A DNA stretch of 63,108 bases, filler included, from Blastocystis sp. subtype 4 (lineage: Eukaryota), in assembly GCF_000743755.1 (NCBI RefSeq). It is 23 parts of 23 records of this genome, joined end to end, with 100 filler letters (N's around TTAATTAATTAA, not from the genome) between each part and the next. Parts side by side here need not be neighbours in the genome. Positions count along the whole stretch, not along the records: positions 51,055 to 53,405 come from NW_014568865.1; 22 more parts are not named here. One strand, 5' to 3'. Below the pieces are notes generated by a model that was not told where the DNA came from, did not search any database, and worked only from the letters and a program-made list of their open reading frames with translations. The stretch's first letter is position 1, and each line of letters starts with the position of its first letter. Both the position numbers and the translations under genes were made by a program. Shown one piece after another: positions 1 through 63,108 of this stretch.

Positions 1-2
1 AG

Positions 3-455
3 AATATCATTGTTGAAGCAGGATACTATGATCAAGAATCATTAGAAGAGATGTTTGGTTCATATCTCACATTCACAGAAGATGGATATCCACATCCTTT
101 TAGTCCTGCTTATGATCTAGTATTTCAACAAGTACCTGATTTGCGTCGAATATTGGGATTTGATGAGATTCAGGCAAGTGGTGTGAAAGGAAGAGAACCA
201 GTAGATGTATCAAATGGATTGAATTGTATTCGAATCTACAGTAATCTGGTAAAGCAGATGATATCATTTGAAACAAGTCCATTAGTAGATTGTATGATCT
301 ATTCAACAATGGGATTGAACAATGTGTGTTCGTTTAGTCATTTGAACATGCCAAGAGTTCGTATGAGTGATTTGCGTTGGGTTCAGTTTGATGTGTGTGA
401 TGGTCATGGTGAAGTAGTATCAATCGCTTCAGACATCTCATCAACATCCGATTGA
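3..455 (+). CDS. Penton/minor-capsid-like protein of Polinton/Maverick/adintovirus type (5'-truncated by the window edge, probable 3' frameshift)
   Basis: The frame is open from nt 3: NIIVEAGYYDQESLEEMF...DLRRILGF...PVDVSNGLNCIRIYSNLVKQ...PLVD...VQFDVCDGHGEVV. The motif order (IxxGxY, LxxILGF, D..GL..IxIYSNLV, FxxxDxxG) resembles single-jelly-roll penton proteins. No introns. Confidence 0.55.
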   Translation, partial: NIIVEAGYYDQESLEEMFGSYLTFTEDGYPHPFSPAYDLVFQQVPDLRRILGFDEIQASGVKGREPVDVSNGLNCIRIYSNLVKQMISFETSPLVDCMIYSTMGLNNVCSFSHLNMPRVRMSDLRWVQFDVCDGHGEVVSIASDISSTSD

Positions 456-960
456 GCATGAATGGGAAGTACGAGGGCATGAATGAAGGTTTGAGTCAGC
501 TGTATGACTGATTATTGATTTGATTATTCACCTTGAATGCATGAATCCAATTCAGCGTAGTTATACCTTTAGTATAACGATCCAGGGGATTACTCTGTCA
601 AAATGCAAAATCGACCCATTTATACCTTTTCATTTTACCATTATGTAAGAGTCTTTGAAATTCACTCATCACTACGCACATTTTTAGCCCATAATCAAGC
701 CAAAGCATGGGCAATTTTAGAGGAAAGTTAATAGAAGATTTGTTGTCGATTTTCCATTTCCCCATAACGATCCATTTTGCATTCCTTCTTGTCGTCACCC
801 TGTTTGCTGTACCATCTTTAGTGTCAGAAAGTTGGTTTTACTATTGTTTATACCATTTGACCATTCTCTTTTACCATTTGGCACACAATTATTGCGTCAG
901 CACAAGGAAGTACAGCGCCATTGCTTCCACAGTGCACGCTTGGCCTCTTGTTGATATATG

Positions 961-1566
961 TTATTTGGAACAAAAAAAGCAGAACATATTCAGTATTCTC
1001 TCAATAATGCGGAATGCAGCAGCAGCATCATTGGTACCGTCCAATTGTCTTGCAAGATTCAAGAAGTCATTTCTTCCCCAGCATCCAACACCGTCAAATA
1101 ATCCCTGTAAAGTGCAAACAGTACCAATTCCAAGATTCATGAGAGCCCCGGTAAGGTCAAAAATATGCTTAAAGATCTTCGCTCGTATGAAGCAGATCAA
1201 CATATTGAAGAGAAAACACTTGTTACACTTTTCTCTAGTTACACCAACGACTGTATTGAGAACATCTTGTGTAAATGAAATACACTGATAGTCCAAACGA
1301 AGAATATTGAATTGCTGGAAGTCTGTTGATCCAATGGGAGCATTGAAGAATGTCCAACACGAATCACAGTAACTGCAGACTGGATGATTGCAACTACTAT
1401 CCACAAGCAAGAGAGTGTTACGATCATAACCGACCTTCTTATTAAGATAAAACACTCTACCGCATTTGAAACACATCCACTTACTAAATCCATACCAGTT
1501 GTTCTCGACCATAGAATCATAAAGAATGGAAATATACTGAACACAACTTAAGGTGCACTGAATCAT
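961..1566 (-). CDS. Cys-rich orphan ORF with several CxxC pairs (possible Zn-binding protein)
   Basis: 201-aa ORF with CFKC, CSYCDSC and CNKC; no family recognised. Confidence 0.3.
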   Translation of the reverse strand: MIQCTLSCVQYISILYDSMVENNWYGFSKWMCFKCGRVFYLNKKVGYDRNTLLLVDSSCNHPVCSYCDSCWTFFNAPIGSTDFQQFNILRLDYQCISFTQDVLNTVVGVTREKCNKCFLFNMLICFIRAKIFKHIFDLTGALMNLGIGTVCTLQGLFDGVGCWGRNDFLNLARQLDGTNDAAAAFRIIERILNMFCFFCSK

Positions 1567-1704
1567 ATTAAAAATAATATGAAGAATAGTATAAACGGAT
1601 CATTAATGAAATGATAACAAAATGGCGACATAGTTGTCGAAAATGCAATCGCTACCAAATCTGAGATATGAATAGAATTGATATGATATGAGAGTATAGA
1701 TATA
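1561..1704 (+). repeat. Upstream/intergenic segment similar to 25878-26026
   Basis: Shared blocks ATAAACGGAT..ATTAATGAAATGATAACAAA and GAGATATGAATAGAATTGATATGATATGAGAGT.TAGATAT. Confidence 0.7.
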
Positions 1705-1868
1705 AATGGAAATAAGAAATGAATGATATGAGTAATGAATGATGAGAATGATATTCCCGTGATTGTATTCAGTAATATTGAATACGAATGTAATGGTTGA
1801 ATATGGATAGAATGAGTGATAATCATTGTCACCCCCTTCCATATGATATTCATTATGATTTCATTAAT

Positions 1869-3587
1869 ATGAAGATTAATGAATTGTTCATTGATTCTAT
1901 GACTGATATGAGCAACATCAATATTAGGAATAGTAGTTCATGTCTTGAATTCCTTGGTGATTATGCGATGGAGAGTGTTGAACTGAAGAATGGTGATGAA
2001 TTGAATGGAAAAGCGATAATGAGATTGTTGATAGATGGTGAAAGATATGAAATGAGTGTGAATATGAAGAATGGTAAGAAAGAAGGAGTTGGTGAGATAC
2101 TGAGAGAAGATGGAACACTGTTTATGAGAATGACGTTTGTGAATGATGAATGTGAAGGAGAACTGATAAAGAAGAACGAATATGGAAGCATTGTGTTAAA
2201 AGGGAGAATGGAAAAAGGAAAGGAAGTGGGAATGTGGATAGAATATGATGACTATGGAAATGAGATATGGAGAGGATTCTATCGAAATGGTGAAAAGGAT
2301 CTATCATTGAAAGAATATGAAGGAATGAGTGGATTATGGAGAGAAGTGAATGAGAGAGGAGAATTGTTGAGTGTGAGCGAATATGATGATGGATTATTGA
2401 AGAATGGTAAGTGTTTTGAGTATGAAGGAGGAAGATTGGTTAGAGAATGTGAATACAAGAATGGAGTAATGATGAGAGTATTGAGAGAATGGAAAGGAGA
2501 ATGCATGATTGAATATGATGATAATGGAATGAGAGTATATGAAGGAGGATTTGAAGGAGATATGATGAAAGGATTTGTTCGAGAGGGGAAAGGCAAAGAA
2601 TATGGAAATGATGGCAAGAGTGCATTGTATGTAGGTGGATGGAAGAATGGAAAGAGAGATGGATATGGAAGTGAATTCAAAGGACGTAATCCTGTTTATA
2701 TTGGAGAATGGAAGAATGGAATGAGACATGGAGCTGGAAAGGAATTGAATGATAGTGGAGAAGTGATAAGAAGTGGAAGATGGAACAAAGGTGAACATGA
2801 AGATCCGATAAAGCGTTTAGACGATGGATATGGAACGGATTTAAGTGAATTTGATACTGATTGTTTGAAAGGAGTTGAGAGACTAGAGATAGGAAAATAC
2901 TGTTTTAAGAAAGCAATTCAACTTGTGATAGATGGATTGAATGAATTGAAGAGTATTATCATTGGAATAGATAGCTTCAGTTATGATAATAGAAAAGGAA
3001 GCAAATGTGTGATAATGAACTGTGATCAACTGAATGAAATCAACATTGGAGCGAAGTCATTCCACTGTTATGAATCATTTGAATTGAAGAATCTTCCTTC
3101 TCCCATATCTATTCAATTGGATAAAGACGCATTTGAGTGGTGTCATTCAATAGTATTTGAGAGTATGAATGATTGAATGAATGATGAATAAGATCTAACT
3201 CGACTTCAATCTATCATTCTTGGAAAATGGGCTCTACTTGGTGATTATGATACTGTTGAATCAAATGAATTGATAATGAAGAGTATGAATGATAATGATG
3301 ATTGATTGATGAGATCTCCCTTCTCTATCTCTATTCAAAGGAAAAGACTACAACTTCGTATACATAAGCAAAGTGCAAATAGATAGTGATGATTGATAAT
3401 TGAATATGAAATAGACATTCCATCACTCACTAAGGATGGAATACAAATGGGAGAGAATGTACTCAGTAGAGTGAAAGAATTGGTTTGTTCAAGTACTATT
3501 GATTGATTGATAATGACCAAGAACAGAATAGAAACTGCTGCTCGATTATCTAGTGAGCTCTCTTTGTTTGTTCATGATAACCCTTAA
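1869..3587 (+). CDS. MORN-repeat protein with C-terminal BspA-like leucine-rich repeats (multi-exon; start and last exon approximate)
   Basis: MORN repeats YEGGFEGDMMKG, YVGGWKNGKRDGYG and YIGEWKNGMRHGAG, then LRRs (LEIGKYCFKK, FELKNLPS). After a 30-nt intron at 3163-3192 the frame continues as NLTRLQSIILG...NLPSL...NIPSL. Confidence 0.8.
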
Positions 3588-3768
3588 CCAAAACTATATA
3601 AGGATTTTGTTAGAATTAGGGTAGTTTGTTTGCTACCAATTTGTATATGACATATGTCAAAACGATACTATGTTGTTGATAGATGTGATAAACAGAAATA
3701 GAGTATTGATAAGAGTATAGATGTAATAAGAATATGAGAATGAAATAAGAATAGATGATGATTGAATG

Positions 3769-3868
3769 NNNNNNNNNNNNNNNNNNNNNNNNNNNNNNNN
3801 NNNNNNNNNNNNTTAATTAATTAANNNNNNNNNNNNNNNNNNNNNNNNNNNNNNNNNNNNNNNNNNNN
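3769..3868. other. Artificial contig spacer N44-TTAATTAATTAA-N44. First of 22; the others start at 6361, 8950, 13859, 18385, 20922, 23444, 26027, 28529, 31098, 33614, 36131, 38616, 41121, 43587, 46051, 48504, 50955, 53406, 55850, 58291 and 60710
   Basis: Identical 100-nt cassette carrying a six-frame stop linker. Genes are cut at the spacers, and contig lengths mostly decrease along the window. Confidence 0.98.
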
Positions 3869-5590
3869 AAATGGATTGATGATTGTGAATTGATTGTTAC
3901 TAGTTGTATTGAATCTCTGATTATTGATGATGATTTCAATCCTGATATATCATCATTGATATTGAACTATTCATTGATATCATTGAAACGAATTGAGATT
4001 GGAGATGATTGTTTTGATAAAGTGAATCGATTTGTGATTGATGGATTGAATGAATTGGAAAGGGTTATCATTGGGCAGAACAGCTTCCTTCTCGATGAGA
4101 ATAATCGAGAAGGAAGCAAATGTTTGATAATGAATTGTGATCAATTGAGTGAAATCCACATTGAAGATTGGTCATTCTTTTGGTATGAATCATTTGAATT
4201 GAAGAATCTTCCTTCTCTCATATCCATTCAACTGGATGATAATGCATTCTGGTTGTATCATTCAGTGGTATTTGAGAGTATGAGTGCTTGAATGAATAAT
4301 GAATGAGATCTGATTCGACTTCAATCCATCACTCTTGGATCATGGACTTTAGATGGTTATTCTAATACTGTTGAATCAAATGAATTGATAATGAAGAGTA
4401 TGAATAATAGTGATGGTTGATTGATCAGATCTTCCTTCTCTATCTCTATTCAAAGGAGAAGACCAGAATTTCCAGGGAAGTGATATTGGAGAGTAATGAT
4501 TGATGATAGAATCTGAATTAGACATTCCATCACTTACTGATGACGGAATTCAGATGGGAGAGAATGCACTTGGTCTTGTCAATGAGCTGACCAGTTCAAG
4601 TATGATTGAATACATGATAATGAATGAGATGCTGATTCTCTTGATCGATTCATTCGACAGAATAGTTACTATCTACTGAAAATAGATGAAGGAGATAATA
4701 AAAGTGCAACAAAACGATTTGAATATGGTTGTTCACATGATTTGAGTGTATTTGATATTGACTGTTTGAAAGGAATTGAGAGACTTGAGATTGGAAATGA
4801 CTGTTTTGAGAAAGTGAATCGATTTGAGATTGATGGATTGAATGAATTGGAGACTATCATCATTAGACAGAACTGCTTCTTTCTCGATAATAATAATAGA
4901 GAAGGAAGCAAATGTGTGATAATGAATTGTGATCATTTAAAAGTAATCCACACTGGAAGGGATTCATTCTATTGGTATGAATCATTAGAATTGAAGAATC
5001 TCCCTTCTCTGATATTCATTCAACTGGATGATAATGCATTCACGGAGTGTCATTCAGTGGTATTTGAGAGTATGAATAACTGAATGAATGATGAATGAGA
5101 TCTGCCTCGACTTCAATTCATCACCCTTGGGAGGGGGACTCTATTTGGTGATAAAGATACTGTCAAATCAAATCTACTGATAATGCGAAGTATGAATAAT
5201 TGAAAGAATGATGAATGAGATCTAATTCAGTCCATGGCTAATGGGACTTTTGATGGTGATAGTTTCATGATAGAATGGAATGAATTGATAATGAAGAGTA
5301 TGAATAATAGTGATGGTTGATTGATCAGATCTTCCTTCTCTATCTCTATTCAAAGGAGAAGACCAGAATTTCCAGGGAAAGTGATATTGGAGAGTAATGA
5401 TTGATGATAGAATCTGAATTAGACATTCCATCACTTACTGATGACGGAATTCAGATGAACGGAGATAGCTTTATTGGTGTGAAAGAATTGCATAGTTCAA
5501 GTATGATAGATGAATTGTTACTAATTGAGATGCTGATTCTCTTGATCGATTCATTCAACAGAAGAGTTTTTATCTTTAGAACAATAGTAA
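3869..5590 (+). pseudogene. Tandem BspA-like LRR gene copies (MORN-LRR family C-terminal parts), partly frameshifted
   Basis: ORFs 3890-4291 and 4742-5083 are paralogs of 2850-3170 (IEIGDDCFDKVNRFVIDGLNEL, FELKNLPSL). Segment 4379-4556 is nearly identical to 5279-5457 (1-nt indel). Confidence 0.7.
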
Positions 5591-6232
5591 TAAGCAAAGT
5601 AATCATCTTATATCCTACTGAATTGATTGTATTTGTTGATAATGAATGAGATCATTCTCTTCAATATGAATACTAGTGATTCATATCATGTCATTTCACA
5701 TTGTTCAAAATGGAAAAGAGAGAGTTGAACGATCAAAACAATAAAAATTGTGATGAATGGGATGATAAGTGGATAAGAGAGAGAATGATGTGTATTAGAT
5801 TGATGAGGTAGTGAATGATTGTATCATTCATATTATATATGAATACATGAAGATAGATTGAAGTTATTGGATTGTTGATGAAGCATTGAATTCGTTGTAG
5901 TTAATGATGAATGGTGATACCAATAAGAAGTGCATTTGTATGTTCGTGTTTGTATGAGAGTAAATGGAGATGATTGTGATTGATTGTACTCCTATTCATC
6001 AACTCAAATCATTCATAACACATATCATGTAATCGTCATTATTCATTCCATACATAATTCATACACTCTATTAATGCCTCCTATTCACATCAACACACTT
6101 AATTACCTACACTCTCTCTGAGGGATGCTACTGTGATGAATGGATGATAACAAGAGAGATTGTTTATAGAGTGTTTGAATAATGTAGGAACAATAAGTCA
6201 TTCTGACATATCAGCAGTATGTATAGATGATT

Positions 6233-6360
6233 TGTGTTTAACCCGCTGAGAAGTCTCAATACTGTTCTTTTCTCTTTCATTTGAATCAGTATGAATCATC
6301 ATTTCTGTTTTGATGGAGATGTGAATGAATGAGAATAGTGGAATGATTGGAATTGTTGAG
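6233..6360 (+). repeat. ~128-bp dispersed repeat, second copy at 31252-31380
   Basis: TGTGTTTAACCCGCTGAGAAGTCTCAAT...GAATGATTGGAATTGTTGAG is near-identical in both places. Confidence 0.9.
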
Positions 6361-7112
6361 NNNNNNNNNNNNNNNNNNNNNNNNNNNNNNNNNNNNNNNN
6401 NNNNTTAATTAATTAANNNNNNNNNNNNNNNNNNNNNNNNNNNNNNNNNNNNNNNNNNNNATGATTTCTTATCTATATCAATGACTGCATGAGATTCACC
6501 AGCTGGTATAACAGCACTTATCACTAATTGACTCAATGGTAGACTATTGTTCATTTACTAACAACTCCTTTCGAATGTTTCATCTTCAACAGTATTCAAG
6601 TATCTGACTTGAGGATCATCAGTAATCATTGTAGTAATCAGATTGTTGTTCTGATTGACATTCTTAAGATCAGATGTTCGTACAGTTTAAGAATAGACTT
6701 GTATCACTTGTCTCTTTCTAGTGATATCAATGATGTTTGTTTCTATTACCTCCTTGTTCATATACTGTTAGATCCAGAATATCGATGAAATCAAGTACTT
6801 GGAATAATCAAATGAACAATTGGAATCAATGTGAATACAACCATAACTGGAAGCTGTACTGGGTATTGAGAGTAATATGAATTGCATTTGATTGAACATA
6901 GAAATCATGTGAGATAGAGAATAATATCGTTTATCAAACACAACAGATTCTCCTTTACCGTTAGATACAGTATTGGTTTGATCAATGTTGGAGAGAGCAG
7001 GAGTTGCTTGCAACTGCTCAAGTGATGCCGAATATAATGTTAGTAATACTGTGATGATTGTAATGAATGGATTGAATCGATAAGGATTGTCCTAAGTGAA
7101 TGACCTATATGT

Positions 7113-7400
7113 TGGTTTGCCTTGAATGATTATTGAGTAGTGCATTTACTATAATGACACAATTCTTGTTCTTGCTAGCGAGCCCTACGGGGCTAGTTTG
7201 ACCTTAGGTCAGACTGTCGGCAAATTGATTTGAAATGGTTAGCTGAGGTTTCCATTTTGATGACAATAGTCCATTTGAATTGGTCAGTTCTTACCAACAT
7301 TTTTGACTCTTTGTAGTTCGTAGGGTTAGTTACCCATATTTTGATGATTCTTCCTCAATCTTTTTTACGTAACATATGTCTATTACCTACTGCTTTGCTT
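7113..7400 (+). repeat. Diverged dispersed repeat family, copy A (others at 13550-13761, 36231-36636 and 58983-59198)
   Basis: Shared blocks CTTGAATGATTATTGAGTAGTGCATTTA at the start and ACGTAACATAYGTC..TTACCTACT at the end. Confidence 0.65.
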
Positions 7401-7585
7401 ATTGTGAAGAATACCACATTAGAAATAGGCAGTTTTGGATAGATCAAATAGCTGGACACCAATATGATGCATTCTTTTGTTGACATTTAGTAATGAAGTT
7501 ATCATCATCTTACGCAGAACAAACGGAATTATTTCTTGGTTAGTAACAATATTGCACTCAGTGTGTGAACTAACAAATAAATGGA

Positions 7586-8949
7586 CTAGACATAAGAACT
7601 TCGACTTCGAATAAACGATTCAAGAGCTGTAGCATCTACATCTGAATCAACAATCTAATTATAGACTGTTCACTTTAAGAGTGTGAGTATAGCGGAATTG
7701 ATAAGAATTGGATACTTCAATAGGGAGAGGGGACCTCACATCTACTGTTTGATAACTCCAAATGTGTTACTGTCTAAGATAACATAACCCATATTCTCAA
7801 ACACAGAACCATCAATTCTTAGTGTTAAAGATGGTAGATCTGATAATTAGAACTTGAATATACATACCCCTCATGATAAGAGTATTATTATAGTAATAAG
7901 GAATAACATTAGTTGTCTTTGTCGAAGTCGAACCAACCATACAAGTGTACCCTAATCGTAATACTGTCAATTTAGGAAGATCTGATAGTTCAATTCGCAT
8001 TATCACTTACTCTCGAATACAACATATTCTGCATTCTGGAAAGCATTTCTTCCTAGATCAATAGTCTCCAGTGATGGCAAGTCTACAATTCATCTGTCCT
8101 ATCACTCTTACCTCTGAATACTGCATTTCGAGTACGTACAAAACAACCATAGTCATAAAACCCCATTACAATAGATTTCAGTTGAGGTAACTGAGCCAAT
8201 TCAAACCAATTGTATCGATAACACGAATTACCTCTTATATACAAGCTTTTCAGACGTGGACAATTCACAATCTTGAATGAACTGCCCTCCAATAATGATT
8301 GCATACCAGGATAAACAAAAGTGTAATACCCAATATTCACTGATTCAAGCCAATTGAGTCCAACTATAGTGAGCATAGGTACATAGTTGAAGCAGTTATC
8401 ACCAATCACAACACTTCTAAGAAACTTGAATGAACTCAAATCAACAACGTTATTGGTCCTCACAGAACATGCACCGTTTACTACAGTTAGTGCAGTTACA
8501 TACCAAGGAATACTAAAATAGGTATTCCAATCCCTTACTGTGTATCTAGTCATCAATCAACACTCAATTCCTCACGAATGACTCATTGAACTCAGACTAT
8601 TCTCACCAATAATCACTTCATTCAACAACTCAGGTCGCGATTCCGTGATATTCACAATCTCATTTAGAGAGTTCTTTCCAATCACCAATGACTTCAAATG
8701 AACAAATCGACTTAAATCCAAAGAAGTGAAATTGACTTCATTACAACAATTGTCAGCAATTATCAACTTGCTTATATTAACTGGAGCATTCAATACACTT
8801 GTCATGCTATTTGCTTCATAAATCCATTCAACATCAACAGTGTTACTCATTTCAATCTTGTTCTTCAATTGTTCAGCTAATTGCATATCCATTTCACTTC
8901 CACTTGTTGTCAATCTCACAACAGAACTCAATGTGTTATTACCAATCTC
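7586..8949 (-). CDS. BspA-like leucine-rich-repeat protein (multi-exon, 5'-truncated by gap)
   Basis: LRRs LDLSRFVHLKSLVIGKNSL, DLSSFKFLRSVVIGDNCF, LPKLTVLRLG and DLPSL. Introns are 28-31-nt GT-AG; TAG at 7586-7588. Confidence 0.8.
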
Positions 8950-9049
8950 NNNNNNNNNNNNNNNNNNNNNNNNNNNNNNNNNNNNNNNNNNNNTTAATTA
9001 ATTAANNNNNNNNNNNNNNNNNNNNNNNNNNNNNNNNNNNNNNNNNNNN

Positions 9050-10953
9050 ATCCTCTAGCAGCCTGAGACCAACCTGATGTATCATCACCAAACCAATTGG
9101 TAGGCACTTCACCCATCTTATAATACCATTGTTCTGAATGATTGATGATAGGACGACGAACATAATGATGATGAACATTATTCTGATCAGTATCATATCG
9201 ACCTTTCACAACGATCTCCCGTTCACCATCAGGCAACATAGCATACATGTAATAATATGAACCAGATGACCAATAGGTAGATGTGGAATAGAATGAAACA
9301 TCAAATCGCTCGACAGTGATACAGAGATACGTTTCCCAATCTGTATCAGCAGTATGAGAATGACCAGATTGAACCTCAAAAAGAATGTCATCATTGGAGG
9401 AATCACGAATAGTGAAATACTCATTCTGAGGATTGGTCTTGTAAGTTCGAACAATCTTGTAAAATGTCCCAACACACTCATTAAAGGTAATACTAATAGT
9501 AGTTTGAAGTTGGCTTGTTCCTATTGTTGCTTCAATCTGATAAGAAATAGGAGAAGAAGCAACAGTTGCTGTTCCAGAAATGATACAAGTATCTGGATCA
9601 AGTGTCAGACCATCAGGAAGTTGTGGAGAGATAGAACAACCAGTATAACCAAACATAGTGGGAACGATGTTGATTACATCATAGTCCTTGTAGAACGAAT
9701 ATTGGCTTTGAGGATAGGATATACTCGTTGAAACAGCCCGATTACAGACAAGGAATTGAAGCTCATGCACATAAATAGCTCCTTCGTGAGATGTTTGAGT
9801 ATTGAATCGAATCAGAGGGTACTTGGGAAGTGTACTCACTAAATCCCATTGAGCCCATGTACTTGATTCATAAACTTGTCCAGAAATGAGTATAATAGTA
9901 TTCCAATCAGATATTTGTCGGCTGCGTATAAGGCCATAAACGAAAAGAGTTGATATAAGGAATAGATCCAGATATCTCGAAAGTGAGTGAACCAGGAGGA
10001 GAAGAGATATAGGCTCCAGTATTTCTCGAAAACGCTACAGCATAATTCGGATTCTCAAATCCAGTTGATGTAGCTGTGACTTCATTTGGAACAACGAAAC
10101 AATTGTTTGAAGAACTCAAACCAGCCATGAGTGAGATGAATCCATCAAACTGAATAAACACAGAGGTTGAAAGATCCACAGGATGGACTTCAACAGCCAG
10201 AATACTTGACACAGTCACCTCATTAGCATTGCGAATGATTCCATGATAGTCATAGAATGCATAGCTTCCTGTAGCCACAGTACTACTCGTTGGTTCACCA
10301 TCAGGCATGTTGTCTCGATACACTTCAGCACCATTAATGTAAGCCACAACACCAAATCGATAGTTCAGTTGCAACTCAAAAGCGGCCATATTGTCAACTC
10401 CAGTGAACTGTCTACGGAAGTATTGAACTCCTTGTCCAACTACTGCTTCTCCACCTGCCATATAGTCAGTCCAAGTACTATCATCAAAGCTGTACTCTTT
10501 CCAGTTTCCAGAGAGGTTATTAGTGTATTTCCAAGGTTCATTCTTGTTGATAGGAGAATACAAAGACAAAGGTTCTGTCTGAGTTCTTCCTTCAGTCATC
10601 ATTGTCTTGTACATCACATTTCCATTAATACTCTCGAATTTGATCCAAGCACCATCAGCCCATGAATCACCATAACTATCGAGCATTTCTAGAGTATACT
10701 GATGGTTTGTGGAAGCTGACAAGCACACTTCAATCTCTCTTTCATCACTATCCGTGAATGATGGAGAAGTATAAACGACTGTTGAACCAGAATAAATCCT
10801 GAATGACTCTTCACTTGAAAAGGATCTAGTCTTTTTGGTTATCTTTGTATAAACTTGGCTGGAAGAACAATCAAGAGAAGAAGCAATTATTGCTATGAGT
10901 GATGTAACTAATATGCAAATACAAAGAATGGTTAATAACAAAACCCAATCCAT
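9050..10953 (-). CDS. Secreted/surface protein of the expanded family (beta-sandwich plus putative Ig repeat); frameshift or deletion near 9907; 3'-truncated
   Basis: Signal-like N-terminus (MDWVLLLTILCICILV), family motif VAYINGAEVYRDNMPDG and Ig-like LPDGLTLDPDTCIISGT. The frame switches at about 9905 to DWNTIILISGQ. Confidence 0.75.
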
Positions 10954-11186
10954 TTGGAAAAGAAACAGTTGTATAACTGTTAAGATTACTAGTGTTTCGA
11001 ATTCTATTAGAATGAACGAACAGTAATCATATAATAAAAGCAGACTTGTGTTTCCGCACTGGAGTTGTGTTCTATTAGAAGAATTCGCAACTGTGTTTCT
11101 CTAACTCAATTTGTTTCTTCTTTATTTAGTCGGAATAATAAACTCAAAGTTGAGCTAAATTTCTAGAAAAAAAAAGAGAAGAGATT

Positions 11187-11642
11187 ATTGGTTCATATCT
11201 CACATTCACAGAAGATGGATATGTACATCCTTCTGGTCCTGCTTATGATCTAGTGTTTCAACAAGCACCTGATTTGCGTCGAATATTGGGATTTGATGAG
11301 ATTCAGGCAAGTGGTGTGAAAGGTAAAGAACCAGTGGATTTATCAAATGGATTGAACTGTATTCGAATCTATAGTAATCTGGTAAAGCAGATGATATCAT
11401 TTGAAACAAGTCCATTAGTGGATTGTATGATCTATTCAACAATGGGATTGAACAATGTGTGTTCGTTTAGTCATTTGAATATGCCAGGAGTTCGTATGAG
11501 TGATTTGCGTTCGTTTCAGTTTGATGTGCGTGATGGTCATGGTGAAGTAGTATCAATCGCTTCTGACACCTACGTTAATAACTGTTCGATCTTGAGAATG
11601 AATAACGAAGCCTTTCAGCAGATTCCTCATGATTTCAAGTGA
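11187..11642 (+). pseudogene. Second, 5'-truncated copy of the penton-like gene at 3-455
   Basis: High nucleotide identity to 55-430 with scattered substitutions; the copies diverge after ATCGCTTC. Confidence 0.6.
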
Positions 11643-11823
11643 AGTAGACATGAGTTGTCATTCAATGATCCATCTACAGCTAAAACATGTGTTGTGAATG
11701 TGATCCATTAGCCCTGATCTGGATTGTATTAGAACACAGGACTATCAATAACAGTAGCAATACTTTAGAATCTTCATTTCATTTATTTCAACAGCTTGTA
11801 GATGTCATCGCCTACAACTAAAC

Positions 11824-12480
11824 TCACTTCCACTGGAGTAGCAACAGTAGCAATAACAGCCACGGATTGTCATCAACTGCTTTTATGAAGAGAGCTCCAG
11901 CACTTTGAGCAGCAGATACTAGGCCAGTTCCTACACCAGTTGTCCATGCAGCACTCATAGCAGAAGCAGCTACAGAACCAGCAGCTATTCCAGGAGAACC
12001 GAAACCAAGAAAAGCAGATGCAGCACCTACAGCACCAGTAGTAGTAGCCACTCTAGTTCCAACACCAGCAGCTACTTCAGCAGCCTTCTTAGAAGAAAGA
12101 AGTGTTTCTTTCGCTCGTATTCCATCCCTGTACTCTCCTTGACATATTAGAGTACCCTTCTCATCATACTCAGAGAAAGGTCCATCCAAAACATCATTCT
12201 TCAATGTACACTCCAACTTATAACCATTATCATCAAAACAAGCACATTGTCCATTCAACTTATCATTTTGATAATTCAACATGCAAACAGGCTCGTCATT
12301 TCTTATGGACTTCATTTCAGCCTTTCCCTCTTTCTTTCCATCAACACATGTCACAGTAAGGTAATAGAATTCATCATTCTTCTTATACATATCTCCATTC
12401 TTATCAGAAGCAATATATTCAAATCCGTGAAGTGGATAATCTGGATTGAGTGAAGGATCTGAGCTCATAATTGTTGGCAA
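11824..12480 (-). CDS. MORN-variant repeat protein fused to an ISG12/IFI6/IFI27-like hydrophobic domain
   Basis: Repeats YQNDKLNG, LKNDVLDGPFSEYDEKG and GEYRDG, then GFGSPGIAAGSVAASAMSAAWTTGVGTGLVSAAQSAGA. Confidence 0.7.
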   Translation of the reverse strand: MPTIMSSDPSLNPDYPLHGFEYIASDKNGDMYKKNDEFYYLTVTCVDGKKEGKAEMKSIRNDEPVCMLNYQNDKLNGQCACFDDNGYKLECTLKNDVLDGPFSEYDEKGTLICQGEYRDGIRAKETLLSSKKAAEVAAGVGTRVATTTGAVGAASAFLGFGSPGIAAGSVAASAMSAAWTTGVGTGLVSAAQSAGALFIKAVDDNPWLLLLLLLLQWK

Positions 12481-12629
12481 CAGTGTAGTACAAATAGTAA
12501 TAGACTATTTCCTCAGATGCTGAACTCCTTACAGAATTATTGAGAATTTCATGTATACCAATAATCAAGCTAGATTACTGCAATTCCAGAAATCAAGAGA
12601 ATCAAACTCCAAGTTCAATTCTGTCCAAT

Positions 12630-13300
12630 TTGCTGATAATACTCTTTGAGATGAATGAAACTGTTTCGCCACTTCACAATAAGAGAATATGGAGACTTCA
12701 TCTTTTAAGGAAATGGTATGTATTGATAGTGACGTTCAACTATTCAATAATTAAAGCCATTAAGAAGTGGTTGCCAATTTCAAGTGATTACTATGGAATG
12801 GGGAATTCATACAACTTATTCTTTATTTCTAGCGAAATGAGATTTGTATGAGGTACTATAGTCATGAAGTATTGTCAAATCGTAAACAAAGCTTGGAGAG
12901 AGAATATCAGGATGAGGTATTATCAAAAAGGTAATGCATAAGTACTGGAGTATTCAGATGAGGATTGGAAGGTGATTGTTTGGTATTACAAGTTAGAAGC
13001 AAGATGGGTTACTGCTGTGTTGCAGAGGTTATATATGAGATTTCTTTACTGTATGAAGCATATTGAGTGAAGAGAGGAGAATCTATCGAGAGGACTTATA
13101 TCTGAAGGGAACGACCAGAATATTTGAGGACAAACTGCTTCATTATTGAATGAGTATTCATTGCTATGTTAAACCAGCATACTACTGAATGAGAATGGAT
13201 ATTCCATCTGAGAGAGTCACTTCAGCGAGTGTTTACGATAATATGGAGCCTTAGATTCATCCCTTTGAATCCTTATTCGTGAGATAGGAATAATGATTAT
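12630..13300 (+). pseudogene. Possible highly degraded hAT transposase relic
   Basis: Fragments ADNT..MNET, IKKWL..LLWNG and LEARWVTAVLQ..SLLYEA parallel TDNCSVMRGT, LKKML..TLWNN and CETRWYSAVLV..SLYES of the transposase at 36660-38615, in the same order. Confidence 0.35.
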
Positions 13301-13549
13301 TGTCTCATCTGTTCCCATGTTGACTATTCGGTATTCATGAAAACAGTTAACTTCTAACTACTCCTTTAGTACTATTTGTTTGGTTATCAATGGTTATTAC
13401 CAGTATCAGAGAATCATCACATCATTTACCTTCTTTGTTCTATCTTTTAAAAATGATTCTATCGTATTGATTTCGACTTCTGAGATGTGTGATGAAAGCA
13501 AAATAGACTACTTTTACAAAATGGAATCTATTCTATGAATTTCATTATT

Positions 13550-13761
13550 TCTTGAATGATGCATTCTTACTGAATGGAAGAATCAACACAATCACTTTGT
13601 TCTTAATCATCTTGCAGTTTGGTTCGAAATAATGATAACATAACTCATTTTGACACCTCTTCGACAATTAGGTTGTATAGCTAGTCAGGGTTGAAGTTTC
13701 ATGTTTTGACGGATTGTCTGGATTCAATTTGTATATGACATAGATTAATAGTCTACTACTT
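13550..13761 (+). repeat. Dispersed repeat family, copy B
   Basis: TGTATAGCTAGTCAGGGTTGAAGTTTCATGTTTTGACGGATTGTCTGGAT (13674) matches TGTATAGCTACCCAGGGTTGGAGGCCTATGCTTGCGACGGTTTGTCTGGAT (36546). Confidence 0.65.
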
Positions 13762-14031
13762 AGTATGAGATGAATAGAAAGAAGAATTGATGAATAGAAA
13801 CTGGATTTCATCATAAGAGTTCAGCAGTGAATATGATATAAGATTGTTGAATAGACACNNNNNNNNNNNNNNNNNNNNNNNNNNNNNNNNNNNNNNNNNN
13901 NNTTAATTAATTAANNNNNNNNNNNNNNNNNNNNNNNNNNNNNNNNNNNNNNNNNNNNTGAAATACTGACTTTCACTACTCTTATCTTATTCTATTTTAT
14001 CATCTCTTGATTATGAAATTCACAAACAATA

Positions 14032-15602
14032 TTAATCGATACACTTCTTTTGCAAGCCGGATAATACAAATGATAAAAAGACAGAAATGAGAGACAACAA
14101 GGAGAGAATACAGTATGATGATGCATGATTCAAGGGATAAGGATGATGTTCACCAATACTCCATGCAAACAAAGATGACAATATTGGAGGACCCTAAACG
14201 TAATGCAATTCACAAATACTAACAATGAATCGTCCAGTACCTCCTAGCATCTGCGATAATCCATATGATTTGGCCCTACATGATGGTGGACACGTCTGTG
14301 CAATTAACACGACACCAGAACTATTATTAAGGATGATTCCAAAAGAGAGTGAGAAAGGATATTTGAAAAGGATTGTACGGAATAGGTGGAACAGTGAAGC
14401 GGAGACGTACAACAGTACAATAATCAACTAAGAATAGATGGAAATAGAGTAGAATTACTTGATAGGACGAGAACTCGGTTACAAATGGTGTCCACAACAA
14501 TAACACCGTCTGGAGAGAGGAAATAAGAGAATAGGTTTTGGTTACAGACAAAGCTTCTGTCATAACTGGGAACACAATTACTAATGATCAATCTCCATCC
14601 TTTATGGTACAATTTCCAGCTTGCATTGGACATACAAAACATAGTAACCATCCAATATCCACTGCTGTCATATTCAAGCCTCCATCACTCCGATCCGCAG
14701 ATAACCATAACGAAATGAGAGAATCATATGATACTTGACACAATGCTTCAATTCCATACAGAATAACAGTAATGAGAATACTCCGATTTCGTAACAGATA
14801 CCAGTAGGTGTTACCTTGAAGTGTTGCTTCATCTGATAGAAGTGATTCGTGAGGGATATGAACATCACCAACGAACCACAGAACTCCAAGGAAACCTAGA
14901 TCAAAGTACTCCTAAAACGGTACAGAGAACCAGTCCAGATCCACAAATAATGAAAGGAAAACAGAATTGCCTCTTCAATAGAAGAGGGAAGTGATGAACG
15001 AGCCAAGTACTAAGGTTTTCTGGATTTGATAAATAACCACCTAAAAGAGGAGATACAGCGCTGAGAATGAGTCGAGATTGACACAACTACTTGCCTATGG
15101 CAACAGAGAGAAACATAAAACTGGAAGTTCGAGCAATTGTCTTTTTATCACTGTAATCACTGATTAGCGTTTTAATGAGTGCATAATGACCATCACAGAA
15201 TCCCCACAATAAGCGCAAAACAACCGCAATATAATAGTTTCTAATGAATGCAAACGCAAAAATAAATATAGAATCCACTATATGTCAATGGAACACAATA
15301 ATTCCAACACAATACGACAATACTCAACGGTTTCTTCCTCCCATACTTATCTGCAATCCAGCCCCAGAAAAGGCAACCTGGTAATTGACCCAAATAAAAG
15401 GCACTCATGATGTATCCTGCGTAATAGCCCAACTTTTTCTTATCCATCTGACATTAAATCGACTATATTGAATCTCTACATCAGGAAAGAAAGACGCAGT
15501 GATGAAAGACAGATCTGAATAGAACAGACCGTAAGTCAGTTGTTCCATAAGTAGAAGTGTCAATAATGTTATTAGCGCAATAACTGTCTTGCTTTCCATC
15601 AT
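14032..15602 (-). CDS. MFS transporter (DHA1/ZIFL-like), multi-exon
   Basis: GYYAGYIMSAFYLGQ, MFS motif A WGWIADKYGRK, RLLWGFCDG, PLLGGYLSNP and C-terminal GPPILSSLFAWS. TAA at 14032-14034. Confidence 0.88.
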
Positions 15603-15819
15603 CTTACAGCAAATGGACGTCTTGAAAGTATCGCATCAATACCGCGGGAGTTTATCCTTTTGAATGAGTAGCTTTCTAGTTAGTAACCTTGGCAAACAAT
15701 AGTTAAAATGATCAAAATAAGTGTACATTTCAACTTGGTACATGTATGGAGTATTGATACACAATCTGCAAGCACTGTATTACTGATAGAATTCCCCGTA
15801 TTTTTGTCAGCGTTTACCT

Positions 15820-17642
15820 ATGAAGCCTGGAACCATTTCATTCATTACTAGAATTATGATATGTGTTAGTAAATATTCAATACTGATTCTTGTTATGTTC
15901 TGTTTCTTTCGATTGCAATTACAGGTTCTTACTAACAGAAACTGTGATTCATATTCATATTCTATCTCTATATTGTATCTAAGAATAGTGGGAACAACAA
16001 TGAGGGTTTTCAATGAGTTTGGTTACTCTTCTTCTCATACTGAACATGATTACTCAAATGATTATGATTTCAATTCAACTGTAATTGATGGTGAGTATTC
16101 GTCTTTGTCTCCAAATGGTTTCTTTCCTACTGTTTCTTCTTCTGAGTTTCTAAATGGGAATTCAACATCAGATACAGTTTCTGATTCTTCTATCTTTCTT
16201 GATTCATTGAATTCGAGTTTTGAAAGAGTCATTCCTACAGTATCTTCTATTTCAACAATGAAACCGACTTTAGATTCATCTAATCATTCTATTGAATCAT
16301 CTATGATTTCATTCGTTAATAATATGACTTCTATTATGACTCCCATTTCTACTTCTACTTCTACTTCTACTCTTGAACCTATCAGATCTACTCTCGAACT
16401 TATTCTCAATCCTATCAGATCTACTCCTAAGCCTATCGATTCTATCAATTCTTCTATCAATTCCATCAATCTTATTCCCAAACCAAATACACTTCATTCA
16501 TCATCAACTACAACAATTCATTCTTCAAAACGAAATTCTACAGTATCACATTCTTCATTCAAACGATCTCGAATCAGAACATACTACAATTGGGGTGATC
16601 ATATTAGTTAGTATTCAATGTTCTCTTGATTTCTAGATTATAATCAGAAGTGTAAGATTATTCTTAAGAGAATCACTAATCCAAACAACTACAAGATCTT
16701 ACATAATGGATCTCCTGGAGGACTGGGTCACAAGTACTTGTCTGTCTTCTATGCACTTACCTATGCTATTCTGGCTAAACGTCATTTGTTAAGTAGAATT
16801 GATTGATTAAATTGATTCTAGTTTATCTTCCTCCGAACTTCTGGATCAATACTGCTAATTGTATCACAGCTGATCAATCATTTTTGATCACTAACGTGTC
16901 CAATCTGTCCACTGGATATAGGATCGTCACAAGGCAGAAATGTTACTCATCAACAGTACACTCAATTACCCAAGTATTAGGAAATAACGATGTAGTGACT
17001 ATTGATTGTCGAATCTCAGATAAGATTATTGGTTCTAATTCAAATATTCACACATTACAACAAAATGGAATCATTTCATACTTCGAATCATATAAGGATT
17101 ATACACGATACATGTATCGAATTCTTCTCAATCCATCAATTGAACTTCAAAGAGTCATTCATCATAACAAACGAGTATTATTCACTCGAAAGTATGTTAT
17201 TGGAGTTCAAATTCGAATGGGAGGATGTTTGGCTGATTTCCATGAGATGACAATGAGTCAATTGAGAGCTCTTCCTCATACAATCGTGACAATGATGCGA
17301 AATTGGAACTACAATTCAAACAACACAGTGATCTATCTGTCTACTGATTCTTCTTATGCTGAGAGGTATATTCGACAGAAATTGGGCCCAGAATATGAAA
17401 TTGGAGTATCGAAGACATTCAAACGATCCCATTCTCGAAGTTTGGGTAATGATGAACCAGTGAAGAATGCTCTTGTTGATTTGTATCTGTTAGCAGATAC
17501 AGATGGCTTGATAGTATGTGAAGGAAGTGGATTTGGTCGAGTTGCTTTATCAATAACCCGAGCTCAACATACTTTGGTGTATAATGTTACTCATTCCATT
17601 ATTCCAAATTTAAAGGTTAGTTGTAAGAGAAATGTCATTTAG
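15820..17642 (+). CDS. Fucosyltransferase-like glycosyltransferase with Ser/Thr-rich stem (multi-exon; start uncertain)
   Basis: GGLGHK, IGVQIRMG, IYLSTDS and ALVDLYLL..D..I...SGFG match motifs I-III of the alpha2/alpha6-fucosyltransferase superfamily. Confidence 0.7.
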
Positions 17643-18177
17643 ATAGTGATTGTTTCAAACAGAAGACTCACGAATGAACTCTTCCATATATTGATAGTTG
17701 TTTATGTATACAGTCGATTTCAATATTATATCCACCCAACCACCTAGTACATTACTTGTCCAGACACTTATTTCAAAGTGAAATGCCCTAAACGCATTGT
17801 CTCAGTCGAAGATATCTTTGGATCAGATACTTCTCTTACAGAGTGCCATTCATTTTCTTCATCTCTTCCTTCTTGTCTACGATTTCATTTCAATTAGCGT
17901 AATCTTGAATGTAGTTTATAGGAGCTTATTAATACAACTTGAGATAATAGATTAGAATTGGGACCAAAGAGGCACTATGTGATAACATCATAGTTGTGAG
18001 GACAACCTCTATTGAGTAAGAACACTAATATCTTTATGGACAGTGCACTTTGTTAGGAGAGTTTATTGTACACTATACATAATCAAAGAAAACCAATATA
18101 CTGAGTATTATCTGCAACAATATTCCACTAGAAATAGTAAATTCCCGTGGGTTAGTTTCCGGATAATTAATGAATTT

Positions 18178-18384
18178 TTACCTGTGAAGCCTGGAACCAT
18201 TTCATTCATTACTAGAATTATGATATGTGTTAGTAAATACTCAATACTGATTCTTGTTATGTTCTGTTTCTCTCAGATTCGATTGCAGGTTCTTACTAAC
18301 AGAAACTGTGATTCATATTCATATTCTATCTCTATATTGTATCTAAGAATAGTGGGAACAACAATGAGGGTTTTCAATGAGTTT
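18178..18384 (+). repeat. Tandem duplicate of the 5' end (15814-16020) of the fucosyltransferase-like gene, cut by gap
   Basis: Near-identical AAGCCTGGAACCATTTCATTC...GTTTTCAATGAGTTT. Confidence 0.9.
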
Positions 18385-18732
18385 NNNNNNNNNNNNNNNN
18401 NNNNNNNNNNNNNNNNNNNNNNNNNNNNTTAATTAATTAANNNNNNNNNNNNNNNNNNNNNNNNNNNNNNNNNNNNNNNNNNNNTTAACTGAATGTATAC
18501 TCGAAATACTTGATAGATATGATTCTCCTTCTCTATTGGAATTCATCAAGCCTAATGGATATTTCCTTCTATTAACCAATAACATGATAACAAGAATGAC
18601 TCAAAACAGTTGTAATGAAGGTTACAGTTCGCATGATTCCAATCAGTTTCAGATCATTAGCTTAGATATGATTGTCATCCTTTATTGGGATTCTCATCAA
18701 ACTAATCAAACAAACAAGTAAAAACAACAAAC

Positions 18733-20681
18733 TCAATCAGTCAGCGCAGCAAAGGCCTTATCAATATCCTCGAATAGACCCTGGAACTTTCCATTCATCT
18801 CCTCCACAGGCATCTTAGGATGATAGAACTTCATCGAGGTGATCTGATAGATGAGATCAGTCATATTACTCTTTATCATGGCCCAAGTGATCTTTGCATC
18901 CACAGGAGAGTCTTTGATAGCCTTCATGCAACAATCATAGAAATGGGTGATCACTCGAAGCATACCAACTGACTTGTGAAGAGGAGATGTGAAGTCATAA
19001 TCAGAATAAGCATTCTGTTGAAGGAAATCTTCACGAATAATCTTTGCTACCTCCATAATCACCTTTTGGTCCTCTGACAGAGATTCCTTACCCACCAACT
19101 GCACAATCTCTTGAAGGTTATCTTCCTCCTGGAGGATCTGACGCACACGATTACGCATCGAGATGAAGTCTGCATCCATGGAGGAGAAGAATGGCTCCAA
19201 CACACGATCATACTTACTGTAACTCACCAGCCAGTTGATAGCAGGGAAGTGCTTACGTTGAGCCAGCTTCTTCTCCAGACCCCAGAACACCTGTACAATA
19301 GACAGAGTGGCAGAAGTGACAGGATCCGAGAAATCTCCACCTGGAGGCGATACAGCTCCTACCACTGTCACTGAACCCTCACGCTCAGGAGAACCCATAA
19401 GACGAGCACGACCTGCTCGCTCGTAGAATGCAGCCAGACGAGCTGACAAATAAGCAGGATAACCACTATCAGCAGGCATTTCACCCAGACGACCTGAGAT
19501 TTCACGCAGAGCCTCAGCCCATCGAGAGGATGAATCAGCCATCATAGCCACATTCATTCCCATATCACGGAAATACTCAGCAATAGTAATACCAGTATAG
19601 ATAGAAGCTTCACGAGCAGCCACAGGCATGTTGGATGTATTGGCCACCAGACAGGTTCGGTTCATAATACCAATCTCCTTACCATTCAACTCTGTCTTTA
19701 ACTCAGGGAACTCATACAACACTTCAGCCATCTCATTGCCACGTTCACCACATCCCACATACACAATACAGTTCGTATTGGCATACTTGGAGAGAGCCTG
19801 ACTGATCACAGTCTTACCACAACCGAAGGCACCAGGAATACAACAAGTACCTCCCAACACAGAAGGGAACAAAGTATCAATGATACGCTGACCAGTGATC
19901 AGAGGATGATTACCAGGCAGCTTCTCAATCACAGGACGAGGAGATCGTACAGGCCACAAGTGGGACATCGTCAGTTTCGTCACAACACCTGTCGTCTCAT
20001 CACGTACCTCCAACAGAGTATCTTCCAATGTCATCTCTTCCTTTCCATCTGTTTCACCTCCATATACCTTCACCACAGTACCCTTGTAGTTGGGAGGGCA
20101 CATGATGTTGTGCTCTGGAATCAACTCATTCTCATATACTTGACCGAAAATGTCACCTCCACTGATGATATCTCCTTCCTTGAAGTGAAGAGGCTTGTAC
20201 AGCCATTTACGTTGTCTAGGAATTATTGATACTACGTACAATCCACCTGTTTAACGCAGGAACATCGGCTCCTCTTGGAATGAAAGGAGAGTGGGAGTTG
20301 TTGTAAATTACCTCCAGAGGACGCTGAATACCATCGAAAATGTTGGACATGATTCCAGGTCCCAGTTCCACCGACAGAGGAGAATTCGTGCGCAAAACAG
20401 GATCACCAACAGTCAATCCAGCTACGACTCATTCAATCCAATCACTATAAACCTGTCTCCTCGTAACACTGAATAGATGCCGTATCTCCTTCCAGTTTGA
20501 TAATCTCTCCCACCAGACGATCATATCCCACTCTAACCAGTTCATACATACTAGAACCAGACATATGGTCAGCAACAACCACTATTCATTATCCAACTGT
20601 TCATTCAAGCATACGAGGTCCAGACACCTTCAGAACGTATCCGAACATACTCTCTTTCTCTTCATCATTGTAGGAAGGCAT
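18733..20681 (-). CDS. ATP6V1A: V-type H+-ATPase catalytic subunit A
   Basis: GAFGCGKT P-loop, [29 protein letters not shown] and [12 protein letters not shown]. 5' exons read [22 protein letters not shown]; no intein. Confidence 0.97.
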
Positions 20682-21071
20682 TTTGACAAGTCGTAAGCGC
20701 TACTAACTACAGAATCTGGAGAACAGAAGGATGCAAAACGGGGAAATGGAGAAACCATTCAATTTGGAACAAACAACACATCGAATTCTTATCAACAGCA
20801 CCCTAATCACTTCGTGAAGCAATTTACTTGCGAGCAGGCTTCTTAGCCTTTCGGTTCTTGATCTCACTACAAACTCACTTTACTAACACAAACCATACGC
20901 AAGAGCAGCTTCCTTCGACTTNNNNNNNNNNNNNNNNNNNNNNNNNNNNNNNNNNNNNNNNNNNNTTAATTAATTAANNNNNNNNNNNNNNNNNNNNNNN
21001 NNNNNNNNNNNNNNNNNNNNNGTTTCTTTGCGGTATTAGGAATAGATGTGAATTACTCAACTATCCACCGA

Positions 21072-23439
21072 ATGGCTCTGAATATTGAATCAGTCCTTGG
21101 AGACAAGGCTCAATTCCTCACCAAGGAGGAGACAGGAGTAATGAACAACATGGCAGCACTTGTTCTGATTGACGGTATTGCTATTGTTGATGAAGAGAAA
21201 GCAAAGAAACTGACTCTCTTCTTGCTGAAGCGTATTCTTCCTTTTGGTTCTGTTGTCAGGAACGATATCTACATTCCTATGGATCCTACGACGAAAATGA
21301 GTTTGGGGTAGGATGGATGTGTTGATGTTTAATGAAATGAATCTAACAAGTTGGGTAGAATTGCTATTCTTGAGATGAAAAGTGCAGAGGAAGCTCAGAA
21401 GCTGATAAAGGGATTAGATAATACTCCGATGGATAAATCACATACGTTTCATCTATATAAATATGCTGACATTGTTGCCTGTTTGGAAGATCAGGATGAA
21501 ACTGCCCTTCCATCCAAAGAGTCGTATCCTCCCCTTGTTAAGGCGTCTACGGTAATGTGGGACTTGAGATTGCTAGTGATTCTTAGGGAGGGCTTACACA
21601 ACTGGATGAAGGATTCTCAGCAGCGTGATCAGTTCTTAGTTCGTCATCAGAACAGAACAGAGATCTTCTGGAGTGACGTTCCAGAACCTGTCTGTGTGAA
21701 CAACGGTGAAAAGGATGAAATCTCGGCTTCTTTGGATACTGTTCGATGGACTCCATTGGGAAGCTATCTGGTTTCGTTCCATGCAAAGGGTGTGATTCTG
21801 CGTGGTGGAGATAACTTCGTTCAGTGTGCTCGTTTCCCTCATACTGGTGTACGTGAGATGGATTTCAGTTCCCAGGAGCGTTATGCAGTATCATGGAACG
21901 GACAGATGGGAGTAACAAATCGTGAGGCTGTATGTGTGTGGGAGGTTCCTTCAGGTCAACTATTGCGTAAGTTCCCTTGTACAGAACCTGTATGGCCATC
22001 CTTCGCTTTCTCTGCAGATGAGCAGTTCCTAGCTTCCAAAGGATCGAATGGTATTGGAATGTGAGTGTGGAGATGTGTGTTGAGGGATAGTTTTGCCCTG
22101 CCATCTATGCAGATGGTACCAAAGTCGTGTTTCGGTGTTTCGAATATAAAGGAATTCAAATGGTCACCCAGAGACTCAATTCTGGCTTATGTGATTCCAG
22201 AGATCAGTGGAAAGCCGGCTACAGTAGTGCTGTTGGATGTTTTGACAGATCGGCGTGTACAGAGTGTATCCTTCACCAATGTGAATGATGTGAGTGTCAG
22301 AATAGAGAATGATTCTTAGATCTCCATTCACTGGTCACCCAATGGTGACTTCCTGGCTGTGAAGGCGGTGCGTTATCCAAAGAAGAAGAGTAAGACACTC
22401 ACTTATCAGATCAGCATTGTTCGTTTGTGTGAGAAGAATGCTCCTGTGGAGGTAATGGAAGAGAATTAGAATGAACTGTAGACCTTGCCTGTTGCTGATG
22501 CAATCAATCAGTTCGCATGGGAACCTCTGAATACTCGATTTGCTGTTCTCACAACAGACAAGGTAGGAAGTCGTAATGTGAGTTTCTACAGCGTGTTCAC
22601 CACCAAAGGAGGTGAGACTCTGAATGAAGTGTCATTACTCTGTGATCTCTATGATTGCTTGTGATCTCTAGATACTGTTACTAATAAGCCCTGTAATAAT
22701 ATCTATTGGTGTCCCATGGGTAATTATATCCTATTCGCGGGAATTGGGGTATATTATCATTGTTCTCTGTCATGTCTAGAGTGCTCTGAAAGGTCGTCTT
22801 GAGTTCTGGGATGTCTCAGGTCAAGCATCACTCAACGTCCAGGAACATTTCACGTGAGACAGAGAGAAGAGAATGATTTGTAGGTGTACAGGTGTTGAAT
22901 GGTCTCCCAATGGTCATTTCTGTGTATCATCTTCCTGTTACAATGAGAATACTAAGCAGGATGTGACAATAAGAAGCATGTCTTATTTCTAGTATGAGAA
23001 TGGATACGATATATGGGATAACCGCGGGGAAAAGATCTTCCAGCAACGTTATCCTCGTTTCTCGAGTTTCCAGTTCCGTCCATGGCCTATGGTGTGTCTG
23101 ACGGATTCAATCAAAAGGGTGAGTGAAGAGAGAAAGACTGAGTTTTAGGAAGTGAAGAAGGATATGTATGACCTGAGCGAGAAGTATCGTAAGATGAACG
23201 AACAGTTAGAGATGCTAAAGCACATTGGTGAGATTCGCAAGAAGCTCGACTTTATTGATACGTTCAGAGCGAAGCGAGAAGCGATGTTGAAGAAGAAGAA
23301 GGAGATTGATCAAGAGCGTGCCAAGTTGTATACCGTGGATCGGGAGATGGCTGTAGAGTAGGAATGAAACAGAGAAACGATGTTTAGAGTGAGTTATGTG
23401 GAAGGAGAAGTGATTGAGGAAAGTGAAACGATCGTTTAA
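21072..23439 (+). CDS. EIF3B: Translation initiation factor 3 subunit B (multi-exon)
   Basis: RRM (LIDGIAIVDEEKAKKL...MDKSHTF), then RDQF, WTPLGSYLVSFHAKGVILRGG, FAWEP and LEFWD; TAA at 23437-23439. Confidence 0.92.
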
Positions 23440-23543
23440 TTGGNNNNNNNNNNNNNNNNNNNNNNNNNNNNNNNNNNNNNNNNNNNNTTAATTAATTAAN
23501 NNNNNNNNNNNNNNNNNNNNNNNNNNNNNNNNNNNNNNNNNNN

Positions 23544-25879
23544 TTGATGAGAGTGAATGAGAATTGAGAATAATGAAGATTGGATAGAGGAATAATGACT
23601 AGAATGGAGATTGTGAATTGAGTTGATCCAACTTGATTGGATACTTGAATGGTGATGTTTGTGAGAGGAATAGAAGATAGAGGCGTTCCAGATATGATTC
23701 CTGTTGATGAATGGAATGATAGACCAATAGGAAGAGATCCAGATATAATGGAGAATGACAGATCATCTCCATTGACTATAGGAGAGATAGAGAATGGACT
23801 GTCCTTTGATAGAGCATATGAAGATTGAGAATAAGAGAATGAAGTGATAGGAGTGAGAACAATGAATGAAAGAGAAAATGATTGATCACTCACTTGATTG
23901 AATGCTTTGATAGTGACTGATTGAGATGATACTGATTGAGAAGGAGTTCCTGATATCATTCCAGTTGTTGAATTGATAGATAGACCAATAGGAAGAGATC
24001 CTGAGATGATTGAGAATGATAGATTATCTCCATTGACTGTAGGAATGATTGAAACAGGATCATCTCTTGATAGAACATAAGATGATTGAGAATAAGAGAA
24101 TGAAGATATAGGAGTGATAACAGTGAATGAAAGAACAACAGTTTCAATTGCTGTTCCACTCATTGCTTCGATTGTGACTGATTGAGAAGAGAGTAATTGA
24201 GAAGGAGATCCAGAGATGACTCCAGTTGATGGATTGATAGATAGACCAATAGGAAGTGATCCTGAGACAATGGAGATAGTAGAGACTTTGGTGAGATTGG
24301 GAGTGATAGAGAAGGATAATCCTTGACCAAGAGTGAGATTGGTTTGAGGATATGAGATGAGATGAATGATATCAATAGAAATAGGACGAGCGACTATGAA
24401 TGAACCAGATACAGCAGTGATAGTGTAAAGAGATGAATAGGAGGAGAGATATCCAGAGATAGAACAAGAAGAAGGATTAAGAATGAGTCCTTGAGGAAGA
24501 GGAGGAGTGATCATACAATTCGTTATACCATTCATATCAATTGTTAATGAAAATGAATCATTAATGAAGAATGAATAGGAGGATTGAGGAAGAAGAGTAG
24601 CGTCTCGATTACAGGTCATGAATTGAAGTTCATGGATTGAGGCAAATTCAGTTGATTGAACAGAATTGACAGTGAACTTGATTGATTTGAATTGTGAAGG
24701 AGAATTCAATGACCATTGTTTCCATGAGTATCGATTATAAGTCTGACCAGATTGAGTAGTCCAAGAAGAATCAGAATCGCTTCCTGATACAATGAATGAA
24801 GATGGAGACTCACTTGGAGCACTACCAGTATATAATCGAATAGAATTGATAAGAGGAATGATAGTTCCAAATGAACCAATCACATATCTAGGAAGAGAAG
24901 AACGACGAATGAATGTAACATAATTCCACTGGTAATCAAATGCTCCTGAGAGATCATTCAATGTTCCAGAAGCAGAGATAGAATGAGGATAAACAGAACA
25001 AGGATTATCAGTAGAAATGCCAGATTGATAAGAAATGAAAGAATTGAAATCGATAGTTCTTTCATTAACAGAAGTGAAATGAAGTTCAACAGAGATAACA
25101 GATTGATTGAATTGAGCATAGAAAGCAGGAAGAATGATTCCTCGATAAGAAGAATAAGAATATGAATTAGTAGCGAGAGTGGAATTATCAATAGTCCCAT
25201 CAGGCATATTGTCTCTGAATACTTCAATTCCATTGATATAAGCAATGATACCATGAGAATAGTAGAATTGAATATCGATAGAAGCCATTCCAGTGATTCC
25301 ATTGAATGATTTCCTGAAGTACTGAGTATTGTATGAAGTGATAGAAGAAGATCCGAGAATGATTGATATCCATTGATTATCATTGAATGAATTGGTATTC
25401 CAGAGAGAATGATAACTATCACTGTATCTCCAATTACCATTCTTATTGATAGGAGAATACAGAGCAAATAGATAACTCTCTTCACTTACACCACAACTCA
25501 TGATGTTCTTGAAGATAGTATTATCATTGATATCATTCATTGAGATCCATCCACCTCCATCCCATCCCCTACTATTTGAATCTTTCATGATAAGAGTGTA
25601 GATATGATTAGAAGAAGCATTCAAACAGACTTCATACACATATTCTTGATGTTGTTTACTGCATCGAGGAGAAGTGAATAGAGTAGATGATCCAGAAACA
25701 ATCTCAAATGACTCTCCAAAAGGATAATAACCACCACTCTTCATAGTGATCTTAACATAATGTTGATTAGATGAACATTGAATAGAGTAAGAAAGGATAA
25801 CTAGAAATGAGAGTAGAATGAAGAATGAAACAGAATGTGAAGAATAGAATGAGATGATTGATACTACAATCAACAACAA
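23544..25879 (-). CDS. Surface protein with tandem putative-Ig (He_PIG-like) repeats; 3'-truncated
   Basis: AYINGIEVFRDNMPDG domain plus repeats of FSIISGSLPIGLSINxxTGxISGTP. Confidence 0.8.
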
Positions 25880-26126
25880 TCATATGAAACAATTAGTGAT
25901 GAAGAAATAAACGGATGAGAATTAATGAAATGATAACAAATTGATGTGATTGGGAGTGAGTGAGAAAGTGATTGACATGAATTGTGAGATATGAATAGAA
26001 TTGATATGATATGAGAGTGTAGATATNNNNNNNNNNNNNNNNNNNNNNNNNNNNNNNNNNNNNNNNNNNNTTAATTAATTAANNNNNNNNNNNNNNNNNN
26101 NNNNNNNNNNNNNNNNNNNNNNNNNN

Positions 26127-26490
26127 ATCTGACACTGCTTTGAACAATACCGCACCAACTTGCATCGTGAGCAACGGGAAAGTGATTTAAATCGTTTAAA
26201 GCAATAATGACAAATAGATGGAATGCGCTGACTCACTGGAGAGCAAATCAATGGATACGTTGACAGAATCATCGCTCCTATTGGTATTAGGATATGTAAG
26301 ACCAATACCTTGAGGAATATCACAATTCGCTGTAACACGAGATCCTGGATGTTCCAGAGCATTATACGTGAATAATGGATTCGCATGAATAGAACTGGAC
26401 ATGAAGGGACGATTCCAAGAATCAAATGAAGTGTGAAAAGGAGTTGAAATCATGTAATCCTCTCAGCAAAGGTCAAAGGGCTCATAATTC
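26127..26490 (-). CDS. MYND zinc-finger protein (SMYD-like), 5' fragment; exon structure uncertain
   Basis: CHYCFKRFKSLSRCSRCKLVRYCSKQCQ. Confidence 0.7.
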
Positions 26491-26522
26491 TTCATCACAA
26501 AGTAACAGTTCATTCTACAACT

Positions 26523-28362
26523 ATGGCTGATTCTGCTAGTAGACGTAGATTGGATCGTAGATATGATCATCATTGTAGCACATCAGCAGAATGGAGTCTC
26601 CATCTCTCTTCCCAATGTAAATGTTGGAGATCAAATTGATGGTATTGGTACGACCTATTAATCTCATTTTAGGAAATTCAATCAATTATAACAGCCTTAC
26701 TGGAAAACAGGATGAATTCTCGACAACTCCGTTCTATTCCGACGGATTGCAGTATGGCATCATGCAACAGGCAATCGAAAGTGGGAATACTGAAGGTGGA
26801 GTTGCATCCGAAACTGGATTAGTACCTTCTGTTGGTACTTTTGATTTCTGTAATAGAATAGACTGTACAACAGAGTTTTTCATACAATGTCTTGTTTCCT
26901 GTTCCAAATGGTCAACCGTCGACTGGAATCACATTTCCAGCCAATTCAATGAAAGATATGACAATTAGTAAGGCTATATGGGGAACCCATTCCTAGATGA
27001 TTCTAATCATGTCGTATCGTATCCGCCACAATCCGCTCCTGCCTTATTTCAGCAATCAACAGAAAAGACAGATCCAACTGTGAACGCAGAACGTAGTCCT
27101 GTAGATGTTACCTACTATCAACATGGTCAACGTCCTGCACCGCAAGGATATTTCTCTAATGCTTTAATTGACTCTGAAAATGATGATAAGGAGTATGAGT
27201 ATGTTGATCATCCCATGTATACAGAACGGGTAATTGAAGCAAAGCAACGTAAAGTATAGAAGCGATCGCGACGAGGCCATTTAGAGAACCCAAAACGAGT
27301 GCGAAGTGCATATAATTACTTCAGTCAGGATTTCTTTATGGGAAACAAGAATGATGATGCTAGTAATCGCGAGACTATTCGTGAAGTGGCAGAAAAATGG
27401 AAGAATTTGTCAGACGAGGAGCGTATGAAATATCAACGCTTAAGTGATGAAGATAAGAAGCGATATGAACGTGAAATGAATGCACTATCAGAATTCTTCA
27501 AAACACACAATCTTCCTCCATTGTTTTCAAAACGAGGTAAGATAAGAAGGGATATGCTCATGATGAGAACGACAATCATTTCTATACAGTTGTATTTCCC
27601 ATGCGAATTTTGAGTGTTTGGCAAATTTTCTTCTTGTAATGAATGTATGGATAATGAGATGATTAGTATAATAGAATGGTGATCTGGATATTTCTCTTGC
27701 GTTTGTTGAGGCTGTGATCCGAGCACTTCATGATCGTCCTTTAAATCAACTCATTCGATCAGAACCTGGGTATTCAGAGCCATCAGATCCATTGAGTTCT
27801 CAATCTTTGGACATGCTACAACCCTCTTCAGATCTGTTTCAAAGTGTACCTCAAGTGGATCAAGACTTGGTTTTCAAATGTTATTATCCCAGGTGTGGGA
27901 AGATCTTCAAATCACGACGGAATCTAAACAATCATCGTAAGATTCATGATGGTAGGATTGAAGGAAGACAAATATGAATAGAAATGCGACAACCTTCTCA
28001 TGCATGTACATATCCTGGTTGTACGAAGACGTATTTAACATCATATGGTCTATCAAAGCATATGCACTCTCATGAGAATCGAACTATAGAATATGTGTGC
28101 AATCAATGCAAGGAAGGTCGTGTATTCAAAACAAAGGAAGGATTAACATTGCACATTAAGAATAAACACCAAGATAAAAGGGATTATCCTTGTACTGAAC
28201 CTGGATGTGAACGGTCTTTTGCTCGCAAGTCTGATTTGCGTATGCATCTAGTTCGTTGTCATACTGCTGTTAAACCTTTTGTGTGTGATGTGGAGACGTG
28301 TAAGAAGTCTTTTGCTTCCATGTCCGAGTTGCAGCGTCACCGACGGCTTCATCTTCCAACAT
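26523..28362 (+). CDS. HMG-box plus C2H2 zinc-finger transcription factor (multi-exon; start approximate); stop probably completed by polyadenylation
   Basis: HMG box PKRVRSAYNYF...VAEKWKNLSDEERMKY and five C2H2 fingers. A 30-nt intron at 27230-27259 removes an in-frame TAG. In-frame T28362 lies 4 nt before TGTTTGTT. Confidence 0.75.
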
Positions 28363-28366
28363 CAAT

Positions 28367-28392
28367 TGTTTGTTACAGTATTCAAACAAACA
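28367..28392. promoter_or_regulatory. Pair of convergent TGTTTGTT polyadenylation elements (+ 28367-28374; - 28385-28392)
   Basis: Perfect motifs lying between the 3' ends of the zinc-finger gene and EF-1alpha. The same motif follows V-ATPase A (18709-18716), 32114-32121, DPAGT1 (41222-41229), PP5 (50538-50545), 59271-59278, RPL13A (60933-60940) and eRF1 (60964-60971). Confidence 0.85.
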
Positions 28393-28416
28393 CAACATAA
28401 AAGGATCAAAACCAAC

Positions 28417-28528
28417 TTACTTGGCACGTACAGTGCTGTTAATGATACCGACAGCAACAGTCTGTCTCATATCACGAACAGCGAAACGACCAAGAGGAGG
28501 ATACTGTGAGAATGTCTCAACACAGAGA
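28417..28528 (-). CDS. EEF1A: Elongation factor 1-alpha, C-terminal fragment
   Basis: [36 protein letters not shown]; not in the supplied ORF track. Confidence 0.95.
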
Positions 28529-28628
28529 NNNNNNNNNNNNNNNNNNNNNNNNNNNNNNNNNNNNNNNNNNNNTTAATTAATTAANNNNNNNNNNNNNNNN
28601 NNNNNNNNNNNNNNNNNNNNNNNNNNNN

Positions 28629-31097
28629 AGATTTGTCGACTTCATCCACTGTTGACAATTCATATACTGATTTGAAGTACTATGTTGTGACTCTTCCAGG
28701 CAAACAAATGCAGACTTCAACAGTAACGAGTCCAGTGACATTCCTTCAATCTGGAATCAACACGATTGCTATTGCCATTGTTGCTATTGATGATACTCAA
28801 CTCACATCCTATTTCGATGCAGTTGTTCGTTTGATGGCATCAGAACAATCTGAATCTCATATCTGGGAATTCACTGTTACAACTACTGATATCGATAATA
28901 TGCAGGAGGGAGACATGTTGAATGATCTCTCAGCTTCTAGCTGTACCAATACCAATTCTCTCACCATCACATTGAATAATGATCGTCATGAATGGATCAG
29001 TTCTGTTCAGATTCAGAACTATTACACTAGATATGAATGGACAACTGAATTCAATCTGTATGGTCGTAACTCAGATACAGATGAATGGACACTTCTGAAG
29101 GAAGTCACTGGTCTCACTTATTCAACTCTTAGTCAGAAGAGAATCTACTTCCCTAACAATACTCCTTACAATCAATTCAAGTTTGAGAACTTTACTACTG
29201 ATGATCCTTCTGCTTGTTGGGGAGTTGCATCTCTGGATCTGTTTGCTGATAATGTGATGGCTGATATTCCTAACTTCACTTATGATTCTTCAGTCACTGT
29301 AGTCAAGTATGCAGAGATGGCTGAAGTGATTCCTCAGAATGGAGATCGTTACATGAACTTCAGAATCAATCCTTCTCTTCCTGCTGGTATTGTGTTGGAT
29401 CCTCACACTGGTTGGATCTCAGGTACTGCCACTGCTGGGAATGGTACTCAAACCTACACCATCACTGCTACTAAGATGACTGGAGGAGATGTGACTGATA
29501 CTATCTCTCTCTCAGTTTCAATATGTACTGGAGGCAAGGGATTGATGACTGTTCGTATCTACGCTGATGTCTATCCCAATGATTATTCATGGAAGCTGTA
29601 TGAAGGAAGAGGAACCACAGGAGCTGTTCTTCAATCTGTATCTCCATTCCCTGTATCTTATTCTTATTACTATGTTGATTTCTGTTTGGATGATGGAATC
29701 TACACATTTGAAGGATCTAAATCATATGGAGATGGTTGGGATTACTGGTATAGTTACACTCTGACTGTTGATTATGGAGAGATGGAGTTGGATATACAAG
29801 GACTGGACAGTTCAGATACAACACCGTCTACTGTGACTGTATCAACAGTGTTCTCAACATATTTCCCATTCCAGATTGAATACACAGATTGGAAGGTGAT
29901 ACAGAGTGATGTGTCAAGTGATTGGAATACTGTCAGTTTCGATGATTCCACTTGGAACACATACAAGGCTGTTGATATTCCTTCCACTTCTTCAATCACA
30001 ACATATATCCGAAAGAGTTTCACAATGAGTGGATTGAATGATTATCAAGTGTTGAATGTTCGAGTGAAGTATTCTGGAGGAGTGGCTGCCTATCTGAATG
30101 GAAATCTGGTTGCTCGATTCAATCTTGAAAAGGATTTCGATTCTTTGAGTCTATCAATCACTGATCATGATGCTAGTGTGTTCTCGAAGTTCCATGTGAT
30201 TCTGTCAACAGCTGGAATTGAGGAAGGCAGTAATGTATTCAGTTTCGAGATTCATCGTCATTTGAGTGGTTCTTCTTCTGATCCTGTTGTGTTTGATGCT
30301 ACTGGAGTATTTGGAGTTGAAGACTGTTCTACTGTTGTTGATTCTTATTCTTCTCTCACTTCTACTGAACTGGAATATGGTACTCTTGATGAAATCATGG
30401 ATCTGGATTCTTACACTTATGGTGTACTACCCAATATGATTGGAACCTATATTGACTGGACTGTTGAGAATCTGGAAGGAAGCAAATGGAACTCATTCAA
30501 CATTGTTGGAAGATTCACTGTTTCTTCTTGGGGCTTTGATATCTATGGTTATTCCAATCCTGATGATGAACAGGAATCAGTGACGATTCTGAATGCTGTG
30601 AATCAGACCGTGACTATCCTAACAAAGCCTCAGATTGCTGTTCCTGTGGCTCTGACTGGATTCCGAAGATATCGATGGCAAATCACCAAGGATACCTCAG
30701 AGTACCTCGATGTTAATTCAATTCATATGGCCTATTGCAAGGATCCCAGACACAATGATCCTAACTGGACACCTGTTCCAACACCAACTCCAATTCCAAC
30801 TTCGACTCTAATTCCCACTAATGCTCCCACAACAGTGTTGCCAACATTTGTTCCCACACTACCTCCAGTTCCTACTTCGATTGTTACTCCTTCTTCTGCT
30901 CCGACAACAGATGAGTGTGGAGATGGGTTCATGAAGATTATATTCACAAGAGTATCAGGTGAAGAGGAATGTGAGGTGAGAGTGAGTGATGCTTCAAGCA
31001 AGACAAATGGTTTGATTCTAATCAATTCACTCAGTTCATCTTCAATCTACTGTCTCAATCCTGGTTACTATTACATTGGTTGTAAAGGAGCTGGTAT
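28629..31097 (+). CDS. Large surface protein of the expanded family (internal fragment) with Pro/Thr-rich linker
   Basis: 838-aa open frame with LPAGIVLDPHTGWISGT, LNVRVKYSGGVAAYLNGNLVARFNL and PTPTPIPT linker. Confidence 0.85.
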
Positions 31098-31274
31098 NNN
31101 NNNNNNNNNNNNNNNNNNNNNNNNNNNNNNNNNNNNNNNNNTTAATTAATTAANNNNNNNNNNNNNNNNNNNNNNNNNNNNNNNNNNNNNNNNNNNNCCC
31201 TAACCCGTCTGATCTAGGAAGCTAAGTCATTACGAGTTGAGTTAGTACCAGTGTGTTTAACCCGCTGAGAAGTC

Positions 31275-31990
31275 TCAATGCTGTTCTTTTCTCTTTTCCT
31301 TCAAATCAGTATGAATCATCATTTCTGTTTGGATGGAGATGTGAATGAATGAGAATAGTGGAATGATTGGAATTGTTGAGAGTGATTGTGAACAAACAGA
31401 TGAATGAAGTGGTTCAATTCCAAATGCATATCCAGCAATTCCTCCATAATTGGCATTCGTTTCAGAAGAAGTCATTGGAAGTCTGAGTTGGATAGGTTCA
31501 CAAGGAATGATTGAGACATTGAGGGGATCAGATAACGGAGATTTGAGTTGTTGTAAACAGGAATCACTGAAGGAACAGGAACAATGATTCCAGAGTATTT
31601 CTGCTTGGTAGTAGTGATCTCCTCGAATTCATCAGGATGCCAATCAGCATAGAAAGTGAATTCCATCCAATACTTGTCCTTCATGTTCCAGTCATGGATC
31701 TTCTCACAAGAATCAATGAAATACTCAAGACGAGTTTTGAACTCCTCAGTCATCACATCACGACTAGTACACTTCATGATAGTGCTCCACTTGCTCAGAT
31801 AACTCAGATAACCATTCTGATCACAAGTGAAATCAGAGTGTTCATAAGTGGGATTTGAAGGATAAGCAGGCTTTCCAGTAAGAGGTTTGTTCTTATCGAA
31901 ATCAGGCTTCTTGTGAGACTGAGGAACATTAGTGTATTCTACCTCAGTCTGTTCCAATCGCAGTACCTTCCAGTGAGGATATCCAACATT
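31275..31990 (-). pseudogene. Papain-family propeptide (I29-like) fragment apparently lacking the catalytic core
   Basis: EEFKTRLEYFIDSCEKIHDWN...EFTFYADWHPDEF resembles ERFNIN plus xNxFAD. No QxxCGSCW follows, and there is no ATG start. Confidence 0.45.
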
Positions 31991-32138
31991 GTCTCCAATT
32001 GACTCAGTTCAGTAATATCATGAACTTGGATACATAATCGACATTAAGTACAGTGAATGTTGAAGAGAATCCTTGATTACAGTAATATTCTAAGGAATCA
32101 TTACTAGGTTATCAACAAACAATCTCCTGTTTCTACTA

Positions 32139-33613
32139 TTAAACTTTCACCTGTTTCGCAGAAACCTTCTTTGTTGTTGTCTTGCTCGACTTTGATGACT
32201 TCTTTCCCTTCACGCCACCTACTGCCTTCGCCTTCTTTCCAGTTCTCATAAGGAAGAGAACAACAATAGCAACAATCACAATCACAATAATAACCCCAAT
32301 AACCAACAATGGAACGGACATACAGAATCCGGAAGCCTTCTGCCATTCTCCATCTTCACTTCCCAACACACAAGCACGCTTCTGAGTACCCACATAACTG
32401 CCCTGAGTAGCACAATCATACTCAGCCACTGTACCCACATCGGTTACAGGGAATACACCTTCTGCAACACACTGACCCTTTCGCACTTGAATTGATACTG
32501 TTGCTCTTGTGGCTCCTGATTCATTCTCAGCATACACAGTGTACGTTGTCAAATCCATAGTATCTGTGGGAATTCCAGAGATCTCACCAGTCTGGGCATT
32601 CAGACTCAACCCAGCAGGAAGAACTACTCCAGTATCGATATACCAACGTTGAACAATGTTTCTCACTGAGGGAACACCAGTGGTTACTTGTGTTCCCATC
32701 ACAAATCGATTCATTGAGGAAATATAACGGGCATTCGTTGGTGGTCTCATGGAACAATGATCTGTCTTGACTTCACCCAACACACCTCCAGAACACTCAC
32801 GATATGAATATCCACTATAACCAGTCTCACAAGAAGAAGGAGAGATTTGACCTTCAGCCACTGAAGGATAGTTGCCAATTCCAGGACACACAGCTCCTGA
32901 AGCCTTGCAATATGCCATATGAACAGAACCCAAAGTCGTTCCTGTAGTGCCAGTCACAGTAACCTCCCATCGATATCTACGGAATCCAGCCAGAGCCACA
33001 GGAACAGCAATCTGAGGCTTTGTTCGCTGAGTCACAGTCTGATCAATAGCACTCAAAATTGTTACTCGCTGACTAGCAGATTCATCAGGATCGTAAGTAG
33101 CAATGATATCAAATCCCCAAGAAGTGACTGTGGATCCTCCAACCATATTGAATGAATTCCATTTGCTTCCAATCAGATTCTCAACAGTCCATTCAATATA
33201 GGTTCCAATCGTGTTTGGAAGGAATCCAGTAGTGTAAGGATCAAGATCCATGATATCAGCAAGAGTACCTGAAGTGGGAGTAGTAGAAGTGAGTGAAGAA
33301 TAAGAATCAACAACAGTAGAACAGTCTTCAACTCCAAATACTCCAGTAGCATCAAACACAACAGGATCAGAAGAAGTACCACTCAAAGGACGATGAATCT
33401 CGAAACTGAATACATTGTTACCCTCCTGAATTCCAGCTGTTGCCAGAATCACATGGAACTTCGAGAACACATTAGCATCATGATCAGTGATCGATAGACT
33501 CAAAGAATCGAAACCCTCTTCAAGATTGAATCGAGCAACCAGATTTCCATTCAGATAGGCAGCCACTCCTCCAGAATACTTCACTCGAACATTCAACACT
33601 TGGTAATCATTCA
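32139..33613 (-). CDS. Surface-protein family C-terminal part with Cys-rich modules, TM helix and basic tail
   Basis: Family domain shared with 28629-31097; TM LLVIGVIIVIVIVAIVVLFLM; tail KKAKAVGGVKGKK...QVKV*. Confidence 0.88.
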
Positions 33614-33713
33614 NNNNNNNNNNNNNNNNNNNNNNNNNNNNNNNNNNNNNNNNNNNNTTAATTAATTAANNNNNNNNNNNNNNNNNNNNNNNNNNNNNNN
33701 NNNNNNNNNNNNN

Positions 33714-34097
33714 GAATCGAAAGGATTATGGGAAGAGTATTCAGAGAACAACGAGTCTCTTGTTCGAGCCTTATGTGAAGGACGAGTGAATGAGTTGAAG
33801 AATCTGTTTGAAACGAAGTTGGAGATTATGCATACAATAAGCGAGTGTTCTGGTTCTCAAATTGTACCTGATGCTTTGTATAAGGTGATGAAAGCAACGA
33901 ATGATCTGGAAGGAGTTGTGGGTTGTATTGTAGCTGGAGCAGGTGGATTTGATTCGTTTTATTGTCTCTATGATGACAGAAAGACACAAAGAAAGGCATT
34001 TGAAGCTTTGTGGAATCAGTGTGATTGTTCAGTTTCGTCAATTCGAGACAATTCACAAGGACTTCAAATCACTTCCAGTGAAATGAATTGTGGTTAG
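33714..34097 (+). CDS. ERG8: Phosphomevalonate kinase (ERG8-type GHMP kinase), C-terminal fragment
   Basis: ISECSGSQIVP...GVVGCIVAGAGGFDS matches the ERG8 GAGGYDA loop. Confidence 0.7.
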   Translation, partial: ESKGLWEEYSENNESLVRALCEGRVNELKNLFETKLEIMHTISECSGSQIVPDALYKVMKATNDLEGVVGCIVAGAGGFDSFYCLYDDRKTQRKAFEALWNQCDCSVSSIRDNSQGLQITSSEMNCG

Positions 34098-34117
34098 ATG
34101 ATTTTGTTACAAACAGA

Positions 34118-34866
34118 TTAGACAAAAGCGCTTACTGCAGTGAATTTCCCATTGAGTCGGGCTTTCTTAAATGCAGTAGATTGCTTCTGAGCATAGCGAA
34201 CAGTCTTACTATTGGCAATGTTAATAAGACCAAGTTCACGCTTCTTCTTCACAATCATCATACGTCGAAGGCGTCTATAGATAAACACAAACCAACAACA
34301 CTCACCTCTGCTTACAAGCCAATCGACGTTGTTCATGAAGAGTCGAAATCATATCACTTTTAATCATCTGATAAGACGAAGAACTGGATGAGTCAGTGTC
34401 CAGAGCATCACTAACAACCGAGCGGGAGTCAGAAAGCTCCAGAGGAGAAACAAAGGTTGAATCAACAAACTCCATAGGTTGAACCAAAGGAGAGGTCACA
34501 GTAGATATAGTACAAGTAGAGTCCGATTGGTTTTGCTCATTCTCAGTGTCACTAATAGCAACATCAGAGAGGGGCATGGTATCAGTAGATACCACCGATG
34601 GACTTCTTTCCAGACCATCATCTGACGGCATAGATGTCAGAAATGGATCCGGAAAGTCACAAGAATTAGAATACACATCAGAGAAGGGGAAATCATTAGT
34701 GGAATCAAAGATATCAGAATTCAAAGTAAGGGGGGATTCAGAAACGTTATGAGACTCGGAGTCGACAGGACCAGCCAAAAACACTTCCCAGATCGAAATC
34801 TGGAGCAGCGCCTTCAGCTAGAGGATTCATACAAAAAGCAAAGTTATCAGACCACAAGTCTTCCAT
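34118..34866 (-). CDS. CCT-motif protein with acidic Ser-rich N-terminal region (5' structure uncertain)
   Basis: After a 31-nt intron: KQRRLRRMMIVKKKRELG...KTVRYAQKQSTAFKKARLNGKF, resembling the CCT consensus KKIRY..RK..A..RPR.KGRF. Confidence 0.6.
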
Positions 34867-35349
34867 TGTAAATAAAAGAGAATGAAAATTCCACGACCAT
34901 TCGTGCTGAACACAAGTTTCTTCCGCAAGAATTTTAAATGGACCGTGAATATCGTCTTGAAAGAATCGCGGTTATAATGAGTATTCTTCAATGTCCCCTT
35001 TGAGGTGGATTAAAACTATCAATAATTGGTCTATTACCATTTACAGAAGGAAATATGGTCATCGACATAAAATGACTTCACATCTAGTATTCATCCAATC
35101 AAAGACTGGATTCATATATATCAAGTTGGAAAGGATCAGAATCCATCATTACTTCCAAGAGAGTCACTATTGGCAATCTTCCACAATCACCTTTATAAAC
35201 TCAATTCCTTCTCAGACATAATAAACAAGAGTGTCAAAGAGTGAAAGCTAGCAAGAAAATCACAAAGAATAAGAATCACGGTTCTTTTCTGAATCTTGCG
35301 GAATCATTGAACAATTCATTTCTTCTCAATCTATCGTGCTTTAGCTATA

Positions 35350-36130
35350 ATGTCAACACAGAAGTGTATCATCTACGCTACAATTAGTCGGAAGTTGGTT
35401 AATGCATGGATTAGTGAGAGACTAGGGATGTTGTTCTTTGTGAAGAGACTCTTGGAACCTCCGATAAGAAGTCGACAGGAAACTTTGCCCAAATCACACA
35501 GAGCCTTCTTTCCAAGTTTCCTCCTCAGGCCAAGCACAACTTCCACTACGATGAGTGAGAATTGTTGATTTGTTTTCATGTTCAGGAAGTACGATTTTTC
35601 CGTGTTGAACAACAAAGGAATCACGTATGTTGCTATGACTGACAGAGATATGCCTCTGAGAATTGTTTTCGTTTGAATTGGATGAATGGAAGTGAATAAT
35701 AGAATTTCCTCACTGATATGTGTGACAACTTTGTAGCGACATATGGGTATGAGGTTGATGTGTTGTGGTGACTTGTAGAGATCGTGCCAAGACTGCTCAA
35801 GCATTTGCAATGTCCGACTTCTCTTCTACGATTAGTCAATTGATGTCCAAGTGGAACGATCCGAATGCTGATGCTGCTACTCGTGTACAGCAGAAGTTGG
35901 ATGCTGTGAAGGGCGTTATGATTGACAATATTGGTTGAACTGGATTGTTGGTATGAGATGTAGATAAGATTATTGATCGAGGTGAGAAATTGGATATTAT
36001 CGTAGATAAAACAGATGCTTTAGCAGATACAGCTGATGTAAGAGTGAGAGAGATTGGATTAACTGTAGTTGTTCCGTTCGGATGCCAAGAAATTGAAGTG
36101 TGAGGAATTGAAGAAGAAGCTGAGACTGTA
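35350..36130 (+). CDS. VAMP7: Longin R-SNARE, VAMP7-like (3'-truncated)
   Basis: Longin IIYATISR..GNFAQIT..GITYVAMTD; SNARE VQQKLDAVKGVMIDNIDKIIDRGEKLDIIVDKT. Confidence 0.9.
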
Positions 36131-36230
36131 NNNNNNNNNNNNNNNNNNNNNNNNNNNNNNNNNNNNNNNNNNNNTTAATTAATTAANNNNNNNNNNNNNN
36201 NNNNNNNNNNNNNNNNNNNNNNNNNNNNNN

Positions 36231-36636
36231 GGTTTACCTTGAATGATTATTGAATAATGCATTTATTGCTAGAAAGAATTAACGACAACATTCTTGTTCT
36301 TCACTTTGTTAGTCAAAATGTATGATTCATAATTTGTGATACATTGTTAGTCCTATGTCATATTATGTGTCTGACCATTATTGATAATAAATGTAAAACT
36401 TTTGTGCTTCATTGTTGCCCATGATTTGACTTGAAATGGGTTGGATATGTTTCCAAATTATTATCAAAATGTCTGCATTTTCGAGCTTGTTTATGGGCCT
36501 TTTTGTCTGCATTTTCGTGGCGTTTTTGTCTGGTAGGGTTAACCCTGTATAGCTACCCAGGGTTGGAGGCCTATGCTTGCGACGGTTTGTCTGGATGAAA
36601 AAATACGTAACATACGTCAATTACCTACTACTTTCT
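36231..36636 (+). repeat. Dispersed repeat family, copy C, directly upstream of the hAT transposase
   Basis: Contains all three conserved blocks, plus palindrome AGGGTTAACCCT around 36535-36546. Confidence 0.65.
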
Positions 36637-36659
36637 CAAAGAGAAATAGATGTAAAGTA

Positions 36660-38615
36660 ACATGTATGTGACTGTATGCTATGTTCAATTCCAGGTTTCA
36701 TATGTAAGAAACTGATTACTGCGGATAAGAAGAAATGCATCAACCATATCAAAAGTCATTTCTCGAACGATTATTCCATTTACTCAGTAATAATAAAGGA
36801 TGTAACATTGTGGAATGGAGTTAATAGTAGATTGTTAGTACCTACAACACAAAGATGATGAATAATATTATTGATGTAGTTTTTTGGCATGATACGAGTA
36901 TAATTGTGATTCGTTCACAACCTCTAGAGTCATAAGGAGGAAGGAACAATGGATCACTACGTGAAACGAACTGATACAAGCAATGATGATTTGGTGTTAT
37001 TTGCTTCAAATGCTAATTTGTCGCTATCTCTGTTGGATTCTCCTTGGTGGAATATTCATGGAATCTTGTGCGCCGGGATTTCGTAGAGTCAGTTCAACGA
37101 CATTATGTAATAAGCTGCTACCTCGTACTGCAAAGAAGGTGATGGATTTTGTTGTGAATCAACTAATGGGTTGTAAAGTGACTCTAGTTGTTGATGAGAT
37201 GAGGAAGAATCATTGTTCTTTTTATAATTTCGTGCTAGCAGCAGATAGTGATATTGATATGAGAGGGGTGAACGTTTTCTTTTGGGACAGTATTAGTATG
37301 GAAACAGGAACATCTAGTGATGTTGGGAAGGCAATAGCTGATCAAGTGAATGCGTTAACTAAACTGGGTCTTGATGTTGTGGCTTATGCAACAGACAACT
37401 GTAGTGTCATGCGAGGAACCGAGGATTTTGTGAAAGCTCATTGTGGAAGGAGTATACCTCGTATTCCTTGTGTATCACATTATCTGAATGGAATACTCAA
37501 GAAGATGTTGAAACAGGAGCCTCTAAAGACTCTTTGGAATAATGTCCGTGATGGCTATCTCTCTCATTATTAGGTGCGTGAAGCAAATGCCTGTGTATTA
37601 TCCTCCAAGGTTCTCTACAACAGAATGATGGAATTCCAACAAATCTCACCGTTTGAGCCAATTCCTTAGATCCTTGAGTGGTCCTGGTATTATGAAAATA
37701 GGATATTTCTTGGAGTGTTTGGTTATCTATAGGTAATCTTGATGAAGGACCAATCGTTCAGTATGTTCGTGAATCACTCTACGAAAGGAATGAAATGGAG
37801 CACATATGGATTGATGATATGAGTATGGATAATGATATCAAAGGCAGTACTCTCCCTAATGACTCAGGGGATGACTCAGATGACTCCAGCGATAAAGTGA
37901 TACTAACGATAGTTGTATTGCTGTTCCTGATCTTTCGATTCCTAAGAGAAAGAGGAATAGGCGATATAAACTCCTATCATACTGTGAAACGCGGTGGTAT
38001 AGTGCTGTATTGGTTATGAGAAGATTCTATTCACTGTATGAGTCGATGAAATTCTTGTATGATGATATGGAACAGAATCCTACTGCCTATAGCAAACAAA
38101 AGAAGAATGAATTCATAGCTTCAATGGGAAAGATTGATAAAAGAGAGCTTCTGAGAGCAGTATATTATCTTCAACCATTGGTTCAAGGAATTGCTATTTG
38201 TCAAGCTGATACTACTCTTCAGATGAATGTAATTCCTCTGTTGAGAAGTATTCGAGACTATTATTTGAGTCATGCTCAAGAAGGAGATGAATTATTCTTT
38301 CTGAATCAAAAGGATATGGGTCTATTGTTTATTGATGACAAGGGGTTATTCAAAAGGACTCCGAAGCATCTTTATAGTCTATTCTATGATAATCTCAATT
38401 TAAAGGTTGATATGAAGACAACATTGGATCCTGAAACCCAAAAGTTCATCTATTTAGTGAAGAAAGACATTCGGAAGTTATTAACTGCGAAGAATCCGCT
38501 CGTCTCCATAAATGAAATCAATCGTCTCTGTAATATAGCAGATAAGGACATTCTCACTTATCTGGGAGATACTGACTCGCGTATTGGTATCTCTGTTAAT
38601 CAGTACTTTATCTTC
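36660..38615 (+). mobile_element. hAT-superfamily transposase with spliceosomal introns; frameshift near 37050; 3'-truncated
   Basis: Putative BED-like finger (C..C...HIKSH), PGFRRVSSTTL, VTLVVDE (first catalytic D), AYATDNCSVM (second D), CVSHYLN (CxxH) and CETRWYS. 30-nt intron at 37544-37573. Confidence 0.8.
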
Positions 38616-38907
38616 NNNNNNNNNNNNNNNNNNNNNNNNNNNNNNNNNNNNNNNNNNNNTTAATTAATTAANNNNNNNNNNNNNNNNNNNNNNNNNNNNN
38701 NNNNNNNNNNNNNNNACTGATCTCCCAAATCTGATACAAATCGATGTTGTCGATGTAGAATCCTTTGACCTGATTCATGTCTCTCTTGTTCTGAGGACAC
38801 ACTCTATGAATTGAATGTTTATGTCATTGAGTGTTGATTTACTAGTTTGATCACATCACAAACAGATACAACTGAATAGATGATTACTAATACAGATTTG
38901 AGGTCTA

Positions 38908-41120
38908 TTACGATGAATGAGAAGGAGTTGGATTATCATAAACTGTGAACATGTTAGGAGGATTATCAACTGGAACAGATGATTTGTTGGTTTGAGGAGT
39001 ATGATTTGAGTTGGTTTGATATGAGATTGGAAGCTTCCGAGACCGATGCTTCCGATACAAATGTATATGAGACTTCTTTCGAATGATAAGAATGAGAATG
39101 AGAATGAGAATGATAAGAATAGAAAGAGAGATGAGAATGATAGTGAGAGTGGATAGAGCATTGACAGTAAAGGATAGTTGAGTTTGAATGAATCCGAGTT
39201 GATTGGAAGCCTGAATAGTGATAGATGTAGATGGGAATGTAGATGAAGGAATACCAGAAATGATTCCAGTTGATTGATTGAGAGATAGACCAGGAGGAAG
39301 AGTTCCTGAAGTGATTGTGAATACAGGATTGTCTCCTGAAATGATTGGAGAGACTGAGAATGATTGTCCTTTGATGAGAGTGAATGAGAATTGAGAATAA
39401 TGAAGATTGGATAGAGGAATAATGACTAGAATGGAGATTGTGAATTGAGTTGATCCGACTTGATTAGATGCTTGAATGGTGATGTTTGTGAGAGGAATGG
39501 AAGATAGAGGAGTTCCAGATATGATTCCTGTTGATGAATTGATAGATAGACCAACAGGAAGAGATCCAGAGATAATGGAGAATGATAGATCATCTCCTTC
39601 ACAGGTGGGAGTTGTACTGAAATAGGTGTTGTTTTGAATGATGAAGATGGTTTGATTGTAGTTGAGAGATGAAGGAATGAGTTGAATAGTGAATGAAAGA
39701 GAGAATGATTGATCACTCACTTCATTGAATGTTTTGATTGTGACTGATTGAGATGATACTGATTGAGAAGGAGTTCCTGATATCATTCCAGTTGATGGAT
39801 TGATAGATAGACCAATAGGAAGCGATCCTGATGCGAGGGAGAAAAAAGGACAGGACTGGTCCCTTGTACAGTTGGTAAAACTGAATAATCTTCTCCTAGA
39901 ACAAGGATGTAAGAAGTCCGAGGATAAGAGAATGAAGAAACAGGAATTAGAACAGAAAAAGAAAGAGTGAATGATTGATCACTCACTTCATTTGAGGCCT
40001 TGATTGTGACCAACTGTGATATAACAAACTGAGAAGGAGTTCCTGATATCATTCCAGTTGTTGAATTGATATATAGACCAATGGGAAGAGATCCTGATGT
40101 GATAGAGAATGATAGTTGATCTCTATTGACTGTAGGAGTGATAGAAAATGATTCATCTATTAAAACAGTAAATGAAGTTTGAGAATAGCTAAGTGAAGTA
40201 ATAGAAGTGATGATGGTAATAGAAAGAGAGAATGATTGATCACTCACTTGATTTGAGGCCTTGATTGTGATGGATTGAGATACGACTAATTGAGAAGGGA
40301 TTCCTAATATCACTCCAGTTGATTCATTGAGTGTCAAACCTGTAGGAAGTGATCCTGAAGTGATAGAGAATGATAATTTATCTCCATCAACAGCAGGAGT
40401 CACAGAGAATGACTGATCTTTTGCGAGAACATAAGCAGCATAAGGATAGGAGAATGAAGAAATGGAAGTGAGTACTGTAAATATGAGTGTAACAGAAAGA
40501 TCACTCACTTCATTGAATGCTTTGATTGTGACTGAATGAGATATCACAAATAGAGAAGGAAACCCTGAGATGACTCCAGTTGATGGGCTTAGAGATAATC
40601 CAATAGGAAGTGATCCTGATGTAATCGAGAAAGACAAGTCATCACCAGTGATTGAAGGAGTAGCCGAAAAAGGACGATTCTTTGACAGAATGTAAGTTGA
40701 TTGAGGATATGAGAACACTGAGATGGATTGAAGAATGGTAAATGAAAGGATGAATGATTTATCATTGACATCATTCGATGCTTTGATAGTAACTGATTGC
40801 GATATAATGACTAGAGATGGAATTCCAGATACCATTCCAGTTAAAGGATTAAGAGATAATCCAATAGGAAGAGATCCTGATATGATAGAGAAAAAAGGAT
40901 CACTTCCAATGACAGTGGGAAAAACAGAGAATGATTCACCAGCTGATAGGATATAGGATGATTGAGGATAAGATAATGAAGAGATAGGAGTGATAACAGT
41001 GAATGAAAGAACAACAGTTTCAATTGCTGTTCCACTCATTGCTTCAATTGTGACTGATTGAGAAGAGAGTAATTGAGAAGGAGATCCAGAGATGACTCCA
41101 GTTGATGGATTGATAGATAG
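38908..41120 (-). CDS. Tandem putative-Ig (He_PIG-like) repeat surface protein, C-terminal part with TM helix; frameshift near 39835
   Basis: Multiple SGSLPIGLS..TG.ISG.P repeats; TM IILISLSILIILILILILII. Segments are near-identical to 23544-24250. Confidence 0.8.
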
Positions 41121-41233
41121 NNNNNNNNNNNNNNNNNNNNNNNNNNNNNNNNNNNNNNNNNNNNTTAATTAATTAANNNNNNNNNNNNNNNNNNNNNNNN
41201 NNNNNNNNNNNNNNNNNNNNTAACAAACACATA

Positions 41234-42738
41234 CTAAAACAAACTTCCTAACTGATAACGAATCACTACTGCAAGACATGAACAAGCCACTTGAAGGATT
41301 AGAAGACATCGTGTTAGAGTCTTCTCTGACATTGGTCCAAACCACTTCAAAAACACATTGATCAGAGTAAAGTTGATATGATTGTAGTAACGACTCTTCT
41401 CATCATCTGATATCACACTGGGCTGTAACAAGCCAGTTTCAGGATTGATTCTATCTAACAGAACGTGATCAATAGTACTTTGGAAGTCGATGACGAGGAC
41501 AAGGAACCAGCCCAAAAAGTTGAGGGAGAGAAATAAGGAAGTTCACAAGTTGAGGAATAAAGAACAACAAAAGAGATTTGCTGAAGTGTCCGAAGATTCC
41601 CACCTACGGATGACATAAGCTTCTTATAGTCACAGCAGCAAATGTGACACCTGCCGAATATGTGAAGGTATCTCCTACAAACACTCTAGCTGGATAACAA
41701 TTGAAATCAAAGAGAGCAAGAGACGAAGCAATGAACGGGATGATAATCATGGCTGAGAAGATATGGTTCTGGACATAATGAGCATCACCTCCTATTAGAA
41801 TATCAATGATATTAATGAATAACAAGGAACAAGCAATCACAATAGACTATCTCTCATATTCTTCACTCACTCTTACCTGACCCACTTCAAGACCATTTAC
41901 CCCAGCATAAATATTGATACTATTGGTACAGAAGATACACAGTAATACAATGTACACATAGTACCAGCCATCTACACTTCAATACTACCTCCTCCCATAC
42001 GAAGATCAATCCCTGTACCATATGGATCTCCACTCACTTCAGCGAACAGAGATACAAATTGACCCAGAAGTGTTAGATCAGTTTTGGAGGTACCCAGAAT
42101 GCGACCGAAGAAACTATGATTGAGAACAATAGGTTTCGTTACGATGGTAATGCAATGGTAGTTGACCCATGCTGGGACCAATAGGCCTGGGCAAGAGGAA
42201 GAGTTGCAACACAGGGGATGATCAACTTATATCTCCAACGCAACTCCAACACATCATCAACAAACCCTAACAATGTCATTAAACTGATAGACAAAATAGC
42301 TGCATTATACTCAGCCATCTACATGAAACAACTGACTCTCTCACTACTCGATCATTACTTGTAGCTGTAATCATTTCGATAAGGATCAATGAGAGAATTT
42401 GAATCATTGCAGTCACAATTCCAAGGGATTCGGGTCTATACATCAACGAATACATTTTCTCTAACATTTTCTTATCTTCAGAGTTGAGTCCTTTCTTACA
42501 CAAATCTCGTCCCCATAGTCCCGCTTTCTCTGTCATTGGCATAAACACTGGAATCAAGGAATAAGATGTGTAAAATGTGATAGGAGATGATACAAATGCG
42601 ATTATCAAAGATGAGATATCCTAAATCTCATTCTAATAGGACAAGACTCACATGAAGCTTATCGGATCCAACAATAAGAATGACAGCAAGTGATAGATAG
42701 ATACTGATAAGTACCAATGTCTCACCCTTCAGTACCAT
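41234..42738 (-). CDS. DPAGT1: UDP-GlcNAc:dolichyl-phosphate GlcNAc-1-P transferase (multi-exon)
   Basis: [48 protein letters not shown] and NFTLIN. Confidence 0.93.
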
Positions 42739-42825
42739 TTCAAGAATGGAAAATGAACTCTCTTGTAAATAGAATAAACAATTCATTAAATCATAGTACA
42801 ATGAGCACATACAAGTTGCACACAC

Positions 42826-43409
42826 TTAATCCTTCTCCTTGATAGGATTGATCTTCATCAATGCCAGTTGTCGAGTAATAGTCTGCTTGTTTGTTTCGTA
42901 AACGTATCCATTCATTATCATCTCATCGAGGATGTAATGCACCTTTTCTAGATTGAACATCACCTACTTGTTAATGAAACCCTTACAATCAGAATCGAAA
43001 GGATATATCCAATTCTGTCTACGATCACAACTGAAACACAATTACATACCAATTTTGAAAAGTACAATTCCAATGTTTCGACGAATACATCAATAAACGA
43101 CAAGAGAGAAAGAGCATTCTACTTCTTAACGAAGAATCAAAAACTCACTTCATTACTGTTCAGATCAGTAGCGATCATATACACTAAATTGTTTACCATC
43201 TTATAGACACATTTGTAGTTACGATGCTCAAACACATTACACTACGATCATCATTCAGTCTTAAACACAACCTGATCCTCTCGTCTACCCATAAACATTC
43301 TTGTAACCTCTCCTTCAAGAGTAGCTCGCTCTTTTGCATGTTGGAATGTGTAGTATTGAGCAAATCGTGTTTGTCCTAACTTGTTGAAAATGAGAAAGAA
43401 CTGGATCAT
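42826..43409 (-). CDS. AP4S1: Adaptor complex sigma subunit, AP-4 type (multi-exon)
   Basis: MIQFFLIFNKLGQTRFAQYY...MFNLEKVHYILDEMIMNGYVYETNK; missed by the ORF track. Confidence 0.8.
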
Positions 43410-43686
43410 TCACTAATTCGTCTCCACAATTGATCTTCGATGAGAAAATGACGATTAAAGAATTGTCGATGAAACTCCTGTTTGATAAAGGGGTAAAATG
43501 ACTAATCTCTAAAAATTGTAGGCTTATTATCAATCAAGGTGTATCAATTCGATTCTCTGCTTCACAATTCCAAGAGCAGAATTCTTNNNNNNNNNNNNNN
43601 NNNNNNNNNNNNNNNNNNNNNNNNNNNNNNTTAATTAATTAANNNNNNNNNNNNNNNNNNNNNNNNNNNNNNNNNNNNNNNNNNNN

Positions 43687-44110
43687 ATGTGTTGTGGTGA
43701 CTTGTAGAGATCGTGCCAAGACTGCTCAAGCATTTGCAATGTCCGACTTCTCTTCTACGATTAGTCAATTGATGTCCAAGTGGAATGATCCGAATGCTGA
43801 TGCTGCTACTCGTGTACAGCAGAAGTTGGATGCTGTGAAGGGCGTTATGATTGACAATATTGGTTGAACTGGATTGTTGGTGTGAGATGTAGATAAGATT
43901 ATTGATCGAGGTGAAAAATTGGATATTATCGTAGATAAAACAGATGCTTTAGCAGATACTGCTGATGTAAGAGTGAGAGAGATTGGATTAACTGTAGTTG
44001 TTCCGTTCGGATGCCAAGAAATTGAAGTGTGAGGAATTGAAGAAGAAGCTGAGACTGTAATCATTATCGTTATTATCCTTCTCATTGTAATTATGAATTC
44101 GGGAAAGTAA
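43687..44110 (+). CDS. VAMP7: VAMP7-like 3' part; second copy or haplotype of 35758-36130
   Basis: About 370 nt nearly identical to the end of the 33714-36130 contig; continues into a TM-like IIIVIILLIVIM that is out of frame by 1 nt. Confidence 0.75.
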
Positions 44111-44140
44111 TTGTGTATTCTGTTTGGTTCCAAACAATCC

Positions 44141-45137
44141 ATAGTACATTCAGATTCATAGGTCCATTGAGTTTGTGAGCATTGCGACGATGTACAGTCT
44201 CACAAATGTCCTTGTAATGGTTCCATTCTTTCAATGTCTCTTCATCCATTGATTCCACAAAACCCTTCTGATCTTCCTCACTCTGTTTCAGATACCATCC
44301 TGTATACAATTCCACAAAGTCATAACTCACTCCCAATTCTTCTTCATCTGTCTGACCATCCCATAGATCAGCAGAAGGAGGAGAACGCAGAATACTCTCA
44401 GGAACACCTAACTCAGCTCCAACTTTGAACACTTCACTCTTGTGGAGGTCACTGATCAACTGTACATCCACAACACCATCTCCTGCTTTACAGAAATATC
44501 CCAAATAACCATCTTCATCATGATTCCCTGTTCCCAGCACAATGCACGGAGTTCCACCTTGGCTCAACAACTGAGCAACATAATAACCAACTGGAGTTCG
44601 CTGACTATCACTCTATCAACACAAACTTACCATATACGAACGGAGTTGACCACTAGCAAAGGCCTGACCTTCAACTCCAACACTATCATCAACTATCTTC
44701 TTCTAGCTCTTATAAGACATTAAAGAGTCATACAAGACTATCAAACACACTTGTCTGATCGATCACAACCAATTCAACTCCAAATGCCTTTGCACACTCT
44801 GCAGCACGATCATATGCCCATTGGGAACTATGAATTGGTTGAGATATCCCAAGAATGCGCTTTAGTGGCGAAGAAGGAAGATCCATCGAACGTTTCATTA
44901 ATCCTAATGTCACTGCTGAATCAATCCCTCCCGATACAGATACTCTAGGGCTCAAAATCACTCGATATCACAAACACAGCTGCTTTTAGTCCACACCGTT
45001 TCATATAGTCATTAAACAGTGTACACTTATCATTAATCCATTTTGCTGCATTGAAATTGCGTTCTTTCTGTTTCATTCAAACAAATCCTCATTCATACGC
45101 GGTACACATCAAGAGCATGTTGAAGAAATTCTTTCAT
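44141..45137 (-). CDS. nadE: NH3-dependent NAD+ synthetase (single-domain NadE), multi-exon
   Basis: VSGGIDSAV, GTGNHDEDGYLGYFCKAGDG, DLHKSEV and PPSADLWDGQTDEEELG. No glutaminase domain. The end is placed at the putative poly(A)-created stop. Confidence 0.9.
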
Positions 45138-45352
45138 TTGAATAACCTCGATCTGAAGAGAAAACTCCTTCCAATAATCAACAATGATCGATTTCTATTA
45201 TAATCATATCCAATCAATCACTAAACAGATAGAGATGAAGATCAATAACTACAGATGATTTTGTTGATTTGAATATGGAATTGATTGAAGTGAAGTCATT
45301 GAAATCAAGTAGAAGAGGACAAAGTGATTGTCAGAATTGACTCTTGTTGCTC

Positions 45353-45798
45353 ATGATCTGTATTCCATTGGTTTTAAATGAATCAGGACAAGAAACTGTT
45401 GATTCAAAGGAAGGAAATGATGACTAGTGGGTACTTATTGAGTTGCAAGGCAAACTACATAACATTGATGGAGATGGATTTTGTGGAATTGATTTGGGAA
45501 CATTAGGATGGGTGGATGTGAGTATTTGTTGACTCAGAATGAAGTGAAGGGAAATCCAGTACTGACAATTGGAAATCATTTATGCGAGGGTAAAGTGATC
45601 AAATTGCGAAAACCACTTGCAAGTGAGTCTTGAAGGATTTGTTGAATGTAGTTATGCGACGAATCAAGAAAACAGAGTCTTCAGAAGCAGGTCTAATAGT
45701 AGAAAGGAGACTAATGACTAGGTGTGGAATATGTAGTTGAGGCAATGATAAAGGAGAAGTATCTGTTCAGTGCTCGTCCTAGGCCTTTGCTTCGATGA
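45353..45798 (+). CDS. CTF8: Chromosome transmission fidelity protein 8 (multi-exon)
   Basis: WVLIELQGKL...LTIGNHLCEGKVIKLRKPLA...IKEKYLFSARPRP*; missed by the ORF track. Confidence 0.85.
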
Positions 45799-46166
45799 GA
45801 GTTGGAGTAGTCTTTGCAGAATCTGTGATAATAGTACTATGCTGTGTAAATTGTCCTATATATCTGTTTTTGAATGGATATTTGTTTATTAAAGTCAAAA
45901 CAAATGAGAATGGATAGAACACTTCGGAATAGGCAGTGGCGAATCATGCAGTTGAATTTACAGTGACTGAATCGACCGTGAAGTGCTTTTTGGACAGAAA
46001 GCGGTTTGGTTGTTTGGGAGAGTTAGAGGATGGTATGTAGATGAATATAANNNNNNNNNNNNNNNNNNNNNNNNNNNNNNNNNNNNNNNNNNNNTTAATT
46101 AATTAANNNNNNNNNNNNNNNNNNNNNNNNNNNNNNNNNNNNNNNNNNNNCTGTGTCCTAACATCA

Positions 46167-48025
46167 TTACCACTTATTCTCTCTCCATCCAGAGATAGCG
46201 ACATTTGATAAGCCTTGAAAATGGACACTCTCACTCAATTCCAGAAAAACAACAGATTCTGTTGAGTGTTTCAAACAAAGAAATAAATGATAGAATTGTT
46301 TCACACAGTCAAAGCAGATATGGGAAATGTAGTTACGAATGAAAGGAAGATCATTGGGAATCACGCTAATTCGACTATTTCGAAGCGGTAAACTAGATCA
46401 AAGTACATACAAACCCTTACTCTTGAATATCCTTAGGCATAATATTGCCTGCAGGTGCATTCAAAGCTTCAGCCACAAAGTATGGGAACTTGCCAGGATG
46501 AGCGCTATTAGGGCAAATCACAGTGCACTCCAAGGAAGATTGATTCACAACATTTTCAAAAGCCTCTTCAAGATTCGGTCGTTGAGACTCATAGAATGCA
46601 TCAATATCAAAGGAATCCATCGTTTGTTTGTGTTTCTTGATATAATCAAGGACATAGAGAGCAATAGCAAAGCTTGTAGCAGCATTGGGACAAACGAGAT
46701 ATCTACCTATCAGAAGCAAAGTCAATCGTACTGGAATGACGAATGATATAATAAATTGATCGATGTACTTGTGATTGTATCAACCACAGGAATAATCACC
46801 ACCGAAGGGAATGTCTTACGAACCATATCAACAGAAAACGAGACTAGTTCACCTCGGACAATCTGCTCCATGTAGGTTGAGACATCCGACTGAAGCATCC
46901 AATACAAGATCCTATTGTTCACTCTCTTATTTCGTTGTTACCGCTCCAGATTACTATGAATGAAACGAGGAGGATGATCCTGATCAACTTTGTGCATCTG
47001 ATAACTGCCATGACGGAAGAATCGTTCTGCTGCACTATCTGGACGGCATGAAATGATAATCTTCTCAATCGGAAGGCCCATCTTCTGACAAAGAAGCAAA
47101 GTATAGGTAGATTTGAGATTTGCTGCAGGAATAGCAAAACTTATGGGTTTAGGATAGGTTTGGCTATGGAAGTAGGCATAGAAACTAAGAGGGATCTCAC
47201 AAATCACTCGGGCAATGTTACAGCTATTGGCAGAAATCATATGAATACGATCACGATGCTTATTGTGTATCACCAAATCTTTTATGATCTGTAAAACTTC
47301 TCCAATTCCACTATTCTACAAATGGATCAAGATGATATGACCAACCTCCATGCAGAGACTATGTCCATTCGATGTGATATTACTAATCATTTCACGCTCT
47401 TGAATGTAGCCAATCTTGTTTCGAGGATAGATGCAGAATCCATTGACACGATAATCTATATAACCAGTTCCTGCAAGTGTTGAGGCTCCGGTATCACTAT
47501 CAGTTCCAACCAGAACGGCATAGACATGAAACTAGATCACACTAACGGGAAAAAACTACTTGATCGTGTTCTTCATCCTTTCGCACGAGGTATTTGAGGA
47601 ACTGGCCGATAAACTGCATTGAAAAGTCCTTCACATGATAAGTGGGACCATAGAACTCCTCCACAAAGTTCGTAGGACCTACTGACTTCATCTACAGTAA
47701 AAAGAGTGTGAATTCACGTACAGTAACCAACTCACGTTGATGAAAGTTTTCATACGACATTTTCAGAATCGTTTCCAATTCTTCTATGGGTACATCATCT
47801 TCGTCAATAAATATGGATAAGATAGCCAGAGAAAGATCATAGAAACTTAACTTCTATCCAATTATGCAAGATCACTTTCCATACACTCCATTTCAACATT
47901 GTCTCCTTCGAAATCACTGGAACATCTTTCGGACAGAAGAGACCTTCATCATCCGTATAGGAGTTTAGAAATGCTTCCGTAAATGAATATTCATGATTAT
48001 CTTTGCGTGTACTTATATACTTCAT
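46167..48025 (-). CDS. Threonine synthase-like protein (divergent), multi-exon
   Basis: MKYISTR..SFTEA...DEGLFCP, FYGPTYHVKD (PLP Lys), DTGAS, ANSCNIARV, SNLER and SAHPGKF. Confidence 0.8.
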
Positions 48026-48382
48026 CGTTTGAATACCACGCAAACAGGATTATGAACGACATTCTTCGTTCCTATTGAAATGTATGTAGAAAGACGTATC
48101 AAAGTGAATAGTGATCTCTTAATCGTCCTTATGTCAATCCACATTTCTTTATGGTTTCCTATTGATTACCTCGTGTTATACCATTGTGAAATCAATATCC
48201 TTCTGTTATGTCAAGATAAATGTGAATACTAAGGACAAAACAGAATAGGATACAATCTGTTTTTATTGCCCATAATTTACTATAATTCTTATAGTAAATT
48301 TAGGATCCGATCCATAATTACTCCATTTCCCCAATTGATAATGAGTCAAGAATAGCAGGTATACACTCATTTCACAAATAGA

Positions 48383-48503
48383 ATGTTGGCATCTGTTCCT
48401 GGAATGATCTCGAAGCGTGTCATGCCGTTGATGGTAAGTGTGTGGGTGTGTGTGAGTAATGAGTGTAGCGTGGTTTTGCTGGAGCTGTGGATTTGACGAA
48501 ACC
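48383..48503 (+). CDS. N-terminal fragment with a mitochondrial-type targeting peptide
   Basis: MLASVPGMISKRVMPLM|intron|RGFAGAVDLTK. Confidence 0.5.
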
Positions 48504-48794
48504 NNNNNNNNNNNNNNNNNNNNNNNNNNNNNNNNNNNNNNNNNNNNTTAATTAATTAANNNNNNNNNNNNNNNNNNNNNNNNNNNNNNNNNNNNNNNNN
48601 NNNAAAGAAAGAGTTGAAAGATAGCAATGTCTACAGCACTATCAACAGTTGAATATATGGACGTTGTCAGCCAATGACACCAAATTGACTTTTGTGATAT
48701 GACCTTTTCTAATGTCATTCCGACATGTTTTGTGTTTGTTGACAGAAATCATGGATTTTTCGTCACCTTCTTTTCCAATTATCTGAAGCAACCG

Positions 48795-50526
48795 ATGTCT
48801 ATTGATATTAATCCTGAGGAAATTGCAAACTCTTTAAAAACAGTAGGAAACGAGTATTTTGCAAGTAGAAATTCGTGACTGTCGAGATACGTAGAAAACG
48901 AATTTGGAAAAGCATGTGAAAAGTATTCAGAAGCTATCCAGATTTATCCAACTGCAATTCTCTATGGTATGGTATAGAGATAACTGTAAATGCATAGCCA
49001 ATCGTTCATTTTGTTATTTGAGAATGGAACGTTGTGGGGATGCTATTCGTGATGCTGATAAAGCTATTGAATTGGACCCTACTTATGCCAAAGGGTACAG
49101 GATTGTCTTATCATATAACCATTCAGATATTATCGTAGAGGAAGTGCGCACTATTACTCTAGTAATCTCCAGTACGCTTTGCAAGATTTCCGTGAGTGTT
49201 TGGCAAGGAACCCTGCTAATGTGTATATTATGGATGTCTGATCTATCTGTAGTGGAGTGAGAAAGAAGATTGAAGAGATCAAGAAACAACTCAAGAGAGC
49301 TGAATTTGATGCTGCTATTCACGTAGAAGCCATCTCCTTGGCTGATCAAATCAACCTCAAGGATCTCCGTCAGTCTAGTTGCATCGTGTCATACTTAGGT
49401 TTCTCGACAGAAATCGAAGGACCCACCATTGATTATGTAAACGACGGATCTAGTGTAGATGATTATACTATTACGGAGCGTTTTATTATGGACATGTTAC
49501 AATGGCATAAGGAAGAGAAGAAGATTCATATCAAGTTTGTGTACATTATTTTGATCAAGATCATTCGCTATCTACGCACGCTTCCTAACGTCATTGATGT
49601 GAATCTTCCTGAAGGAGATCAGAACACTTTCCGAGTGTGTGGTGATGTCCACGGTCAGTACTACGATTTTATCAATATCTTTAATCTTTTCGGATACCCA
49701 TCAGCTTCAGCTCCGTATTTATTCAATGGTACTTGTGATGATGAGATCTGAAAGACAGGCGATTTCACGGATCGAGGGAACTTTTCGGTCGAAGTTGCAC
49801 TAACATGCTTCTGTTATAAGTTGGTCAAACCTGACAGTTTCTATCTGTTGCGTGGTAATCATGAATCTCCTGTCGGTGCAATAAACCTTTCTTATGCGTA
49901 GATCAATAAGATGTTTGGATTTGAAGGGGAAGTAAAAGCCAAATATGACGGAAGGGTTATGCAGTTGTTCACCGAATGTTTCCAAGCACTTCCTCTAGCT
50001 GCAATTCTGAACAAGAAGGTGCTAATCCTTCATGGAGGTCTCTTCAAGCAGGATGGAGTCACCATTGCTGACATTCAGAAGATTGATCGTTTCACTGATT
50101 GCATGTCTGGACTCTTGGAAGATATTCTATGGTCGGATCCTATGGATGGACAAGGACGTCAGCCTTCACGTCGTGAGGCAGGAACGCTTTTCGGCGAAGA
50201 TGTTACAACTCGCTTCCTTAACGAGAATAACTTGGATTTACTAGTTAGATCACATGAAGTTAAAATGGAAGGCTATGACGTGCAACATAACATATCCTGC
50301 CTATTTGTATTTGAGGTGACTTAATTTGCACGGAAAGTGTATTACTATCTTTTCTGCTGCTAATTATTGTGATTCTACGGGAAACAAAGGAGCCCTTATC
50401 AAGTTTGATCATGACCTTAAGCCACACTTTGAACAGGTAATAGCTGAATTGTGGATCCATGAATAGTTTGAAGCAGTTCCTCATCCTGGACCTGGACCGA
50501 TGCGATATGCTCCTAAGATGTTTTAG
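48795..50526 (+). CDS. PPP5C: Ser/Thr protein phosphatase 5 (TPR plus PPP domain)
   Basis: TPRs ([19 protein letters not shown]), GDVHGQ, GDFTDRG, RGNHE, RSHE and C-terminal FEAVPHP. Confidence 0.95.
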
Positions 50527-50633
50527 TGGTTGTTCTTTGTTTGTTTGAAACGCATTGTGTTCATTCATTTTGAACAGAATACATATTTCTGCTTCATATC
50601 CTTTATATAGAGTCGTAATTGAAAATGAACACA

Positions 50634-50718
50634 GCTAGAATGCCCGAGTTGGTCCAAGGGGGTGGACTTAAGATCCTCTGTGTTCAGTCACTCGTGGGTT
50701 CGAACCCCACTTCTAGCA
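50634..50718 (+). tRNA. tRNA-Leu(TAA)
   Basis: Acceptor stem GCTAGAA/TTCTAGC plus A73, D-loop TGGTCCAAGG, anticodon loop CTTAAGA, long variable arm, GTTCGAACCC T-arm and a downstream T-run. Confidence 0.93.
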
Positions 50719-50767
50719 TTTTTTCTTGGTTGTTTTCTTTTTTTAAGAAACAATTCACGAAGACCCT

Positions 50768-50954
50768 TTAATTAACCTGAGGACCATAAGGAGAATAATC
50801 AGGAAGTCCAGGTACCTGGAACTGTTTGAAATGTTCCACGAACTTTCCAGCCAGCTTCAGAGCCACACGATCATATTCCTCCTTATCAGCCCATGTGTTA
50901 CGAGGCCACAACAGGTTATCATCCACACCTTCCACATGAGTAGGTACCTCCAGA
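50768..50954 (-). CDS. pckA: ATP-dependent PEP carboxykinase, C-terminal fragment
   Basis: [42 protein letters not shown]...GPQVN*. Confidence 0.88.
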
Positions 50955-52385
50955 NNNNNNNNNNNNNNNNNNNNNNNNNNNNNNNNNNNNNNNNNNNNTT
51001 AATTAATTAANNNNNNNNNNNNNNNNNNNNNNNNNNNNNNNNNNNNNNNNNNNNATTCACATCTTATTCACATCCTCTATTCTCAAACATCAATCAATCC
51101 AATACCAATCCCAAATCTCAATCTATTATCTTTCATAAACCATACTATTCTCTATCTCACATTCTTATACTCAATCAAAACCAATACACATCATTCTCAA
51201 TATCCAATGCTCTTTTCCACTTATCCTTCCATTCACATTCTTCACTTCATTTCTATCAACCACTTCATATCACTCACATACCCTAATCTCACCTACTCTA
51301 ACACATCATTACCATCTAACATCCAATCCATTATCTTCCAATAACCATTTCTTCATAACCAACGATTCTCTTCACACAATCTACATATCAACATACCATC
51401 ATCTCAATCCAACCATTCAAATCCAATCAAACTCACTTTTNNNNNNNNNNNNNNNNNNNNNNNNNNNNNNNAAATCATTGCTTTATCCATTCTTCATGCT
51501 TATCCACCATAATCAACAATCATATCCACTCACTGGACTCATAACAGACTTCATCCTTATCATTTCTCAATCATCTCATTTCTAACAGACTTATCAATCA
51601 TTACAACATACCTTCTCTACTTTCATTCATTTCACTCTTCAACCACCAAGCAAACACAATATCATTGTGTTCCTTGTACTCTTCAATCAACCTCCTTTCT
51701 AACAAATTCAATCATTCATTCTCTGAATGTCGAAGCTCAATGAGAAAACAATCTATTCAACTCATAGGAACACAATTCAACAACAACCCAGAATAGACAA
51801 TCATAACGAGATTTCTCTTCTTTCTTCATATATCATTTCAATCTCACAATCACCTTACAACTCATGTCTTCCAACAAACACACTATCTCAATCAACTAAC
51901 ACATACACAACTTCCGCTTCCAATTAACCATTCAACACCAACACCATCTACATCTTATCTTCAACTCTTTATCACACTCCTTCCATTCAATTCATAAACA
52001 CTACTGCTACTCATATCAACTCAACTCAGAATTCCAATATCTACTCTCAACTCAATTCATTACTCATACTCTACAAACACAACACATCCAATATACCTCA
52101 AACAATACCAACCACTATGCATTCACACAACATCATTCACATCTAATCATCATTCTTCATTCTATTCATCACTCTTCATTCTTACACTCTTTCCATAATT
52201 CAAACCACCTCTGCTATTCCATTTACCATCATCTCCTTCAAATGCTCCTTCTAACATATACATCAATTCAAATCTTACTACATCTCATTATTATTCATTC
52301 ATTCAATCATTACTCTCAAATCAAACTCAATCACAACCACCAAATCAATACATATCTGCCAATACATATCCATTCAACTCAACGC

Positions 52386-52463
52386 AACTCTTTCAATCAT
52401 TTCTCACATTCAAACTCTTTCAATCATTTCTCACATTCAAACTCTTTCAATCATTTCTCACAT
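52386..52463 (+). repeat. 27-bp tandem repeat, about 3 copies
   Basis: Unit AACTCTTTCAATCATTTCTCACATTCA. Confidence 0.9.
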
Positions 52464-52967
52464 CACACTCATTCTCATCAATCAAATCAACATCATAACC
52501 ATAATACAACTTACAACATTCATCAACACTTACAATAGACATGCTTCTCACTTCACCAACATTCCATACATCCAATACACAATAATCACACAATCAATAT
52601 CCTACAATAATCAATTCTCTCACACATACACACTTATAATTCCATCCTTCACCATAACACATTCTGCTCCTTATCAATCACTTCATTCCAATATCAATTC
52701 AAATCAATTCATTCACTCCATTCGCTATCAACTCAATTCCTCAACCAAAACACTCATCTCCAATAATCACCCATTTCAGATCACACAATCCACACACATT
52801 CAATCATACAACACTTCAATCCAATTCACAATAATCCTCAAACCTCACATCCTCAACTCATAATCCAATTCAACTCACATCAATCACTTCACCTCTTGCT
52901 TTCACATCAATCACTTCTCCATCATATCAACTCACCAACACTACTCAATCAACAATACAATCATCAA

Positions 52968-53405
52968 CTATTCACTTCAACACTCTCACTCTATTCCAAC
53001 TCATTACAACTACATCCTTCAATACTCACACCTCATCCAATATCTATTCTTTCATACTTACAAATCTCATACTTTCCAACCTTACAAAACCCATATTCCC
53101 AAATACATAACTACTAATGCTTAGTCTCCTCAAACATTCTACATCTCATCATTACAACTCTTAACATACATACTCATCATCATAACACTATTCTTATACT
53201 AATACCGAATTACATCAATTCTCTTTATACAACTCCAACCATACAAACACCAACTCTCTAATCCTAACACTCTCAACTTACAAACATCTCATATCTTCAA
53301 TTCCTATTATCACATACTTTCAAAAACAGTATGCTCTACCCCATCGAAACCATCTTCTCATACATCAATACTCTACAATCATCCCAACTCTACAATCCAT
53401 CTCTT
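52968..53405 (-). pseudogene. C->G hypermutated pseudogene of the BspA-like LRR family (paralog of 7667-8090)
   Basis: Four exons and three intron positions align with the gene at 7586-8949. In-frame stops include TCA->TGA and TAC->TAG. Confidence 0.85.
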
Positions 53406-53505
53406 NNNNNNNNNNNNNNNNNNNNNNNNNNNNNNNNNNNNNNNNNNNNTTAATTAATTAANNNNNNNNNNNNNNNNNNNNNNNNNNNNNNNNNNNNNNN
53501 NNNNN

Positions 53506-53659
53506 CCTTAACAGAGCACTACGTGATGAAGTGAAGAGTCGTGAAGAGATCAAGCGTGATTTGAAGAAGAAAGAACAAAACAAGATCAAACAGATGAATC
53601 GCAAGGAACGTCAGAACTATCTGAAGAAGCAAGGAAAGGGAAAGAAGAGACGTTCATAA
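53506..53659 (+). CDS. Lys-rich C-terminal fragment, possibly a DBP10/DDX54-type helicase tail
   Basis: LNRALRDEVKSREEIKRDLKKKEQNKIKQMNRKERQNYLKKQGKGKKRRS*. Confidence 0.4.
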
Positions 53660-53746
53660 GTTGGTTTAGAATGAATAGACGTTGTTTGAGACATAACAGT
53701 ATTGATTCCATTATACGTTATTGGTATATACTTAGGGAATTTGAGA

Positions 53747-55536
53747 ATGATAAAGGTGATATCAAGGTCATTTTCATCATTTGCTAAAGCCTATAAGAAG
53801 GCAGTAGAAACACATGCAATCAGAGAAGATGCTTGTCAGATGAATGTAGTACGCTACTTAGATCGATTTCAAGATGTAATTGAACGATATCATCGAGGAA
53901 CTATTCCTAATGTACATTGGTGAGGTAGATAGGTTATCTATAGTATGAAATCATTAAATTGGTGGATGGAAAACATATTTCCTGTGGAATTTATGATAGT
54001 GAAGAAGAAGCCAAGATTGACCTTATGTATTTGGGGAATCATGATACAGAGTGCAAGAACTATTATATTAAACCGTATCTGGAACCAATGACGCTGTCAA
54101 ATTCGGTACAGAAGCGAAAAATGGTCACATCAACCATCAACCAATTCCCTCGTCTTCCTACAGAGGTGAGTCGATACCGTACATTCAGTCAGTTTAACAA
54201 CACATGGAAACAACCCACTGTACTTCCTGAGTCCGAGGTGGTAACTCCAGAGGTGACATTGAATCCTCATCACATAACGTATGACCAGTTGAATGGAAAG
54301 GTTACTTTTCCTGAACGTCGGGGCGTGATGAGCACGATGCCTCGGATTCCACGAGGAATTTATCTTCATGGTGATGTAGGTACTGGAAAGAGCTATCTGA
54401 TGGACCTGTTCTATAAGAATGTGACGGTGGATGGAGGTAAATGCCGAGTTCACTTTCATGAATTTATGCAAGATTTTCACCGTCAACTGCATGACTATAA
54501 AGAGAAACAAATCCAGATATATGGAAGAGAAGATCATTTACACATGACGAGTGAAAAAGATGCAATCATTCAGGTCTCGAAAAACATCGCTCTACAGAAC
54601 ACATTGATATGTTTCGATGAGTTCCATGTTACAGACATTGCTGATGCATTAATTCTGTCTCATATCTTTGAAACTTTCTATAAGGCTGGAAGTATTGTTT
54701 TCTCCACGAGTAATCATGCTCCTGAGAATCTTTACATGAATGGTTTGAATCGGATGTTCTTCCTGCCATTCATCTCATTGATCACATCGCACTCACGAGT
54801 GATAGACATTGCTTCAAAAGTTGATTACCGCAAATCACTTGCTCATCCTGTTGATAATGCTGTTCTTACTCCCTGTGGTCCTGCTGCTAACGATGTGTTG
54901 TGTAAGACCTGAGGTTTTGTATTACGATAGATGGGAGTTTTCCTCAGTTGAGTCCTGAACGAGCCATTCCACAGGATCTGGCTTTATCTCCTACTCGGTC
55001 CATTCATATTCCTGCTGTATCTGATGGTGTTTGTCGTATTCCTTTTCAGCAGATCTGTGGTGATGTATGAATGGTACGATAATATGATCAATAGGACAGA
55101 GGTACTGATGATTATGAAAACATAGCAGATTCGTTCCATACTGTAATCGTTACTGATGTATGAAGGAATGATGTTGGTGATATAATAGGTTCCAATGTTA
55201 GATGTGACTCAAATGAATATGTTGAGTCGTTTTGTGAAGATGGTAGACCAGTTTTATGATCATCGTGTGCGTTTAATTATGACTGCTGAAACAAGTGTGT
55301 ATCATCTTTTCGATCGAGTATTTGAGAAGGAAAAGGAAATTAATGAGTCCATTTCTTCGGTAGAAAAGAAAGAAGGGATTAATGTGTAGAAGAAGGACAT
55401 CGATTTGATGCAAAAAGGTAGGTTATCAGCTATGGCATCTCTGGTATTCTCGTGTAAGAGAACACAATCAAGATTAGTAGAGATGACGGGAAAAGACTAT
55501 TTGGAGAAGCATGCATCAGTTCACAATGACTTTTAG
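53747..55536 (+). CDS. AFG1L: AFG1/ZapE-family mitochondrial ATPase (multi-exon)
   Basis: PRGIYLHGDVGTGKS, RVHFHEFM, CFDEFHVTDIADALIL, TSNHAPENLYMNGLNR and SRLVEM. Confidence 0.92.
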
Positions 55537-55949
55537 TTGATTTAGAATAAATAGGAGTGTTTGAACAAACATCTCATTCACACTGAACTAAAACAACAAC
55601 AATGGATTCAAAAGGAATGTGATTCTAGTTATAATTCACTTATTCCAATAGGACTTTGATGAAAGGAGTAGGATGACACAATTCACGTCCGAGATAGAAG
55701 AGACGGACTTGAGTGATATGAACCTTATCCTTCACTTCTGGGAACTACAGTTAATCCTTCCTTAAAAACCAACATTGCGAATCACCTCAAAAACCTTCTG
55801 TTGGACTTCTTCTTCCGTAATAGTTTCTAAGTTATCTGAGAAATGATATNNNNNNNNNNNNNNNNNNNNNNNNNNNNNNNNNNNNNNNNNNNNTTAATTA
55901 ATTAANNNNNNNNNNNNNNNNNNNNNNNNNNNNNNNNNNNNNNNNNNNN

Positions 55950-58290
55950 TGTGTTACTGTATCAAAGATTGATAATGTGAAAACAGAATATAAAGTATTT
56001 CATGCTGAACATGAAGATGAAAGAGATTTGATACCATTCATTGATTATCTGATACATATTAAACAAGATGCTTCTGCATATCTGTTTGATGAGACAAATC
56101 TAGAATGGTCTGTTGATGTTGAAAAGGATTATGATAATACTAGTATATGTCCATTTTGTAATTGTGGTATAGGGTCCAAAGATGAAGTTAAAGAAAACAG
56201 TATTAGAATGAGTAGTTGTAGTAAGGATATCTATTTCAAAGAAGGTGAAATTGAAGAATTTCAAAGAAGGTGAAATTGAAGAATTGATGAAAACAAGAGG
56301 AGATGCAATGAATTGGTATGAAGATGAATTAGAGAAACGTCGTAATGCTGATCCATTCTATCAAAAGCAAATCCGTATGAAATTCCTTGAAACAATGGTT
56401 TTGGATGGTAGAGCAAATGATAAACAACAAAATGAGTATGAACAATTGAAGAAAGAAACACGATTAGCAGGTGTTAAAGTGAGACATCATGCTCATGTAT
56501 CAGGAGAATATAGTAATGGTGAATGTGTGCGTTATTATAAAGCAGGAGAATACATTTGTACATGTTGTGATAAATGCAATTTGCAATTATCATTTAACAA
56601 GAAGTACTACAAACTACCTGTATACTTCCATAATGGTATGCGTTATGATAATGCTTATATCATGAGACTATTAGGTAAGTATAAGGCTTTACATCCTAGT
56701 TCAATGGATAAGGAAATGATGATTGAAATGGATGGTATCCAATTCAAAGATTCATACAAAATGATTTCTGCTCCATTAAAGCGTATTGTGAGTGATACTC
56801 TTGGAAATGATTTGAACAATTATCGTTATACAAAACTATTGTTGAAACAGTATTTGGAAGATCATAACAAACCATATGATGAATCATACATAGAATTGAT
56901 GACAGTTCTATGGTTTGATTACATCTTACAAATCTCTATCAACCAGACACATTCCTAAACAAGAAGAATGTTATGATGATTTGTCTCAATCATTCATGTG
57001 TGAAGAAGACTATCAACATATGAAATTGTTGTGGAAAACATTCAATATTCGTAATTGGGGTGAATATTATGAATTATACAATCTGTTGGATGTAACATTG
57101 CTTGCAGATTGTTTTGAACATTTCAGAGACTCAACTATGAAATCATTTGGTGTTGATTCTGCTCATTATCTAACAACACCTCAAATGTCATATTCATTGT
57201 TTCTGAAGAATGTTTCGAATAAGGATGATAGTCGATATTATGATGTAGCTAAGAAATGGGCTAATTATCAAATGAAGATTGGTAAGAATGAGAATTAGTG
57301 AAGAAGAAATGATTGGTATCTTCATGGATCGTATGTCTGAGTTTAATGCATATGGTGGTATTCGTTTGCTTGGTAAGAATGATATGAATGAATTTATATC
57401 CTTAAAAGAATAACTTGCGTGGAGGATTAACACAAATATCAACTCGTTATTCACAAAATGAATGTGATGATGAATCTATGTATTATCTAGATGCAAATAA
57501 TCTGTATGGAGGTGTAATGCATAGAATGATGCCTTATAATATTGTACATATAAGTGATAAGGAGAAATCGAAGATATTGAATAGTAATCCTATAAAATGG
57601 ATAGAATCTCTTGATACATATGATAAGTATGGATATTTCATAGAATGTGATATAGAAGTGGATGATAATAAGCATGATTACTTNAATGATTTGCCACTAT
57701 TTCCTAGTCAGAAGTATGGTGTATATTCAAATCCTATGAAGAAGTTTGCAAATGATTTTGATATTGATGATTTGAATAAGAAGGAAAGTAGTAAGAAACT
57801 GATTTGTGACTTATTGAAGAAGGAACATTATGTTGTACATTATTCGATGTTACAACTTGGTATTGAACTGGGTTATAAGGTTACGAAAATCCATAATGTG
57901 ATCAAATTCAGACAAGCACCATTCATCTATGAGTATGTGAATTTGTTGTCTGAAATGCGTGCTAAGAGTAAGACAGGTGTATTGAAGAATCTGTTCAAGT
58001 TACTTGCAAATTCAATCTATGGTAAGTTTGTTGAGACTGGATTAAAGCGTATGAAGGTGAAATTTGCTACAACAAAAGAAGAACAAAACAGTATTATTGC
58101 TAAATATAGTATTGATTTACTAGATGAAGTACATTTGTATGATACGAACTTATGGGCTGCTAAGATTGCAAATCCTCAAAAGAGAATGTCAAAACCATTC
58201 TTCATTGGATTTGCTATTCTGGATATGTCAAAGTATATCATTTATGACTTCTACTACAATGTGTTAAAGCGTAATATGGAGAATGTGTGT
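55950..58290 (+). mobile_element. Protein-primed family-B DNA polymerase (Polinton/Maverick/adintovirus type), disrupted
   Basis: VRHHAHVSG..C..CNL, Exo II FHNGMRYD, Exo III YNLLDVTLLADCFEHFR, RGG, motif A YLDANNLYG..M and motif B KLLANSIYGKF. Frameshifts and stops near 56260, 56910, 57296 and 57412; intronless. Confidence 0.9.
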
Positions 58291-58390
58291 NNNNNNNNNN
58301 NNNNNNNNNNNNNNNNNNNNNNNNNNNNNNNNNNTTAATTAATTAANNNNNNNNNNNNNNNNNNNNNNNNNNNNNNNNNNNNNNNNNNNN

Positions 58391-58746
58391 GAATGAGAAC
58401 AAAACACAACTATCACCTCCAAGAGAGAATATACCATAATCTCCACTACAATCAATAGTATAGGTGATTAACGAAGAGGTCTCAACAGGAGTTCCATAAA
58501 TTGTGTCATTTGCAAAATGAATATCCGTAGACAAAGCAGGAGTAGTAGAAAAACGGGAACAGACAGAATTGCAAGAGAAACTGTTATAAACTCCAACTGT
58601 CATCACATTTGTCTTCGATCCACATGAAACAAACTTACTATTGCCAACTACACTCAAACAAACAAACAAAAGTAACTTGAAAGGAGCAGTGTCAAAACAA
58701 GCAATAGAAACGAAATCATACGATATTTCAAAATTCATATTCCATG
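58391..58746 (-). CDS. N-terminal fragment of a secreted protein with an Ig-like repeat
   Basis: Hydrophobic LLLFVCLSVV, then FSTTPALSTDIHFANDTIYGTP...TYTI. Confidence 0.5.
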
Positions 58747-58982
58747 TTAGTAGTCATAATACCCCCACTTTGAAGATAGTAATAGGATGAATGAATCCCA
58801 CGGGAATTATTTAATAATAGCGATCCTATGAATACAGTCAATACCGAATCCATGAATCAGTTATCAATCTAATTAGTTGTAAGAATGGTTTTAAGATAAA
58901 TGATACAAACACTGCTTTCATCACTGTAAAGTATGGATTGTTAAATGGATATAGATTGTCGCAAGTGGATGAACCATTTGAT

Positions 58983-59198
58983 GGTTTGTCTTGAATGATA
59001 ATTGAGTAGTGCATTTACTTAAAAACACAATTCTTACTGTTAATCACCCACAATTTGTGTCGAACTGGTAGAGTGACCCTTCTACTTTGATTACTTATTT
59101 CGAAAGTTACCTGTATAGCTACTCAGGGTGGAGTCATGTGTTGGTAATAGTGTTTCCTCTTTATATTATTATGTGATATACGTTAGTTACCTACTACT
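58983..59198 (+). repeat. Dispersed repeat family, copy D
   Basis: CTTGAATGATAATTGAGTAGTGCATTTACT, CCTGTATAGCTACTCAGGGT and TTACCTACTACT in the same order as copy C. Confidence 0.7.
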
Positions 59199-59280
59199 GG
59201 TATAGATTATTCAATCTTTCTGAGTTCGGTGGAGATATAATTGAAAGCAAATTGATTATTCATTATTCATAACAAACACT

Positions 59281-60709
59281 CTAAACCTTAACCTGCTTTC
59301 CACCAATCTTCTTCGTCACAGTATTTGATGTCCCAGACTTTGTAGATTTCTTTCTTCCCTTTACTCCACCAACAGCCTTAGCCTTCTTTCCAGTTCTCAC
59401 TAGCAAGAACACAACAACAACAACAATCACAATCACCACAACTATCACCAACACCATCGTTACAATAGGCATACACACTCCAGATGCCTTCTTCCATTCT
59501 CCATCTTCACTTCCCAACACACAGGCACGTTTCTGTGTACCCACATAACTACCCTGAGAAGAGCAGTCATATTCAGCAACTGTTCCCACTTCAGTCACAG
59601 GAAACACACCTTCAGCAATACACAGTCCTTTTCGTACCTGAATTCCAATAGTTGTTTGAGTGGCCCCAGATTGATTCTCGGCATAGATAGTGTACGTTGT
59701 CAACTCCTGAGTGACAGTAGGATTACCAGAGATCTCGCCAGTCTGGGAATTGAGAGTCAATCCAGCAGGAAGGAACACTCCAGTATCAATGTACCAACGC
59801 TCTACAATGCTTTGCACTGTTGGAATGTCAGTTTTCACCTCCGTTCCCATCACAAACATGTATTGCGATGCTTGGTAGCGAGCATTCGTTGGAACAATCT
59901 GCGTGCAATGTTCCATCTTGACTTCACCCAACACACCTCCAGAACACTCACGATATGAATAACCTCTGTAACCCTCAGGACAAGAAGAAGGAGAGATTTG
60001 ACCTTCAGCCACTGAAGGAATTCCAGGACATACATAGCCTGTAGCCTTACAATAGGCCATATGAATCGAACTCAAGGTCATTGTTGAAGAAGCAGTATCA
60101 GTAACCTCCCATCGATATCTGCGGAATCCAGCCAGAGCCACAGGAACAGAGATCTGAGGCTTTGTTCGAGAAGTGATAGTCTGATCAGAAACACTCAGAA
60201 CAGTGATTGGTTCATCTAGCTCATCATCAGGATTGGAACCAATGATATCAAAGCCCCAAGAAATAGTTTTTGATCCAGCAATGTTGAATGAGTTCCATTT
60301 GCTTCCAACCAGATTCTCAACAGTCCATTCAATATAAGTTCCAATCGTATTAGGAAGTAGACCAGTAGTGTAAGGATCAAGATCCATGATTCCAGCAAGA
60401 GTACCTGAACTGGGATCAGTTGAATCAAGAGAAGAATAAGAATCAACAACAGTAGAACAGTCTTCAACTCCAAATACTCCAGTAGCATCAAACACAACAG
60501 GATCAGAAGAAGAACCACTCAAACCACGATGAATCTCGAAACTGAATACATTATTACCTTCCTCAATTCCAGATGTTGACAGAATCACATGGAACTTCGA
60601 GAACACATTAGCATCATGATCAGTGATTGATAGACTCAAAGAATCGAAATCATCTTCAAGATTGAATCGAGCAACCAGATTTCCATTCAGATAAGCAGCC
60701 ACTCCTCCA
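59281..60709 (-). CDS. Surface-protein family C-terminal part (paralog of 32139-33613)
   Basis: Same domains, TM helix and ...KQVKV* tail. Confidence 0.88.
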
Positions 60710-60809
60710 NNNNNNNNNNNNNNNNNNNNNNNNNNNNNNNNNNNNNNNNNNNNTTAATTAATTAANNNNNNNNNNNNNNNNNNNNNNNNNNNNNNNNNNN
60801 NNNNNNNNN

Positions 60810-60902
60810 GGTTGGAAGCATGCTGATCTGATCAAGCGTATGGAGGCTAAGAGACTGGCTGAGGCTAGTGAGTACTACAAGAACAAGAAGACTTCTGCCT
60901 AA
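60810..60902 (+). CDS. RPL13A: 60S ribosomal protein L13a (uL13), C-terminal fragment
   Basis: GWKHADLIKRMEAKRLAEASEYYKNKKTSA*. Confidence 0.8.
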   Translation, partial: GWKHADLIKRMEAKRLAEASEYYKNKKTSA

Positions 60903-60987
60903 GTGCTATCTGGGCTTTGTCACACTTGAATGTGTTTGTTGAGTATCTCTTGATCCACTGTAGAACAAACAATCCAACCAGCAAAGA

Positions 60988-62390
60988 TTACATGAAATCA
61001 TCATCGTCTCCCATTTCTGTCATATCAATCTTCCATCTCAACAGGCCTCCAATACCTCCAAACCCTCGTACAAACTGAGAACCCTCCTGAGACTTGTTGG
61101 TGATAATCTCAAGAGTGGCACCAAAGCTCTTGTAGTTCTCAGCAAGCCATTCTAAGAACAAGTCCTTCTGTAACACTTCTAAATCGATTCCTGTAGCAGG
61201 ATCCTTGAAGAATGTTGAATCTGTGCATTGCTCCTCTGTCAGATACAAAGTATTCTGAACACCTGTTTGATTGTTCTTTACCACAACACGCATAATCGAC
61301 AGATTCTCCCACACAATCAGTGTTTCCACTGCACCCAACTCCAAGCACTATTCTCAATCCCTCTCCTCATTCCTACCTTCAATGTGTCATTCACTCCATA
61401 ACAGAACTTGCCTGTATCCCGAGCCAATTCATCGAAATACCCTGAAATCAGCTTCTTTTCCTGGACGAATTTGACATTTGCCAAAGTGTCTGCAGACAGC
61501 TCAATAGCCTGATTGAATCCATTATCACCACCATAAGACACATCCACCACCTTCACTACAGCATTCTTGATACGAGGGTCCAGCATATCTGAGATATACA
61601 GCTCATCCTTCAACTCCGCACTTCCAGCCAACACAATACCTGCCACATTCACATGCTCGTTTTCAATGAAGAACTGAACACACAACTCACAGCACTTACG
61701 AACATAATTGTGACGCTTCTCTAAACGCAGACGAGCAAAACGCAGAGCAGATTGACCTCCTCGACCGTGCTTCTTCGGCAGATCCACCAGGAAACGGTGC
61801 AGCACATTTCGAGAACTTCCACTCACAGTACCAAACAGACAACCACTTCCATCCATCACCACAAAACCGAACGTAGAATCATCCTGAAGAAGCTCTTGGA
61901 GGGCTTCTGTGTGGAATTTGTTGTCACAGAGATAGAGGGAAGTGTTAATAGGTCGGAAAGGCTCGAAGGCATACGACATCTTCTTTTCCTTTCCATCTTC
62001 GTTTAAACAGGTTCCACAATACAAAACCAGACCATTAGGAGGCACACGAGTGAACCTACCAATTACTCTTTCTTTCCATCTCTACAGCTTCAGCTTCTGT
62101 TGAGTGGAGGTAATAGCTCCAAGAACCGACAGACGATTCACACGAGACTTGATATTCGAAGCGGTACCATACTCGCCTGTTAACATATTGCTTGCATTCG
62201 AGATCTAGGTAATGAGAAGAAGAGGACAAACGCTTACCTGGTCACCAGGACGGATAATTAGGGAGATCATAGACGTGCCATTTCTAGCCATGAGGGAATG
62301 AAGGGAATAGTCTTACCCCTTAGCGTTCTCAAGAGTCTTGATCAACTTCTTGATTCTCCACATCTCAATGTTCTTCTCCTCCGGAGTCAT
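60988..62390 (-). CDS. ETF1: Eukaryotic release factor 1 (multi-exon)
   Basis: [37 protein letters not shown] and GFGGIGG. Confidence 0.97.
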
Positions 62391-62644
62391 ACTATTGAAG
62401 TCCTAGACATTAATCTAAACCCTGATGCATTTCATACTGTCATGGTAATTAACGATGAGATCTCACTGTCTAAATGGTTCTTGGACAATTCCTAATAAGA
62501 CGGTGACCGCGGTTTTCCTTCGTTTCTGACGACCATAAGGGTTGCGAAGAATGAATCGGTCCGAAATTGCTTTTGCCTGTGAAAACAAACAAATACCCGC
62601 TGATAGAATGAAAATTGTACAACTGTTCAAACTAAAAGTACTGT

Positions 62645-63108
62645 TTAAAGGAAAGCCTTATCATACCAACTATTCAGTACATCCTTCATCAGCAGACTGA
62701 TCATAGCATGAGGAGCAGAACGAGCATAGAACGTCCAATAACCTCTCCAGAATTGCATTATTCCTTCCTGCTTGAAGATCTTACAGGTACAATCGACGAG
62801 ATTCTTGTAGGGGAAGGCACCAGTAGCAGGATCAACACGCATGTTCATCATACGGCACTTAATCAAATCAAATGGAAGGGTAGTAAAAGCACACACGAAA
62901 CCAGAAATAGCCGAAGCCAATAGACTCGTAGTCTTTCCAGTTCCGGTATAAGGAGCCGCTTTGATCGTAAGAAGCCAACATACCAACATTCATTGCAATA
63001 GCACGACATACCATGGGAATCGAACCTCTCCACAGAGTCATCAGTCCCTCCTCCTTCACAATACGACCGACGGCGGTAAATACATTAGTGTAACCACGAC
63101 GTTGTTCA
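62645..63108 (-). CDS. Mitochondrial carrier (2-oxoglutarate/malate or dicarboxylate type), 3' part; frameshift near 62962
   Basis: RRGYTNVF..RIVKEEGLMTLWRG..MNVGMLASYDQ and PFDLIKCRM..FWRGYWTFYARSAPH. Confidence 0.85.

Follow-up and report, generated by a model that had tools for sequence, protein, structure and literature searches.

A real, inherited C-to-G mutational process acting on one DNA strand in Blastocystis

How can one strand of a gene-bearing contig lose nearly all of its cytosines? We analysed a window of 63,108 nucleotides, filler included, in which 23 parts of 23 records of the Blastocystis sp. subtype 4 assembly GCF_000743755.1 are joined end to end. The contig at 51055-53405 (NW_014568865.1) demonstrated by far the most extreme skew among the 23, with 738 C and 45 G on the + strand (2,320 called bases). 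The original prediction, made from the sequence of the window, had described this strand as almost devoid of G over 2.35 kb, as the counts bear out, and had attributed the loss to C→G change on the opposite strand. In a 463-column alignment with the intact leucine-rich-repeat (LRR) gene at 7642-8095, C→G was found 52 times, C→T 10 times and C→A 7 times, 3 Cs were kept, and G→C was found at 0 of 82 Gs. The prediction's count for a single exon was reproduced exactly (19 Cs, of which 14 read G, 4 read T and 1 was kept; no G→C). Across the other 35 self-alignments of the window, C/G differences were mostly balanced (15/10, 14/19, 3/4), the most lopsided being 6/0 and 4/0, compared to 52/0 and 8/0 for the target contig. 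The long open frames of its + strand were considered as genes and rejected, as shadows of the absence of G.

To learn whether the altered letters are real, public data were compared with the contig. At least half of its words were present in 16 public runs (20 holder rows from 12 studies). Contigs from DNA runs (four of four runs, four studies) spanned 30 of its 30 bins, and near-identical pieces from these runs differed from it by 0-3 letters. Identical mutated letters were recovered from runs of 2018-2025 belonging to several studies. A metagenome scan with a pattern accepting either C or G in two places yielded 50 fetched loci; copy A, recognised by its mutated anchor, was present in 24 and sister gene B, whose anchor is unmutated, in 26, and the two copies co-occurred in nine record prefixes. 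Parallel A→T and T→G changes, which two-colour sequencing dropout was predicted to leave, were not in excess (26/902 and 20/1,029). With support from several studies' runs and 24 of 50 loci, the reading of the contig as an artefact fails. Compared to most runs, the window is missing 15 nt after 52637 and 13 nt after 52944, and 5 nt are added at 52458; these three small indels are probably assembly errors, and the main result is unaffected by them.

The contig belongs to an interstitial tract of approximately 4.1 kb in an LRR pseudogene of Blastocystis (subtype 4-like; Table 1). In the long loci, C made up 0-8% per 100 nt of this tract A, which was flanked by ordinary DNA of at least 6 kb and at least 3 kb. 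The change had been predicted to cover a whole contig and perhaps to be subtelomeric; neither is supported, the contig limits being an accident of assembly. At its 5' edge, the tract faded gradually, over a few hundred bases, and entered the 5' end of a LINE that runs the other way and was C-poor there on its antisense strand. The LINE encodes endonuclease and reverse-transcriptase domains, and its body has open frames of 711 aa and 1,046 aa. The 3' edge was abrupt, at window position 51055 (L032 10552), where homology to B stops; this edge is a rearrangement junction. The segment next to the junction has a homologue at window 6828-6949, against which eight C→G and no G→C changes were counted. 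A weaker same-strand C→G bias was present 1.2 kb past the junction (8:0) and upstream of the tract (11:1). Loci L033 and L035 had other DNA upstream of tract A. Roughly 1 kb of the tract was without homology to B. Within the less converted island, 14 of 66 Cs were kept versus 19 of 304 elsewhere (Fisher p=5e-4). B-like blocks were seen in five A loci (L016, L026, L027, L041, L049), and three loci were mosaics (L024, L039, L050); these may reflect gene conversion or chimeric assembly. For the SNP counts, the mosaics were excluded and differences that lay in clusters were filtered out beforehand.

Table 1. Features of the window that bear on the C→G tract, with positions along the whole stretch
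Feature	Position	Strand	Basis or remark
MORN-repeat/LRR gene, C-poor sense strand	1794..3173	+	MORN by Pfam; GC skew up to 0.89
Intact LRR paralogue, outgroup	7580..8949	-	Alignment to contig
He_PIG Ig-repeat gene, C-poor antisense strand	23546..25879	-	Sense fourfold C:G 44:8; He_PIG (Pfam)
Second He_PIG gene, C-poor antisense strand	38911..41120	-	Fourfold C:G 57:21; He_PIG (Pfam)
Fragment of C→G tract A	51055..53405	-	Full tract ~4.1 kb, ~6450-10552 of L032, coding strand
Downstream tract segment ending at junction	51055..51440	-	Homology to sister locus stops at 51055
Less converted island just 3' of LRR gene end	51570..51830	-	Residual-C count
LRR pseudogene, 3' part	51873..53389	-	Exon/intron map to intact gene; ends at TGTTTGTT
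Second CAG→GAG intron, joints end at new TAG 6 nt downstream	52278..52313	-	X17
27-bp tandem repeat, expanded in copy A across intron end	52386..52474	.	Repeat comparison
Intron with intact TAG acceptor, ancestral ends used	53044..53072	-	29 letters skipped at 53044, X17
Intron with CAG→GAG acceptor, spliced 6 nt on at TAG made by C→G	53139..53173	-	X17
Intron with CAG→GAG acceptor, no nearby AG, retained	53288..53317	-	X17

The spectrum was nearly pure. Over 3.1 kb shared by A and B, 366 of 464 Cs read G in A, 40 read T, 15 read A and 43 were kept, while G→C occurred at 1 of 598 Gs. The prediction of a C→G process confined to one strand in repeated gene families is borne out. The window contig itself, compared to the intact sister gene in L040, gave 290 C→G, 35 C→T, 12 C→A and 33 kept among 370 Cs, with G→C at 0 of 420. 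In the best-aligned 750 columns of A and B, 101 of 109 Cs read G, and the other bases differed by 3.6%. The direction of change was polarised with the window's intact LRR paralogue as outgroup: of 120 ancestral Cs, 104 had turned into G in lineage A, and none of 194 Gs had turned into C, confirming the direction that was proposed. C→T (6/120) was not clearly above G→A (6/194, p=0.55), and a classical deaminase spectrum is not supported. A, G and T changed at about 5%, so C alone was affected. The implied rate of change at C is approximately 50-90 times the total background rate; in tract A about 1 nt in 8 was changed, and about 90% of Cs were altered. The change was specific for C across exons, introns and spacers alike, and the predicted presence of the same change in introns was confirmed at three ancestral CAG acceptors that now read GAG (Table 1).

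Neighbouring bases influenced the outcome. Cs preceded by G were a cold spot, kept in 13 of 42 cases (31%) versus 27 of 410 for the others (p=1e-5), and TCA was the most complete context, with TCA→TGA at 99 of 104 sites. Cs in the AC and CC contexts were also approximately 95% lost, a saturation that masks any finer 5' preference. Protection by hairpins was not found, the mean predicted pairing of residual Cs being 0.42 versus 0.51.

Copy A has been inactivated. Within 379 codons, the LRR pseudogene carried 22 premature stops, 18 of which arose through C→G (16 TCA→TGA and 2 TAC→TAG); a homologue (P0001) contains an LRR_8 domain in a Pfam scan. The motif TGTTTGTT, at 51880-51873 on the - strand, ends the pseudogene, and its core matches the Blastocystis gene-end motif (PMC12129017, in excerpt).

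Splicing at the locus was seen in run X17, whose RNA label is a guess; in it, GT-AG introns were removed on the C-poor strand. A 35-nt CT..AC skip at 53139-53173 was found in X17 only (short side 218 letters), and the ancestral intron inside it measures 29 nt (53173-53145). Record 7 of X17 ran without a gap from 53174 to 53391, with the intron in this span retained. Further joints ran from 52277 to 52515, 52539 or 52541, with short sides of only 22-24 letters, and a 33-nt CT..AC skip was present at 51381-51413. Depth in X17 was in the hundreds over 52161-53405 and below 10 over 51055-51710, with no cover over most of 51711-52160; contig depth of this kind cannot rank expression. The intron joints of X17 were absent from four of four DNA runs and from X7, X8 and X18. 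X7 and X8, on record as RNA, were rejected as evidence of expression because the locus was unspliced there, as was X18, in which no joints were seen; the small-share runs X19-X24 were left out of the comparison. Pseudogene copy A thus appears still to be transcribed, as judged from one run with a guessed RNA label. The C-poor strand, as the one spliced in X17, would be the non-template strand, and acceptors used in that run include TAG sites that C→G had created.

The sister gene demonstrated the same change under selection. In our own model, whose last exons are uncertain, B forms one open gene of about 2,300 codons, interrupted by introns of about 30 nt, an intron size that agrees with the description for Blastocystis. 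A Blastocystis sp. BT1 protein was approximately 90% identical to B and was also the homologue, at 62% identity, of the comparator gene at 7580-8949; strain BT1 is of subtype 4 (PMC12129017, in excerpt). Over the 3.1 kb homologous to A, B has kept its Cs. Further 5', the fourfold-degenerate C:G count was 7:136 in codons 200-1600 versus 31:46 further 3' (p=1e-10), introns 1-6 had zero C, and ten housekeeping gene models (unverified) gave 265:398. The loss of C was strongest 5', toward the putative transcription start, and faded toward the 3' end over about 5 kb. The start of the tract in B has no LINE; it lies approximately 200 nt upstream of a 5S rRNA gene in divergent orientation. Internal repeats of B, compared for G in the 5' copy against C in the 3' copy, gave ratios of 9:2, 12:2, 9:0 and 8:1.

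The Cs that remained in B were not a random sample. Of the 228 residual Cs in codons 200-1400, 49 would give a stop codon on changing to G and 5 were synonymous, and TCA accounted for 48 of 76 TCN codons in B versus 91 of 290 in the housekeeping genes. Replacements from relatives to B were of the C→G type 271 times and of the reverse type 109 times (14 of 15 alignments, which are not independent), and T→R replacements toward B stood at 26:1 (again in alignments that are not independent). Pro, Ala, Thr, Gln and His together made up 1.3% of the 304-aa product of a B exon versus about 20% in relatives P0007 and P0021. Copies had been predicted to be inactivated or diversified; C→G made 18 of 22 stops in A, and in B an intact protein was reshaped. 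A single processive pass of a mutator, also predicted, is not supported, as the intact B kept stop-avoiding Cs and lost synonymous ones. Because one dense burst would destroy the frame, the intact frame of B argues for many separately selected events, and so for a process that has acted on particular loci over a long time under the filter of selection, and for no single burst. An origin in one event is contradicted for gene B; an origin in one burst remains compatible with copy A.

Other loci carried related skews. A third tract was found in L033 (a single contig), where a dispersed repeat is present as a tandem pair; one member of the pair shows 49 C→G and 1 G→C, and the change ramps up per 100 columns from 12% to 36%, 65%, 86% and 69%. 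The MORN/LRR gene of the window (Table 1; gene model unverified) had fourfold C:G of 6:24 and 0:18 in introns; it is a milder case of the same skew, for which a shared mechanism is presumed. In L011, a MORN gene was C-poor on its sense strand at the 5' end; this C-poor end was considered as a second saturated pseudogene and rejected because the MORN gene is open. In the introns of housekeeping genes, the sense strand was slightly depleted of C (11% C, 24% G). Taken by locus, the C-poor strand appears to be the non-template strand at A (one run), the sense strand in B and the MORN genes, and the antisense strand in the two He_PIG genes and the LINE 5' end. No start motif was shared among the three tract starts, which adjoin the LINE 5' end, the 5S rRNA gene and the dispersed repeat (n=3), and no tRNA genes were found in 13 loci.

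Polymorphism was examined for signs of current change. The 23 A loci and the reference differed at 39 isolated SNP sites in 4,046. At the 81 residual Cs in A, two isolated C/G sites and two T/C/G sites were seen, whereas about 33 would be expected at a constant rate; the small number suggests that the process has slowed at A or that the surviving Cs are refractory. In the 5' part of B, 2 of 18 SNP sites were C/G. The C/G share of flank SNPs was high (10/44 and 12/35). At 13 checked L032 positions, the outgroup carried C in 4 and no outgroup aligned in 8. These flank SNPs were considered as proof of ongoing activity and rejected, as paralogues may be mixed and the outgroup C was seen in only 4 of 13.

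The change of C only, on one strand and with an effect of the 5' neighbour, fits a cytosine lesion in single-stranded DNA, and the process is probably a variant of single-stranded-DNA cytosine mutagenesis. The route to which we lean, and to which we give nearly an even chance, is that cytosines on a non-template strand exposed by transcription would be lost as abasic sites and filled by REV1-type dCMP insertion; the chemistry of the original prediction, single-stranded DNA with REV1, is thus retained as the best guess. Under this model, an exposed cytosine would be deaminated and excised, or directly excised; REV1/Pol zeta would insert dCMP opposite the abasic site and so fix C→G; weak base-excision repair would let the lesions persist; and intensity would be set by the distance from the transcription start. 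Copy A would be the 3' part of an LRR gene duplicated within about 4 kb of such a start and, freed from selection, driven near saturation. Insertion of dCMP opposite an abasic site yields C→G (PMC6765108; PMC11230362, both in excerpt), and deaminase mutations in yeast fall preferentially on the non-transcribed strand close to starts (PMC4420506, in excerpt). The spectrum and context in A, the strand spliced in X17, the 5' gradient and residual Cs of B, the ramp of the third tract and the slight skew of housekeeping introns all speak for this route. The published repair table for Blastocystis includes REV1 and Pol zeta, ticked for ST1 only, is without APE1, Pol beta, XRCC1, OGG1 and PARP, and has no entry for uracil glycosylase (UNG) (PMC5608401 S6 Data); its blanks look unreliable, since Pol delta, Pol epsilon and PCNA are likewise ticked for ST1 only. 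The yeast uracil/abasic route gives 41.7% C→T and 46.9% C→G (PMC3521656, in excerpt), from which the C→T:C→G ratio of 40:366 in tract A differs (p=4e-14). The transcription model needs unseen antisense transcription in the two He_PIG genes and at the LINE 5' end, where it is the antisense strand that is poor in C. Also counted against it were the only mild skew of housekeeping genes, presumably transcribed, the abrupt 3' edge of tract A at the junction, the scarcity of C/G polymorphism at residual Cs in A, the lack of extra hairpin pairing at these Cs, and the RNA support from one run whose label is a guess.

A dedicated mutator, a deaminase or cytosine glycosylase acting near certain promoters to diversify LRR/MORN families in the manner of a heritable somatic hypermutation, seems unlikely to us. 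The strong locus specificity relative to housekeeping genes, the 5'-to-3' decay over about 5 kb in B and the ramp after the start of the third tract, the hot TCA and cold GC contexts, and the visible reshaping of the B protein, down to 1.3% for five residues, would all suit it. Pfam scans of 37 selected proteins found no deaminase or glycosylase; moreover, convergence on a C-free state narrows diversity, C/G polymorphisms are few in the 5' part of B, and the hardest-affected sequences are non-coding DNA and a pseudogene. Immunoglobulin somatic hypermutation shares the 5' maximum with downstream decay, and its non-template bias would match tract A; it also alters both strands and A/T. Transcription-linked deaminase mutagenesis in yeast likewise favours the non-template strand, being strongest 5' and decaying downstream (PMC4420506, in excerpt). 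Both are mainly C→T, shorter in span, and somatic or engineered, whereas the change here is near-pure C→G over 4-5 kb and inherited.

We give a similarly low probability to single-stranded DNA formed in replication or recombination (a lagging-strand template, break-induced replication or resection), under which the junction at 51055 would have come with a kataegis-like burst in copy A. The coincidence of the 3' edge of tract A with that junction and the near fixation of residual Cs among 23 loci and the reference would fit, C-poor antisense strands would require no special account, and Blastocystis is without NHEJ and reliant on homologous recombination (PMC5608401 section 17). Against a burst stand the TCA codons that B kept while its synonymous Cs went and, for one tied to the junction, the weaker same-strand bias on the far side and upstream. 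The density also differs, as break-induced-replication and deaminase clusters in yeast hold 1 mutation per 5-11 kb (PMC6765108, in excerpt) versus about 1 per 8 nt and about 90% of Cs altered in tract A. APOBEC/AID kataegis resembles tract A in its strand-coordinated changes at C only, its kilobase tracts, an edge at a rearrangement and, as far as the near-saturated contexts show one, a preference for TC over GC. It differs in that about half of its changes are C→G and half C→T, while tract A has approximately 90% C→G with C→T near background, and in that the change here is inherited, fixed across isolates and, in an intact gene, forms a gradient filtered by selection.

Quite improbable is a lesion on guanine of the template strand, for example a further-oxidised one, copied as G→C. 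Which strand was damaged is ambiguous from the sequence, and the lower reactivity of G before C in guanine-oxidation chemistry speaks for this lesion. Companion G→T changes on the opposite strand were rare (C→A 15/464); Blastocystis lives anaerobically, and the template strand should be protected by transcription-coupled repair. In favour of the lesion, OGG1 is unticked in the repair table (PMC5608401 S6 Data).

Genome defence that marks repeats or retroelement cDNA is highly improbable, and this part of the original prediction is not supported. RIP, which makes C→T in both copies, is bounded by homology and depends on the RID/DIM-2 methyltransferase and sexual-stage timing, shares with tract A the dense mutation of duplicated sequence, the making of stops and a resulting pseudogene; methyl-C decay, too, gives C→T. 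Here the change is C→G on one strand, the sister has escaped it in the homologous 3.1 kb, and the tract extends for about 1 kb outside homology. The tract begins at a LINE 5' end, with its C-poor strand the cDNA-sense strand of the LINE, and the third tract sits in a dispersed repeat, which recalls APOBEC3A, known to act on single-stranded LINE DNA (PMC4003774, in excerpt). Unlike that case, the adjacent LINE body is intact, with its endonuclease and reverse-transcriptase frames open, most of the tract lies outside the element and retains introns, and the B start is near a 5S rRNA gene with no LINE.

An error of sequencing or assembly is hardly credible, and so is selection in favour of a G-rich RNA or a C-rich antisense product: the small window indels and the B-like blocks and mosaics that may be chimeras speak for the former and the apparent transcription of the locus for the latter, against the same letters in runs of 2018-2025 from several studies and in 24 loci, A and B together under nine record prefixes, splicing at acceptors made by mutation, and a change confined to C in exons, introns and spacers alike.

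The data demonstrate a real, inherited, one-strand C→G mutational process in Blastocystis that is wider than a single contig. The process is apparently undescribed: no report of such a pattern was found in a literature search outside which lay subscription papers and the supplements of PMC12129017, and two Blastocystis genome papers make no mention of the skew or of pseudogenes in the text available of them (PMC12129017; PMC5608401, main text). In spectrum and density, its near-pure, near-saturating signature stands apart from those of RIP, methyl-C decay and APOBEC showers. A tentative and rather doubtful extension is a natural heritable C-to-G editor, in which a candidate deaminase or glycosylase with dCMP insertion would act near certain starts on about 4-5 kb of the non-template strand. 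If true, it would remodel LRR/MORN families, kill copies freed from selection and make new splice sites. If enzymatic, the process would be a natural C-to-G editor of unusual purity, relevant to base-editing tools; if passive, it would show the effect of reduced base-excision repair on transcription-exposed DNA. It generates new GT and AG splice signals and would bias phylogeny and selection tests on affected genes. Within large gene families of this very common gut eukaryote, the process pushes protein composition locally in one direction (T→R, T→S, A→G, Q→E).

Blocks resembling gene B, the intact LRR sister gene, were found inside copy A, the LRR pseudogene tract with C-to-G change on one strand, at five metagenome loci (L016, L026, L027, L041 and L049), and one such block was common to L027 and L049; three further loci (L024, L039 and L050) were A/B mosaics. 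The B-like blocks and mosaics represent either gene conversion or assembly chimeras. Within gene B, an exon-intron unit of about 486 nt near codons 810-1000 was present in two copies in L040 and in one copy in L031, and the extra unit in L040 reflects either a recent duplication or an assembly difference.

The other features located in the window and the metagenome loci are listed in the table. The DUF5906 element looks like a DNA mobile element, and the non-LTR retrotransposon of L012 and L032 is apparently full-length; in L003, L021, L025, L039 and L044 the retrotransposon was interrupted, followed by other repetitive sequence. The dispersed repeat yielded no match in Rfam. In both He_PIG genes, the fourfold sites were G-poor on the sense strand, the reverse of most genes. 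The ORFs at window 55950-58290, almost devoid of introns, had no Pfam match, and carry motifs that we take to be reminiscent of the family-B DNA polymerase found in Polinton-type elements, as a candidate likeness only. A Pfam scan of the ORFs with few introns in L043 (149-3598) and L010 (3141-5176) gave no convincing match; these ORFs are possibly derived from a mobile element or virus.

Features located in the window and the metagenome loci
Feature	Location	Remarks
5S rRNA gene	L040 9967-10085; L011 3179-3297	immediately after papain-family protease gene, upstream of LRR gene B
tRNA-Leu(TAA) gene	window 50634-50718	on contig beside 51055..53405 in window, unlinked to it
Element with two long ORFs, one DUF5906	L032 9917-12932 (as fetched)	edges are ~250-bp inverted repeats; adjoins LINE
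Non-LTR retrotransposon	L012 ~161-5250; L032 7205-9337	endonuclease and reverse-transcriptase frames open
Dispersed repeat, ~500 bp	L033 150-1300; L003, L021, L031, L044	~150-bp end conserved
He_PIG Ig-repeat genes	window 23546-25879; 38911-41120	tandem units of 261 bp
Small indels and one 2-letter change	window 52458, 52537-52538, 52637, 52944	window vs most runs; run comparison

Along the whole length of tract A, GT and AG signals arise through C-to-G change, in intron-like sequence without C. The tabulated differences between the window and most runs are probably assembly errors.

In one public run with spliced contigs of copy A (X17), about 17 letters were skipped near window 52605-52637, within an ancestral exon, and 15 nt of this region were also missing from the window sequence itself. 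The skip, at window 52600-52640, is possibly a new intron of about 30 nt in an ancestral exon.

What the first reader, a model, noticed from the sequence alone, without database searches (positions are those of the whole stretch)
55950..58290. Endogenous Polinton/Maverick-type protein-primed DNA polymerase relic
Seen: an intronless, AT-rich contig with an endonuclease-VII-like VRHH..G..C..CN segment, Exo II/III and Pol motifs A and B. It is disrupted by a 25-bp tandem duplication (TTCAAAGAAGGTGAAATTGAAGAAT, about 56235-56284), further frameshifts and stops. Known: this architecture characterises Maverick/adintovirus pPolB. Inference: a decayed integrated virus or transposon, and evidence of DNA-virus exposure in this lineage.
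Basis: partly seen in the sequence, partly recalled or inferred. Interest (0 to 1): 0.7.

Follow-up and report, generated by a model that had tools for sequence, protein, structure and literature searches.

The report
Gut-protist virus polymerase shredded by splicing
This is a frameshifted piece of the DNA polymerase gene of a known kind of integrating virus, likely of the gut protist Blastocystis; intact copies sit at several host sites, and in one probable RNA dataset the intact gene has ten 29-35-base pieces cut out at splice signals, which would destroy the enzyme and may act as a brake on the virus.

Summary
Observation confirmed. The 2,341-bp contig (a gap on each side) is residues 610-1396 of a 1,602-aa protein-primed PolB, about 98.5% identical in DNA to intact copies. 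It has four frameshifts and two in-frame deletions, no in-frame stop and at most two private substitutions, so it is a recently broken copy or an assembly error, not an old fossil.

Intact relatives carry an rve integrase, a double-jelly-roll capsid protein and AGT-repeat ends at three different flanks. Near-identical proteins lie on Blastocystis BT1 scaffolds. The window also holds two element ends (36632, about 7394). Blastocystis MELD viruses are already published (PMC8502044).

New here: one public run (RNA by guess only) gives a contig of the intact gene lacking ten 29-35-nt GT/GC-AG stretches, the size of Blastocystis introns. They remove Exo II, Exo III, motif A and the end of motif B, eight shift the frame, and the sites are not conserved in relatives. 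They are likely cryptic introns that make the mRNA non-coding. Three other RNA runs show unspliced pieces at low depth.

Verdict: new member of a known kind, with one lead worth testing.

The parts
55950..58290 (+). Internal fragment of a protein-primed family B DNA polymerase gene (aa 610-1396 of 1602), filling the whole contig; broken into five reading pieces
   Evidence: tblastn to P0001 93-99.7% per piece; blastn 95.1-95.7% including gaps to six loci
56148..56159 (+). CxxC pair (C676/C679), first half of the predicted zinc site of the nuclease-like insert
   Evidence: invariant in 18 of 18 aligned proteins
56235..56284 (+). Exact 25-bp tandem duplication; first frameshift
   Evidence: absent from 7 of 7 loci and from the 4 runs that span it
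56479..56580 (+). HNH/endonuclease-VII-like segment VRHH...CxxCN with a family-specific loop
   Evidence: alignment to DHCH-type motifs of distant relatives; no Pfam hit here
56626..56649 (+). Exo II motif (FHNG..YD)
   Evidence: translation; motif name from established PolB knowledge
57077..57091 (+). Exo III motif (Y..LD)
   Evidence: translation; Y992 and D996 nearly invariant
57484..57510 (+). Polymerase motif A (YLDANNLYG)
   Evidence: translation
57997..58026 (+). Polymerase motif B (KLLANSIYGK)
   Evidence: translation; within the Pfam DNA_pol_B_2 hit
56471..57405 (+). Five further lesions: 3 and 27 bases missing (56471, 56695; in frame), 14 and 2 bases missing (56905, 57296) and 1 extra base (about 57400-57405); the last three shift the frame
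   Evidence: global alignment to 7 loci; tables 4
56513..58123 (+). Ten stretches skipped in run X17: 56513-56545, 56636-56666, 57076-57107, 57373-57408, 57493-57524, 57627-57655, 57791-57819, 57933-57966, 58022-58056, 58091-58123 (29-35 nt in the intact gene; 9 GTA..AG, 1 GC..AG); likely cryptic introns
   Evidence: two junctions (first and third) were placed using the intact copy's letters
36400..36632 (-). 234-bp terminus of the same element family (starts AGTAGTAG) joined at 36633 to non-element DNA; on another contig, linkage to the polymerase contig unknown
   Evidence: 93-95% identical to the left ends in L001, L005, L006
6462..7394 (-). End of a related subfamily: about 30 bp like the terminus above, then a stop- and frameshift-broken gene 47-49% like the long ORF that follows pPolB in L009-L011; host-like gene family beyond 7394

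Best explanation
The contig is a frameshifted, likely recently broken copy of the polymerase gene of an integrating Polinton-like (MELD) virus family, likely of Blastocystis, whose intact members sit at several host sites and whose polymerase RNA is likely cut into a non-coding form by host splicing at accidental 29-35-nt sites. Shown: identity of the gene, its six indels, the gene set and AGT-repeat ends of intact relatives, three different flanks, and the ten GT/GC-AG skips in one run. Inferred from the family: protein-primed replication from the ends (terminal protein, vOTU, exonuclease, polymerase), rve-mediated integration, packaging in a double-jelly-roll capsid. Inferred and untested: the skips are made by the Blastocystis spliceosome, which recognises about 30-nt introns with minimal signals; an AT-rich intronless viral ORF offers such sites by accident; leaky transcripts of latent proviruses are therefore mostly destroyed, and polymerase is made only from RNA that escapes splicing. 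Odds: identity and family 0.95; window copy a real dead allele 0.7; skips are real host splicing 0.85; this splicing limits the virus in vivo 0.45.
For: P0001 (1602 aa, cluster of 1031 members) is 93-99.7% identical per piece; 2 of the 40 members read are named, both Blastocystis sp. BT1 on a 979,865-bp scaffold; the integrase is 99% identical to a BT1 protein on a 687,578-bp scaffold. L001, L005, L006 start with the same AGTAGTAGT end after three unrelated flanks; the L005 and L006 flanks match host-like window contigs at 68-83%. Integrase rve E 5.8e-11. The conserved 425-aa ORF folds (pLDDT 89.5) as a double jelly-roll: Sputnik MCP E 1e-13; Z 20.6 (rmsd 4.1, 318 aligned) to a PBCV-1 capsid chain, 17.4 (4.6, 352) to mavirus MCP. 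The polymerase model (pLDDT 85) matches phi29 first in PDB and 'MELD virus sp.' PolB (63% identity), then adintovirus and bidnavirus PolB, in BFVD. Tree: window copy groups with intact copies and the BT1 protein (100), end branch 0.0017. Of 24 substitutions against all five closest loci, 15 recur in L007, 4 lie beside indels, 5 are silent, 3 of those recur in run X3. X17: 10 skips, all with GT/GC..AG ends on the sense strand, 29-35 nt; chance about 3e-21 for random placement; 9 of 9 GT donors are GTA though only 23 of 57 GT candidates are; 8 of 10 shift the frame, first stop at codon 821 of 1602; 0 of 3 other runs laid (two DNA by guess, one of unknown kind) show a skip; skipped codons are conserved in relatives while the signals are kept at only 1-2 of 10 sites in 7 distant loci. 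Blastocystis ST1/3/4 introns are almost all 30 bp (PMC10690189, passage); two 30-31-nt host introns are visible at 55065 and 55158.
Against: Splicing rests on 1 of 4 RNA-type runs; its RNA status is a guess and only contigs, not reads, were available. X18, X19 and X20 (RNA on record) give short unspliced contigs (depth 2.6-6.6) across sites 1, 3, 4 and 6; DNA carry-over cannot be told from unspliced RNA. The contig itself has no flank. None of the six indels was seen in 7 loci or in any of the 7 runs where they cover the place, and 6 indels in 2.3 kb contrasts with 9 in about 57 kb among near-identical copies, so assembly error is possible; the contig holds a lone N (57684). Host identity was inferred from intron size and named relatives, not from a host marker gene. 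A codon test for avoidance of splice donors gave no host-virus difference once controlled. Full-length P0001 itself misses Pfam DNA_pol_B_2.
Confidence: 0.7

Rival explanations
1. The six indels are assembly or library artefacts in a collapsed multicopy repeat; the genome holds only intact or other copies.
For: Indels private to this contig; almost no private substitutions and none that changes a residue; lone N; all six within 1.2 kb; X17 shares the contig's 5' alleles (56049-56160) without any of the indels.
Against: Deletions of 14 and 27 bases and a 25-bp duplication are not typical base-calling errors (own knowledge); a divergent real copy is what would assemble apart from collapsed copies (inference); L002 also has a frameshifting 8-base deletion in pPolB; the window holds another broken element end.
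Confidence: 0.25
2. The splicing is harmless noise on read-through transcripts; enough unspliced RNA remains, so it does not limit the virus.
For: Sites are unconserved; unspliced contigs in three RNA runs; the family is evidently successful, with 1031 cluster members and polymorphic insertions; 14 of 23 GTA candidates were not used.
Against: In X17 one 3,082-nt contig carries all ten skips, so the spliced form is the assembled form at every one of these sites, and any one of eight breaks the frame.
Confidence: 0.35
3. The element is helper-dependent like mavirus: its productive transcripts are made outside the nucleus by a giant virus, so its genes were never purged of splice sites.
For: Mavirus proviruses in another stramenopile are silent until CroV infection, AT-rich and intronless (PMC8547959, passages); same gene kit (pPolB, rve, MCP, ATPase, protease); dense cryptic sites (11.7 candidates/kb in this pPolB against 3.1/kb in 13 host ORFs).
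Against: The density gap follows base composition and is weak in the other viral ORFs (5.4/kb) and in L008 pPolB (4.7/kb); the controlled codon test was negative; a gut giant-virus survey found no gene-flux link between egoviruses and Blastocystis (10.1101/2024.03.23.586382, passages); polymerase is adintovirus-like, not shown mavirus-like.
Confidence: 0.15
4. The X17 contig is DNA: a retro-copied (processed) pseudogene or a chimeric assembly.
For: RNA status only guessed by the tool; RNA not shown.
Against: A retrocopy would itself need prior splicing; random deletions with ten GT/GC-AG ends have a chance of about 3e-21; the DNA-type runs and all loci lack the skips.
Confidence: 0.07
5. The contig is a co-sequenced free virus, linear plasmid or contaminant rather than an integrated copy.
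For: No flank on the contig; lowest GC of the 23 segments.
Against: A free replicon with four polymerase frameshifts could not replicate alone; relatives encode integrase and capsid; a terminus of the same family is joined to non-element DNA in this window; near-identical genes lie on BT1 scaffolds.
Confidence: 0.04

Closest known systems
Blastocystis MELD virus / 'MELD virus sp.' PolB (Starrett et al. 2021, PMC8502044; BFVD A0A8S5L5J7)
   Same: Alpha-adintovirus-like PolB plus integrase plus divergent virion genes in Blastocystis datasets (section 3.4 read); best structural hit, 63% identity.
   Different: This subfamily is only about 63% identical in PolB; the passages read do not mention insertion polymorphism, broken copies or splicing. 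Whether the BFVD entry is the paper's Blastocystis virus was not checked.
Polintons/Mavericks and Alpha adintoviruses of animals
   Same: pPolB with vOTU-like Cys/His and nuclease-like insert, rve integrase, double-jelly-roll MCP, ATPase and protease motifs, (AGT)n end, intronless DNA ORFs.
   Different: Protist host; PolB 18-19% identical to adintovirus models; MCP has no Pfam hit; TIR pair and 6-bp TSD not shown here.
Mavirus-like endogenous virophages (EMALEs) of Cafeteria (PMC8547959)
   Same: Stramenopile host, about 20 kb, AT-rich, intronless, pPolB plus rve, strain-specific insertions.
   Different: No helper virus known or tested; MCP fold no closer to mavirus than to other double-jelly-roll proteins.
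Nuclear barrier of yeast cytoplasmic virus-like elements (Kast et al. 2015, PMC4431711, abstract)
   Same: AT-rich genes of a linear element are destroyed by host nuclear RNA processing.
   Different: There the cut is internal polyadenylation of plasmid immunity genes moved to the nucleus; here it would be splicing of about 30-nt cryptic introns from an integrated virus's polymerase.
Punuivirus latency genes with spliceosomal introns (10.64898/2026.10.09.758095, abstract)
   Same: Host spliceosome acts on transcripts of an integrated DNA virus of a protist.
   Different: There introns are part of working genes; here splicing removes catalytic motifs and breaks the frame.

Membership tests
Polinton/Maverick-type integrating virus | Protein-primed family B polymerase | tested here: met
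   Pfam DNA_pol_B_2 above cut-off; model matches phi29 polymerase first in PDB, MELD/adintovirus PolB first in BFVD
Polinton/Maverick-type integrating virus | Retrovirus-like (rve) integrase | tested here: met
   In intact relative L006, E 5.8e-11, above cut-off; not in the window contig
Polinton/Maverick-type integrating virus | Double-jelly-roll major capsid protein | tested here: met
   L006 425-aa ORF; Foldseek and VIA-align hits to Sputnik, PBCV-1, mavirus, PRD1 capsids
Polinton/Maverick-type integrating virus | A32/FtsK-like packaging ATPase | tested here: inconclusive
   Walker A variant, Walker B and RH motifs in L008 and L011, Pox_A32 only sub-threshold; the closest loci hold just its C-terminal end
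Polinton/Maverick-type integrating virus | Adenain-like maturation protease | tested here: inconclusive
   His, Asp, Gln, Cys motif pattern recalled for adenains is visible in L006 17436-17963; no Pfam hit
Polinton/Maverick-type integrating virus | Penton (minor capsid protein) | not tested
   No candidate was folded
Polinton/Maverick-type integrating virus | (AGT)2 end motif | tested here: met
   L001, L005, L006 and window 36632; motif as given in PMC8097293
Polinton/Maverick-type integrating virus | Terminal inverted repeats | tested here: inconclusive
   Only left ends held; no TIR pair within 6 loci scanned; window 36400-36632 matches for 234 bp then diverges, as an opposite end would
Polinton/Maverick-type integrating virus | 6-bp target site duplication | not testable with these tools
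   No locus held both ends
Adintoviridae (proposed) | Animal host | tested here: not met
   Named near-identical proteins are Blastocystis; window genes have 30-nt introns
Adintoviridae (proposed) | Alpha-type PolB with N-terminal OTU domain | tested here: inconclusive
   Conserved Cys374 and invariant His504 in the expected motifs; region not folded; outside the window contig
Adintoviridae (proposed) | Virion proteins recognisably adintovirus-like | not tested
   PMC8502044 reports them as not recognisably similar for the Blastocystis virus; no named hit among 85 MCP homologues
Cytoplasmic or mitochondrial linear plasmid | No capsid and no integrase genes | tested here: not met
   Both present in intact relatives
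Virophage (mavirus-like) | Dependence on a giant helper virus | not testable with these tools
   Needs infection experiments
Conserved spliceosomal introns of the gene | Splicing restores or keeps the reading frame and sites are conserved | tested here: not met
   8 of 10 break the frame; signals kept at 1-2 of 10 sites in 7 distant loci and 6 of 10 in L007, against 0-1 of 8-11 and 7 of 11 for unused sites

The most novel reading that the evidence does not exclude
Blastocystis's spliceosome, tuned to about 30-nt introns, works as a built-in antiviral barrier: it cuts the catalytic motifs out of the polymerase mRNA of an intact, still-spreading integrated virus, so the virus replicates only when it escapes or shuts off splicing (for example by a viral inhibitor or a helper virus).
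Probability: 0.35. Interest if true: 0.8.

Novelty: new member of a known kind. Interest (0 to 1): 0.5.

Why it matters
The broken fragment alone is ordinary. It points to an intact, polymorphically inserted virus family in the commonest eukaryote of the human gut, where such viruses have been noted only briefly. If the splicing lead holds, it shows a simple way in which an intron-dense, tiny-intron genome disarms foreign AT-rich genes. It also makes two open questions testable in a culturable host: where and how Polinton-type viruses express their genes, and what keeps them latent. It further warns that RNA-guided gene models of these elements in Blastocystis will show false introns.

Tried and rejected
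1. Splice-donor avoidance. Host ORFs seemed to avoid making GTA across codons while viral ORFs did not. The control showed general T-before-A avoidance in both (odds ratios 0.20-0.24 host, 0.14-0.28 L006). Rejected as evidence.
2. Microhomology-mediated repair as the cause of the deletions: overlaps were 0, 2, 0 and 0 bases. Not supported.
3. Old neutral decay: no private amino-acid change away from indels. Rejected.
4. Gaps in two B. hominis gene models (P0022, P0023; 3-4 gaps of 6-13 residues against L012) look like annotated introns, one near site 1, but may be prediction artefacts. Not counted.
5. Viral-contig scan: 0 confirmed loci. Sequence search of solved structures with alignment A1: 0 hits. 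ESM Atlas on aa 150-600: unnamed, mostly eukaryotic clusters at 0.91-0.93, no family assigned.
6. No whole genome is held for the window, and right ends of the elements were not available, so TIR pairs, TSDs, copy number and splicing outside this contig stay open.
7. Tree is FastTree on 40 rows with unnamed outgroups and long-branch warnings; used only for near placement. Five rows of the unfinished first run were dropped (L005, L013, P0032, P0203, P0214, P0218 minus none added beyond these; 40 of 46 inputs kept).
8. Three look-ups of earlier scan findings returned nothing.
9. X20's 40-base match at the duplication is an unrelated sequence; ignored.

Full report
Context. The window is a string of mostly 2.3-2.5-kb contigs joined by 100-nt N/linker gaps; the finding fills one of them, 55950-58290, so neighbours in the window are not genomic neighbours. 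Other contigs carry eukaryotic genes (V-ATPase A, eRF1, PPP5, AFG1, mitochondrial carrier, eight He_PIG ORFs; 18 of 42 ORFs hit Pfam) and 30-31-nt GT-AG introns. With the named relatives below this points to Blastocystis, probably ST4-like (inference; no host marker gene was tested). No whole genome is held.

Observation. One of six pieces hits DNA_pol_B_2 above cut-off. A search for longer homologues gave 55 proteins, led by P0001, 1,602 aa and 100% identical over the 202-aa query. The contig is aa 610-1396 of it. Exo I and motif C lie outside. There are four frameshifts, two in-frame deletions and no in-frame stop on the path.

How broken, how old. Against six near-identical loci the contig has 30-38 substitutions. 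Of 24 that differ from all five closest loci, 15 recur in the 90%-identical L007, 4 flank indels and 5 are silent; three of those five recur in run X3. So at most two substitutions are private and both are silent, while six indels are private. Near-identical copies differ from L006 by 9 indels in about 57 kb, one a frameshift well inside pPolB (L002). The copy is therefore either very recently hit by indels or mis-assembled; I put 0.7 on a real dead allele.

The intact family. A metagenome scan gave 16 loci. L001, L004, L005 and L006 hold a whole 1,602-codon ORF. L001, L005 and L006 begin with the same AGTAGTAGT end after three unrelated flanks, which include an ABC-transporter ORF and MORN/LRR-like ORFs related to host-like contigs of the window. 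The element encodes an rve integrase, a 425-aa protein with 85 homologues that folds as a double jelly-roll, a protease-like ORF by motif and, in L008 and L011, an ATPase by motif. The N-terminal half of pPolB keeps a Cys and His in vOTU-like motifs, the domain described in 10.1101/2024.03.18.585575 (abstract and section 8 read). Proteins 98-99% identical to the polymerase and integrase lie on two Blastocystis BT1 scaffolds; BT1 is ST4 (PMC10690189, passages). The window itself has a 234-bp end of this family joined to non-element DNA at 36632 and the broken end of a sister subfamily at about 7394. Integration of the family is thus well supported; integration of this copy is not directly shown.

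Placement. The AlphaFold model of the intact C-terminal 1,013 aa (pLDDT 85) matches phi29 polymerase best in PDB and 'MELD virus sp.' PolB (63% identity), then adintovirus and bidnavirus PolBs, in BFVD. A FastTree of 40 rows puts the contig with the intact copies and the BT1 protein, inside a clade that also holds two B. hominis proteins. Starrett et al. [quoted passage not shown] A second preprint uses 'Blastocystis MELD virus 3996' in a tree (10.1101/2022.05.25.493380, one passage). Bellas et al. screened ten Blastocystis assemblies (PMC10120064, supplement rows only; the file was cut, so their result could not be seen).

The unexpected part. Twenty of 24 listed runs hold the stretch or part of it, from 11 studies, several labelled mouse or rat gut. 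X3, X5 and X9 carry the uninterrupted gene. X17 (RNA by guess, depth 18) has one 3,082-nt contig with intact-type letters at all six lesions but ten skipped stretches. In intact-gene terms they are 29-35 nt, nine GTA..AG and one GC..AG on the sense strand; chance about 3e-21. Only GTA donors are used among GT candidates (9 of 23 GTA; 0 of 34 others). They delete Exo II, Exo III, motif A and the end of motif B; eight break the frame and the fully spliced form stops at codon 821. The codons are conserved in relatives but the splice signals are not, so these are cryptic, not true, introns. Against this: X18, X19 and X20, RNA on record, show short unspliced contigs over sites 1, 3, 4 and 6 at depth 2.6-6.6. 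These may be DNA carry-over or real unspliced RNA. A test for evolved avoidance of splice donors failed its control.

Mechanism. From established knowledge of Polintons and tectivirus-like replication, the intact element would copy itself by protein priming at its ends, integrate by rve and package in icosahedral particles; none of this was tested. The window copy cannot make polymerase. For intact copies I commit to this reading: nuclear transcripts meet a spliceosome that accepts almost any GTA..AG of about 30 nt, so most are made non-coding, and the virus depends on RNA that escapes splicing. Rivals are harmless noise (0.35) and helper-virus transcription as in mavirus (0.15; PMC8547959 passages; a gut survey found no egovirus-Blastocystis link). 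The nearest precedents seen are internal polyadenylation of AT-rich yeast element genes (PMC4431711, abstract) and working introns in punuivirus latency genes (abstract).

Novelty. The element type and host are in print. I found no report of cryptic splicing of a Polinton-type gene in searches (listings), nor in passages of PMC12220804, 10.64898/2026.07.28.741278 and 10.64898/2026.10.13.758929; subscription journals and bioRxiv supplements were not searchable. Defining features of Mavericks were taken from PMC8097293 (passages). Verdict: new member of a known kind; interest 0.5, carried by a single-run lead.

Noticed in passing
window 36400-36632 (-) and 36965-37570 (+): Element end inserted next to a broken ORF with a weak DUF659 hit (E 0.0012, below cut-off), perhaps a decayed transposase; 36231-36399 matches nothing in the held loci and may be the inside of the right end.
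   Followed up: partly
window 6462-7394 (-): Broken end of a second subfamily, sharing about 30 terminal bases with the first; shows at least two element subfamilies in this assembly.
   Followed up: partly
window 8994-11100, 23546-25879, 28630-31095, 32142-33611, 38911-41117, 59284-60708: Eight long intron-poor He_PIG (Ig-like) ORFs, some with 261-bp repeats; two pairs overlap in different frames, suggesting frameshifted paralogues of a large surface-protein family.
   Followed up: no
window 51472-53405: Extreme strand skew (GC skew to -0.88) with short CT-rich tandem repeats; low-complexity or subtelomere-like DNA.
   Followed up: no
window 16803-17639 (+): Intronless ORF with a sub-threshold NodZ fucosyltransferase hit (E 8e-6); candidate bacterial-type gene.
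   Followed up: no
L006 vs L008/L011/L012: Subfamilies share pPolB, integrase, MCP, protease and ATPase but differ in order (an inverted block right of MCP), GC (0.32-0.49) and accessory genes; L011 carries a KilA-N gene (E 5e-10), which the egovirus preprint describes as restricted to parabasalid polintons.
   Followed up: no
L004 1-1654: Left end of the element is missing; the flank mixes a host-like match to window 32109-32268 with a short ORF that looks bacterial; possible chimeric contig.
   Followed up: no
P0001 aa 30-53: pPolB of this clade starts with a 2C_adapt-like motif (above cut-off in 4 of 14 relatives scanned), repeated in some.
   Followed up: no
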